A stretch of DNA of 64,000 nt from Dicyema japonicum (GCA_011109175.1 RDEW01000002.1:198299-262298); one strand, 5' to 3'. Shown: positions 1 to 64,000, counted from the first letter of the stretch. The notes: a model not told the origin generated them from the letters alone. Numbers and translations are program-made.

Positions 1-892
1 TCATAGGTGAATAATAAAAAGTGAGTCACAAGTCATTCTCTTTACATGTTGTAGCCACACATGCATACACTCACATATTTTTAAATCATTCGGAACCTGA
101 CAGATGATCAGTTCTTCATTTTTACAAAAACGTTATTGATCCCGATATTGGGTGTATCTGACAGATTGTATGCACAGAACATCTGGGTTTCTATGTCTCC
201 TAAATCAGCTTTAACTAAGAATGCATTTAACTAACTTTCATGGGATGAGTTCAGGTCGTCAGCGGATTTCAATTTTTTACGCTTTTCAAGTCCTTTTGTA
301 GGATGACTGCCAAGGTTATCCAGGCCTTCCACGGAAACTGCCCTCTTAGCAAACATAGTAGTATTCCATATATATGTTCGGCGCGGTTGCCAACTCCATC
401 ATCAGGATGCCCACGAATAGTCTCTCAGCGAGACTCCATTATCTCCAGAATATTGGCTTACAACCGTATTTCTAGTAAAATCCTTTGCATGATATACTGA
501 GGATGACAAAAAGCGGCAAAATAAAAATAATTAAATATAAAATATTTAATTTTATATGAATTTAAAAATAATTTAAATAATAAAATAATTTATTTGTAAT
601 TGATTATCACTTTGGTTTGGCATTTCCACTTTAAAAAAATATTTTTCACATATTTTGCAATAAATAGTTATTTTTATTTATTTTTTAATAAATAGTTTTT
701 ATTAAATAATTTTTAGCCAAAAATTAATAAAAAGAATAAATTTTAACCTAAAAACAAATCAGGTTAAAGTATTTATTTATTTTAGTTTTGCCGCCCAAAG
801 TGACAAAATTAACAAAAAGCGTATCAAACTGTTTTTTCAAACGTTTCCGCATAATTAAATTACTATCAATTTGAAATTCAAATTAGTAGTTA

Positions 893-2207
893 ATGAAATC
901 AATATCTGATGCCATTGATGACGCCATCAAGGAATCAAATGAAGACTACCTGACAGGATCGGTCGTCATTTACGCCCAAAAGTCATTAAGGCCTGGTTTG
1001 ACCTAATTAATGGAATTTAGACAAAATGATGAGATTGTCTCTTTCAGGAAGAGCATTAACTCCTTAGGGGACCTATCCCGTCTGAGTAAAATCGAACACA
1101 TCAGAGAATTAGATTTAAGTGGAAACCACGTGGAGACATGGGCTGATGTCTTGTTCTAGAATCATTCGTAGATCTCCCTGATTCTTGGCAAGCTTCATAA
1201 ACTCAAATTTTTGGACCTGAGCTTCAATCCTCTACATTCTGCTAAGGACGTCGATCATATCCGGCAAATGGACTCCCACTTTTGCCTTACTGAGCTTGTA
1301 TTGAACAAAACCTATGTCCCCACCGTTTTGGTAGTTCAGGAACTTCTCGAAAAACTCCCAAAGTAACTTGGAAGGTAATTTCAGCTTAGCGAAATTATGG
1401 CTTGTTTGAATGACTACAAATGCCTAATCGAGAATGAAAAGAAGGCCAAACTCTTCCCTTCAATAAAAGAGCTCCACATGGCGGGAAATAACATAAAGGA
1501 CTCCGAGGACTTGAACAAGTTTTGCTCTCTTTTTCCGGATCTTCAATATCTGTCAATACGAGAAAATCCTGTGAGTGAACTGAAGGGGTTAAAGGCTACC
1601 TCCCAAAGCTTCAAGGAATCAACCTTTGTGACACATTTATAACTGATTGGAGCCAATTGACCCACTTGACAGATTCCCTCGTTTATCGGAGTTCCAATTA
1701 CTCAGGATTCCTTTTATCGAGGTTCGTGGTGTTAAGATTTCAGAAATTGCATGATAAAGATCGTCGGAACCTGCTGATTTCTTACCTTCCGGGTCTCAAA
1801 GTCCTCAACAAAACCCCAGTCACTGCTAAGGAACGGGAGAGAGCTGAAAGAGCTTTTATCAGATTTTATATGAACTCCAATGATAAGCCTTCTAGATTTT
1901 ACGAACTGAAAAAAGTTCATGGAGAGTTGAGTCCGCTAGTGGACGTTGATCTTACTCCCCCAAAAGTTGTTTCCGTGGAGTTGCAATGTGACGGATTCAC
2001 GGATAGAACTGTTACTTTGGAAGTAAACAAGTCAGTAATGCACTTGCGAAAGTTGGTTTATCAGGAGTTGTTTGAAAATGACCGAAAAATTAAGTTTAAA
2101 ATGTTTTATATGATGCTGGAATCCCAGATGAGTTAAAATATCCCAACAAGCTCCTTTATTCATTCCGAATCAGAGACGGAGACCAGATCCTCATCGTTAT
2201 TCTTTGA
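893..2207 (+). CDS. TBCEL: Tubulin-specific chaperone E-like protein (LRR + C-terminal ubiquitin-like domain), multi-exon
   Basis: Spliced translation gives RELDLSGNHVETWAD, LKFLDLSFNPL, CLNDY, RRNLLISYLPGLKVLNKTPVTAKERERAERAFIRFY, LSPLVDVDL and YSFRIRDGDQI, matching the TBCEL layout. Four GT-AG introns of 22-25 nt; several homopolymer frameshifts. Confidence 0.85.
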
Positions 2208-3879
2208 AATTCTATGCTTTACAGATTTCAATGATTTTTATTTTTAAGATTTTTGTTTTTTTAAGATAATTTGGGCTATCAAAAACCATATAAAGTTCTT
2301 TATACTAGTGAACCAACAACCAGTGGGTATTCCCACGGACGATGCCATTTCACGTGGCTATTGTCTTTCCTGTAGGTCCTCAAGGCATATTGGGGGTAAC
2401 TCTTCTAATTTCTTAAAGAACGGTTATACCGATTGACCCGTAAAGCGATCCTTCGTCACAAACGTGTCATTGTTGTTCCCGTAGTCCCCGAGGCGTATTG
2501 TGATAGCTCTTATAATTTTTTCGAGAACGGTTATACCCATTTACCCATGAAAGCGTGTCCTCTGTCGTAAATGGGGTCATTTTTGATTAGTAGTACACCT
2601 AGTTTTTCTAATTTTTTAAGTACGTTTATAACGATTCAGAAAACCGTAAAATATCTTTAGAGATGGATATTTAACTTAAGATGGATGAGATGTCAGGAGA
2701 CTCTTTGTCTGTTTGGGGACCTTGACTTACATGAAAGTGGAGATCTCTTGAACGACCTGCCTTCGGTGAGTTTTATCATGTCAGTTAGGCTAGGGTTAAC
2801 AATTTTATTTGATTCTGAGTAGTATTGTGGTAGAAAACCATAATCCCACAACAAATGAGGTCAAGATTTTATAATTGTCAACATTTAAAACTACAAATCT
2901 CTCAAAATTAAGAAAAATGAGTAAAAATCTCTTAAAAAATCGAAATAACGAAAATGTAAAATTTCATTACAGTATATTGAAATCAAAATATTTGTCTAAT
3001 GCAGATTGCTTTTGAAAATTTCATTTAAGTTTTGTTTGATTTTTTATTTCAATAAGGTTAGAGCTTATTTGGTCATTTGAGCGGAATTGTGGAAGAAAAC
3101 CACAATCATACAACAAATGGACATTATTTTTTTAAATCTTAAATATTCCGAATAATGAAATTTTTCAGTGACTAAATGGCTGTAAATTTTCAAAGGGTAA
3201 AAAATGTAAAAACCTAAACTGTGACTTGCTATCACTTACAGGGCCCGACGCCAAAGTAATGGATCTCTGAGAGCGTCCTGATTAGCGGGGGTTTTTTGAC
3301 CGTTGCCAGTTCCTATATGCTAGCGAAACTGAGGTTAATTATCTAATTTAATTCCTTGCAATATTTGTTCCAATAAGGTTAGACAATGCAGTTCATCAAA
3401 TAGTTCTCAACAGAGGAATATATGACACATTGAACTTTGAAGATAATCTTGAAAAAAATAAAAGTGTTTTCTTATCAAATTAATGCACTTTCAGTAACAT
3501 ATCGCACGAATTACGGTCGATAAATTGATTATTAATGAAAGTAGGTTATTTTAACTTATCGTAGTTTAAATGGTTCAGAAGACATTGAGGTACCTCTATT
3601 GCACGTTTCCACTTAGATTCATGGTGGATGAATGCTCATGTCTTTATTCTTGGAAGGGGTGGGGACTCAGAAAACATTTGAAACGCTATTTTCTTAACAA
3701 AGAAAATGTCGGATGCAGATAAGATATGAGATTATCTCATCCAGCTCAAGATTGAATGAACTCGGGAATCACAAGAATAGATGATAGTTGATATGATTCT
3801 ATGGATACTCTTAATAGTGGTTAGTGGTCTTTATATTGCTTTCATTTATTCTCAATAAAAAAACTATTGCTAAAGTAAT

Positions 3880-4197
3880 AATCTCATTAATCTTAATTTT
3901 ACACATCCGAGTTTCTTTAGGAAGATCAGGGATTTGCTGCTTATTGCTCCTGTTGTCTCGACAGCAATCGCGCGAAGGTACATCGATCGAGGAGTCCCCT
4001 TTACTCTTTCTCCTTAGCTCTGCGACAGAAAGTGGGTTTACTTCGCTCACAATGATGTTGGTGGAGGAGAGAGAGTCGACGTATGTTGCATCTAAAATTA
4101 ACAATTCCCCTCTTCGAATGGAAATATTGTTACTCCGTCCGGTCGCTTCTCTTTTCCCATGTTCAGGCCTGTTGGTTTCAGTATGGGGGGTAACCAT
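3880..4197 (-). mobile_element. CRE-type non-LTR retrotransposon, 3' remnant (REL endonuclease region)
   Basis: RGELLILDATYVDSLSSTN...AELRRKSK, then in a shifted frame AIAVETTGAISSKSLIFLKKLG. Confidence 0.7.
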
Positions 4198-5399
4198 TAT
4201 GTAGAAAATACTCTCAAATCCACTACCTTATCGAAAAAGTTGAGATTTTTCTATTTGTGAAATCAAAGGCGGATTCGATTTGGGAAGGTACACTATTCGA
4301 GAGAATTTACTGTAGTTTATTTAAAACCCAAAAACAGCTAAGAAATGTGTTATATTCGAGAAATATGATCTCACTTTCTAATAATTTTCCGACTATCCAT
4401 GAGTGACTCACCAATGGCCACATCCTATACGACCATAAGTAATCCGGCCCTTTCTAAGCGATCATCTTATCTTTGAATGATATTCCTCATATGATCTTAC
4501 GCACTTCCAGTAGGTTCGTACTACTCTCAGGGATTTACGTAAGATGCACAGAGCGGCCGTTCTCTTCACTGGATTCTCAAAGGGAGTAGGATCTACCAAG
4601 TAAGACGAAAACTTTTTGGAAGTTTAAATCACTGAGGGTTGGAAGTTCTTGATTTTCTTTAAGCGTTTTTACTAAATTGGTACCCAAGGACATACCAAAG
4701 CTTTCTGCTGCCCGTGTACGATAATGATGCCACTTATAACTAACTTAAAAAATCGGGATTAAATAAAACAATGCTGATCAAAGATAAATTTGACAGCGCT
4801 GATTTGAAATCAAATACCCCAAATATGTTTGTGTCTTTTTAATTTAGAAAAAGAACGTTCACAACTACCAATTGATTAGTCAAAGTCTTCATCGCTGTCA
4901 ATAGAACAAGGTGATCGCTAGCAGTCGATCTTGTCTATGATGAAGAACTATAAAGAGAAAAGTGTGTATAGTCTGATAACGTGAACTTTATGGCTTTGAT
5001 CTGCTGTCCCCTACAGCGTGCTGCCCGAGGCGATTGCCCCTATGCTTCCCTCTAGGCACGCCCCTGTCCGCGGTTGTCACAAATCATCCAAATGTTCTCC
5101 ACATTTCATTTTTCTTTTGACGTACTTGAGATCAGATTCGAAAATCCTATTTATTTGACTTCCGTAATCTGGAGTCTAATCTCATAGGCCTCCAAAAGCG
5201 TGGCCCGGTTCAATGATCTTCCTAAATCCAACACTTCTTTACTCAGAAAGCACTTTTTGGCATTTCCTCGATCTTCCTCATATTTGTCCAAGATATAGAC
5301 GGTCCCACGAGGCGCCTGGTTCAATTAATGTTTTTAAAAGTTCATCAGGACCGGTGAGTACCACATTTCCGATTTCTCAATTAACTTTTTAATACGTTC

Positions 5400-5720
5400 A
5401 GTTTCTTCTCCCATTTTGACAAATGTTTTCTACATGTGGTGTCAGACAGAGATGCACATCAAGTGTCACTCCCAAGATCCTTTGACATTTGTTGAAAGGG
5501 ATGTCGGCCTTGTTTAACTTCATGGTGACTGTCTTCCTTCCCAATCTTTTGTCCGAGGTAAAAAAGTGACGGAGACGACTTCTCTGCATTCACCATGATG
5601 CGGTTTTCCACAAACAATATCATCGCATAGGAGAGTAGAAGATCATGAACAATATCAGTGTAGTACATCTCTCCGAGAAGAGCGGTTCTGACACTTTCTT
5701 TAGTTTTCTGCGTGAAAATT
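5400..5720 (-). mobile_element. LINE (Jockey/I-like) reverse transcriptase remnant
   Basis: LLSYA(D)DIV across a frameshift, NAEKS, and RILGVTLDVHLCLTPHVENIC. Confidence 0.6.
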
Positions 5721-6060
5721 GTGTATCGACTTCCTGTGCTCTTTGTGAATTTTTTGTCTAGAATTTTATCAACTTGTTCACATCTTTGCAGATAATCTTC
5801 CTCAGATGAAATTTCATCGCCTTTTGCCACTTTCGAATAGCTTTCCAAACTTCTCCCGTAGTACAGTTTCAATTTACTGTTGTAGGCACACGATTCCACT
5901 CCAAAATCTATGCCCTGAGCTCATTGACTGTATTTCATCATTCAAAGCTTTGATCTGGAGTTTCATTGGTCGCTTCTTGTTTCTTAGAAGACCGACCAAT
6001 CAATTTATGATGGAAGTGGTTAGGAGCCGAGTGTTCCGTCCAGTGAGGTACGGCCAAGAA

Positions 6061-6321
6061 ATTATTATTATAATTATAGAACCAAAAACCACCATCATAT
6101 CTAAAATAAACAAAATTCAGGTGATCCCAGCCTCCCTCAACATTCCGCATCTTTTCTCGGTGTTCCGACTGCCCTCCTCTCATTTCCGATATGGGCGGAG
6201 TCCGCATACTCGAGGAATGGAAGTTATTATTATTGAACCAGAAGACCACCGTCATATCCAAAATAAACAAAATTCAGGTGATCCCAGCCTCCTTCAACAT
6301 CTCTCCGCATCTTTTCTCGGT
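6061..6321. repeat. Two direct copies of a ~100-130 bp unit, each beginning with an (ATT)n tract
   Basis: AATAAACAAAATTCAGGTGATCCCAGCCTCC...CCGCATCTTTTCTCGG occurs at ~6105-6160 and ~6262-6320. Confidence 0.85.
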
Positions 6322-6448
6322 TAATTAATCAAAATGATTAACAAGGTCAATTGAAATATTAAATAAATAAAATATTTATTTTTAAAATTTAGTTTTTTAA
6401 TTTTTTTAAAATTTTGAAATAAATGTTACGTAAATTTAATTTTTTCTG

Positions 6449-6793
6449 ATGGCTAATCTTTCCGAAGATCCCTATGAGTTGATCGAGTGTCCCTATGACT
6501 CAAGTCACAAAATCATGCGAAAAAGTCTAAGCAGACATATATTAAACTGCAAAAAGGTTGAGACCAATATAACTTTTAGCAATATCTCGCGAAAAAGAAG
6601 GAAGTTAAATACTTTACCTGCCCTTTCAACTCACAACACGTCATTTCAGTTGAGAACAAAGAGGCCCACTTGGCTAACTGTCCAGACGCCTTTAACCCCG
6701 CTGACAGTAATGATGTTTTTCATTTGGCAGGTAGGTTTCTCTTATTGCAATAAAAACAATAACTTGGACGATCTGCTAGGAGACGGCTGGTGA
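6449..6793 (+). CDS. GTSF1: GTSF1/Asterix-like protein with two CHHC (U11-48K-type) zinc fingers
   Basis: ECPYDSSHKIMRKSLSRHILNC; removing the 23-nt intron GTTGAGACCAATATAACTTTTAG gives TCPFNSQHVISVENKEAHLANCPD. The 3' end is uncertain (stop at 6753 or 6793). Confidence 0.75.
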   Translation: MANLSEDPYELIECPYDSSHKIMRKSLSRHILNCKKVETNITFSNISRKRRKLNTLPALSTHNTSFQLRTKRPTWLTVQTPLTPLTVMMFFIWQVGFSYCNKNNNLDDLLGDGW

Positions 6794-6879
6794 TAGTTTT
6801 TTTCTTTTCTACGTTTATGGATTTTTTGATTATGTAAATTTCGGGGGTAATTATTGATATTTTATCTGCATTCCATTTT

Positions 6880-7770
6880 AGCATATTTATGAGTAACGTG
6901 CTTAAGTTGCATAGATTTTTTCTGAACTGCATAAACCCTGTAATTTTAATGGAATCTCTGAGGAGGTTTATGAAATCTTGCCGCCAATAATGGATCCTTT
7001 TCTAAGTTTACGAAATCTCTGATAGCCTTCATGGGGTCATTATTATTGACGCACGTCTGCTATGTCATGATGCAATGCACGTGCAACCCGAGAAACTAAC
7101 AGCAACATCATCCTCCATGAATTGTTTCTGTTTCGACCGAGGTCCCGTGATATGTGAAGGCAGTATTGCGTATGAATAAATTACTTATCGGAGAAGTAAG
7201 ATTCTAGGCTTCTTCTCGCCCCCCTTTTCATGAAAGTGTCCTCCGTGCATCTCCGAGTACGGACTTTAGCACTCAGGTCGCCCAAATAATAAATATTGAT
7301 CATTAAGACAATAAACTGATAACTTTCACGAGGTCACTATACAAAGGTTCTCCACCTCACTGTTAAGATCAACTCTTGGACGAACATCGAGTAAATGTGA
7401 AATGGCTGATTCATATTTGTATACCGCAAAATATAAAAAAATACATTTATTTGTTTTGAGGTAATTAACCTGACACAAACCGCAATGTGAAAAGTATGTT
7501 TTGGTTTAAAGATAAATACATTAATACTTATCGAATCCCCCATTAAATACCTCCAAAAGACCCCTAAGATAGTTATTGAATTCCCACGCTTTCTAAAATT
7601 TAGGATTTTAAGTTGAAGAGTTATCAAAGTGGTCAATTTCTTGAATGTGGTGAGGGACCTCTATCATTTTTAGCTTCAAAATGGATGAAGATCTTTGTCT
7701 CCTTTTATCTCGTGAGCTTGGACGAGGTAGCGGACTGGAAACATGAAGTTCTGAACAATCAAGTGTAACA
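6880..7770 (+). CDS. Possible unidentified multi-exon gene
   Basis: Several 20-23 nt GT..AG segments (e.g. GTTTACGAAATCTCTGATAG) separate open stretches such as IFSELHKPCNFNGISEEVYEILPPIMDPFL. No family recognised. Confidence 0.3.
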
Positions 7771-8099
7771 TGAATTGGAAAAATAAAGTTCTGAACAAAT
7801 CAAGTGTAACATGAAGACCCATATTTTAATTTCGTTGGTTTATGAATGAAAGAACTTAGAGGATCATCTGTCTGAAGCTTCACGCTTAGGATAAATTCTA
7901 TATGTTAGTTAAGTCCTCACTTAAGATGTCATCGGCTATTAAATGAGAGACTGTAAACACCAGTCGCTCCCTATTCTATGTGTTGCTTTTAACTCAATCG
8001 TTTGTGAAGTCGATTGCATATGACAATTTGTTAACCACTAAAGATCTGAGAATTGTAATTCAATTCAGAATTTTTTTAATAAAAGCCAATTTGGATTAA

Positions 8100-8250
8100 G
8101 GAGTAATGACGTCATCAGTGATTCATAAATGCGGAACTGGATTGTCACAGGGACTCTCACGCAAGAAAAAAAGGCATAAGCTTAAGAACACTCTCAATGT
8201 CTTGGCTTCATTCCTCGAATTATTAGCATAACTGTTTTTTTGTTAAATAA
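8100..8250 (+). mobile_element. SINE family 1, degenerate partial copy
   Basis: GACGTCATCAGTG...GGACTCTCACGCAAGAAAA...AAATAAAGTG matches the core and 3' part of the copy at 20292-20608. Confidence 0.55.
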
Positions 8251-9049
8251 AGTGCATGCCTTGTCTAAGCGGAGATTCAAGTAATGGAAACATTACTACT
8301 GCTCGGCGAATGAGATGCAAAAAAGCTAATTTGAGGGGAAAATAATTAATAAAAAAACCGTTCAACTAGTCATGTGAGTTATGTGATGTATATGTCTCAA
8401 CTAACTGCATTTCGTTAACAATGTCTGATCCCCAGAAGGAATGATGGAAAGAAATCCTTGACGAATTGATGACTTTTCCAGAATATTTTTCAACTTATGG
8501 GGCAACTCGTACTCTATTCTGACTAAAAACATTTATAGTTGAAAAAATCAATTTTGACATTAACATTTTATAAATCTTTAATTATGCTAATGAAACAAAT
8601 CCATTAATAACAAATCATGCTCCAACTCCCAAGAGACAGTCGACACTCCCAGGGGCTGTGAAAAAACATATCTGTTCATGAGGGTCCTTGAGTCATGCTG
8701 ATTTTGTGGCAACTCATTTACTCATTATAACATCCCTCCTGAAGTTTCATAGGCGATTGGGCGAAGCGGAAATTATCTCCAAGAGATTACTTGATTATTA
8801 TTAGTCGCTCCAGAGAACACATAAACGACACAAAGTTAGTAAAATCCCCCTGTCTCATAGTAACTACTCTCTTGACTATTCTCATTCATGGTCTCCCTTT
8901 CTCAGACTGCTGACATACCTTATCAAAGTACTTTTATTTTTGTATAATCCTATAGTTCCACATTCTAACACAGGAATATTCAGTCACATTCGTTGATTTT
9001 TTAGCAAGCAGCAGACTGATGGACTTTAAGAAAATTCTGGCATAACCAT

Positions 9050-10803
9050 GATTTAATGATATTAAGTTCGAGAACGTTGGTGAGTTAGTTAAGGGTGCAG
9101 ATTTTAGACGAAGTGAGATGGGGGACGTCAGAAACGCAGGAAACCGCAGCCATGGTTCCTCGTGAATTCTCCCAAGAGGAGAGTGGAGAGGGAAGGATCG
9201 ATGTGGGAAAAAGACGCCAAGCTCTTCGTCAGATTAAGTGTAGTTTATCAATCTCGAAAGAACATAACGCAAACCTACAAACACACAGGTGTTTCGACAG
9301 TTAAAACGATGACCTGTACAGTTTTAGATATAGTCAACAGGAACAAGGGAGGGGGGCTTCTTTATAATAACCTTCAGTATCTGGAAGTGAATTCCTGCCT
9401 ACAAAAGGAGTCGATGGGGACGGATGTCTAAGGAAGAACCGATCATAGGGCACACGAACGAACATAGTGATTACCTGATTCTTGACAGAACCGGAAGAAT
9501 CTTCAGCCATTCTTTCGTATCGACAACTCAGATGAGGAGTGTGATTTTTTTTATAACGAGTTGATTTTGTAAAATATCTACGAAAAAAGTGGGAATCCCT
9601 AGGAGGCACAAACATAGTTGATAGTAGGAACGATAGTTTTTTGGAATATAATACGGCTGGATAAGTTTTTATGCTGTCTTCAGGTAGGTATGAGCTTTTC
9701 CTTGCAATATCCTTGAGGATATTCAACTTTCGTTGGTTTCAATCACGCCTCGTGAAGATATCGTAAGTCACGCTAATTATTTTAAGATTCTTTGAAGCGA
9801 CTATAAATTCACACCCCAGGAAAACCACGGGGGCAAATTTGTAAGGAAGATTCGATGTGAATAAAGTAGAGGTAGATTTTGATATTGACACAGAAAATCG
9901 ATAACAATTGATCTAACAATCGAAATATCACTGAACGACCGCGATCGCAAAGGACGGGGGTCTGCTCATAGAGACGATGATAACACAGACTGGGATCTCG
10001 ACCTGGTGTTTCTGAAAAATACTCTTTCATGCAGTCCTTCAGCAGAGATTGAGATTAGAATGTTGTTAAGATGACGCAAGGAAATCTGAAATAATCGTCA
10101 TAAGAACTACTTTCCCTAACTCGATGTGGATCCATGCTCTGCCACGACTATGTGTGGAGGCACAACGAGGTAGTAAGGAGTCTTCATCTTCTTCTATGCA
10201 ATAAGTATGGTATTCGCCACATCAGACAGTTGCAGACTCATAAGGTGCAATCTGTAGTAGAGAACACCAGGGTCCAAATTAAGGTAGACAGTGTTATCCG
10301 TACCTCTCTGCTAGTCAAGCACAATTAATCGGACATTATGCTACACGATAAAGAGTATGGCCAAGTCTTTATCATAGAGATTGGTATCACTTCTCAAGAC
10401 TGTTTACAGACTGTGGAAGTGGAGAAAAAAAGGAACTATGAGTTGCTTGCAAACTAGATGGGGCAGATGGTTGGTTGCAAGGTCCTCGTTATTCCTATAG
10501 TAATGACGTAGGAAGGAATTGTAACAAAGTACCACAAGGGTTATCTGAAGCAGTTGGGGGTAGATAGGAAGCTCCAGGCTTATCTACAGTCCACTGTGTT
10601 AAAACGGACCCTAGAAAGTCTGACAATGGAGTATAGGAGGCAGAGCCCTGAGATGCCACATGGGCAGAGGGTTCAATTAGACAAAGCGCTCTCGGAGTTG
10701 TTTCAGCAACCAGAATCGAACCTGCCTGAGGAGGCTGGCGAACAGGCAGGCGAGGAAGGTTGTTGATTAAATATATTAACTTTTTTATGGTTTGTTAAAT
10801 AAA
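9050..10803 (+). mobile_element. R2/R4-like (REL endonuclease) non-LTR retrotransposon, degenerate 3' half
   Basis: MLCHDYVWRHNEVVRSLHLLLCNKYG, IEIGITSQD, IIP..MT*EGIVTKYHK, YLQSTVLKRTLES. The 3' end is shared with 27330-27633. Confidence 0.85.
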
Positions 10804-10851
10804 GTGGGGTTTATTATAAAAACAAAATTATTAATATTTTAATACCAGAGT

Positions 10852-11726
10852 ATGTCTAGTGGAAATGAATATACAGTCGTGTTTGTGAGGCACGGAGAGA
10901 GCGTTTGGAATAAGGAAAACAAATTCACCGGTGGACTGACGTTGAATTGTCAGAGAAGGGGCTAATGGAGGCAAAGTCCGCTGGAAAGGTGAGTTCCTCT
11001 CAAATAAAAGGCTCTCATTGAAGGTGGATACAAATTCGACATTGCCTACACAAGTGTGCTTAAACGAGCCATAGAGACGTTGAGCATAATCCAGAAAGAA
11101 CTGGATCAGAACCATATTGAGGTAACCAGGGACTACAGACTCAACGAACGACATTATGGGGCACTCCAAGGTCGGGGACTCCATCATCCTTTAGGACTTA
11201 ACAAGTCAGAGACGGCCGCGAAATACGGAGAAGATCAGGTTAAGATATGGAGGCGGTCATACGATATTCCTCCTCCGGAATTAGATAGAACCGATCCTCG
11301 TTGGCCCGGAAATTCCCCGATTTACGAGGTTTTTCCTGTCTTTACCATAGAGTGTTCCGAAAGACTCCCTGCCGTTGTGTGAGAGCCTAAAATGCACGGT
11401 GAAAAGGGTTCTCCCATTATGGAAAGAAGTCATCGTCCCTCAAATACTGGTAGTTGTGTGAGACATGCCAGAGTGGTAAACACGTGCTAATTTCTGCACA
11501 TGGCAACAGCATTCGAGCGCTTATAATGTTTCTTGAGAAAATTTCTGAAGCTGAAATTGTCGAATTGAATATTCCTACTGGTTGTGGAGTTTTCTGAGTT
11601 ATAGGGATTCCCCTGGTGGTTAAACTGGATGGAGAGATGAAGTTTGTAAAAAAATGGTATTTGGCCAGCGTGGAAGATCTGGCTGCTGCACAAAAGTCAG
11701 TTGCTGAACAGGGGAAGTCAAAATGA
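10852..11726 (+). CDS. PGAM: Cofactor-dependent phosphoglycerate mutase (dPGM)
   Basis: [18 protein letters not shown](W)[64 protein letters not shown]. Five introns of 22-24 nt (e.g. 10989-11010, 11329-11350). Confidence 0.95.
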
Positions 11727-13009
11727 GTAATATCCTAACTGTTTAACAATTCGAATTAATTCTAATTTCTCCAAGAATTGATTAATTCTCTTCTACGTAT
11801 AACATGATGGCAAATGGGAGTTACTCTGTGTTCCCCAAGTCACCTTTTCTCACAACGATTGATTTTCAAGATGTTATTCTTCAATGTTGTCTCGCAATCG
11901 GGATCGGATCAGCCTCCCTAGCTATTTGGTTAGCTAGTCAAGTGGTTAGTTGGTGTGATGGCTATAGTGGTGACTTATCTCTTGCATATGCAACTTCATC
12001 TTTTTAAGATTGGTGTGATCTCCCGTTTCACTTTTTATCTTGTGGATAGGCGAAATGAATGAATTAGGATGCATTCGTGGAAAAACTATGCTTTTGGCTC
12101 GAATCTCATCTTGGATAAAAAATTTGGAAGAACTTGGAAATTGGTAGTCGATTAGGAGTTTGTAAATGCAAGGATTCAAACCATAAATTTGAGAATTTAT
12201 GGGGAGTAATGTCGACTATTTTTTGACTTTAACGATTACTTATTTGGTGGAAATAGGATTTAGTGGTGAACCATTTAACTAAAAACAAGCGAATAGATAT
12301 ACGCGGAGGTTACACGTACAAGTCAAATTGAACCAAATAAAGCCTTGTGTTGAGAAATTAGCGGAGAAACATGAATTTTACATTAATTATCTGATAATTC
12401 AATTCTAAAAAGACCAGAAATAATAACTTTATAATATCCACATGTGGTAACAATGCCTCTGAGCACACACTAGTTTATGATGGGGAAAATTTTCCGGTTA
12501 TGGTGTAACGAACACGTCTTAAGGTTTCCAAAAGAGTTAATGACAGATATTTCTTCCCAATGATCCAATTATCTAACGAACAGGTATCTTTTCAAATGGG
12601 ATTTTCTCAAATTTCTCAAATTTTGTTCAGAGAGGTGTGTCAAGCGTACGCATAACTGTATTTGGTGCTTAGTTCCGAAACATAATGTACCCACTGATAC
12701 AATATAAGGAAGAAATATGACAAAATATTACATCCATCATTAGAAGGCAAGACAGTTAGAACCACGTCATAGAAAACCATGGTTACGTCACAAACTCAAC
12801 CTTCGACTAATTAACAGTTTTCAGTCTATTAAGTGAAAATGAACACTTTTAGGACAAAATATAACTCAACTCCTCAAAGATTTGTTTGCAGATTACTTTT
12901 TGATTATGATAGCCTAAATTTGACTAAAATTTATAATCTAGTCTGGATCTTAATTATTTTTTATTGGTTAACCTAATTCAGAATAATAAAAAATTAATTT
13001 AAAATTTAA

Positions 13010-14700
13010 ATGGTTCATAATAATGACTGTTTTACCACAAAGGTTGGGTGTGTTCATAATTATGTAGATTGATAAAATTCTGTCTCCTTTCCGATTGGGA
13101 GAGGCGCAGTACAACCAGGTCAGAGACGCCTTGGATGCTACGATGAATCTAGGACTCTCTGTAAAAGGCAATGCAGTGTCCTCAATCAAAATGATCCCTT
13201 CATATGTGACCAGCCTCCCCAACAATGGTATTTAGTGATTATTACACAGAATTTGGAGAATTCGTAGCCTTGGACTTGGGAGGCACTAATTTTAGAGTCC
13301 TGTTGATCAAACTACCATATTCATACATTAACGGGGAAGTGGAGATGCTCTCTCATATCTTCGAGATTCCGGAGTCCGTGAGATATGGAAATTCTGATGA
13401 CGTACTGATTTTAGTTATCCAAGCTTTTTGACCATATTGCCAATTGTATGGAAAATTTTTCGATAAAATAACATTAATAGAAGCAAGGAGGTTAATGTGT
13501 CACCAATTCCACTGGGATTTACCTTTTCTTTTCCCTGCAGGCAGTCTGGACTCAATAACGCTGTCCTTATAGAATGGACGAAGGACTTCAAGGTGGAAGG
13601 AGTCGTCGGTAAAGATGTGGTTGAGCTGCTCCATAAGGCAATAGACAAAAAAGTAAATCAAATTTTTTATTAAAATATTCAAAAATAAATTCAATTGTTA
13701 TCTTTGATGTATTTTAATTATTTTTAATTAATGACGACTTATTTTAGAAAATGAATGTCAGATGCTTCGCCGTCCTTAACGATACTGTCGGGACACTGCT
13801 TTCTTGTGCTATCGATGACCGCAGGACTAACATTGGTCTTATAATCGGTACACTTGTCCATACTTACTACAGGGACTGGTACAAACGCCGGCTTATACAG
13901 AGGATGTGACAAAATAGAAACTCTGGACTCTGAAAGCAGAAGAAACAACAAAATGGTACCCGAATCATTATTTGTAGATGATCATAAATACTGAGTGGGG
14001 TGCCTTTGGCAAAAACGGTGAATTGAACACAGTATTGACGGAGGTTGACAATGCTATCGATGCCAATTCGGTAAATCAGGGTCACCAGAAGTAAACCTGG
14101 ATTTATATAGCTTATAGATTCGAGAAAATGATATCTGGCTTTTATATGGGGGAAATGGTAAGACTACTGCTCGTCAATTTGGCTGAGGAGGGCTGCTTCA
14201 GTGAAGCGATGAATGAACTCAAAGTCAAAATGAGTGAAAGGCAGAGTTTCCTAACAGAATATGTTTCAAAAATATCAAAGTGACCCAAAAGCGTTAGTCT
14301 TAGTGATTCTGACGAGAGTTTTCCTAAAGCTCGGTCTATCATGGCCCAGTTTGGACTGGAAAGTGCTACTGTTTCTGATTTGGATTTGGTTACCCGTGTC
14401 TGCAAAGTTGTTAGCGAAAGGGCTGCTAAATTGGTGGCTTGTGGGTTGGGAGTTCTGATCGACAGAGTGAAATCTGACTCTGTAGTGATTGGGATTGACG
14501 GTTCACTCTATCGACATCACGACTATTTTTCAAAAATTATGGAGTCATCCATTCAAAGTTTTGCAAATCTAAGAAAACGGTAATATTTTATCGCCACGTG
14601 TTTTTAGGTCAAAACAAAACTCTCAACTGATGGGAGTGGTAAGGGAGCGGCTGTGGCAGCTTCTGTGGCCTATAAACAGTTGACTGAAAGAAGAAATTAA
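13010..14700 (+). CDS. HK: Hexokinase (single ~50 kDa domain)
   Basis: KMIPSYV, ALDLGGTNFRV, LGFTFSFPC, WTKDF, VLNDTVGT, INTEWGAFG, FEKMISGFYMGE, IGIDGSLY, DGSGKGAA. About 8 introns, mostly 22-29 nt, plus one of 95 nt (13653-13747). Confidence 0.95.
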
Positions 14701-16034
14701 CTTTTTTTGGTGACTGCTAATATTCTAAATTTTTAATTGTCTTGAATTTTTGTGGATTTCTAATGTTTTTGGGTGTGGCGTTGGTAACTGTGCTATTTAT
14801 GCTAATATAGAATTTTAATGAAGAACATGAATACTGTTAAGAATCACGGAAGGGACAGCACACAAGTTCAATGACTGCCAGCAATATTGACGGTGCTGTC
14901 GATCTGTCCTGAGACGCTGGGAGTCTCGGTCAATTATACTCACGATAATGCAAAACCGATAATTCACATTCAGACAATTTCATAATTGCAGTTATTTTAT
15001 TGTGTTAAGTTATTTCAATCAATGCATATTTTACATTTTCTTAAAAAACCACATTTGCATTATAGCTTAGTTAAGTAACCCTGGTCTCACCATCTTCTAG
15101 GAGACCAGCGGCTATTCAGTTGGACGCAGCAAATGCCAGTCGCTCACATAGATCGGCCATTCTGGCATTGTAACTAACAATGTAATAACTCAGGACATTC
15201 AAAACGACGGTTGGCTGTCAACTCGGAAAAGTTACAAATTGAAAATTATAGCAACAAGCATGAATCATATAAACCAGTGATCCACTACCGGTGGAGTGCA
15301 TAGACCAATTGGTACTGACAGTGCAAGAAATACAGTTTAGAAATATGGTTTGCCTTGTAAACTTCATGTTAAGATTAGTTATACGCCTTAAGCATCGTAT
15401 TGTGAGTTGGTACATGCTACATCAAGTTCAAGTAAACGATCTACTCTCGGGTCAATCTACTCCCAAATTGTCTAACGCTTACGCATCCGCAGCAACAAAA
15501 GGTTGAGGATCACTGATATAAACTACAATCCTATACTTGCAGCTTCTAACAGTTAATTTTCAATGTTCTTTCATTTTTAGCTAGGCGGGATTTGTACTTT
15601 CATTTTAGCTGGCGGAATCCTTCAAGCATATTACGCATTTGACATTGGGTTTCGGTTTCTGCACATTGGGTTTCTGATGTCTCATGATTCCATCATCTTG
15701 ACCATACCTATAAAAAACAGAGCTTTCACTCATTGTGAGGTCTAGTGGACGCTTTGTTTCATATTATTTAATAAATTTCTTATGTCAATCTATCAGTTAA
15801 TTTCAGTCGAAAGTCAACACTCATAAAACACTACAATCAATGAGCCAACAATTGAAAACTCCCCAAAATATGAGCTGATCCGATGACCAATGCTAATGCC
15901 TGTCCTGGTCGGTCGGTGTCTCCTTATCAGTCTGGGATAATTTAGTTAACCGAAAATATTATTTTTTTATTTACCAGTGATCCTACGATAAATAAAAAAC
16001 CGACATTGGCATGTATATCCTATTTGCTTTAGAA

Positions 16035-16281
16035 CAGTGGTTCTCAACCTGGGGTCCGCGAAAGATTCCAGGGGTCCGCGAGATACATCTGAACTTTATT
16101 TATCAGAGTATGTTTGTCGACAACCGAGCCTCAAATTGCCTCAAAAAACAACATAAACCTTCTCATTAATTTTATTTCCTTTTTTAAATACAAATTGTGT
16201 TTTTAGAAAGTAATAATTTTTTGACAAAAAACTTGCAAAAGTATGTTGGGGGTCCGCGACCAAAAAAATTGAGAACCACTG
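16035..16281. mobile_element. hAT (Charlie/Buster-type) MITE, 247 bp
   Basis: TIRs CAGTGGTTCTCAA / TTGAGAACCACTG, perfect 8-bp TSD CTTTAGAA, subterminal GGGGTCCGCG repeats. Confidence 0.95.
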
Positions 16282-16889
16282 CTTTAGAACATGGTTTCCC
16301 AAAAATGACAATATCCCCTTGATTTTAGAAAATCGTTTTATTTATTATTTATTTACTCCCGGTCCCTTTAAGTGAAGGAACACGTTTTCATGCTGGTCAC
16401 CTACTCGTGTAGAAAACTGCATACAATGTAACTAGCAGACCCTCCTTCTTTGTCTCGCCAAGCAACTATTATTAGTATGCCTTGTAGTGGCTTCTTTAAT
16501 ATCTCAAACATGATTTCATATCGCCTGATATTGAAAATGATTTTTTTTCGTTATATGATCAAAGTCGTTTTCCAACCAGGATTTGAAGCCTTCCTTTCAG
16601 GAAATTGACGGCGCCGAAACATTTGTCAAAAAAATTAATTATGATAAAAATAATTTGGAGATGAAAACTATCTTTAAACGCCGATCGGGCAAGGTTTTTG
16701 GTTATAAAAATATATTCCTGAAGAAATCATATGTCGCAGTTATATCAAACAATCCGCGAATAAATTAATTGTTGTTCGCAAATTAAATTAAAAATATGAA
16801 ATTTCATAAAATTTTCATTGGATATTAAAATATATCTATAAATTTTAATAATTATTCAAAAAATAAATTAATTAATATATCGTGAATAA

Positions 16890-17920
16890 ATGCGTCTAGT
16901 GCGACTAACTCAAGAAAAATTGAAGAAAGTAAATGAAACGATTAATTGTAAAGAAGAAAAGGAATTAGTGCTAAAAACAATAGAGGTATACCTGAAAGTC
17001 ACAATTTATTAGTCAGAACATAATTATAATCATTTCGGTAAAGACCGGGTATTTTCAAAAATGAGGCAGGGGTATTACGGATTGGTAGGGATTTGATTTG
17101 GTCCGTTATCTCCAATTGTGCATTTTGTCAGGTATTTTTCTCTTATTTCACAGGCAAAGAAATTACTTAACACGAAACCGCCAATAACAACGATATTAGC
17201 TAGAAAACCAAGGGATCGCTATATTGCAGACTTATTAGTCTAAGGATATACTAAGAAATGAATAATGAATTTCATGGGATTGATTTCTGATATTAAAATT
17301 TAGATTTTGGTTGTTGTGGACTCTTTCTCGAAAAATGTTATGGTTGAGCTTGCAAAAAATAAACGAGCAGAAGAAATTGTGTCACTCTTCCAAATTATGT
17401 TTTTTATGTCTGATCGCCATTGATCTTACATACAGACAATGGTAAGGAATTTTGCAATTTTTAATGGAGGATTTATGCACAAATATCATAAAGACATTGT
17501 CTTTGATTACTATGATACAATTCATTCATCAACGATAAAAACACCTTTCTATATTTTTATGGGTGTGGAGGGTAATAGAAAAACGAAGTTGAATAATTAA
17601 CAGAAGAATATCGACGAGGAACTAATAATAGCGAGAAACAAAGCTTTCGAAAACCTGTTGAATGCATCCGAAAAGATGGTTGCTCGCCGAAATTGGAAAT
17701 TTGACGACTTAGTCAATGATATCGGAGATATTTTGAATTAAAGGTAGCGTTCAAATACTAATTTTTAGACAATAAAATGATCCAAATATCCCCTGGTATC
17801 CATTATACGATGGACTGAATTAAGTGAAATATTGCGTGGATGAACGAGATACGTGCTTCGAAATGAAAATGGAGATCGTATAGAAGGAATACATAAAACT
17901 AGAATCATAAATCAAACAAA
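16890..17920 (+). mobile_element. Degenerate Ginger-type (Gypsy-like integrase) transposase gene
   Basis: H2C2 motif HNHFGKDRV...CAFCQ, 22-nt intron GTATTTTTCTCTTATTTCACAG, then RDRYIADL, VVDSFSK, (H)TDNGKEF. Stops and frameshifts present. Confidence 0.7.
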
Positions 17921-19734
17921 TTAAGTTTTTTCACCGCAAGAATAGTTAGAATATAAATGATTTTGATTTTAGATAATTTTTTTTCATTTGTGCTATTTTG
18001 ACTGATATTACTTTTATCTAAGAAACGCAAGAAATTGTTAAAAAAATGACTTTTATTTAGAACCGCAAAAATAGCTAGAATATAATGATTTTGATTTTAG
18101 ATAATTTTTTTTGTTAAAATGATTATCAATTTTTTTATTCTGGCTAACCGATTTTTAATTAGATTTTAATAAAATGATCAAAAAAGTGAGTGCAGTTGGT
18201 TTTCTGAAATATAAAATCTAGAATAGTTTCATTTTTTCTGGAAATCACAAAAACAAAAGTTATACATTATATTTTAGTGTGTATTTTAAATTTTATTAAA
18301 AAAACAAAAATTTCTAAAAATTAATTTATTCTCGGATTAATTAAACGGACTGTGACATCATATTTTATTGGAAAATTGAAATTATTTTTAATTGATTTAT
18401 TTACGACTTTGGCTTACATGAAATGAAATCATTACAAAGATCAAAAGTAAAACCAAACTAACTAGTCACGTGATCCTGACGCATTCCAATAGAGCCTTAT
18501 CTAGGGACAATGATCAAAAGATATTTTCTTAAAAATTGGAAACTTTTACATTCTTAACAATGTTGAATCTCATACCAAGGCTCCTATCCAAAAAAACTCA
18601 GGCATGCCGAAGTCCAGTTCCCAGACTATTTCTTTAACATGCATGACGTGTACGAGTCCATTGCTTCATTACGTGGCAACTGAGCTAGTCACTGTGTTAT
18701 ATATTTTAAGGTTTTAGCATCGGATCATTGTTCCAACCACTCTTCTCCCTCCTGGAGGTTTGTCCTTACCTCCTCGAAAATTGAGCATCCAAACTTACTC
18801 CAACGGAAAACCCATTCTTATCTTCACCACGCAAATAACATCAATTGCTACTTTCCTTTGAGAAAAATCGACCAAAAAATGGTCGAAGTTTTACCGCGTT
18901 TCTTCTAAAAACTGGGAACATAATTGGGGAAAGAAATCACGATCAGTCATGAAGAAAGACTCCCCCAAGTTCTAAAAAATCGAGAAAAAAATATCGCAAG
19001 ACAATGAGATCGCTAACGGATCACTTGAAAAAGTCCAAGAGTTATTAGAAGGATGACTTAATTACTTAGCTTTGACACATTGTACGATGGTCTAGGGTTT
19101 TCTGGAACAGACCTATTCCGGAATTGAAAAACCTCGACACAATTTCATCGATATTAGTCCAACACACATGAACGACCTAAACTTCTTCAACCATATGAGT
19201 TCTTCTGTTTGATATTTGTCTTTCAAGTACGTAGTAGACCAACATAAGCACTAGTATTGGATATCCACCTGTATCGATTCCATAACTCCTACTAACATAA
19301 CCGAAGCACGCTAATAAAACCTAGTGTCTCTTCCAGTTGACTTCAATTGCTATTTTGGGTCTTTTTCGCATTTTGACATTTTCTTTCACTTTATTCTCCG
19401 ATAACTCGTATTTATTGCATCTCCTTATTATTTTATGGTAATTCGCCCAATAAGACATTCTTCTCGGGTGTTCCTTTCCTTTCCGTTATTATAGATGGTG
19501 ATTTGGATGTTAGATTCCACAAAAGTTTAGCTGCGACGGACTTGAAAGCGGAATATCCTCATAGGTATATTTTCTATAAGGGTTTTGGCTCTTCCTGAGG
19601 CGGATCCTAAATGAGTTTCTTAGTTCGTTTTTATGTTTTGAATTAATTCCATATATTACGGATAATAAATTTTAAAACAAAAATTTGGTCTGAAAAATTT
19701 TTGGCTAAAACGGAAAGGATATAACATAAAACAA

Positions 19735-20255
19735 AGGATTATGTTATACGACACCTTCATCAAACCAATCTTACTATACAACTCTGGGACCTGGGCCACC
19801 TCTAAAAAGGAATTGGGGAGGCTAGACTTATTTCACAGGAATCATCTAAGAAATATAACTGGAATGTCCTAGCCATCCAAGATCTCGCGAATGGACTGTA
19901 CAATTAGTGTGACTGTACACCATTAAGCCACGAGATCATTAGCTCTCGTTTGAGACTTTTTGGACACGTCCTGAGGTTGGACCCGATATCGCCTTTGAAT
20001 ATCGCAATGGAAGATTACTACTCCTCTAATGTAAAACGCTTTCGTGGAAGACCGAAAACTACCCTCCGGTCGTTCTACAAAACGATCTGAAAGCCGTGAA
20101 GAAAACATTGGCATCTGGTGACGATCTGGACTCACTGAAAGACCTAGCAAAGAACAGAAAAGCTTGGAGCAACCTAACTAATTCTCTTATATTTTTTGCT
20201 GCACATGGGCTATAAATATTATGGCTCTCGTGAAAGTGCTAATAATAACAAAAAT
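19735..20255 (+). mobile_element. RTE-clade LINE 3' end
   Basis: LYDTFIKPILLYNSGTW, RLRLFGHVLRL, RFRGRPKTT; tail GCTATAAATATTATGGCTCTCGTGAAA followed by (TAA)n. Confidence 0.8.
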
Positions 20256-20291
20256 TTGGTCCTATTTGTAAGCCTTGACATTAGTGTTCTG

Positions 20292-20608
20292 GTATAATAA
20301 TAATTAAGCCATAGTATTTATAGCTCCGCATAGGAGCGGACACATACTTTATTTAAGTAAAGAACAGTTAATTTTAACTAATCGTAGAACCAAGGAATGA
20401 CCTTCACTTCTTTTTTTCTTTTTCTTGTGTGAGTGTCCTTTCTAGACAAACCAGTTCTGCAGTGAGTATCCACTGATGACGGCGTCACTCGTCAAACCCT
20501 ATCTGCATCGTAGATGCGTGGAACTTTTCACCAGGTGAACATCTTCGAGATTTGAACCCGTAGCCTAAGCCACTTAAGCCCGACACTTAACCACTATGCC
20601 ACCAGGCT
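20292..20608 (-). mobile_element. tRNA-derived SINE family 1, near full length
   Basis: Minus-strand head has A box TGGCATAGTGG and B box GGTTCAAATC, core TGACGAGTGACGCCGTCATCAGTGG, and ends GGAGCTATAAATACTATGGC + (TTA)n. Confidence 0.8.
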
Positions 20609-20670
20609 ATTATGGTAGTCTCGACAATTATTCAATTATTTAAACAAAGATTTACGAATTGAATAATTAA

Positions 20671-20940
20671 TTTATTAACCTCAGATACACGAAAAGAAGT
20701 TAAAAGTAAACAACTAATTAAGTGTATCCGATTTCTACTGTTACAAAGACAGAGTCATTCAATTCCACCCGTAACCATCATAAAAAGTAAAAGACGTCGA
20801 TCACTTGCAGTTTTGGAAACCCCTCCAGTGGAGTGGAGTAAAGAAAATGATTTCTTTTCAGGCCAACCTGGCACTGGGCACCACCTGAGATAAGTCGATC
20901 ACAAGATACCACTCAAACTTGAACCAATTAGCTACAAGAC
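20671..20940 (-). mobile_element. Dispersed ~300 bp repeat (SINE-like family 2)
   Basis: Homologous to 48350-48636 and 52921-53225 (shared TTTATTAACC..GATA, CCAGTGGAGT, AACCAATTAGC). Confidence 0.65.
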
Positions 20941-21026
20941 ATAGTAGTTTATTAAATTAAGAAAATCATCATAAAATAAATGTTTAAAGAATGTGCGTAC
21001 AGTAGTGAAATTCAGCAAAATATAAT

Positions 21027-21109
21027 GCGTTGGTGGCCGAGTGGTTAAGGCGGCAGCCTAGAAAGCTGTTGGGATTCGTCCCGCGCAGGTTCGAATCCTG
21101 CCCAACGCG
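21027..21109 (+). tRNA. tRNA-Ser (anticodon AGA)
   Basis: GCGTTGG/CCAACGC acceptor stem, D arm TGGCCGAGTGGTTAAGGC, anticodon arm GCAGC-CTAGAAA-GCTGT, variable arm GGGATTCGTCCC, T loop GGTTCGAATCC. Confidence 0.95.
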
Positions 21110-21114
21110 TTTTT
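21110..21114 (+). terminator. RNA polymerase III T-tract terminator
   Basis: TTTTT immediately after the tRNA discriminator base. Confidence 0.75.
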
Positions 21115-21169
21115 ATATTTTATTCGCTTGTTGATTACTTTGAAAAACTATAAAAATTTTAATTAGATA

Positions 21170-21310
21170 ATTAAGACGTCTGGCGTTATTGGTCCGAGTA
21201 CGTCTGATTTTATGAGGTTAATTGGGAAACTTGCAGGACAGCAGATGGGGAGTCTGGAATGACATGATGCCTCTTCCAGAGCATTGTGTTTGTGTTCCAG
21301 AATGAAGAAC
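21170..21310 (+). mobile_element. CRE-type retrotransposon 3' remnant
   Basis: SGVIGPSTSDFMRLIGKL, similar to the ETSGILGP motif of other CRE copies. Confidence 0.5.
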
Positions 21311-21632
21311 CTTGTCATAAAAACTAATTTTGATTTTATTTTAATAATAAACAATAATTTTTAATTTATGTGAGTTTTTTGAATTTACGGTAATTGCCAA
21401 TTCTCCAAAACCAACAGATAGAGATGCCACCAACATATATATTTAAAATATTATAAGAGATCTTCTTCATTATAACAAAGGGAACATCAGAATTGAAAAG
21501 CATTTGGGAAGCAGGAGACAGTTTTCAGCATTAAAAGTCAACCATGGCTGTTTAGAAAGATAAATCTGTTGCCAAACATTCCCCAAAGCGGTTTTTTGCC
21601 ACTTAACGACCTCCTTATACGATATTTCTATA

Positions 21633-22745
21633 CAGGGCTGTGGAGTCGGAGTTGGAGTCGAGGGGTTTTTGTATTGTTGGAGTCGGAGTCAGTAATAAAA
21701 AGGTCGACTCCGACTCCATCTTGATCGCAAATTTTGTTTATTAGCATAGAGGATATACGTGGGACAAAAATAAGTTCATTTTGTGGAAATGATAAAAATG
21801 CTTCAAATCTAAAAAGGCATTTATTGAGATTCCATCCAAATATTCTAAATATTGTTGATAAAAAGGATTCAAACAAACATTCAATAGTATATTTTCCTTT
21901 GATGTGCCTTAGAAAATGCTACATCTCGAAGTCAGCCAGGATTAAAAAAGTTTTTTTTCAATCTGATAAAATTACTATATTCATGGATGCTGAAAATTTT
22001 TAAATGCATCTCATTGAACTTGCTGCTGTGAATTGTGTACCTCTCACTTTTTTTCGCAACCAGGATTTCCTGTACTACACGACACCGAGTAAATCATTTC
22101 GCAAATAATGCACGATTCTATTCTCCGAATGGCCAGTTGTTACAAAGACATTAGCATTAAAAGACACTTCAGCTCACCATGACAGAATCATCTGAATAAA
22201 TTGGTTGAAGAGGTTCTTGAAAATTATGAAATTAAGAAAGAACAGATTTTGTGCATAGTTACCGACAATGCTGCGAACATGATAATTTGAACAAAATTGA
22301 AAGTGCAAAACGAATTAAAACCGGCCACTAAAGATCGTTGAATTCAAAATTGCAGTTTTAAAACAAGAATTCGATTCCGCGGCTGATGTGATACTTCAAT
22401 ACGATCGTTCTTGTCGAATACCACTTCATGATCTTATTCAGTATTACCCTGAAGCTATCAAAAAATTTAGCTATGATATCTCTTGCTCTACCTCCTACAC
22501 AAGTCAGCGTAGAATGGCTGTTTTCTGGGCTAAATTTTATCAAATCAGACCTTCGAGCTTCAATGAAGGAAGACCTGGTCGAAGCTATATTATTTCTAAT
22601 AAATGATAGTTACATTTTTTTTCTAAATGTTTTTTTCTTTTTTCTATTATTCTTACAACGTCTGAATTTTTTTATATAACAACCGAAGTCGGAACGGATT
22701 TGAGGAGTCGAAGTCGTGGTATATTTTACCGACTCCACAGCCCTG
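21633..22745 (+). mobile_element. Internally deleted hAT element (BED finger and hATC remnants)
   Basis: Perfect 17-bp TIRs CAGGGCTGTGGAGTCGG / CCGACTCCACAGCCCTG; 8-bp TSD TTTCTATA; NASNLKRHLLRFHP, CIVTDNAANM, LALPPTQVSVEWLFSGL. Confidence 0.95.
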
Positions 22746-23179
22746 TTTCTATATTCCACATTTAAAGAAATCAAGAGAGCAGATATCGAGGTTATTTTAA
22801 AAGGAAGTTTTCAGGTTTCCTCTAACGATGCAATCGTCCAGGTACCATAAATTGAGGAGAGTAGAAATGAATGACCGATAATAAAAAAAAAGAAACTAAG
22901 AATCGAAAGTTCTTATTGCTCATCTGGGGACATCTGGGATCACAAAAAACACCCCACTTCAAATTTCAAAATTAGCACAACTGACTGCTACCTCTTGTCT
23001 TTCGAAATACAATTTAACATTAACGAGGACATATGGGCGAGCTACAGATACTCTTCAGTAACGACAAGCTGTTTTCGTGCACTTTTGACACCTCCGACGA
23101 ATCGCCCTAAACACCCACCAGCCCCGGCAGATCTACACGAAACAAAAATAAAGACGGATACTTCACTTCTGTCGTCCTA

Positions 23180-23380
23180 CAACATCATGACTTACGATCG
23201 ATTATTTTATCTTCTCTAAAAAACAGCAGTGCTGTCCTGAACAGTCTAAACCCGAATTTCTGGAGACTCCATCGGACTCCTACTATCAGTATTCAAAATC
23301 AACTCCTCCACTACACAATCGTGCTAAACGTCTGGTATCTTGACGATAACATCATTGGTGTGATTGAGAACTGTAATGGG
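23180..23380 (+). mobile_element. CRE-type RT remnant
   Basis: LNVWYLDDNIIG matches the WYLDDG motif of CRE RTs. Confidence 0.5.
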
Positions 23381-23539
23381 AGATGACAAAATAGAGATTA
23401 TAGAAATGCGACGTTCTGGGCAAAGAATGAATACGCAATAATTTTTTCCCCAATCTCACCATGATCGACTCAAAAATTGCACTTTTAATTTTACAAACTT
23501 TTACGTCATTTACCGTGTTTTATTGTCGACATGGAGATG

Positions 23540-25750
23540 ATTTGACATGAACCTCTTGAAAAACATCGACGGGGCAGTGAGAACGCTTATAGAGAAAATC
23601 CTGTTCATATCTCTCGACTACACTGGTTAGTATATAAAGATGATAAGACTGTGATATGGGACTAAATCGCTCAACAAGGAAATGATTTTAAAATGTTTTA
23701 ATTAGATTCGTTAATTTAATTTTTAGTAATTAATCGATAATGAGTGAAAATCAAAAAGAAAAAAAATAACAACCAGAAAATTTAACTAACTCGTAAAGCT
23801 GTTAAAATGGGACTCATACACAAGCAAAAAACGAACGAGATTAAAAACATTCTCAATGTCTTAGTTAATGTATTAAATTAATTAGCATGACCTTTTGAAT
23901 AAAGTGCGAGTTTTCCTAAGCTGAGAGTTACATTACTACTCCTTGGAGGCAAAGATATTTTCAATCATAAAACCGTTGTGTAATTATAATAAGGTCATGA
24001 TGTATCTGAATTAAAGTGATAATAATTAAATCATTTTCAGAGAGATTACAACCTTCAAATTTAAAACGATTGAATTAGATAATGGAATAATTTCAAAAAT
24101 AAAAATTTTCGGGAATTGAAAATTAAGGTAATAAAATTTTTTATTAAGATATTTAACAATTATAGATTAAAAAATCAAACTTTGATATAAATACAGAAAA
24201 TAAAATTTAAAAGAATTAATTAGATTCCTAAAAAAATGGATCATTTGACTGGTTTCCCAATTATTGCATATCTTAGCTATCTTCATTTACTTAATGATCT
24301 TTAACACTCAAAGTGAAGAAATTATTAAGAAAACAGTACAATTGGATGACAATGGTGTTCCTATGTGGGTCGAGTTAGACAATGGTTATGTTACGTCTAT
24401 TATCAGTGGATCAATCACTTTAAATTATTCATATAATAGCAAAGTAAAGAAAGGATTAATTTTAGATTATACATTTCTCAATTGATGAAGCAAAAATGTA
24501 TGTTACTGAAAATCGAGGACATTTTACTGCATTTTTGTCAAAAGAACAAGTCAATATAAGCTTCCAATATAAACATATTCAAGATGAAGTTCAGATATAT
24601 AAGTTTAAATGTTCAATTTTTAGCGAGAGTAAATAATGGAGTTTAATTTAGATTTGACCACAGTCCTAAGAAAGTGGATTAGCATATCTCATAAAATTGG
24701 GGATTATTGTAAATGCAATGAGTTGAAAATTTCCAAAAACAAAAACTCATTAAAAATATTGAATTTGAGACTTCAATTTTTAAAAAATGACACAATCAAA
24801 AATTTTACTGGAAATGGTTTAATTCATCTTAATGATAATTAGCTAATGATTGCAATTGTGAGAGTCGTCATTCAAAATTGTCTTCTCATATTAAACACTC
24901 AATAAATTCTCATATTGTCAAGAAGAATCATCACAGAATTAAATATATTGTAAAATCACTCTATCCTCAAATAGAAGAAATAAGAATCCCCAAAAAAATA
25001 TTGCAATCCCAACTATAATTCCAAAAGTAAATAATACAAAAACTGGATCTACTAGCAATGTTTATAAACCATTAATTTATGGTCTTGTTACTTTAGGATT
25101 TGTAACAATTTCAGTGATAATTTATGTCAAATTTAAATATGCTGCGAAAAACCTTTGATAGAAATATCATGACGATTTAATTTTTTTTGGGTTTAACAAC
25201 TAATTCTAGACAAAATTATTTTTAAAAACGATATTTAGGTTAAAATATGGAACATTTTAATTTTTCACTATAACTCCAATATTAATAGATTATTAATAGA
25301 CTTACGAATTTAATCTTTTGTGGTGTAGTGCATGTCTGTTTTAAACAAAGGATTTGAAACATATTCTACGGGCCTTCCTGCTGACCTGGAAACTGAAAAC
25401 ACGGACGAAATATGATGTTTGGCTCGAGAACTGCATAATAGGAGATTATGTGCATTTAGCACAAATCTGCAAGCTCTGAAAGCCATGGCTGATACTATAG
25501 ATCACTCTGACAAAGTAGAGTGGGCCAGCGAGGTTGTCAGACTTTCTCGTTAGATAGTCTTCACCGCAAAATCAAATCCTTTTTTAAATGATTTTGTACG
25601 CTTAGTTACTTTACTTAAATGTGATTTGGTGAAATACTTCAGAGAGTAAGTGTCTTTATTAATTCATGAAAATTGTTACGTCTCTCAGTTTTCTTGCATA
25701 ATCAGATACACATTTATTTATTAAAAAAGCCAGTTCACATTTAAATAAAA
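23540..25750. repeat. Segmental duplication unit carrying a LAMP-like gene (paralogous to 44930-46600 and ~50700-52360)
   Basis: Upstream block (AACCTCTTGAA.AACATCGAC...) is shared with 44930-45330, and the downstream block (CCGCA.AATCAAATC...) with 52180-52360. Confidence 0.9.
24236..25158 (+). CDS. LAMP-like type I membrane glycoprotein, copy 1 (tail lacks YxxPhi)
   Basis: Four introns of 22-26 nt give MDHLTAIFIYLMIFNTQS (signal), KIGDYCKCNELKI..LKILNLRLQFL..FTGNANDC, a His/Lys-rich linker and a TM segment (LIYGLVTLGFVTISVIIYV), ending KYAAKNL*. N-glycan sequons NYS, NIS, NLT, NDT, NFT. Confidence 0.7.
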
Positions 25751-25879
25751 TAATTCATACACGCGTCATGTGGTTCTGCATTTCTGATGGCGCTAGTTGT
25801 GGACTCTACTTTACAATCAAAAAGGACCCACTACTCGTTTCAATTCAAGAAGATTATCCTTCCTGTTCCCCTATTTGTA

Positions 25880-26410
25880 TACCTACCCAACTTGGTCGAA
25901 GCCCTGCTTATGCTCTCCGGAGAAATAAACCTAAATCCCGGTCCACGAAAGCTCTCGTCCTCTTACAACTAAACATTAACGGAATAAGAGGAAGGTCCTG
26001 GAGCTCAGAGACCTTCTGAAAAAACAGGACACAGACATTTGCCTACTTCAAGAAACAAGACTATCTTCCTCCACTTCCTCCCATGTCTTCCCAGGCTAAA
26101 ACATTATTCGACGTTGCCACCCTCGGGCCGCGGAGGTGGAGTCATCACACTTATCAAGAAATAAATCCCTTTCTCAGAGAGAGCACGCTTCTACTTCCCC
26201 CATCCCGTTGAATACATCGAAATTTTAATTTCAACCAACTTTGGATGCCTAACTATACTGAACCTCTACATACCTCTTCCCGGTTCGTGCCCCAAAGGGT
26301 ACACCTTCTCACTGTCAGACATCGTCTAGCCCAATAACCTATTAGTATGTGGAGACTGAACGTGAAACATCCGATGTGGTTCAAAAACCAACCGGAAGAC
26401 GCCAGAGGAA
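25880..26410 (+). mobile_element. LINE ORF2 5' remnant (APE endonuclease; CR1/L2/Jockey-like)
   Basis: LLMLSGEINLNPGP, NINGIRG, ICLLQET, RGGGVITLIK, LNLYIP, VCGD.NVKHPMW. Confidence 0.8.
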
Positions 26411-26449
26411 CCCACTTGCAGTTGCGGTTATCGCTCCTATGGGCAGAAC

Positions 26450-26690
26450 ATACACTTTATTTTTAGCAAAGAACAGTTATAATAGCTAATCAAGGAGGTT
26501 CAAGGAATGCTCTTAACTTTTTGTTTTCTTTGATGTATGTCCTTTATAGACAGTCTGGTTCCGTAGTGAAGTTCACTGATGACGGCGTCAATCGTCAAGC
26601 CAAAACATAGAAATTCGTTGAACCTTCACCCGAAATGTGCAGCATTGGATTCGAACTAGCGACCTTCAGGTCTCTTGCCCGGCAACCGAA
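26450..26690 (-). mobile_element. SINE family 1, diverged copy
   Basis: CACTGATGACGGCGTCAATCGTCAA core and a B-box-like GATTCGAACT. Confidence 0.65.
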
Positions 26691-27329
26691 TTTTAATAAA
26701 AGTTGAAGAATCGCCAAAAGGAATAGAATTGTGTACAAGAATAAGTAAACACCAGTAGCTGTGCTGAGGCGCGGTTAAAAATAGTTCTTGAAGTGAGGAG
26801 TCTTGAATTTCGGTGTAAGTTTAGTTTATTGGATGAGGTCAATGATTGTAAGAGAAGATACATAAATCAATATATTTTTTTGGAAAGACTTATGATGTTC
26901 AACTTGAGTATCTTAAACTTTCTCTAAATGGACGGGTCCAGGGGTAGGTTCAACATCACTACACCTGATTAAAGAAATCTGGGAACGGCAGCTTGGCACT
27001 CGTTCCGTAGCCATACTAAGCAAAAACTACAGTCCAACCACGAAATGCGGCAAAAATTCCCCAATTTTGATATTTTCTCAAAATGAGGGTTTGTTTAAAA
27101 ATCTAAATAAAAAATACTGAAAAATTACTCTCATAATCAAAATTACTATAATATGTATTGAAAACAAGATGAATCATTTGATTTTTATTTTTTGATAAAT
27201 AAATCTGTCATTTTCATGTTATTTTGTTACTTTTTTCGTATTATGCACAATATCTGCTTATAGTTTAAAGCATTTTCAGTTGTTTACTACATTAAAATGC
27301 ATTGTAGTGACTTCCTTGCAAACGAGATA

Positions 27330-27633
27330 AAGCAGATGCTTTGTTGCAAGGTCCTCGTTATTCCAATAGTAATGACGTAAGAAGGAATTGGTAAAAAATT
27401 AGACGTAGATAAGAAGCTCAAAGTTTATTTACAGTGCGTTATTTTTTAAAGTGGACCGTAGAGACCCTGTCACTGTTGTATAGGAGGCAGAGCAAGAAGA
27501 TGCAACATTGGTAGAGGGCTCAATTGGACAAGATGTTCTCGGAGCTGTTTCAGCAACCAGAATCGAACCTGCATAAGAAACTGGCGAGGAAGGTTGTTGA
27601 TTGTTAGATATTAACTTTTTCGTTGGTTAAATA
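27330..27633 (+). mobile_element. 5'-truncated copy of the R2/R4-like element at 9050-10803
   Basis: GTTGCAAGGTCCTCGTTATTCC...CAGCAACCAGAATCGAACCTGC...GGCGAGGAAGGTTGTTGATT matches 10470-10803. Confidence 0.85.
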
Positions 27634-28149
27634 AAGCTTGGTTAAATTTCGCTACTAATTTTCCTGATTTGGGGTTATATTAATAAAAAAATTTCATATT
27701 ACTTTTAAAATGATAAAATCTCACCAAAATCGAGGTTTTCTCACAGTTTGGGATTTTCCAAAACGATCTCGGACTTTTTATTTAATTGGTTGTGTAATTT
27801 TATCTCTCCCTTACGCAATCTTTCAATAAATTTATAAAAATTAAAAAAAATAATAATTAAAAATCATAATTAGTAAATTATAAAATTATAAATCTGTAAA
27901 TTTTAATTTAAAATAATCACGTTTGAAATGTTTGTTTCTTGTTGTATGCATGGACAATCGAATGGTTTTGAAAATTCCATACAAAAACAACTTTCAAAGT
28001 ACAGTACGTTTTTTGATTTAACGAAAAAAATTTTCGTTATTTAAATTTATTAGAGATAAAATAAATTAATGAGGCTTTTTATTAAAAAAATAATTTATAA
28101 TTATTTTATTTTTTTTTGTATTTTTTTTTAAAACAATTAAACAAATAAA

Positions 28150-29029
28150 CAGGTGTTTAGTGGATACGGTCCTTCACTCTACTTCCGGACTAAACGTACC
28201 GCTGACGCCGTCGGGAGCCTGGGATGAATGGATGAATTTGTACCTAAATGCTCCGGTCAATTGTGATAAGCAAAAGTCCTATTTGTTTTGTGTCTTCGAA
28301 AAGAAGAAAGAATCCCTTGAAAAGACGGAAGATATAAGAAGGCTTGCTTGCCTCAAGACAGCCAGTTGTCACTCGACGGGGGCCTGGATGAACGCTTTTC
28401 CATCTGCTGAAATTGGAAACCTGTTGGATGATGAGGCTGTGAGAATAGCTACCTCGCTTCGTCTTGGTCTTAAATTGTGTGCCGAAAGAAAATGCCGCTG
28501 TGGACGTTGGATCGATCCTTTTGGTTATCATCCCTTGTCATGCAAGATGAGTGCGGGTCGTTTCCCCAGGCACTCCTGCCTTAACATGACATTAAAGAAT
28601 TCCCTTGCCTCTGCTGGACACCATTGCCTGTTAGAACCTGCTGGTCTTTCTCGAAACGATGGAAAACGCCCTGATGGGATGACGACTTTTCCATTCGCCA
28701 ACGGACGAAACCTGATCTGGGACGCGACGTGTGTTGATACTTATTCCCCGTCTAATTTGGTTGCTTCTGCTTCAGACCCAGGACATGCTTCGAAGCAGGC
28801 CGAGGAACGAAAGAGGAGGAAGTACCAGAGAATTTCGGAGGAGTATATATTTGTTCCATTCGCGGTGGAAACGTCAGGAATCCTTGGCCCCCAAGCAGAT
28901 GAGTTGGTTCGTAAGATCGGCTCCATGATTCAAGCTGTGACCAAGGATCCGCGAGAAACTGGTTGGTTCCGAGAACGTATCTCGTTGGCTATTGTTAGGG
29001 GAAATAGCATGGCCATTCAGATGCCTTAA
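28150..29029 (+). mobile_element. CRE-type non-LTR retrotransposon, 3' part with open ORF
   Basis: TGAWMNAFPS, LRLGL, C-x-C-x-HPLSC, RH..LN, EPAGLSRNDGKRPDGMT, WDATCVDT, FAVETSG, ISLAIVRGN. Confidence 0.9.
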
Positions 29030-29099
29030 TTTAATTTTTATTCATTTGATTTTTAAATTAATTTTTAAAAAAATAAATAAAAATTTAATTAAACAAATA

Positions 29100-29660
29100 T
29101 CAGTTGAGGAAGCCTGCTGCGTGGATTGCGAACGAGTTCCCTCGGAGTATGGCTATTCCAATCTTTTGTCTTAGTCATAACCCTTCTCGTTGATCCCTTT
29201 TCTTTTTGGCAAGCAATCCTCCGAGTTCTTGCAAGAATTCAGCCGTCATTGGACCAAAGGCTCCCGATGATTCGGTCGCAACAGGAGTAAATCGGTAGCG
29301 ATCCCCGAGGCAAGAATATTTCTTGATTTTTAGGTTTTCCGCGGTCGAAGCAGCTGCTCCAGGTGTCTGAACAGATTTAAAAATGTTCGTGCTTGAGAAC
29401 GTGTCTATGCAAGTTGCGTCCCAGACCAAAGATCTTCCAGACGTGAAGGGGAAAAGGGTCATCCCGTCAGGTCTCTTCCCATCTCCTCGATCAAGACCCA
29501 CTGGTTCAAGCTGTGCTGGGAAGCCTGAAGCCTTCAGAGCTCTGACGATCACATCATTCAGAGCGGCATGACGTGGTCCCCTTCCGGCGCTTCTTCTGCA
29601 GGACAGCGGGTCCAATCCTTTCACATCGACTGTTTTCCCGCATAAATTTATTAACAATAA
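29100..29660 (-). mobile_element. CRE-type retrotransposon 3' part, tail-to-tail with the previous copy
   Basis: LDPLSCRRSAGRGPRHAALN, EPVGLDRGDGKRPDGMT, WDATCIDT, PVATESSG. Confidence 0.9.
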
Positions 29661-30469
29661 AATATTATTTATTAACTATGGGGGAGAGCGGCTGCTGACA
29701 TCACGGAGTAAGCGTTTCCGTTATTAAAATTATTTTAAATTTTCGTTAAAAAAATCCACTGTACAATCAAATTAATTCATCTTCAGAATTTAGAAAATTT
29801 AGGAAACTAGTCTTATCAACCAACAAATAAGTGTACCAAGAATTATGTCAACTTGAAACTGAACACATTTTTCTCTTCAAGTGCATCCATATGCAGTACA
29901 TTGAACTGAAGAGTAAAAAATCTATGCAATCTCTCAAAAAATAATAATCAAACTCACTTTAGTTTAAAAAACTCCTTAAGATTTTCCTTAATTTTAAAAT
30001 ATTATCCTTTGTAGCAGAAACAGCCAATCTCTTCGAGTACTCTATATGCAATATTCACCATCTCTTCTGATGGACTTTGCGTGTTGCCCAGTTTCCGAGA
30101 ATTCCGTAAAATCTCACGATTGACTAAAACGAGGGAAAATCTCAATGTGGATTGTTGTAATTGTGCAGAACAGTATGGAAAGTATATTTCTGACTGAATT
30201 TAAGTTACGTAATGATGGAGAGCTGCCAAGGACATTACGTGCAACTAATCTTGTGTTTCTGTCCGCTTGTTCGAGAATCTATGTTCTTAGCTTGTCTATT
30301 ACTAAGAATATGAGGAAACTTTGTAAGAGAGGGAATATTTTTATAAAAATATTGAATAATGTGTTCGATCGTTTTATTGCTACAGAATATTGATAAATCA
30401 TGTACTTTATAACTCTATTTATTTTTGGGAGTGATTATAATTTTAATATAATAACTCCCCCACGGAGAG

Positions 30470-31250
30470 AACTGACCCTTGAGAAACCGTAAAGGAAGCT
30501 GTTGAACAGAGTAGGGGCCCTCATCAAGTTCCGTTGTTATTCAATCAGAACTGCTTCCAATGGGTAGTTTGCGGAAAAAGTCCATCATTTCTTCCTAGGG
30601 TTTTTGAGATTATCTTCAGAATCCTCATTCTCGTAAATACTGATTCTTAACATGTGCGAATGTAAGTCAATGGTCAAAAGTCACGACCACGGTTTCCTTA
30701 AAAGGTTGTAACGTCGTTAATCCTGGTTTTAGGCCAACTTGTATAATGTTGTCAGCAAGATGTAGAGAGGGTCAGAAATGATTTTGTAAGTGACACCTCC
30801 AGGCGTTCCCTCCAACTATTGGGTCAAGGAATTGATCATTCCCTGAACCATTTGAATATGACGTCGTAGTCCCTTGCAACAATGACTATTATGTCTTCTG
30901 CATATGAAAGGGGGATACAGTTTTCGGTTGTGGTATGTCGTATATAATTCGTTGTGCTGATAATAGTTGGGATTTTTGGAGCATCTCATTTGAAAGAAGG
31001 CGAGTCCTTTCCAGTCATCCGAATAGGTTTTAAGTGAGATATCTTCAAACTTTTATTTATCGACGTATTAAATATAGCATTTCCAGAGCTAGAGGGGCCA
31101 GATCCTCGGTTACATACTCGAGATGGAATCCGATCCTCTGGTTCTGAAGTTCTACGTCATAGATATTGTCAGATGGGCATCAGGTCAGAGAAATCCGATC
31201 CAGTGTGTGGAGGTTTCCATTCTAATCCTCTTCAAGTAAACTCGGTGATC
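30470..31250 (-). mobile_element. LINE RT remnant
   Basis: A YAED (YADD-like) motif near 30900 on the minus strand; heavily decayed. Confidence 0.45.
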
Positions 31251-31499
31251 TCTGAGGAAATTTTTGTGTGAAACAAAGCTGGATTCGGATCCGGAAACCG
31301 CAAATGGAGTTAAAAAGCCATTTGTAGGCTCGAATCCTTTCAGAAAGCACGAGCTGAAGAGGGAAAACGGGAATCAAGTAATTATGGAACTTACTACACT
31401 AGTGAGGTTGGAGGTCCCTAAGCTAATGGTAGTAAAGCTTCTCTGCACCATAAGCACTCTGCCTGTTTATGGGAAGGGAAGCGTATAGAATCCCAGTTG

Positions 31500-32045
31500 T
31501 TGTCAAGGTTCAGAAAGGAAGAAGACGTCTCAGCTTTTAAAACTGAGGTGAACGCTAAGGTACTTTGTGCCCGAGGCACATAATATGTCACGGGTAATCC
31601 TAAGGCGGCTGAATCCGTTGTACAAGTCTTCGAAGTCCCCCTAGACTTCGCGGATCATGATGTACTTGACAAAATCAAGGAGAACTTCTCCACAGCGTAC
31701 AAGATTGAGCGCTTCAAAATTGGAAATAAGAAGCTACAGACCATGAAGATTTGGCTACGATCGGATGCTGATACAAAAAGGATCTGCCTTGAGAAAGTAA
31801 AAGTTGGAACTTTAGGTTTGCAGTGGCCCGGGAGCGACCATCAGCTACCCAGTGCTACAGATGCCAAGGATTTGCCACACCAGCTACCGATTCACTTTTA
31901 AACCGAAGTGCCTAAATTGCAAGGCCCGAATTTTGTGAAAGGCATGCCAGTAAATGCCACGTCTCTCAAGTTAGTGAATTGTGGAACGAGGAACACAGAG
32001 CGAGCCATAGCAAATGGTCCCTGTATCAGGAAGCATCGGATAAGG
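31500..32045 (+). mobile_element. LINE ORF1 (gag-like, CCHC knuckles), interrupted by the Ginger element
   Basis: ATQCYRCQGF.HTSYRFTFKPKCLNCK; the frame continues at 34058 once the element and one TSD copy are removed. Confidence 0.75.
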
Positions 32046-32088
32046 TGTCACATGGGCCAAGCGTTACCTATGGGCAGCCTGTTACATT

Positions 32089-32193
32089 AACCTTGAACCA
32101 AGATTAACTTCAATTAATTTTATAACCTTGAACCAAGATTAACTTCAATTAATTTTATAACCTTGAACCAAGATTAACTTCAATTAATTTTAT
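32089..32193. repeat. Perfect 35-bp tandem repeat x3 inside the left TIR
   Basis: AACCTTGAACCAAGATTAACTTCAATTAATTTTAT repeated three times. Confidence 0.95.
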
Positions 32194-32242
32194 AAATGAT
32201 TTATTAACCACAAAAAATTAAATTTAAGTAACTTTTTTTAGT

Positions 32243-33728
32243 CTACTCATTAATACAGTCGATATTTCTCCTTTCGAATTTTTTATCTATCAAATTAAAC
32301 TATTTAAAACTACCTCCACGCGATTATTCGATAAAATATTAATTATTTCTGCAACTGGATAATACTGAGACTCAAACTTATCCAGTCGCAATGAGGGATT
32401 TGTTCCAAAGTCTTTTTTAGCCCGAACCTATTTATTAATGTTTTTGATTCATACTTTATCTCCCATGTTAAAAGTATATTTACTATTATGAACATTCATT
32501 TTCCTGTTCATAGCTTTGTAATAATTAATTTTCTTCAATCGATTTAATTTCGAAGTTGAATCTCTTCGCATTCGGACACAAATTATCTGACTGGGAATTA
32601 TCTAGATATAAATTTTTTAAATCAAACTACGTGAATTTTTCAATAGATTCTGGAGTCGAACAATTAACCAAATCGTCAATTTGTTCTGGAATCGCACACT
32701 CATCACTTAAATTATCTAAGTCATAATGATATAAGTATAACCATTAATTATTGAATTTATTCCCTTAATTCCTCGATATCTTTCGAAAGGACTTTCGTTA
32801 GAAAATGAATGGACCGATATGTTGTAACTGTAGACAGCACTTTCTAATTTATCAAGCCACTTTTTTTCACTGTTATCCAGCATTTTTGACAACTTCCTCG
32901 TGATCGTCTGATTAAATCTTTCGACAATTCCTTGTGCTCGTGGATTGTTAGGCCTTCCGTGAATTTGCTTAATGTTAAAATCTTCGCAAAGTTTTGTTAT
33001 TTCTTGATTTTTAAATTCAGAACCATTGTCCGACTGAAGAAATTTACATGGCCCATTCAGGCGGAACAAAGATCTTAAGTTTTCACATACTTCTTTACCA
33101 GACTTATTATAGAGTGGTCGTACAAAAGCGAATCTATAAATTAAAAAAAAAACCAGCCTACTATATATGTCAATGACCGTTAAAATCCATTTGAAATTTT
33201 CATTTAATGTTGAAAATTTTTTCAGGTCTATTAGATCTACCTGAAAACGTTCATTTGGAGAAGAAGCAAACACATGGTGATTTATATCTCCAATCTACAA
33301 TTATAAAAAATCACGAACTTTTAAAGGACGCGAAAATTTGCAGACTTCACAATTTCGAATGACTTTTCTGATAATCTCATTCTTTACAGTGAAGTATCTT
33401 TGTCGACATTCATACTCAATTTTATTGACTCCTCCGTGTGAAAACTCGTGCAACGATTTCGCAACATGCTCCATTTCGGTTTCATTATCCAGGGATATGA
33501 CTAACTTGGGATCAGTTGATTTAAGATACAGTCTAAAATTATTGAAAATTTACAATACCTGTCATTGATAATAGAAAAATTCTCTATCTTCTTTACAAGC
33601 CTATATTTTCGGTGCCTCGGAAGATTTTCGGGAAATTTATCATGCAAAGCATCTTTTAAAGTTTGATATTCAACGCAATCTTTCACAAAACCCTTGTAAG
33701 AAGCCATTGCAACAAAATAATCTTCCAT
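32243..33728 (-). CDS. Gypsy-like integrase/transposase (H2C2 zinc finger + DDE) with six 24-29 nt introns
   Basis: HEFSHGG...CEVC, ERFQVDLIDL, VIDIYSR|FAFV, QSDNGSEF, PRAQGIVERFNQT, YSYNISVHS. One homopolymer frameshift. Confidence 0.85.
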
Positions 33729-34442
33729 GCTATAAATCACGCTATAAATCTAGGTTTACCGCTATAAAAAATAAAATCTTTATAATCATAACATTTATGA
33801 ATAAAAAACTAATTTAACAGGATTAAATCAATATAAATCGGATATATAAAATTAAATGTCGGATAATCCAATGAGGGACTCATCCTCATCTTTGTCGGTC
33901 TGGGATCACTTAGTTAGATGAGAACTTTTATTTCTTTCTTTTTGACCCAGTGATCCGACATTAATAATAATAATGTCGGATAATCAAAAGACCTTTTCAA
34001 GGTCGAAAAAATGTAACAGGCTGCCCATGCGTTACGCGCCGCCCATGTGACATAAGGTACTACAGGGGAGAAGGCCTGCACCTTCCCCTAAACAATTTGA
34101 ATGATATAAAAGATTTTACGATTTAATTGCAACATAGTAAATGATAAATCCGTGATTATCATCCGGGTTTTATGCGGAATTGAAAATACAAGAACAGCTG
34201 ATCTAATTAAATGATAAGAACTTGAAATTCAATTTATAAAACAATTTCTCACATTTGGTGTCTAATGTTATCAAACTACGATTCTAGAAACTATGGGAAA
34301 ATATGTCTTCAATATTTTTGTGCTTTTTTATTTATTCAAATCTACCATATTTTCAATTCCATCACAATTCTGCCTTAATTAATCACGAAAAATATGATGA
34401 AATACACCAATATAAAATTTCCACGTTTACGGTTAAAATACC

Positions 34443-34605
34443 TAAAGGACACTCACACAAGAAAAAGAAAAAAAGAAGTGAAGATCATTCCTTGGTTCTA
34501 CGATTAGTTAAAATTAACTGTTCTTTACTTAAATAAAGTGTGTGTCCTGTCTATGCGGAGCTATAAATACTATGGCTCTCGTGAAAAGGCTTTATTATTA
34601 TACCT
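34443..34605 (+). mobile_element. SINE family 1, 3' part
   Basis: Near-identical to the reverse complement of ~20300-20445; ends GGAGCTATAAATACTATGGCTCTCGTGAAA..(TTA)n. Confidence 0.85.
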
Positions 34606-35327
34606 GTTAGTGATACTTCTTTGTAAGTTGATGGTTTAAGGTAATTAAAATTTGGTTTTGCCATTCGGTAGGTCATAAAGACATCTAATTAAGCAATAGT
34701 TTAAGAACAAATGGAGATATCTGGGAAAGTATTGGAATGATCTGAACGTGAGGATAGGAGGGATTTAATAGATGAAGATGAATAAACTTATTAACAAAGA
34801 TGCCAAGTCCCCTAGTTGTAGAGAAGAGTTGTCCGAGCGGATGATGGAATAGTCTTTAAAATTTTGAGTTAACTGACTTTTGGATGAGAGCAATGTCTAT
34901 AAAATTCTTGTATAGGAAGTACCATAAATCATCACATTTTTTGAAAATCCCGTAAATGTTTAGTTTGAGGATTTTCGGCCTTCGAAAAGTGGTAGCATCT
35001 ACAGGGGTTTCCTCAATAAAGGAACAGAGAACGTAAGTTTTGCGCTCATCACGTAGCCACAACCAGGCAAACTAATAAATAGTTGATTGGCAAAGGAGAT
35101 AAGATAGGTGTTTTGGTTACAATTGTATGTAGTTTTCTCCACGAGCAGATGACCAGCATGAAAAGCTAAGCGCAAAAATTGCTTGTTTGGAGATCATAAG
35201 AAGCAATCCTGATTGTGGGCTACTAATTTGTAACATTTTATTTATTTAATAATAATTTAATGACTTTTTAAATAAAAAAATATTATATTAAAAAAAACCA
35301 CTTTTATTTTGAAAATATTAGTGAATA

Positions 35328-36241
35328 ATGCCCGTGCCATTTGGTTGGTGTGAATGCCCATTATTTGGTGATGTAATAGATAATATTTATGTAAAAGTAA
35401 TAGGGGACAAATTTATTCCATTCAAAGTGACATTAGATACTAACAAATACAACATTTCGCCTGACAATGCTTTCACTTTACAAAATTTACTCGAAAACTA
35501 TCCAAAACTCGGTCATGTTATTGATTTGACCAACTCTGATCAATATTATAGTCCAAATACTATTGGAATTACATTTACGAAAATAAAATGCAGAGGGTTA
35601 ATATTGAATAATAATTAAAGTCACGGAGAACCACCTACAGAGGAGCAGGTGAGAGAATTCATATCAGCTGTCAATTCCTCCAATAATAAGTCATTAATCG
35701 GTTGGTTATCTATTATTATGCAGGTGTTCATTGCACTCATGGATTTAATAGAACTGGGTTTATGATCATTAGCTTTCTCGTTTCTGTTAAAAATATCGTC
35801 TTGAGTACGCATTACAATTATTTTCCAAGGTTGATGAAGTAGTAAATGTGATTAGTCGAGAAATCCAGGAATTTATAAACAAAATTATGTTAATGTCTTA
35901 ATTCAACGGTATGGAAATCAAAACATGGATTTGTATGCTGCCTCACGACCATATTGGCATAAAGAATATCAGGAAATAAATAACACAGTTCAATTGTGAT
36001 ATAATTTAAGATAAATAAAGTTCCTGGAGTTCGTCTAAGACGACAAATTCCACATCAATCTACAAAAGAAAAATCGTGTTTTGATAAAATTCCGTTTTCA
36101 TATTTTATTATTTAAAGGTTAGAGAAATTCATAGGAGAACATCACCCTTCTTCAATTCCTATTCCCGAAACCACCCCACCCACAGAGAAGTTGTATTGGA
36201 TCCCAGAAGGCGCACGAGGAGAAAATGAGAAATCTGATTGA
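35328..36241 (+). CDS. Cysteine-phosphatase RNA 5'-triphosphatase (capping-enzyme N-domain type), no guanylyltransferase domain seen
   Basis: KFIPFKV, VIDLTNS, KCRSHGEPPT, IGVHCTHGFNRTGFMI (HCX5R), ARNPGIYKQNY. Introns of ~23-24 nt; stop at 36241. Confidence 0.8.
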
Positions 36242-36335
36242 AGCCTTCGAGATCACTAAATTAATTTAGCAATTAAACTAACCATTGGTGTTCTTGGGTT
36301 AATAATAATATAAGAAACAAACCTCCCTTTAAGTC

Positions 36336-36533
36336 ATGGGAGGTGTCTTAGGGGATTCAACGTGCATGGACACTTTTTCTAATGGGAATTTGAGTAAGTC
36401 ATCGTTGCACGCGGGTTCCGCAGCTGATGATTTGAAAAAGAGGAAGTACCACGACATCGTAAGCCGTTTCGTTTTCCAGCCAATCTCCGTTGAGACTTCT
36501 GTAGTTATTGGACCGAGCACGTCTGGTTTTTGA
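36336..36533 (+). mobile_element. CRE-type 3' remnant
   Basis: GDSTCMDTFS, KKRKY, FQPISVETSVVIGPST. Confidence 0.75.
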
Positions 36534-36639
36534 AATAATTTTATTTAGTAATAAATTGTTGTTGGGGGCAAAGATTACGTAGTCCCATTAATATTGCGTC
36601 GAATTCATGGTTAGGGTTACTGGTGGGGTTAGGGACGAA

Positions 36640-36990
36640 ATAGCTGTTTAGAATGTGTCATGTGGTTCCCATCTCCCTTTAGTTTCGCCATTTAATATTA
36701 CCCCTCAATCTGCAAAAGTTTAATGATATTAGAACCCCTCTATATGCATTATATAGGCCAGTACTCGGGTCAATAATGTTATAGCGACGATTGACCGACA
36801 TATGTACCAAACCTATATCTTGAAGACTGTTGGTCAACTCATCGCCAATAAATATAAGTGTTGAACCAACTGTCACATTCTCGATGATTGCTTTTGTAAG
36901 TGTTTTCATAGTGAGTTCTTGAATTTCCATGAGGAAACATTCTTTAGTTTCCGCAAAAATCCATTGTTGGGTTAATAATCGTTTACAATT
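36640..36990 (-). mobile_element. Merlin (IS1016/ISXO2-like) transposase remnant
   Basis: WIFAE..CFLM, TLTKAIIENVTVGSTL, GLVHMSVN..IIDPSTG. Confidence 0.7.
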
Positions 36991-37399
36991 AGTTTTCGTT
37001 TAGAAAATATAATTACCATTTAATTTTTTAAATTGTTTTTTTAGCAAAACCGTTAATTACAAAAATATCGATAAAAATGGAAGAAAAGCTGGTGAGATTA
37101 GTGAAACTGACGTTTTCCTGTTAAATTGTTTTCAATATTTGCTTTATGATTGTTTCGTTTAATCATTTAATTTGCTTTCACGTGTTCATTCATTGAAATT
37201 ATTCATTTTTGAAAAAAATTGTTCACAAACGTAAATTGTCCAAACCATTGATGTCATAATTAGAATTACAGTTAGTTTCATTCACTGTGTTTCAATATGC
37301 AATGACCTATAATTACAATTCATTAGGAATCCTGTCAAACTCACAGCCAATGGATTTTCAAAAAGCAAAGTTTTATTTTTAATTCTCGAGAGCCGTGCT

Positions 37400-38170
37400 T
37401 ATCAGTTTTCCTACCTTTCTCGATCTCTCAGCGGGGCCTGGACGATGCTATATCTGGAATTCTTTCGAAGATTTGCTAGTGTCATGTAGCCAACATCGCC
37501 GTGCCTGTTTATGTCGGGAGCATCTTTCGAGTGCGGTGCCTGGCTTAACGCCGTTCCCAATGGAGTTATGGGTACCTTCCTGGATGATAAATGCGTCCGT
37601 ATTGAGATTTCATTACGACTGGGATTAAAAAGTCTGTGTTCCACATCCGTGCCGATGCGGAGACCAGCTCGACTGTTTTGGCTTACAATCTCTCTCTTGC
37701 AGGAAGAGTGCAGGCAGATTTCCCTCGACACATGGCCTTGAACGAAATCGTTAGGAGAGCTTTGGACGCCGTCGGACACCCCTCTATGCTCGAACCAGTC
37801 GGTCTTTGCAGACGGGACGGGAAACGACCGGACAGGATGACAGTCTTTCCTTTTGAAGCCGGTTAACCTCTTGTCTGGGACGTTACCTGCATCAACACGT
37901 TTGCTTCTGTTAACCTACTGCAGATGCCTCTGGAGTCTGAGAAGGCCGAGAAGTTGAAACGGGAAAAGTACGCGGTCATACCCAAGAATTTTTTGTTTGT
38001 TCGACTCGCCGTTGAGAAGTTTGGTTCTTTTGCTCCTGCGACACTGGAATTTTTGATTTGTCTAGAGAATCGGATCGCTGCACGAACAGGAGACGTGAGC
38101 GCTGCTAATTATTTGAGCGAATCTCGCTCGCAACCATGCGAAAAAATAGCCTCGCAGTTAGGGCAGTTGT
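37400..38170 (+). mobile_element. CRE-type retrotransposon 3' part, frameshifted
   Basis: GAWLNAVP, RLGL, RHMALNE, EPVGLCRRDGKRPD, WDVTCINT, LAVEKFG. Confidence 0.85.
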
Positions 38171-38299
38171 TATATGACCATTTACTCTCTTTTTTTTACA
38201 TATATTTAATTTTCCAAAAAAATTCTCGATATCGGAAAATCATTCGGAAATCTGTTATGAAGATTCTCTAATAATCATCAACTAAAATTCGTGGATCAC

Positions 38300-38750
38300 A
38301 AATGAGGGTAAGTTAAATTCTGTCATTTGTGATGTTACATCTACCAGACAAATTCGAGAAGCATGGTTAAGAACTATCTATATGTCTTCCAAAGTGTTGG
38401 CTAAGGTACGGCTTTCATTTATTATATCAAAAAAAAGAAGAAAAAGCTACGGCGATGTTGAAATCGTTTCTACGTTTTCAATTGAGTCCGGAGACTTTTC
38501 TTTATGTGTATGCAGCTTGTATAGAACCATTTTTGATTTATGGCTTTCAGGATGGGTTGAAAGTGACGAGAGAAGTACTCTTGTAGAGCTTCTCGATAAA
38601 TCGGAAAGATATGCTATTAAACTGGCATATGGACTTTGTAAGAGTCTAAATTACCGCCTAGTGATTAGAGACGTGCAAGATCCATTGATGAAATATTGCA
38701 CCACTTAAAAAAATAATTCTTGTCGGATGTAAGGGGTCAATAATTTGAAG
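38300..38750 (+). mobile_element. LINE RT C-terminal remnant
   Basis: LYRTIFD..W and LLDKSERYAIKLAYGL resemble the post-RT region of I/Jockey elements. Confidence 0.45.
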
Positions 38751-38924
38751 AAGAGACATATGGTGTCTCGTTATACCAGACCCCATCAACCAAGACAAAA
38801 TCGTTGGTTTCTCCCTTTTTAATTAGTTTTTAATTAGTAACGAGTTTGTTATGTTAATAAAATTATCTATCTATCTACTGATAATCGAAATTCATGAAAT
38901 TTGTATTTAATAAAGATGTTCCAC

Positions 38925-39110
38925 GCTATTGTCATAGAATCAACTGGAGGTATAAGTGGGAAGTCACGGTTATTTCTCAAGATAGTGGGACGTCTGGCAC
39001 ACTCAGAAACCACAACTTCCGTGAAACCCAGTAAATCTTCCAGTTGAACATTATTGCTTTTATGAGAGACAACTTTTCATCAATTATGTCGGCGGGATTC
39101 AATAGTCAAA
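38925..39110 (+). mobile_element. CRE-type 3' remnant
   Basis: IVIESTGGISGKSRLFLKIVGRL, similar to 55265-55500. Confidence 0.6.
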
Positions 39111-40329
39111 AATATATTGATTAAGAAAAATTATTTTTTTAAAAATATACAAGGATATTTATTTTTAACTTAGCGCTCTAGTGGCTCTGGTGTGGTGGGT
39201 GACCTATGAATATACGTAAGAACTGCCGTTGCGACAACGATGAACCAGTTATACAGTCCATTCGTACTTGTTTGGCTCGAGGGAAGTCTCTTTTGGAGCA
39301 TGCCGTGATCACGTGATTAGTTAATTTGGTTTTACCGTGGTCTATTGAATTTTTTTCTTTTTACTCCATTTTTGAATTCAGTGAGAAAAATCTCTTTGGT
39401 GATGACAGGAACAAAATTTAATCAAAATATATTGATAACGACGTTATTCAAAAAGTACAATTAGTTTGTTAGTAATCTAATACACAATCCACATACTCAT
39501 TAAACTTATTATTCGTTGTATTAAATTTTTTTTTTTTTATAAATAATGTATTGATTAAACGTAGTTATGTGGCTTGTTCGCAGTAAGAATTTCGATTTGC
39601 ACGATTATGTTCGACATGTGACACCAATGTTGAATAATAAGTTACATTATTATATTCATTAAGACACGAATCTACAAATTGTGTGTAAAGTTGATTAACT
39701 CTGCTTAGTATATATTTGTATACATCTTCCCATAATGAATTTTCGTTTTCAAGTGAATGAACTATTATTTCGCATCTTACATCTAATTAAAAATATAAAT
39801 AAACTTACTTTGTAATTCTTCTTCTGCTTTACGTATTCGGCGGTTATTTAAAATTAAAGCGATCATTGATAAAAATAAATTTGAGCACTACTTTCCGAAA
39901 GTATTAGCTCTTTTAAATCAAACGCAATGTGCATGAATATTTGAAATTCATATAATTGCGGATCTCTTGTGCGAATTAATTTTAGCGCGCATAACTTGTT
40001 TAATATTCACATGAACGTTTAAAAATTAAAAAAATTATTTTTATTTAGTAAGTCAGAGACGTTTTGGGAAATATCTTGTTTTCGCCGAAGTGTTTTCTTA
40101 TGTTAGCTACTGTGTATTAGAATCGTGATGCTGAAAATTTATATAATTTTAATTTAATATAAATATTTTTAATTCATTGCTGACTGACCGTAGTTAGGTA
40201 ATCCTGACTGTTTTAGATGCACTTTTTGAATTCATGAAATTTGCTTTCGCATGCTTAAAAACCAATGATGTTGACGCACAAAAACACAAAATTAAGTAAA
40301 AATTTATTCATATACAGTTCATCTAAATA

Positions 40330-42340
40330 AGCGATTTAAGGCCGACGAAGGTGAAGTCAAAACAGGTAGGGATGAACATCTTGAACCGCTCTCCATAAAT
40401 CACATTACATAGTTCACTTTATCAGATTAATTCTAATGACATATCCGCAAGCGCATCTGGCAAATAGAGTGAATATCGCTCGTAATCCTGAAAGGGAATA
40501 GCCACGCAGTCAGGTCGGCTACCGTATGACTGTTGGATTGATTGTCGAAATTTGAATCGAAGAGGAAAATGCAGATTGGATTGAAATCAAAAAAGCATTT
40601 GACTCGGTTGACCACAACTTTTTAATGGAAGTCCTTGAAAATCCGGAATCCCCGAATGGATTATTAAAGTTGTGAGATCATTGGAGAGTGAAACTAATGT
40701 TAAATAATGAAAATATTCGTGATATTCAAATTGAAAATATAATTTTGCAGGGGGATAGACTATCCCCATGTTACTTTTCTTAGTGCTTGACCTACTAAGT
40801 CGTTTATTGATATAGTATCCAAAAGTCTCCAATATACATGATGATCAGTCTGTCTCGTCATTCTTAACTAATCAAAATTTATTTATTGACGATTTAAAAC
40901 TTATTTTGACTAGTGGAGATGATATTGTCAAGATGATAGAAGATGTTGATTTGTACTTCAGTGCTGTGGGGCTGAAAAAAAAATCTAGAAGAGTCCGCTA
41001 CAAATTTCGTTATCAGATGAAGCCAAGTTGTTAGAAGGAACGGATGGATAAATACCTCAGTGTATTGGAAGGCCCTTCCGACAAATTCGAAAGCCAGGAA
41101 TGTTAAAAATAATTTCTTCGCAAGTAAACCAGAAATTGAGAACTTGTGAATACCAACTAACGCTGTGAATTTGTTCAAGGCTATTAACGAGCATGTTCTG
41201 TGTTTATATAACTATTATATTGGACTCATAAATGTGGAACTGTGAATACGATTGATTGACTCAGCATCCGCACCATATTGATTAAAAATCGAGTCCATCT
41301 CAAACCTGCATGCAAGCAGAGGCTTTATTTAACAAGGAAACACCTTGGGAGAGGGCTACGCTCAATCTCTCTTCTAAGTGAGAAGATGTTATATGATTTT
41401 TTTAGATTTGAAACTCAGAAGTATTGTTTGCAGTAGAAGTGCGGCAATTTTTCCAGCCGAAATCTCAGAGAAAAACACATTAAGCATTAATTAAAAATTT
41501 CTATGGCACAAGTATTCTTTTTGCGAGACTTCTGAGTTGATATAAAATTCATATCAAACATGCAAAAAAAGGTTTAATGAATCAAATAAATTGAAATCTT
41601 CATTCGTTTTTATTAAAATTTGTTGGAATTATGCGAATATAGAGCATTCCTCTCATTGGCTTCTAAAAGAGAATAACTCCCAAGGTCAGAAGCCTTACTC
41701 TGCCTTATTCAGGATAGGAATCTGTTCTTCGAAGAGCAAAATGCAATATGCACCCATTGTAAAAATGGAAGAAGACCGTGGATCATTGTGCAACTAGGTG
41801 TGAAAAGACGTTGCATTGGGATTATGTAAGAAACATAACTAAGTCTTGAGGTGTCTACATTTCCACTTTGCAGAGAGTTTGGTCTCAAAAGCGAGAAGAA
41901 ACTGAAGAGTTATTCAGTGCAATTTATTATAATGAAAGACTCAGTTGAAATCAGAGTTGACACTTTGATCAAAACGGACATAATTATTGAGCATAACAAG
42001 CCAGACCTATTCTTTTTTGATAAAAGGAGAAACAAAATTACCTTAATCGAAGTGGGAATAACATCTTCCAAAATCTACAGCTGGTGGAATGGAAAAGCTG
42101 AGGAATTATGACTTTTTTTCAAAGAAGGAGTGATACACACGCAAAATCAAGATTGTCCCAATTGTACTCACTTGGGATGGCCTAGTGACTGTCACATTCG
42201 TGGAGATATGCCAGATCTGTGAATATAAGTGAAAGAACGTATGCGTATGTTCAACCGCTGGTAATCAAGAAGACTTTGTAGAGTATGATTGTATCATATT
42301 TGAACGAAATCGATGTTTCGCGGCGTTATAATAAACTTAT
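40330..42340 (+). mobile_element. R2/R4-like non-LTR retrotransposon (RT + REL), decayed
   Basis: IKKAFDSVDH, ILQGD.LSP, FIDDLKL, GRGL, EIRVDTLIKTDIIIEHNKPD, IEVGITS, IVLTWDG. Confidence 0.85.
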
Positions 42341-43659
42341 TGAAGTGGTAAAGAATATTTAATCTATTTATTAAAATAGAAACCTTTTAAATGAAAACCT
42401 CCCCAATATAACACTGTTGATTTCAAACTGAAAGCATTCAAATATTCAATTCAGGGGTAGTTATGCTTTAATTATTGAACTCTACCAGCATTTAAGGCAG
42501 AATTGTTACTCTTGAATGAAAATAATCAAAATAATAAAGATTTTTTGATTCAAAGTTTTATTTTGTTTTATATTAGTATTCAAAGGATATGAAATCGATG
42601 GATGGTAAAATTTTGAATGTAATCATGGGAGTTGTCTTCCTAGCAAGGACAAATTTTGGCATATTCTCAGAGTTAGAGATGATAAGGATACTCCCAATTC
42701 ACTGGATACAGCAAAATGTATTATTATTTAGCTGTTCTTCAAAGCATCAATGATCAGATTAATGATATTGATTTACTCACTTATGTTGATAGTATTCTGA
42801 CCAATTCATAATTTTATTACATTCATTTTGAATTTTATGGTTTATTTTCCAAATTTGTCCTCATAAAATCACAAATTTATCAGTCGAAAAACTAATGAAT
42901 CAGTAAAAAAATCGGATTATCATTTCACAATAAATATCCTAATCATAAATGTAGGACAAAAACCAGATGTTTCTGAGTCGAATCTTGATGCCGTCCATTC
43001 CGGTTGAAGGTTGGACATGATAGAGGAGAAGGAAGACCACACGGGATGAAGATCTTATTTGTAAAAGTACGCTCTCTCGTGATGATATAACTTTTGCTTT
43101 TATAAAAATATTCGTTAAAAAATCGAAAATACAAAAAAAAACGTAACAGTTTTTATTACCTAGAAAGGATGATTTGCGAGACCATCATTGTATGGAAAAG
43201 TACCAAAGTTATTGAGAAATTATAAGAAATTGTAGTCCCATTTAATAGTTAACATAGTTAATAAGCCAAAGAAGTGAACTGTTGCACATAAGAAAGTCTG
43301 ATGCACCAATGTCTAGATTCTAATTCCATTAGGCAAAAATTAAGGATCTTGGAGTTTTTCTTGAGGAGGATCAGAAATCGTTTGTATTAACCCTGTCGAC
43401 ATAATCGATTCGATGATGCCCTTGGTAATAATTATCAAGATTAACTGGTGGGCAACTATGTTTTTTGAACGTCATTAATTGTTTTGTGGTAACGTGTTTG
43501 TTGTGGTGTTTATACATTCTTTGAAACCTATCCCAAATATAAGAGCTGTTTATGGGGAAAGACCTGGCAACCTACCCTGTATTTAAATGCCAAAAAATCT
43601 TATGAGCAAACTCTCCTACGATCTAATTGGAAGCAACGTTACTGTAAACATCAAATCTC

Positions 43660-44045
43660 GAGTCTTCATCACACAAAATCTCACAAGTTCGCAACATGGA
43701 ACGTAAGAGGCTTAAGCGAAGGGAAACTAGAAGTCGCAAAAAAAGAAATGAGAAGGATTGATATTGACCTGCTTGGAGTAAGCGAACTTCACTGCATCGA
43801 CAGTGGTTTTTTTGCTCTGATGATTTCGTCATTCTGGTAACATTAATGCGAAGAGAAATGGAGTGGCCTTCATTGCTTCAAAGAAAATTGCACCTGCTAT
43901 TGAACGTCATAGAATATTTAATGATCGGATAATACTAATCCACGTTCGTGGATGACCAGTGAATATTAAGGTCAAGCAACTGTAATCCCCAACATTATTG
44001 CAAGGATGACGAAATTGACCAAATTTATTATGAATTTCAAATAAA
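43660..44045 (+). mobile_element. RTE-clade LINE 5' (APE endonuclease) remnant
   Basis: FATWNVRGL, IDLLGVSE, NGVAFI, NDRIILI. Confidence 0.8.
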
Positions 44046-44249
44046 TACTTGGCGACCTTTTTCGTTTTGATCACGTCTTTAAGAATCCTTTTAACCTCAT
44101 TAATTAAATCGATTCGAGGTCGATCTGGCGTTGACCCGGTTTTCAAAATTGACAACGTCTGCGTCGCTAAAAGAGACATTTTAGGATCCTCCGTCTGTAC
44201 ATCAATTTCGGCTGTCTTCCTAACTTTTGGAACGTTGCAGCATGTCTGA

Positions 44250-44880
44250 GGTTTTATTTTATTTCAATTCGACTTATCCTCCCATTCTCTGAAACTGCTT
44301 TCAACGGTTTTTTCGCTAATAATTTCTCATTCTTCAGTTTTGAGGGATTCTTTGATATCTGACTACTCCCATTAATTTTCCAAGTTCCTCGTAGAGCAAC
44401 AGTTAACAAATTTCTTCTTGTTATAGTCCTTGCAATCCATGCTAGCATGTGTGCCGAACAAAATAGACATTGCTTCTTCTTTTTACAAAAAAATGCAATG
44501 TGTCCAATGCCTTGGCATCGATACCAACGAACTTCCGGTTTTCTGTATTACTCGGCCTTTACATTTAAAAATCCGATCATTATCCCAAATCGTACAAGCG
44601 ATTAACCTTCTTCATGGAAAGACATTACCAATGTAATAATAGGCAATCTAAACCCACTTTTCTCAAACCGTTCGAGAGTCATTTTTCCATTTAGTTTCTC
44701 CATTAGGAAGATTTCGTGTTCCTCTAATTCGATCCAAATTGGGACATTGTTGAGAATGATTGCCACTGGTACGAATTTCCTTTTTTTGGAGAGAATGGCC
44801 TTTTCCAAAAGTATTTTCTTCTAACTCATTTTGAAAGCTTTCCACGTCTTTTTAAACTTTGATTCTACGAACTTTTACGT
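44250..44880 (-). mobile_element. LINE ORF1 (CCHC knuckles) remnant
   Basis: WYRCQGIGHIAFFCKKKKQCLFCSAH. Confidence 0.65.
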
Positions 44881-45604
44881 CATTCACCGCGTTTTAATCT
44901 CGATATAGACCCCCATGATTTGAAAGCATAAACCTCTTGAAGAACATCGACAGGGCAGTGAACACGCTTATATAGAAAATCGTGTTCATATCTCTCGACT
45001 ACACTGGTTAGTATATAAAAATGATAAGACTGTGATATGGGAATCAATCGCTTAACAAGGAAATGATTTTAATATATTTTAATTAGATTCGTTAATTTTA
45101 TTTTAGGTAACAAATCGACATTGATTGAAATGTAATAATATTTCAATCTAAGAATTTAAACTAATTCGTAAAATCGTTAAAATAGGAATCATACACAAGC
45201 AAAAAAGAACGAGATTTAAAAATATTTTAATGCCTTGGATATTGTACTGGATTAATAAGCATACTGTTCTTATCTTTGAATAAAGTGCGAGTTCTGCCTA
45301 AGCTAAGATTACACTACTACTTATTAGCCGCAGGGAGATGTATTCAACCAGTAAAACTGTTGACTAATTATTATGAAATCCATGAGTTTCAAAGCAATTA
45401 ATTAAAAAACCAATCACCTTTAAAGTTAAAATGATTGAATAAGATAATGGAATAATTTCAAAAATAAAAATTTTCAGGAATTGAAAATTAAGGTAATAAA
45501 ATTTTTTATTAAGATATTTAACTATTATAGATTAAAAAATTCAAACTTTGATATAAATACAAGAAATAAAATTTAAAAGAATTAATTAAATTCCTAAACA
45601 GTAA

Positions 45605-46555
45605 ATGGATCATTTAACTGGTTCCCAAATAATTGCATATCCTAGCTATCTTCATTTACTTAATGATCATTAACACTCAAAGTGAAGAAATAATTAAGAA
45701 AACAGTACAATTGAATGACAATGGTGTTCCTATGTGGGTCGAGTTAAACAATGGTTATGTTACCTCTATAATCAGTGGATTAATCACTTTAAATTATTCA
45801 TATAATAGAAAAGTAGAGAAAGGATTAATTTTAGATTATACATTTCTTAATTGATGAAGCAAATTTGTATGTTACTGAAAATCGAGGACACTTTGCATCA
45901 TTTTTGTCTAAAAAAGATGTCAATATAAGCTTTTCATTATAAACATTTCGAGATGAAGTTCTGATATATCAGTTTAAATGCTCAATTTTTACCGGGAGTA
46001 AATAATTGGTTTAATTTAGATTTTACCATAGTCCTAGAAAGTCGATTAAAATATCTCATAAAATTGGAGATTATTGTAAATGTAATGAGTTGATAATTTC
46101 CGAACACAAAAACTCATTAAAAATATTGAATTTGAGACTTCAATTTTTAAAAAATGACACAATCAAGAATTTTACTGGAAATGGTTTAATTCGTATTAAT
46201 AATAATAGCTACTGATTGCAATTGTGAGAGTGGTCTTTCAACTATGTCTATATATATTGGACACTCAAAAAAGACTGATCTTGTAATGAAGAATCATCAC
46301 AGAACTAAAAATATTATACATTCACTCCATTCACAAAATAAAAGAAATAAGATTCCCAAAAAAATTATTGAAATCCCAACTATAATTCCAAAAGTAAATA
46401 TTAAAATAATTGGATCTACTAGCAATGATTATAAACCATTAATTTATGGTCTTGTTATTTTTGGAGTTGTAGCAATTTCAGTGATAATTTATGTTAAAGT
46501 TAAAAATGCTGCCAAAAAACAGGATTTCTACTCAATCCCCTTAATAGAAATATAA
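45605..46555 (+). CDS. LAMP-like type I membrane glycoprotein, copy 2 (tail KQDFYSIPLIEI)
   Basis: Same four tiny introns as copy 1; TM LIYGLVIFGVVAISVIIYV; cytoplasmic Tyr motif. Confidence 0.7.
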
Positions 46556-46619
46556 TTACGATATTCTGTTTTTTGGGTTTAATTTGTTTTTTGGGTCTTC
46601 TGTTTTTGGTTTTTGGGTT

Positions 46620-47350
46620 TAATCAACACTACTCGAAGTCTACTTTTGTTTCGAGCTTAATTTTTCCAGAACAACTTTTGCTGGGAGACGATTGACGTAA
46701 TACGACATTATGCTGTCTACTATCTTAAGGCTATTAAAGGAGCGTAGCAATTCGGACGTTAAAAAACTTGTTGCAGAAGGACTCGGAACTATTTGTTATT
46801 TTATGTAAATAAAAAATATGGGGATGTCTGCAAGAACGAAAGATCTTGCAGGATGAATCTAGCTTTTAATATGGAAATATCTAGCTTGGGACTTGGCATG
46901 TGATGCTTTTTCTTCTTCAATTTAGAGCTAACACCTGAAATTCTCAAATAAATAAATAAAAAACCATTTGATAGTTAATCTTAAAGCATGTAATAATTTT
47001 AAATTCGCCGAGAACACAAATAAAAAGGGACAGCTGAGAATAAAGATGACTTATTGACTTATTCCATCATTCTCATAGACCCGAACAGCATGGGAGTAGT
47101 TTTTGCCGGATTTCCCAAGATCGCTCAAACAAGTTGAGGTGGAAAATTTTCAAAAATACGATCTCCTTGCAAAAGACCTATCGTTTTTTTATGACGACTA
47201 AGTAAAAATTATCCCATTGTATGACGCTGAAGGAATTGTTACAAAATGTTTCAAGAATTATATTGATAAGTTATCAGTAGAAGAGACAGTGAGGAAAAAC
47301 TCATTCATCTGTGCTTAAAAAATTCTTAAAAGTATAATCATCGAACAAGA
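46620..47350 (+). mobile_element. R2/R4-like remnant; uninterrupted paralog of the hAT target site
   Basis: VENFQKYDLLAKDL, VKIIP, GIVTKCFKNY. Aligns with 52740-52852 joined to 62506-63130. Confidence 0.8.
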
Positions 47351-48129
47351 ATATGATTAAAATTCCGACGCTAATTACTCGTTTTCGATATCATAGATCC
47401 AATGATCTTAGAAAAAAGTCGGTCTTGAGCCGAGGAATTATCTATTCTCTACAACAAAGAGCTGTACATAGATCTAGAAAAAATTTTCATATTTTGTTTT
47501 TTTGGAATTCTCGAATGTTTGAGCACCGTCCACAGCTTTCAATTGAGAGTTTAAATGTGTTGACTTGGAAAATGTGTCTAAAAGTCCCATTTAATAGTTA
47601 ATACAGTTAATAAGCAAAAAAGTGAACTGTTGTATGTAAGAAAGTCTGATGTACCAATGTCTAGATTCGAACTCCATCTGGCAAAAATTAAGGATCTTGG
47701 ATATGCTTTTTTTGAAGAAGATCAGAAATCGTGTTTATTATGTATGCCTGTCGACTTAATCGATTCGATGGTATCCTTCATGATAATTATCGAGATCAAC
47801 TGGTGAGAACCAGGTTTGTGAACGTATTTTTTGATTATAGACAGACGTCTTAAGCTTTTTTTAAAGGAAAAACTAACTTTCTATTTAAGACTCCAGTTGT
47901 CTCGAGAGAGATTGCACGTAGATAAACCGATTAGTAAACCTTTAGTTCCCTTTTTCTTAATGCATATGAAAATGCATAGAAAATAACGGAATTATTCAAA
48001 AATTGACAAGTGACGCCGACATTAGTGGTTTATCATTGTTGAACTGGATTCTTTTTCGGACTCATAACAACCGATAAGAAAAGAATAAAAGTTAGGAACA
48101 TTTTCAATGTCTTTGATTAATAACCATGA

Positions 48130-48310
48130 CCAGTTCGATTTCCAGCCGATCTCGTTAAAATGTCTGGCTTGATTGGCTCGAGCACGTCTGAGTTTAAAAG
48201 GTTATTCGGAAGGCTGGGGGCAGCACAATGAGTTAGTCTTGAATGACGCGATGGCTCTTCCTCATATTAGCCTCACGATCATGAGAGGTAGCCCTATTGG
48301 TTGATCAATG
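48130..48310 (+). mobile_element. CRE-type 3' remnant
   Basis: FQPIS..SGLIGSSTSEF, ISLTIMRG. Confidence 0.55.
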
Positions 48311-48349
48311 TCTGTAGGCAATAATGAAATCACGTCATTAATTCATTAA

Positions 48350-48636
48350 TTTATTAACCCCGGATAAACCGAGAAGGAAGTAAAATTAAACAATTTATTC
48401 CAGTACACTTCTACAGAACATAGTCCATCCGGAATCAGCAAAAAAGTAAAGAAGTCATTACTTGTAGTTTGGATACACTTCCAGTGGAATGGGAGAGAGC
48501 AAATGATCTTTGTTTGTGCCAGCTTGACACTGAGAGGACTTCGACAAGGAATATGACATGACGTCACTCTAATAGTAAGAGAAAGAGGAAAAGACAAAAA
48601 ACAGAAAACTTCAACAAATTAGCCACGTGGCACCAT
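48350..48636 (-). mobile_element. SINE-like family 2 copy
   Basis: Homologous to 20671-20940 and 52921-53225. Confidence 0.65.
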
Positions 48637-49689
48637 TTAAACGTGGCAATACTATCACTGTCATAACAACTATGACAAATTCAAGTCAATAAAACAAACA
48701 TAATTCACTTACTGAAATCAATGTAAAATTATTAAAATTAGAATAATTGCTAGTCTAAAATTGTAGATTAATCAAAATTTACGAAAATATTATATATTGT
48801 GCCGAACACTGCCAGCAACAGTAGCAAACAGACGGAACCCACATTCTTTATCAAACAATTATTCTGCCACTGGATATGGAACAATGACTGAAAAACGATT
48901 ACTGGACTAGTTTTATAAAATAAAAACGGCAACCAATTGCAATAAATTACAATCCAACTTTATTAACCAACATAAATTTATTCTTTTATTTAACACTTCC
49001 ATCCATCCAAAGTGGACCCACCGACATTACCGACATTGCGGTGCTCTCACGATTGCAACAGAGATCGACTGGAGAAGCCACCCGTTTCACGAGCTTTGAG
49101 GCTTTTTAGTGTAGCTAAGCGTCCAATTTTCATTAGGAAGCGAAGCGATTTTACTTATTCCTCCAGTTGTCTCGACCACAATCGGATAAACACGAATTGG
49201 TAGCGTAGTGCTACGTATTTCTTTTTATGCCTTCATCGTTTTTTCCGCAGCATACAGTGTGTCTACCGCGCTGCCGACAATGTTGAAAGGGTAAAGCGTG
49301 TCGCCAAAAGTAGAGTCCCTGACCAAAGGTTTCTCTTTTTCAAATGAAAAAAATTGTGATCCCGTCGAGACGTTTTCCGTCTTCTCTGTCTAGGCAATTA
49401 CAATTAAATATCATTCAATAAAAGTTCGATAAATAATAAAGCAGTAAATAATAATGGTGACCGGCTCTAAATGAAATTAGGCTGAGAACTAGGCGCAAAA
49501 TCGATTTAATCGTTAAAGCCTTTGAACTAATATCATGTAGACAACAATTCAATCGAGGCTGTATATCAACAAACCAAAACACGAGGCAAGCACGAACAGC
49601 CTTTCAATGGACGTCGTACGGAAAGCTATTCAAAACCAGAAATCGTCTTACGCAAGTGGTCCAGATCGAATTTCCTCCATTTTACTTAA

Positions 49690-50060
49690 CAAGATAGGCC
49701 CATACACCATCTTGGTCTTGACCTGAATTTTCAACCTCTCCATCAGTATGAACTAGATTCCAACTCTATAAAAAATATTACATCTTCGGCCCATCTTAAA
49801 ACCTAGACGTACGAGGGACTCACCAATTCATACAGACCAATATCCCTCCTCTGTGCCACCTCCAAAATCCACATGGATTTAAGAAGGTTCGTCCCAAAAC
49901 TACCCACCTTACTTGCTTGACAAAATTCATCAAAACGGCCTTCAACGCAAACCTCGGCATCAAAAAACCATTATGTGTTCCATTGAGATACAAAAAACTT
50001 TTGACTCAATTCCGAGGGAACTGCTCACTGAGAAAATTTATAGATCTAGCATTCCGAACG
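49690..50060 (+). mobile_element. Jockey-like LINE RT remnant
   Basis: IFNLS, SYRPISLLCATSKI, IEIQKTFDSI. Confidence 0.7.
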
Positions 50061-50099
50061 ACACGGAATATATATATGCCTCGAACACCAATGTCGCGT

Positions 50100-50668
50100 A
50101 GACCAATGTCGGACACCAATGTTTTGTGGAGGTCGATGCCAAAGGGCTACATCCGCTCTCATGCAAAAGGAGTGCGGGCAGAGCACCCCGCCATGCTGCA
50201 ATAAACAAAATTGGCATGCGTGCTCTTGAAGCTGCATGCTTCCCGGCATTAATGGAGCCCGTGAAATTGGACCGCGGAGACGGGATAAAATTGGATAGGT
50301 TAACTATCTTTCCGTAAACTGAGAGAAAATCGCTCGTATGGGACTGCACTCTTGTGGATTTTTTCTCGAACTAGATGACACTCAGATCGGCGCAGTCTGC
50401 TGGATCGGCAGCCGATCCGGCCGATAAAATCAAGAATAAAAAATATTACGAAATTGGGGACCGCTACCGTTTTGTACCGGTGGCAATCGAGACGTATGGA
50501 GCGGCCAAAAGTATAACAGCCTCTTTCCTGAAAAAATTCGGGGGGAGGTTGGCCCACTGCATGAAAGACGTTCGGGAAGCGGTCTGGCAGAAGCAACGGA
50601 TTGGGATCGCAGTTGTCCGCAGTAACGCTTACTCAGTAATGTCAGCAGCCGCTCTCTCCCATAGTTAA
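50100..50668 (+). mobile_element. CRE-type retrotransposon 3' part
   Basis: GLHPLSCKRSAGRAPRHAAIN, EPVKLDRGDG, WDCT, PVAIETYG, IGIAVVRSN. Confidence 0.85.
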
Positions 50669-50743
50669 TTAATAATATTTTATTGTTAATTAATTTATTT
50701 AATAATTATCGATTAAAAAATTAAAACTTTGATATAAATACAG

Positions 50744-50950
50744 GGATCGCTACCGATTTACTCCTGTTGCGTCCGAATCATCGGGAGCCGTTGGTCCAAT
50801 GACGGCTGAATTCTTGCAAGAACTCGGAGGATTGCTTGCCAGAAAGAAAAGGGATCAACGAGAAGGGTTATGGCTAAGACAAAAGATCGGAATAGCCATA
50901 CTCCGAGGGAACTCGTTCGCAATCCACGCAGCAGGCTTCCTCAACTGACA
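50744..50950 (+). mobile_element. Young 5'-truncated CRE copy upstream of LAMP-like copy 3
   Basis: Only about 5 substitutions against the reverse complement of ~29095-29305; absent from the paralogous positions of copies 1 and 2. Confidence 0.9.
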
Positions 50951-51039
50951 TTTGTTTAATTGTTAAAAAAAATTTTTGTTAATAAAAAAAATACAAGAAA
51001 ATAAAATTTAAAAAAATTAATTAGATACATATACAAAAA

Positions 51040-51979
51040 ATGGATCACTTAACTGGTTTCCCAATTATTGCATATCCTAGCTATCTTTATTTATTTAATG
51101 ATCTTTAACACTCAAAGTGAAGAAATTATTACGAAAACAGTACAATTGGATGACAATGGTGTTCCTATGTGGGTCGAGTTAAACAATGGTTATGTTACCT
51201 CTATAATCAGTGGATTAATCACTTTAAATTATTCATATAATAGAAAAGTAGAGAAAGGATTAATTTTAGATTATACATTTCTTAATTGATGAAGCAAATT
51301 TGTATGTTACTGAAAATCGAGGACACTTTGCATCATTTTTGTCTAAAAAAGATGTCAATATAAGCTTTCATTATAAACACACTCGAGATGAAGTTCAGAT
51401 ATATCAGTTTAAATGCTCAATATTTGCCGGGAGTAAATAATTGAGTTTAATTTAGATTTTACCATATTCCTAGGAAAGTCGATTAAAATATCTCATAAAA
51501 TTGGGGATTATTGTAAATGTAATGAGTTAATAATTTCCGAACACAATAGCTCATTAAAAATATTGAATTTGAGACTTCAATTTTTAAAAAATGACACAAT
51601 CAAGAATTTTACTGGTGAAAGTTTAATTCGTATTAAAAATAATAGCTACTGATTGCAATTGTAAGAGTGGTTTTTCAACTATGTCTAAATTTATTAGACA
51701 CTTAAAAAGACTGATCTTGTAATGAAGAAACATCATAAAACTAAAAATATTATACATTCATTCCATTCTCAAATTAAAAGAAATAAGATTTCCAAAAAAA
51801 ATATTGCAATCCCAACTATAATTCTAAAAGTCAATAATACAAAAACTGGATCTACCAGCAATGATTATAAACCATTAATTTATGGTCTTGTTATTTTTGG
51901 AGTTGTAACAATTTCAGTGATAATTTATGTCAAAGTTAAATATGCTGCTAAAAAACAAGATTTCTACTCAATCCCTTAG
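51040..51979 (+). CDS. LAMP-like type I membrane glycoprotein, copy 3 (tail KQDFYSIP*)
   Basis: Same exon structure; tandem duplication of AGATTTCTACTCAATCCC(C)TTA at the stop. Confidence 0.7.
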
Positions 51980-52920
51980 ATTTCTACTCAATCCCCTTAA
52001 TATAATTACAATATTCTGTTTTTTGGATTTAATTTGTTTTTTGGGTTTATCATCTAATTCTAGACATAAACTTATTTTTATAAACAATGTAGGTTAAAAT
52101 AATTAAATTGTACCTAAATGGAACTCTTTAGTTTTTCACTATTACTCAGATATAATAGATCATTAATAGACTTACTAGAAAGTCTCACCGCATAATCAAA
52201 ATCACTTTTTAAAGGATTTGGTACGCTCAGTTACTTGACTTAAATGTGATTTGGTGAAATACCTAAGAGATTATGTTTATTGATTCATGAAAATTGTTAG
52301 GTTTCTTAGTTTCTTATATCATCAGATACACAATTTTTTATTAAAAAATCTGTTCATATTTATAACTAGTTACTCGGATTGACATCCTTTAATTGTATCG
52401 GCTTGTATCGATCTCGACAGTTATATACTATACTTACTAGATGGATTTCGAACTCAACCGCTAATTTCCGAATAGCTTAGAAACTACCTCACTGTGATCA
52501 GATTTGAATAATAATACTGCACTCTACGAAGAGCCATATTAGCTATAGCTGCCCTCAAGATGTTCACTGATACCGGCGTCACTCGTCATGTTCACTGATA
52601 CCATCAATACTTTCGAAATAATAAAAAATGAAATTAGATCACTGAATAAATTCTTGATTCGCATCCGCGACGACAAATTAGAACAGTTTGCTGCCATGGT
52701 TCTCCCTTGACCGTTACTTGGGACACTTCTAGTCAATAAAACAATAATCGAAGTCTACACTTGTTTCAAGCTTCATGTTTGCTTGAACAACTTTTGCTGG
52801 GAGACGATTGACGTAATACGATATTTACCTTTCCTATCTTAAAGCTATAGATCAGCGATTCTCGATTGAGAGTGCGAGAAATAATTTTAAAATTATGATT
52901 ACTTGTACATTTATGCAAAT

Positions 52921-53225
52921 TTATTTATTAACCCGGATACACTGAGAAATAAGTTAAAATAAACAACTAATTAAGTGTATCCAGTTTCCACTTCTACGGA
53001 AACAGAGTTCATCCAGAATCAACATAGAAGGTTAAAGACGTCCATATTTGAAGTTGTGGAAACCCCTTAGTGGAGTAGAGAAGAGCAAATGATCCTTTTC
53101 GTGCCGGCCTGGAACTGGGCGCCAACCTTGACAGGTGGATCTTATGATGCCACTCTAGTAGGAAGAAAGAGGAAGAACAGACGAACATAACTGAAACTTC
53201 AACCAATTAGCGACGAAGCACCATA
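52921..53225 (-). mobile_element. SINE-like family 2 copy nested in the hAT left arm
   Basis: Homologous to 48350-48636. Confidence 0.65.
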
Positions 53226-53409
53226 TTGCGCCACGCGGCTATTTCCCGTTGGTGTATATGCAAAAGATCATCAAATAAAATATATATCAAGGGAAATTAA
53301 ATACATTTATATTTTCTTATAATTTATTATTAAATGTTAGAAAAATTTGGCTTGATAAAAAAAATAAAACTCGTGGTTATCTATGTCAACGTGTGTTAAA
53401 TTTCGAAAA

Positions 53410-55170
53410 TAAAAAGAAGACTATGTTGAATATGGCTTTATGAAGATAATTATTGATGGAATCGATTGACCTCAGTGCATGTTTTGTGATGCAATTTTAT
53501 CGAATTCAAATTTGAACAATCGAAGCTGAACGTACATTTTAAATCTATCCACGGAGGTGCAAAACGTTCAGGAAATGATTATGAATCTTTGAGTGCTAAA
53601 AGGGCACGATACGATATCCAAGGAACTCTTCCGAAGCCTGGGTTTACACACCATTGACAAACCGTTACTTTTGGCGTCATTCAAAATTGCATATGAAGCT
53701 GCGAAATCAAAGAAGACACATACTATTGCGGAGACTCTTATTAAGCCGTGTGCATTGGAAATTGTGAAAGCAGTTCTGGGTCCAGACGCCTTTCGAAAAC
53801 TGCAGCAGATTCCTTAATTTAATAGTTATATCCGGGATCGAATTAATTGTATCAGCGATGATACTCTTAAACAAGTTGTTTAGAACATAAGAATTCTTGC
53901 ATCAAGATTTCAATCTAGTTGGATGAATCTACCGATGTTGATAATTGCAGTCAACTAATTTGCTTCGTTCGTTATGTACAAGAAAATTTAATTGACGAAG
54001 AGTTTCTTTTTTGTAAACCTCTCGAAACAGAAACCTCTGCAAAAAATGTTTTTTCAAATAATCGAGACTTTTTAATGAATACGATATTCCATTGGAAATT
54101 ATCGGGTTAATTTGTACAGACGGTGCTCCAGTTATGCTGGGGAACAGGTCGGAGTTTGCAGCCTTTTAAGAAAACATGTTCCAGATGCAACAGTCAATCA
54201 CTGTATTCTTCATCGACATGCACTCTTATCTAAGTCTCAGCCAATGAAGTTAAAAGATGTCTTTAATTCGTGTTAAATCGTAAATTTATTCGAGGAAAGG
54301 CTTTGAATCATGATTTTCAAAGATGGCTTTCAAGAGGCCGTGTTTTAACAAGATTTTTGACGCCACTATTTTCTTGTATCATACTGATGTTAGATGGCTT
54401 TCAAGAGGCCGTGTTTTAACAAGATTTTTTATTCTCAGACGTGAAATCGAATAATTTTTATTTGAAAAAAAACTCTGAACTATTTGATTGTTTCAAATCT
54501 TCATATTTTGTGGTATTTTTGGCTTACATATTCAATCATCTTAACCAGTTGGATCTTTCAATTCAAGGGAAATGGAGGAGCATTATAAATGCTTCTGACA
54601 ATCTACGTGCCATCAAGAATAAACTGTTATTGTGGACTCGACGAATTCAAGACAATAATTTTGGAATTTTCCAACGCTGGATAAAATTGCTATTGAATTC
54701 AACTCGACTTTAGATAAAAATATTAAAAAAGAAATCAGCATTCATCTTGAATGTTTAAAACTTTCATTTGATGGGTTCTCAATCGGAAATATTAAAAATT
54801 CTGATACCTGGATTGTTAACCCATTTGCTTTCAAAATAGAAAAAATGGAATAGAAAAGAGATTAAAGACAATTTGATTGAAATGCAATCATCTACATCAA
54901 TGAGAATGTTGTACGACTCAAATTCTTTGGAGGTTTTTTGGTGCGGTTTGCAAATTGGTTTGCGACCCTTGCGAAAAAGCACTGGAAGTTCTGGATCTAT
55001 ATGCAACAACTTGGCTATGTGAATCTGGATTTTCATCTCTACTATATATAAGAAATAAGTACCGAAACGCTCTAATCCCTGAAAACGATCTGTGAATTAC
55101 ATTAGCTAACAAAAAACCACGCTTCGAAGAATTAATTAAAACTAAAAGACAGGAAAAGTCTCAAGGAACC
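53410..55170 (+). pseudogene. hAT Buster/ZBED5/SCAND3-type transposase, decayed
   Basis: HTIAETLIKPCA, DESTDVDNCSQLICFVRYV, FLFCKPL, CTDGAPVMLG, HCILHRHAL, TDVRWLSRGRVL, ATTWLCESGFS. Internal ~37-bp duplication (54321/54394). Confidence 0.9.
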
Positions 55171-55264
55171 TGACTAATTTTTTGAATAAAATTCGAATTC
55201 TCTTAGATTTAAAATTGAACTATTTGTTATTTTATGTAAATAAAAATATACACTGTATTCCGCG

Positions 55265-55500
55265 GAAAAAACGATGAGGGCAAAGGAGAAGAAATACGAA
55301 GCGCTACGCGACCGATTCGCGTTTTATCCGATAGTGGTCGAGACAACTGGAGGAATAAGTGGAAAATCGCTTCGCTTCCAAAAGAAACTTGGACGCTAAG
55401 CTACAATAAAAAGCCACGACGCACGTGAGACCCGGTGGCTACTCCAGTTGATTTCTGTTGCAATCGTGAGAGGCAACGCAACGTCGATATTGTCGGCGGG
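55265..55500 (+). mobile_element. CRE-type 3' remnant
   Basis: KEKKY, FYPIVVETTGG, ISVAIVRGNA. Confidence 0.75.
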
Positions 55501-55699
55501 GTCCAGTTTGGATGATGGCAGTTTTAATATGATTTACTGATTATTTAAATATGATTACTGTAAATTGGTTAATAATATTTTCCCAACCTTTAAAAAATTA
55601 AACTATGTAAATTAATAAATTTTATTTTAAAAAAAGGAAACAAAAATTAATTAAATTTTAATAAAGTTATACTCAATTCCCAATTGCCTCTCATTAGAA

Positions 55700-56500
55700 T
55701 TTTTAATATTTTCTTTATATTTCTTATTGAAGTAATGAATTCTGCATCATTGTCATTTTCAATATTTTCTAGAAGATAATTTTCAATCTCTCTAAATTTT
55801 AAAAGCATTTCAGCCTTGTTTAATGATTCATGTGCCTCTTGTTCTTTTCTTGAAACATTGAAGCATCTTTGTTTCCCGATAAATGATCGCTCAACTTATG
55901 TGTCCCTGACATATTGGCGCAAAGCATTACTGAAAATCTATCCTTGAAATTTTTATATCCGCCGAAAGTGATAGAAATTCTCCGATAATAATAAATTTAT
56001 AAAAATTACTCTCTCATCCAAATTATAAATATTTTCAGACAATTTACTCTGAAACTTTTTCAAAATTCTTTTAAAAAGCCATCAATATCCACATGTTTTT
56101 CAAGTCGCATTTCGAAGTGTAGTTCATTCATTTTTTTAAATTTCTCCAAAAACCCTGCCCTATGTAATATAGAGAATCGTTCAATAAAGTACCTTAATGT
56201 TTGAATAAATAATGTACCTTTTGATTCTATTGAATCCATCCAATCAGATTTTCATAAATATCCGGGTATTTTAATTTTTTACAAGTTTTTAGTTAGGATT
56301 TCTGTTCTTGAACTGAAATAAAAGCAATTCTGCGTTCATTAACATACATTGACTGTCCTTCTTGAGATTCACTTTTTAAAAGTAGAAGTAAATCTGTTGC
56401 ATGTCGTCTGACATGAAGCTGATTTATTGGTTTCTTTATACCGCAAAATATCCACTTTTTGAGCAATTGAATGTTTAGTGTAGCCTCCAACAAAAACATG
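55700..56500 (-). mobile_element. pogo/Tigger (CENP-B-like) transposase remnant
   Basis: YPDIYENLIGW, NIYNLDE, GYKNFKDRFSVMLCANMSGTHKL. Confidence 0.7.
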
Positions 56501-57369
56501 CTTGCTTTAAATTATTTAAATTTTTAATAAATATTTAAAAAATAAAAATAACTTTTAAAAATGTTGGCAAATTTCAGAATTGGCAAATATCGTTGAAAAA
56601 AGAAAAAATCGATAAAAATTTAAGAGTGGCATATTTGAAAGAGTTGAGGAAACTCTCTACGATCGAGGAGGTTGGAAGAAGTTAGTTCGGAGAATTGTTT
56701 TGAATGCTGCACGAGTGAAATTGTAACTATTATGATTTTACGAATGTTGCTTATAATAATAATATTTGAAACAGTTTACTGTATAAGGTAACTCATTGCT
56801 CACTTTCGATATCATTGATTCAATCGATCTTATAAAGATACTACATTACTGAAAATCACTTTCAGCCTAAAATTTTTAATAAACTACAACTATGGAGAGT
56901 ACTTTATCAATGTTCCAATCGTTCTTAGTTAGTTAGCTCAAACCTCACAAGTTTGTAGGAGGACAGCTGTATTCAATCCAGATGTTATCCGCATAAGAAT
57001 TCTGGTTACTGGTCATTTAAAAAGTTATTACACATTTGGAACGTAAAAGAAATTTGAAAGAAAAATAACACCTCGCTCTTATTACCAATACTGACACACA
57101 CCTGTGGTACCTGGGGACTTCAAAACAAGAAACCCACAGTTTAAACAACTACCACAGGCTTATCCATACAGGATCCCAAGGTCGGCGCCTTTTACTGCTA
57201 TCTCCTATCCTTCAAAGCTAATCACCAGGGCAATCGATGTTTATACTCAAGATTCATTCTCTTCTTTGCATTTCTTTGTCCACGAAAAGAAGTAAACCTC
57301 AAATAAATCATCAGGAGAATTGCCTCTAAATACGAAACTGTTAATTAGGTGAGTGCACTGGGAAGTCTT

Positions 57370-58720
57370 TCAATCGCTGACTATTCACCTTCATCATCCA
57401 GGATCAAGAAACACATGTAGGATCTACGCAAACAAATAATAAGGTCATGATCGGGGACAATACACATGCACACTGACCTTTGGATAACACATCATCGAAT
57501 CCAAGATAGAGTCCCATCCTACTCAATGTCTTCGGCATCGATTGTGCAGCATCAGCTGAACTTATGGTACGTGAGTGATGCGACCATCAGTGGGAATTGG
57601 GAAATTGTAGTGGCATTGGTCGAGTCCGCCATCTATGCCATTGCCTCGCTTGCGTTGGAACTGAATCCGTATAAATGTGAAATCATTAACGTTGCTTTCG
57701 GAAAGGACGACTTTAACCGTGAGTAGCTACAATTTCTAATTATTTCAGTCACCAAATTTTTTTTGACTCTCCTCAATATGGCAGTAATATGTCAATTCTT
57801 CTGGTAGAGAAAAATGCATCCGTTCAACTATTCACATCCAACTTAAAACTCCTAGATCTTCACACGTCCTTATTATTCCTCAGACTCCTTTTTCTTCTGG
57901 TCAATACTCAATGTCTTCACGCTCATTCCCGTCGGAGGAGTGCTGGGAGGAGTTTAAGACACAATGCAATCAACGGCGTTATTGCTTGGGGACTTGAGTC
58001 GGTAAGATTTCTGTTTAATTGGATCCACTTGGACTCGCCCAGCTAACCAAAGCACATGAAATCTAGTGAATTTTTTGATTTTAGAGTTCTTGGATGCTCG
58101 CAATGCTTCCTCAGCTTTCAATGCGGAATCTGATAATTTTGTGTGCGAAAAGGTGACTGTGCATGACCCATGGCGAATCAGACAATCATTGAAAGAAAAA
58201 AAACTGTGATCATTCTGATTTAAACAAAATAAATCCTTTATTACCAAAATGGTAAAACATGCTAAATTAATATTTACTGCATTTTTGGTGGAATTGTTTT
58301 AATATAAATCACTCCGACTAAAGTTACAAAAACTCATACCGTTTCCAATAGAACGGAAATTCAATTATCGCTAAGAAATTGTAAATTCAGCATATATGTA
58401 ATCGGTACCTTGACCGGGACGCCACCTGTCTGGATAGCCTATCTCCCTCAAACCTTGTGATAATAATAACTAACCCAGACTCTACTTCCGAGTAAGATGA
58501 GACCCTAAAGATGAAGAAATAAGTATGTCTTGGTGGACAGTTCATTTTTGAACCAGTCGCAGAGGAAACGTCAGGAATCATATGAAGCATGTCATTAATC
58601 CTGAAAACAGAATCGGATCGCTCATCGAGAAGAAAATAATAGGAGACAAAGAGCTGGCCAATTGAGCTTATTTCCTTACAATCGTCCGGGTAAATAAGTT
58701 CACATTTATGAGAGCAGGCA
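57370..58720 (+). mobile_element. Several decayed CRE-type segments (RT and REL)
   Basis: LNLWYVSDATI, LELNPYKCEI, HAHSRRRSAGRSLRHNAIN, FEPVAEETSG, LTIVRVN. Confidence 0.7.
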
Positions 58721-59271
58721 GTAGTTGTTAACTGTTAGTTTTTGCATTAAACATTCTGATTTCAAAAATAGATATGATAAATTCAAGATATAAACCGAAA
58801 TATCGATCGTTACAATTCATATAGAATGTAACTTTTTGCTTATTTTCGATATCATTGACATAAACGATTTTAAAAAAGAGATTGTCTGGGGTGAAGATTT
58901 CACTCGTCTCGGCGACAACGTGCTGTACGTAAAATATGATGAGAGGTGTTGTATTTAGTTATTTAGAGTTCTCAAATGCTCGCGATGCCTCACCATATAT
59001 TAACAAAGATTAATTTTGACTACAAAAAGGTATTGTCGATGCCCCAGGTCGAATCAGACATTTAAACAGAAAAAAAGAATAAGTATTATCTTGTCTGAGC
59101 GTTTTATATCACCACGATATCAGAATTAAACTTGAAAATGCAGAAGACTGTGACTATTAAGAGAGAAAACAACAAAAGGGCTTTTTGAAAAATGATAATT
59201 AACGAAATTATCATGAACGTCCTTGGGAGTACTTAAAATAAAAAAATAAAATTAACAAGAAATTAAAGTCT

Positions 59272-60444
59272 TTAAAGAAGAGGAATATATTTCATCCGTC
59301 TTATCCAATTTCGGCGTTTTATCTTAACAAATGTGATCACTCCTATGATTGAAGGTGTTACAACGGTGAGTATAATTCCTATAATAATATACATTTTTGA
59401 ATGATTATAATTTTTATTTTTTCCAGGAATTCCTTTTTCAAAACACCCGACTCTAAAATTCAAAAAAATTAAACCGTTCCCAATATAACGGAATTTCAAA
59501 TCATCCCTAAGAATTTGTGCCTTAAATAATGAAAATTCAGCATATATGTCATCAGTAAATTTAGCAATAAGCAAGTCGGAGGTGCATGAATTCCTAACAT
59601 CAACCAATTTGGATTTATTAGGTCTCCAAGACAGAGTATACACGCTATCGATGATTAACTGAATGTTGGAGATATAATATTTGTTCTCATAAAATATAAA
59701 TGTAAAAATATTCTAAATGTATCCTATAAAAGACAACGCCACACTATTGTTTCCAAAATTTATCGTAGTCTTTATATTTTCGTCTGAAAATAAATTCATT
59801 AATCAACTATATAAATATACAATTTACGTTTTTATGAATGTGATCATTAAAAATATGATTTTAAAATTCCCACTTAATATAGCTTTTAGTCTATTTTCGG
59901 CAATAAAATATCAATATCGAACATTTGGATCGTTAGATGGATTACAGTCATTAGCTAAATTAAACAAGATTCAAACCCTTTCCAATTAAATTTGTACGTA
60001 TATCTTTATCGAACAATTCTGCCGTCATAGAATAAATTGTGAGAGAATAATGATTCTCAAAATTTACGGAGATATACCCGCATCAGTAATATTCTCCATA
60101 TTTAATATTTGGAAGATTTATTGTATTCGTATAGGTTTCATCCCTTTGTGTGTTAAATAATAATTACTAGAATTTAATTCTATGTATATTGAGAGGTTGT
60201 AGAATTCCTTGATAATACACCAAAAAAATTAAAAATTAAGTTTGTTATTTGGAATTTATTTCATTCCATCATAAAAATTCCAGATTCCATAATGAATGTT
60301 AAATAAATAATTCTTTGTCTACCATTATAATTATTTATAAAATACATTTTTACGAGTACTCGTCAATAAACAATTTCCATATAATGACATATGAGGTCTG
60401 AATTTGATATTCGTGATTGAGGACAAAATCATTAACAATAACAT
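59272..60444 (-). CDS. Putative two-domain LAMP-like membrane protein (possibly degraded)
   Basis: Signal-like MLLLMILSS; domain 1 KYGEYY*CGYISV..IGK|ANDCN with the same phase-1 intron as the family; domain 2 SC..FKAQILR..IGN; TM MYIIIGIILTVVTPSIIGVITFV; tail KYIPLL. 5' end is approximate. Confidence 0.5.
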
Positions 60445-60929
60445 AAAAATGTATAATGAACACTTCGATGTGTATAATTTAGGTCACTTGTTATATTGAT
60501 GAATTTATTTTTAAATTATAATAGTTTCGAAACTATTAAAACTTATATTAATTTTATAATTGTAATAATCTTATTTCATTAATTCATTAATCAAGAAAGT
60601 TACTTCACACTGCACATGTAAAGCGTCATTTATTTTAAGCCACGTGCTACCATGTGATGCTATTTGCTATTTGGTTAAAAATTTATCTTCCTTCACTTTG
60701 ATAACTTATTTGATCCTACTTACTAAAAAGACGCCGCCATTCACAAAGATCTTACTATTCTTTTCCGAGGAGACAATTTCGTTACCTCGAGACGACTTTT
60801 AGAATCGCTGGAACACGTCAGGATCAATTATCTAGTTTGGGTTAACCCTCGCTTATCGAAAAATTGTTATTTTTATTTATTTAAGAATTCATTAGTTTTT
60901 CATCATCAAAAATTTCATATTAGGTCTTC

Positions 60930-62180
60930 GTTAAGGTGCTGATTCTTGGCCGAACATGATATTTCCGACCCCGTTCGGTTCTGTCATCCGGATAAATTCA
61001 CTCATCCCTCCTTTTCTGGACAAATCGAACCCTTTTTGTTACGCCTATCAGAGAGTCGGAAAGGTAGACGAATTCCTCTGAGGACACCAAAGGCCGCTCG
61101 AATTCCCACTGCAGAATACCTCACGTCTTTAATTTATAAAGCTATCAGTACCAGCGACCAGATTTCTTGGATACGTCTACTGAGCTTTGCACCTATGACC
61201 CTAGGAATTTCTGGCTCAGAGAAAGCTCGCAACTGATCATTGGCCTCAAAATTTAAGAAGAATATTTCTTCAATTTTGGCAACTTCAACGCAGCAAGACT
61301 CTGGAATCGAGCCTGATCAAGTACTTCGGCGTAAAGTTGTCCACAGAAGCTGAGTGTATACAAAAAGATTCTAAAACATTTAAAGAGAGTGAACCGAAAA
61401 CTGATGGAAAACGGCGTTCGTGCAGCTGTTAGAGTAATGTCTTGTGACGAATCACTATTGAAGTCTTGGAGTTACTGAGAAGGAAGCTCCCTACTCAACC
61501 AACAAACTAGCGGAACTTGACAATGCCAGAAGACCGCCCTGCATTTATTTCCACGGAATTTGAAGTAGTGCGTGGAATAAAGTCTTTTGCTCCCAGTAGC
61601 TGCGGAGGTCTGGACAAACTGCGCTCAACCCATTAAAAGGACTTAACATCCGGAACTACTGCTAAAGCCGGCCGTCCTTGTTAACGTCTATCACCTAGAT
61701 GTTCACTCGATTTGTTAATGGTGATATTTCAAAATTTGCTAGAGATCTTCTTTTTTGTGGACATCTATTGGCATTCAGAAAAGGAGATGGTGTCCGCCCA
61801 AATGAGATCAGTACATACTTTTAAGACTTGCTACTAAAATCGCCGCCCGGAGAGTCTCCTACAATAGTGCTGAAGAGCTGTGGGGTGGGAGTGATCGGTG
61901 GTTGCGAGGCAGCAGTCCACGCCGTGAGGAGTTACTTCAACAACAATAATTCTTTGACCCAATGGCTCGGCCTGAAGCTTGATATATCAAATGCCTTCAA
62001 CTCGCTGAGGAGAAACTTTATTTTGGAAACCTGTTGGAAGTGAGCTCCAGAGATTGGCTGACTAGTACACCTATCGTATGGGACGGACTCAGCATTAGTT
62101 TATGAAAACGACATCGTTTATTCACTCATAAGAGTTCAGCAGGGAAACCCTCTAGGGCCAACTTTTCATCCCTTGCGAGC
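60930..62180 (+). mobile_element. CRE-type retrotransposon 5'/RT part, truncated at the hAT tail
   Basis: KSFAPSSCGGLDKLR, GVGVIGGCEAAVHAVR, LKLDISNAFNSLRR, VQQGNPLGP. Confidence 0.85.
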
Positions 62181-62269
62181 TGAAGTCGAGTTGTCCAAGA
62201 AGTCCTTATTTACGCAACTGGACATACCTCGACTCTGAGTTTGATAAAGTTATCATCTACTTTATACAA

Positions 62270-62434
62270 AAAATAAGTACCGAAACGCTCTAATCCCCGA
62301 AAACGATCTCTGAATTGCATTAGCTAACAAAAAACCACGCTTCGAAGAAATAATTAAAACTAAAAGACAGGAAAAGTCTCAAGGAACCTGACTAATTTTT
62401 TGAATAAAATTCGAATTCTCTTAGATTTAAAATT
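62270..62434 (+). repeat. Second copy of the hAT transposase 3' tail
   Basis: Near-identical to 55053-55216 (AAATAAGTACCGAAACGC...TTAGATTTAAAATT). Confidence 0.95.
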
Positions 62435-62497
62435 TGGAGGTGCGAGGTTGGTTTTGAAACTTGGGGGTGCAAACTCAAAACAAATCGAGAAGCTCTG

Positions 62498-63130
62498 CTA
62501 TAGATGGAGAGTACCAGATCGGACGATAAATAACTTATTGATGAATGATTCGGAACTTTTAGATATTTTATGAAACTAAAAACTCTGGACATATCTTCAA
62601 GAACCAAAGATTTTGCTGGATGACTTCTTGTAAAATATGAAAACATCTTGCATGGGACGTGGTATGTGATGCTTCTCCTACTTCAATTTAGCACTAACAC
62701 CTGAAATTCTCAAATAAATAAACGAGAAACTATTTGAAAGGCAGTTAATCTTAAAGAATGTGATAATTTGACATTCGTTGAGAACACGAAGAAAAACGGA
62801 CAACTGAGTATAAAGATGGCTGATTGGCTTATTCCATAATCATGAACGCAGCTTTCTATTGATTCGAACAGCATAGGAAGAGTTTTTCTGGATTTCCCAA
62901 GATCGTCTCAAACAGTTGAAGAGGAAAAGTTTTACAAATACGATCTCTCTTTGCAAAAGACCACTCGTTTTTTATGACGCCCAAGTAAAAATTATCCCTA
63001 TGGAATGACGCTTTAAGGAATTGTTAAAAATTATTTCGAAAATTATATCGATAAGTTGTCGGTAGAAGAGAGAGTGAAGGCAAAAACCCTTTCATCTGTG
63101 CTTAAAAGTATGATCACCGAACAAGACATA
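62498..63130 (+). mobile_element. R2/R4-like remnant, right half of the copy split by the hAT (left half ~52560-52852)
   Basis: SQDRLKQLKRKSF, KIIP and GIVK motifs; collinear with 46740-47350. Confidence 0.75.
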
Positions 63131-64000
63131 TGATTAAAATCCCGAAGGATGAATACATCTTTTCTAACAATCTTGTGTAGCTGACATGTGATTATTGAGA
63201 CACTACATGTGGGTAGAGGAGTAATTATTATGTAAGAAAAAAAATCAAAATGATCAAACTGTAATAATTGAATGTCTGCTTCTGCTTACATCTGTAAGAG
63301 AAATCTTTTGAACAGATACTCGGTTTCCCGAAAATCGTATCTCGTTTTCGATATCATAGACCCAATGACCTTAGAAAAAAGACTCCCTTGGACCGAAGAC
63401 TATGCTCACCTCGACGACAACGGGATGTACATAGAATCTGGTAAAGAGACTATCATATTTTCATATTCTCGAATATTTGAGTAGCCTCCCCAGTTTTCAA
63501 TTTCAGAGTTTAAAGTTTTGACAGAGAAAAGGTGTCTGTATTTAATAAAGCTCGTAACAGTTTTTTATATACCTAATTCTGGCACTTGAAAATAGTAAAG
63601 ACGATTTAAATAATATTTTACCACTTTGGAAGCTTCTCAGTGATAACTTTGTTATATCTTCACTTCTTGAACATTACGTGTCCTTATAATAATTAGACAT
63701 CAGATCTACAAATTGGTTAGAATCCTTTGATATTCAGCTCAATTCAAGTTCAGCGTTCGATCATTACATAAAATATAGTCAACGAATATAATTAAAAATA
63801 TTTTCTATTGATGTCGTTCCTTGTATAGTAATAGTGCGACTAATTTCACATATCACAGTTTTTACCATTTTTATATGAATTTTTGAAAGATTAACGTCCC
63901 TTCATTTACATCTTTTATTGATCTCCCTGGGTAATCTCGCTGTCAAATCGAAAATAAATATCTTTACCTTTCATAATACCACGTGACACAATGGACGTCT

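Follow-up and report, generated by a model that had tools for sequence, protein, structure and literature searches.

Kilobases of repeat-rich DNA inside the tail of a dead Buster-type hAT transposon of Dicyema japonicum: a possible repair by-product that resembles a gene-carrying element

Introduction

The question raised by this locus is whether a ~9.6-kb segment that is bounded by hAT ends, and that encloses DNA of a LAMP-like gene family, is a gene-carrying transposon or a single insertion that was altered afterwards. The sequence analysed, referred to here as the window, is a 64,000-nt stretch of Dicyema japonicum (GCA_011109175.1 RDEW01000002.1:198299-262298). An earlier note on this DNA had described the hAT-bounded segment together with its TSD and an empty-site paralog, which is confirmed here via the ends, the duplication and the gap-free realignment, and it had offered two explanations, namely a gene-capturing composite hAT dispersing the LAMP family, and a tandem duplication plus deletions after one insertion. 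Here we report that ~7 kb of repeat-rich, neighbourhood-type DNA sits within the tail of a dead Buster-type hAT, and we weigh how it could have come to lie there.

Results

A single hAT insertion bounds the segment

The 8-bp TSD of the hAT type, CTATAGAT, is perfect on both sides of the segment (Table 1), and the short TIRs within it start with the (C/T)A(G/A) of hAT elements (CAGCGATTCTCGATT and CAGAGCTTCTCGATT) and are identical at 13 of 15 positions. The degenerate pattern CAGNGNTTCTCGATT has just two zero-mismatch matches in the 64 kb, which are these two TIRs. The reconstructed empty site is 82.5% identical to the sequence at 46.6-47.0 kb, with an ungapped 137-bp block spanning the junction; the left flank (52740-52848) is 84% identical to 46625-46734, the right flank (62497-63107) 80% identical to 46730-47320, and the two 39-mers that the earlier note had given for the rebuilt site and its paralog agree at 31 of 39 positions. 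In this paralog, the LAMP-like unit U2, the 8-mer homologous to the TSD is CTATTAAA (46731-46738), which lies ~176 bp past the stop of the U2 LAMP-like gene. Therefore, based on the TIRs, the TSD and the ungapped empty-site alignment, one hAT insertion downstream of a LAMP-like gene produced the 8-bp TSD. Host DNA enclosed by a 5′ and a 3′ terminus that are oriented as in a single element, with the 8-bp TSD beyond them, is also the arrangement of a macrotransposon.

Table 1. Features of the hAT-bounded segment and of its empty-site paralog, in positions of the window
Feature	Position	Strand	Remarks
Empty-site paralog, unit U2	46625-47320	+	
TSD, left copy, CTATAGAT	52845-52852	none	
Left TIR, CAGCGATTCTCGATT	52853-52867	+	0 mismatches to CAGNGNTTCTCGATT
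Decayed Buster-type hAT body	52853-55216	+	element positions 1-2364 of 2427; three-frame reading
Unclassified ~300-bp repeat in hAT 5′ part	52918-53224	+	also 20665-20914, 48345-48636; 72-77% identity
71-bp tandem duplication within transposase pseudogene	54302-54432	+	
Tail copy 1, last ~40 transposase codons and 3′ non-coding	55035-55216	+	95.6% to tail copy 2
Unit right-flank patch, 34 bp	55217-55250	+	similarity to 46786-46820
CRE-like (REL-endonuclease) retroelement, 5′-truncated, very abundant	55251-55650	+	85% to 48990-49260, inverted
pogo/Tigger-like transposase fragments	55650-56511	-	weak DDE_1 match; motifs by eye
Module D copy 1, first part	56754-56836	+	like 63295-63377, 47371-47414; z 6.9-7.8 vs shuffles
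REL-endonuclease N-terminal piece, CRE-like	57858-58010	+	tblastx to 29520-29672, 50123-50242
Module D copy 1, second part	58070-58203	+	like 47491-47579, 63457-63539; z 6.2-6.3 vs shuffles
REL-endonuclease C-terminal piece	58403-58582	+	tblastx to 28706-28885, 29262-29435
Module D copy 2	58836-59077	+	like 47375-47622, 63345-63533; z 16.7-18.7 vs shuffles
LAMP-like fragment 2, C-terminal part, membrane span, tail ...KYIPLL	59272-59802	-	
LAMP-like fragment 1, exon-1-like and exon-3/4-like stretches	59915-60160	-	
Reverse-transcriptase (RT) pieces, non-LTR element	60943-62251	+	weak RVT_1 match; motifs LDISNAFNSL, QQGNPLGP by eye
Tail copy 2	62252-62434	+	95.6% to tail copy 1
hAT last 63 bp, including right TIR	62435-62497	+	
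Right TIR, reverse complement CAGAGCTTCTCGATT	62483-62497		0 mismatches to CAGNGNTTCTCGATT
TSD, right copy, CTATAGAT	62498-62505	none	

The element is a decayed hAT of probable Buster type

Without the filler the hAT is 2427 bp long. Its transposase, listed as such in the earlier note, is instead a heavily broken pseudogene (~53380-55160), with many stops and frameshifts in a three-frame reading. The Pfam search of its stop-free pieces gave no match; the piece 53919-54107 scored 0.95 to FAM200/ZBED5 RNase-like (DUF4371) clusters and its best named matches were 10 of 10 from that family, all of them language-model look-alikes only, and the motif ...WLCESGFSSLLYIRNKYRNAL..., a putative mark of the hAT C-terminal dimerisation domain, was read by eye. 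The Buster TSD consensus, reportedly given by Arensburger et al. in 2011, is nnnTAnnn, to which CTATAGAT conforms. A related 247-bp MITE at 16035-16281 shares the TIR motif and is flanked by a perfect TSD, CTTTAGAA, and copies of the hAT family with internal deletions are present among the contigs.

The tail is duplicated around the filler

The transposase reads directly into tail copy 1, which ends 63 bp before the element end and so is followed by no right TIR, and tail copy 2 reads directly into the right TIR. The duplication itself, previously put at 165 bp, holds, and it measures 183 bp with 8 mismatches (55035-55216 vs 62252-62434). No further hAT pieces were found inside the 7 kb, which, together with the uninterrupted reads to and from the tails and the 2427-bp length without the filler, argues for one element, not two.

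Tail copy 1 meets the 34-bp patch at a blunt joint. The match of this patch to target-family sequence at about 46786-46819, proposed in the earlier note, is borne out, as it is exact at 30/30 positions and reaches 34/35 overall (46786-46820) with a single indel inside a run of A; against a between-unit identity of typically 80%, 30/30 to U2 has P ~0.001, and the element's own flank (62553-62582) agrees at 25/30 only. In U2 the counterpart of the patch is found 48 bp beyond the position homologous to the insertion point. The flanks behind tails 1 and 2 are 83% (25/30) and 67-72% alike vs 95.6% for the tails (P ~0.009). At the opposite joint, between the RT piece and tail 2, ~9 bases (TTaTCATCT) are nearly identical to the hAT sequence just left of tail 2, a likeness that may represent microhomology. 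One blunt joint and one of ~9-base near-identity fit end-joining or template-switching repair.

The filler is a mosaic of separate pieces

The ~7-kb insert is a mosaic that comprises the unit-flank patch, CRE-like and pogo-like pieces, module D twice, LAMP-like fragments and an RT piece. The CRE-like copy beside the first joint, which belongs to a family of the order of a thousand copies, consists of C-terminal coding sequence (55251-55514) and then an AT-rich 3′ region, and has tblastx matches to 28784-29017 and 50408-50653. Other CRE-like copies in 36 contigs extend further left than 55250 in sequence that belongs to the family and is also read at 49261-49300, while the copy here starts abruptly at this point in the manner of 5′-truncated copies. 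The interior REL-endonuclease pieces match the long ORFs of the window at 28.1-29.7 kb by tblastx; Pfam gave no match for the endonuclease ORFs, and the name CRE-like was given by motifs. AATACA lies on both sides of a nested CRE-like copy at 50743-50988, in keeping with the short TSDs of such elements. The Pfam match of the pogo-like fragments to DDE_1 has E 0.0098 and 15.9 bits vs the curated cut-off of 22, and that of the RT piece to RVT_1 is weak (E 0.066). At the start of tail copy 2 the RT piece breaks off on its 3′ side, a loss that retrotransposition, to our knowledge, does not cause.

Module D occurs in the window only in the filler and in the right flanks of two units, and the filler copies are 64-84% alike to either unit. 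The patch match of 34/35 vs 64-84% for module D, the abrupt CRE-like start and the 3′-cut RT piece point to a patchwork of separate origins, and the restriction of module D together with the micro-intron position kept by the LAMP-like fragments points to cluster-type DNA. In contigs, other copies of the interior parts end or join otherwise at 55250, 55514, 56245, 56763, 57639>58349, 58706, 59685 and 59849; these copies have other neighbours, which speaks against the filler being a replicating unit. Neither a source nor a second copy of the 7-kb insert was found within the 64-kb window.

The enclosed LAMP-like DNA is fragmentary

The multi-exon LAMP-like gene described earlier inside the segment dissolves into one or two minus-strand fragments, of which the best micro-intron-aware frame is 166 codons, compared with 133-164 codons on the opposite strand, taken as the null, and 267 in the unit gene at 24.2-25.2 kb. 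The family motif ...L.L..Q.L..D......GN[micro-intron]A.DC..., including the position of its intron, is recognisable in the interior copies. Fragment 2 has a 22/24-bp micro-intron at the conserved position after ...IGN (...YIGN[22/24 bp]VGCFEKG), and fragment 1, in which ~340 bp are missing between its stretches, reads ...LIGKG[22-bp intron]ANDCNPS... and then a stop; the units read ...FTGN[25-26 bp]ANDCNCES. Fragment 1 matches elsewhere in the window at 59941-60018 vs 24856-24775 (68%, E 7.5e-5) and at 60119-60157 vs 51142-51104 (77%, E 5.5e-4), and fragment 2 had no match in 1.84 billion proteins, Pfam or PDB. A single C-terminal membrane span with a short Y-x-x-hydrophobic tail is present (...IIIGIILTVVTPSIIGVITFVKIKRRNWIRRMKYIPLL; units ...YSIPLIEI). 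The LAMP luminal-domain profile was not found by Pfam in interior or unit pieces, nor did the family profile match in PDB. Three well-kept LAMP-like units lie in the window (U1-U3, at 23.5, 44.9 and 51 kb), which have gene and flanks in common and carry no hAT ends.

Discussion

Based on these findings, we lean, tentatively and with somewhat less than even confidence, towards a single old hAT insertion that suffered a later break in its tail and was filled there. A ~2.43-kb Buster-type hAT inserted once, shortly downstream of the U3 LAMP-like gene, making the TSD CTATAGAT. Its 3′ subterminal region could then have broken, or a replicating strand could have departed, at element position 2364, upon which ~7 kb of DNA like the surrounding gene cluster may have been copied or joined in, starting with the 34-base patch templated on the flank of the neighbouring unit 8.4 kb upstream. 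Synthesis or joining would have resumed at element position 2182, leaving 183 tail bases on either side of the filler and the sole right TIR at the far end. Several points speak against this reading, among them that the window contains no source for the 7 kb and that the long-range structure comes from the assembly. For random filler, a patch origin only 48 bp beyond the homologous site of insertion is a coincidence of ~1 in 100, so that the model may lack a homology-guided step; 7 kb is very long for template-switch repair filler; and the 4.4% tail difference would be expected equally from two separate family members.

The position of the patch is accounted for by the tandem explanation. Plain tandem duplication was rejected by the mismatch between the 67-83% alike flanks and the tails, so that of the second explanation in the earlier note the one insertion and the cluster-type interior stand, and the literal duplication plus deletions falls, with no second 7-kb copy in the window either. 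In a relaxed form, which we consider unlikely, tandem paralogous units would both have carried the hAT, which reached the same site of the second unit via unit duplication or gene conversion; a 117-bp deletion would have taken the first copy's end together with its TSD and 47 flanking bp, and a multi-kb deletion would have taken the gene of the second unit and, of its hAT, the initial 2181 bp. Such a course would naturally place an in-register (+48) unit right flank after tail 1, with module D further on in the same orientation and, leaving aside the CRE-like and pogo-like pieces, roughly collinear with the unit flank, and would account for the identical TSDs and the rebuilt site aligning to U2. 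However, it must assume conversion limited to the hAT to reconcile flanks and tails, and a further conversion for the patch that matches the hAT-less U2 so closely; the gene of the second unit has left no trace on the plus strand, and at least four extra events are required.

Transposition of the whole piece would explain the matching, correctly oriented outer ends and the absence of a right end on the inner side of the first copy. Here a hAT and a fractured hAT 3′ end in direct orientation would have flanked ~7 kb of cluster DNA at a donor site, and the transposase would have used the outer left and right ends to move everything into U3 with an 8-bp TSD, like maize Ac/fAc. We regard it as improbable, although the family was mobile in this genome, as the MITE with its TSD and the internally deleted copies indicate, the tail divergence fits two separate copies, and for Ac there are documented composite insertions that have hAT termini on the outside, 8-bp TSDs, and inner joints that are blunt or show microhomology (PMC4270019). 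The inner flank at the donor would have to be a unit flank in the same orientation, within ~50 bp of the target-homologous position, which we estimate at a few per cent at best; the 183-bp overlap and the in-register patch argue against two donor elements, elsewhere the interior parts have different neighbours, no other cargo-bearing copy came to light among the contigs listed, and the cargo holds gene fragments and no working gene. A rather improbable alternative is an assembly artefact, in which the true locus would be a plain hAT, or its halves would lie further apart, and the 7 kb would have been misplaced between tail versions during the merging, scaffolding and gap closing of short- and long-read assemblies, the sample being heterozygous and rich in repeats. 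If the window belongs to the published D. japonicum assembly, it comes from a merger of Platanus and Falcon assemblies that passed through SSPACE, GapCloser and HaploMerger, for a genome with 48.9% repeats and 1.24% heterozygosity (PMC6736024). The abundance of the CRE-like piece adjoining the joint points the same way, and public contigs differ from the letters of the window at many positions. These contigs are 150-280 bp long and among those listed none bridges 55216/55217 or 62251/62252, so that the long-range structure is given by the assembly alone. Against an artefact, tails that differ at 8/183 positions are not a single sequence used two times, no N occurs in the window, unique interior parts (e.g. 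55470-55663, 57673-57840 and 58112-58295) are near letter-perfect in independent contigs, and both joints must exist somewhere anyway, which leaves the oddity in place.

On the favoured reading of an insertion that was broken and filled, the 9.6-kb "element" would be a repair by-product only resembling a gene-carrying transposon; it would be no gene-capture vehicle and would have no role in the spread of the LAMP-like family. The proposal that a gene-capturing hAT dispersed this family found no support in the hAT-free units, the fragmentary enclosed copies and the repeat mosaic of the interior, and the unit right flank directly after tail 1 would be a coincidence in a composite that came from elsewhere.

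Among known systems, the Buster hATs (TcBuster/AeBuster; domesticated ZBED5 and FAM200) share with this element an 8-bp TSD with central TA, short TIRs starting CAG, a transposase piece resembling the FAM200/ZBED5 RNase-like domain, and a size of ~2.4 kb after removal of the filler; the copy here differs in being dead, with a frame full of stops and shifts and the 71-bp internal duplication, and in having 7 kb of foreign DNA within its tail. For maize, Ac/fAc macrotransposons were reportedly described by Huang and Dooner in 2008. Like these and the Composite Insertions (PMC4270019), the segment has hAT termini around kilobases of host DNA, an 8-bp TSD outside and inner joints that are blunt or have a few bases of homology. 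However, in the maize cases a known donor site contains two distinct elements that were seen moving, with donor flanking DNA as cargo, whereas the present case is known from its sequence alone, its element parts have an overlap of 183 bp that suggests one original element, and its inner flank lies in register with the current target. Pack-MULEs and similar transduplications also hold host gene fragments between transposon ends, but their captured pieces are usually short and replace the element interior, whereas here most of the transposase gene remains, part of the element is duplicated and the "cargo" is mostly other transposons. Templated or filler insertions that arise where breaks are repaired or forks stall (MMBIR/FoSTeS-type, or aberrant gap repair after transposon excision) are alike in the short duplication of break sequence that flanks the insert, in the patchwork fill whose first short patch comes from a nearby paralog, and in the joint presence of blunt and microhomology joints, although the 7 kb here far exceed the usual filler and the event is read from its end product.

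Results

The left end of the hAT-bounded segment (52845-52867) reads ...CCTATCTTAAAG CTATAGAT CAGCGATTCTCGATT... and its right end (62483-62505) ...AATCGAGAAGCTCTG CTATAGAT GGAGAG..., and the two ends, compared as inverted repeats, agree at 13 of 15 positions. Zero-mismatch matches to the degenerate pattern CAGNGNTTCTCGATT occur in the window at these two ends only. Therefore, the matching terminal inverted repeats (TIRs) and the target-site duplication (TSD) delimit a segment of 9,645 bp, 52853-62497, with a perfect 8-bp duplication. Self-comparison of the window indicated that the DNA on either side is contiguous in the paralog U2, a LAMP-like gene unit at ~46.7 kb, with 52740-52848 matching 46625-46734 at 84% and 62497-63107 matching 46730-47320 at 80%. 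When the segment and one TSD copy were excised, the rebuilt site aligned with 46.6-47.0 kb (82.5% identity), and a 137-bp block spanning the junction contained no gap. Thus, the hAT-bounded segment with perfect TSD and empty-site paralog described in the earlier note was borne out, with corrections.

The insertion target is part of a locally repeated unit with three copies in the window, U1 to U3 (see the table), of which U3 carries the hAT. Each unit contains one small gene on the plus strand, interrupted by GT-AG introns of 22-35 bp, and the gene product starts with a hydrophobic stretch, has an outer domain that contains Cys, spans the membrane once and carries a tail ...YSIPL...; the GC content is ~35%, and the hAT insertion position corresponds in U2 to a point ~176 bp past the gene's stop. 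U3 also harbors a nested, 5′-truncated CRE-like copy of 246 bp (50743-50988, 97% to 29087-29305 in inverted orientation), which has AATACA on both sides and is missing from U2 at 45555-45561. Additionally, 43234-43476 and 47583-47828 are copies of one 245-bp repeat (83% alike), which precedes an AP-endonuclease-like ORF (43493-43837) at the former place, adjoins the end of the U2 right flank at the latter, and probably forms the 5′ end of a further non-LTR family. At 28094-29026 (+) and 29178-29675 (-), two CRE-like elements are arranged tail to tail, and their open C-terminal frames of the REL-endonuclease type (311 and 166 codons) were recognized by no Pfam model.

Within the segment, transposase remains on the plus strand from 53380 to ~55160 (...DESTDVDNCSQLICFVRYV..., ...IGLICTDGAPVM..., ...HCILHRHAL..., ...WLCESGFSSLLYIRNKYRNALIPENDL...) are badly disrupted: stops and frameshifts are numerous, and a 71-bp stretch is duplicated in tandem (54302-54432). 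A Pfam search of the short stop-free transposase pieces recognized none, and 53919-54107 matched FAM200/ZBED5 RNase-like (DUF4371) clusters with a score of 0.95 and 202 shared features, and all 10 of its 10 best named matches belong to the FAM200/ZBED5 family, whose members are Buster-derived proteins. The TSD has a central TA, as in Buster targets. A 247-bp hAT-type MITE at 16035-16281 carries the TIR motif of the segment, CAGTGGTTCTCAA..., and a perfect 8-bp TSD, CTTTAGAA, and internally deleted relatives are present in public contigs; therefore, the hAT family has been mobile in this genome. The TSDs of the MITE and the segment have CTnTAGAn in common, which hints that this family prefers particular targets. 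An unclassified ~300-bp repeat (72-77% alike) occupies 52918-53224 inside the hAT 5′ part and recurs at 20665-20914 and 48345-48636, one of these other copies lying directly upstream of a tRNA-Ser(AGA) gene (21026-21110). Over 54000-55216, the window letter differs from every public contig at a dozen or more hAT positions (for example, 55092 G>C and 55099 A>G, at both of which the second tail described below has the family letter), and these could be either private changes of an old hAT copy or rare variants lost from the contigs.

The 3′ part of the hAT is present twice, at 55035-55216 (tail 1) and 62252-62434 (tail 2), as direct repeats of 183 bp with 8 mismatches. Tail 1 carries on the transposase frame and ends 63 bp before the element's end, while tail 2 continues through the last 63 bp into the right TIR. 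No further hAT sequence was found between the two tails, and the element length minus the intervening 7,035 bp is 2,427 bp, so that the hAT sequence adds up to a single element in which 183 bp are doubled around a ~7-kb filler.

Features of the filler between the two hAT tails and the three LAMP-like units of the window
Feature	Position	Strand	Remarks
Patch	55217-55250		30/30 to U2 right flank 46786-46820 (34/35 if an A-run indel is counted)
CRE-like piece	55251 to ~55650		5′-truncated
pogo-like pieces	55650-56511	minus	weak DDE_1 match, E 0.0098
Module D (~250 bp), copy 1	56754-56836 + 58070-58203	plus	diverged; z 6-19 against shuffles (range for both copies)
Module D, copy 2	58836-59077	plus	diverged; z 6-19 against shuffles (range for both copies)
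REL-endonuclease pieces	57858-58010, 58403-58582		
Reverse-transcriptase pieces	60943-62251	plus	3′ side cut exactly at start of tail 2
LAMP-like fragment	60160-59915	minus	exon-1-like and exon-3/4-like stretches, ~340 bp missing between
LAMP-like fragment	59802-59272	minus	...FSLFKAQILRDDLKFRYIGN(22/24-bp intron)VGCFEKG..., membrane span, ...KYIPLL
U1	23484-25743		window self-comparison
U2	44858-47579		window self-comparison
U3	50682-52852 + 62506-63537		window self-comparison

The filler begins with a short patch for which the previously noted match to target-family sequence at 46786 was confirmed. Its source in U2 begins 48 bp beyond the homologous insertion point, and the patch agrees with the element's own flank (62553-62582) at only 25/30 positions; given the 80% identity typical between units, the 30/30 match has P ~0.001. 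Module D occurs outside the filler, within the window, only in the U2 and U3 right flanks. The joint between tail 1 and the patch is blunt, while that between the reverse-transcriptase pieces and tail 2 has ~9 near-identical bases. The stretch 54000-59999, every part of which is multicopy, was compared with public contigs from a single 2019 sample (150-280 bp); unique interior stretches were matched nearly letter for letter, while the long-range order and the joint at 55216/55217 are those of the assembly. None of the RNA runs contained the stretch. In 36 contigs, and also at 49261-49300, other CRE-like copies extend leftwards beyond the position of 55250 with the family's own sequence, and the summed contig depth over the CRE-like piece is ~1000x that of locus-specific contigs. 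Other copies of the interior parts stop or join otherwise at 55250, 55514, 56245, 56763, 57639>58349, 58706, 59685 and 59849. Therefore, the interior consists of independent repeats rather than one amplified unit.

The multi-exon LAMP-like gene thought to be enclosed proved to be fragments, because the best micro-intron-aware frame inside has 166 codons, against 267 in U1 and 133-164 on the opposite strand taken as null. The fragment at 60160-59915 ends ...LIGKG(22-bp intron)ANDCNPSNDPNVRY, followed by a stop, and in both fragments the motif and intron position agree with ...LNLRLQFLKNDTIKNFTGN(intron)ANDCNCES of the units. An exhaustive search of 1.84 billion representative proteins returned 0 external homologs of the LAMP-like pieces, and none was found in Pfam (18 pieces), the PDB (family profile) or the ESM Atlas. 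The grounds for the name LAMP-like are therefore the tail motif and a resemblance to the C-terminal motif of LAMP.

Discussion

Based on these findings, we tentatively propose, as the best reading, that an old Buster-type hAT had its tail later split by ~7 kb of cluster DNA. The 183-bp tail repeat and the mosaic interior point to later break repair inside the old element. A repairing strand would leave the hAT at position 2364, copy or join foreign segments, starting with one from the paralog that lies 8.4 kb upstream, and re-enter the hAT at position 2182; one such event would explain why 183 bp are repeated, why there is only one right TIR and why the outer TSD is intact, and would make a separate 117-bp deletion unnecessary. 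The patch matches U2 at 34/35, whereas the inner module D copies are equally distant from U2 and U3; therefore, the filler has more than one origin, which favors a patchwork. Difficulties for this model are the filler length, the lack of a source for the filler within the window, and the first patch lying nearly in register with the target site.

That two hAT-bearing units arose and then suffered deletions is unlikely. The tandem duplication that the earlier note offered as its second reading fails when taken literally, because the DNA after both tails should then be ~95% alike, while the patch is 83% (P = 0.009) and module D 67-72%, and neither 1-52.8 kb nor 62.5-64 kb contains a counterpart of the interior. 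An unequal crossover of the U2 and U3 right flanks predicts an interior made of 46.8-52.8 kb plus hAT, which is not seen. A single retrotransposition of the whole interior with a 183-bp TSD is excluded by the 3′ cut at the reverse-transcriptase edge and by the introns kept in the LAMP-like fragments, and one transposon with its own ends was rejected, as no inverted repeats occur at the interior's edges. An assembly artefact is also unlikely, and we rank it lower than the two-unit reading; if the window belongs to the published D. japonicum assembly, its source is a merged, scaffolded and gap-closed hybrid of a heterozygous genome with 49% repeats (PMC6736024).

Least probable among the rivals, and rather improbable in itself, is a genuine hAT macrotransposon or composite insertion, in which two Buster-type ends moved ~7 kb within the cluster as one unit, including the LAMP-like fragments. 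It would require a unit flank as the inner flank of the donor, at most ~50 bp from the counterpart of the new target site, and the differing ends and joints of other copies of the interior parts lend it no help. The three good LAMP-like units lack hAT ends, so that in the window the family did not spread by hAT capture, and the gene-capturing hAT once suggested as the cause of its dispersal finds no support here.

In conclusion, this locus serves chiefly as a caution: where the ends match, the TSD is perfect and a paralog shows the empty site, the insertion of something is proven, but not the joint arrival of all the enclosed DNA. With the split old hAT as the favored reading, it is a dated, well-delimited example of reshuffling in the TE-riddled, lineage-specific LAMP-like gene clusters of a tiny-intron animal. 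Had the segment moved in one piece, this would be a rare and natural instance of animal hAT macrotransposition, a counterpart of the maize Ac/fAc events, and a possible route for reshuffling a fast-evolving surface-protein cluster. Such a movement is allowed by the structure, since the segment has the same outline as the Ac/fAc composite insertions (PMC4270019).
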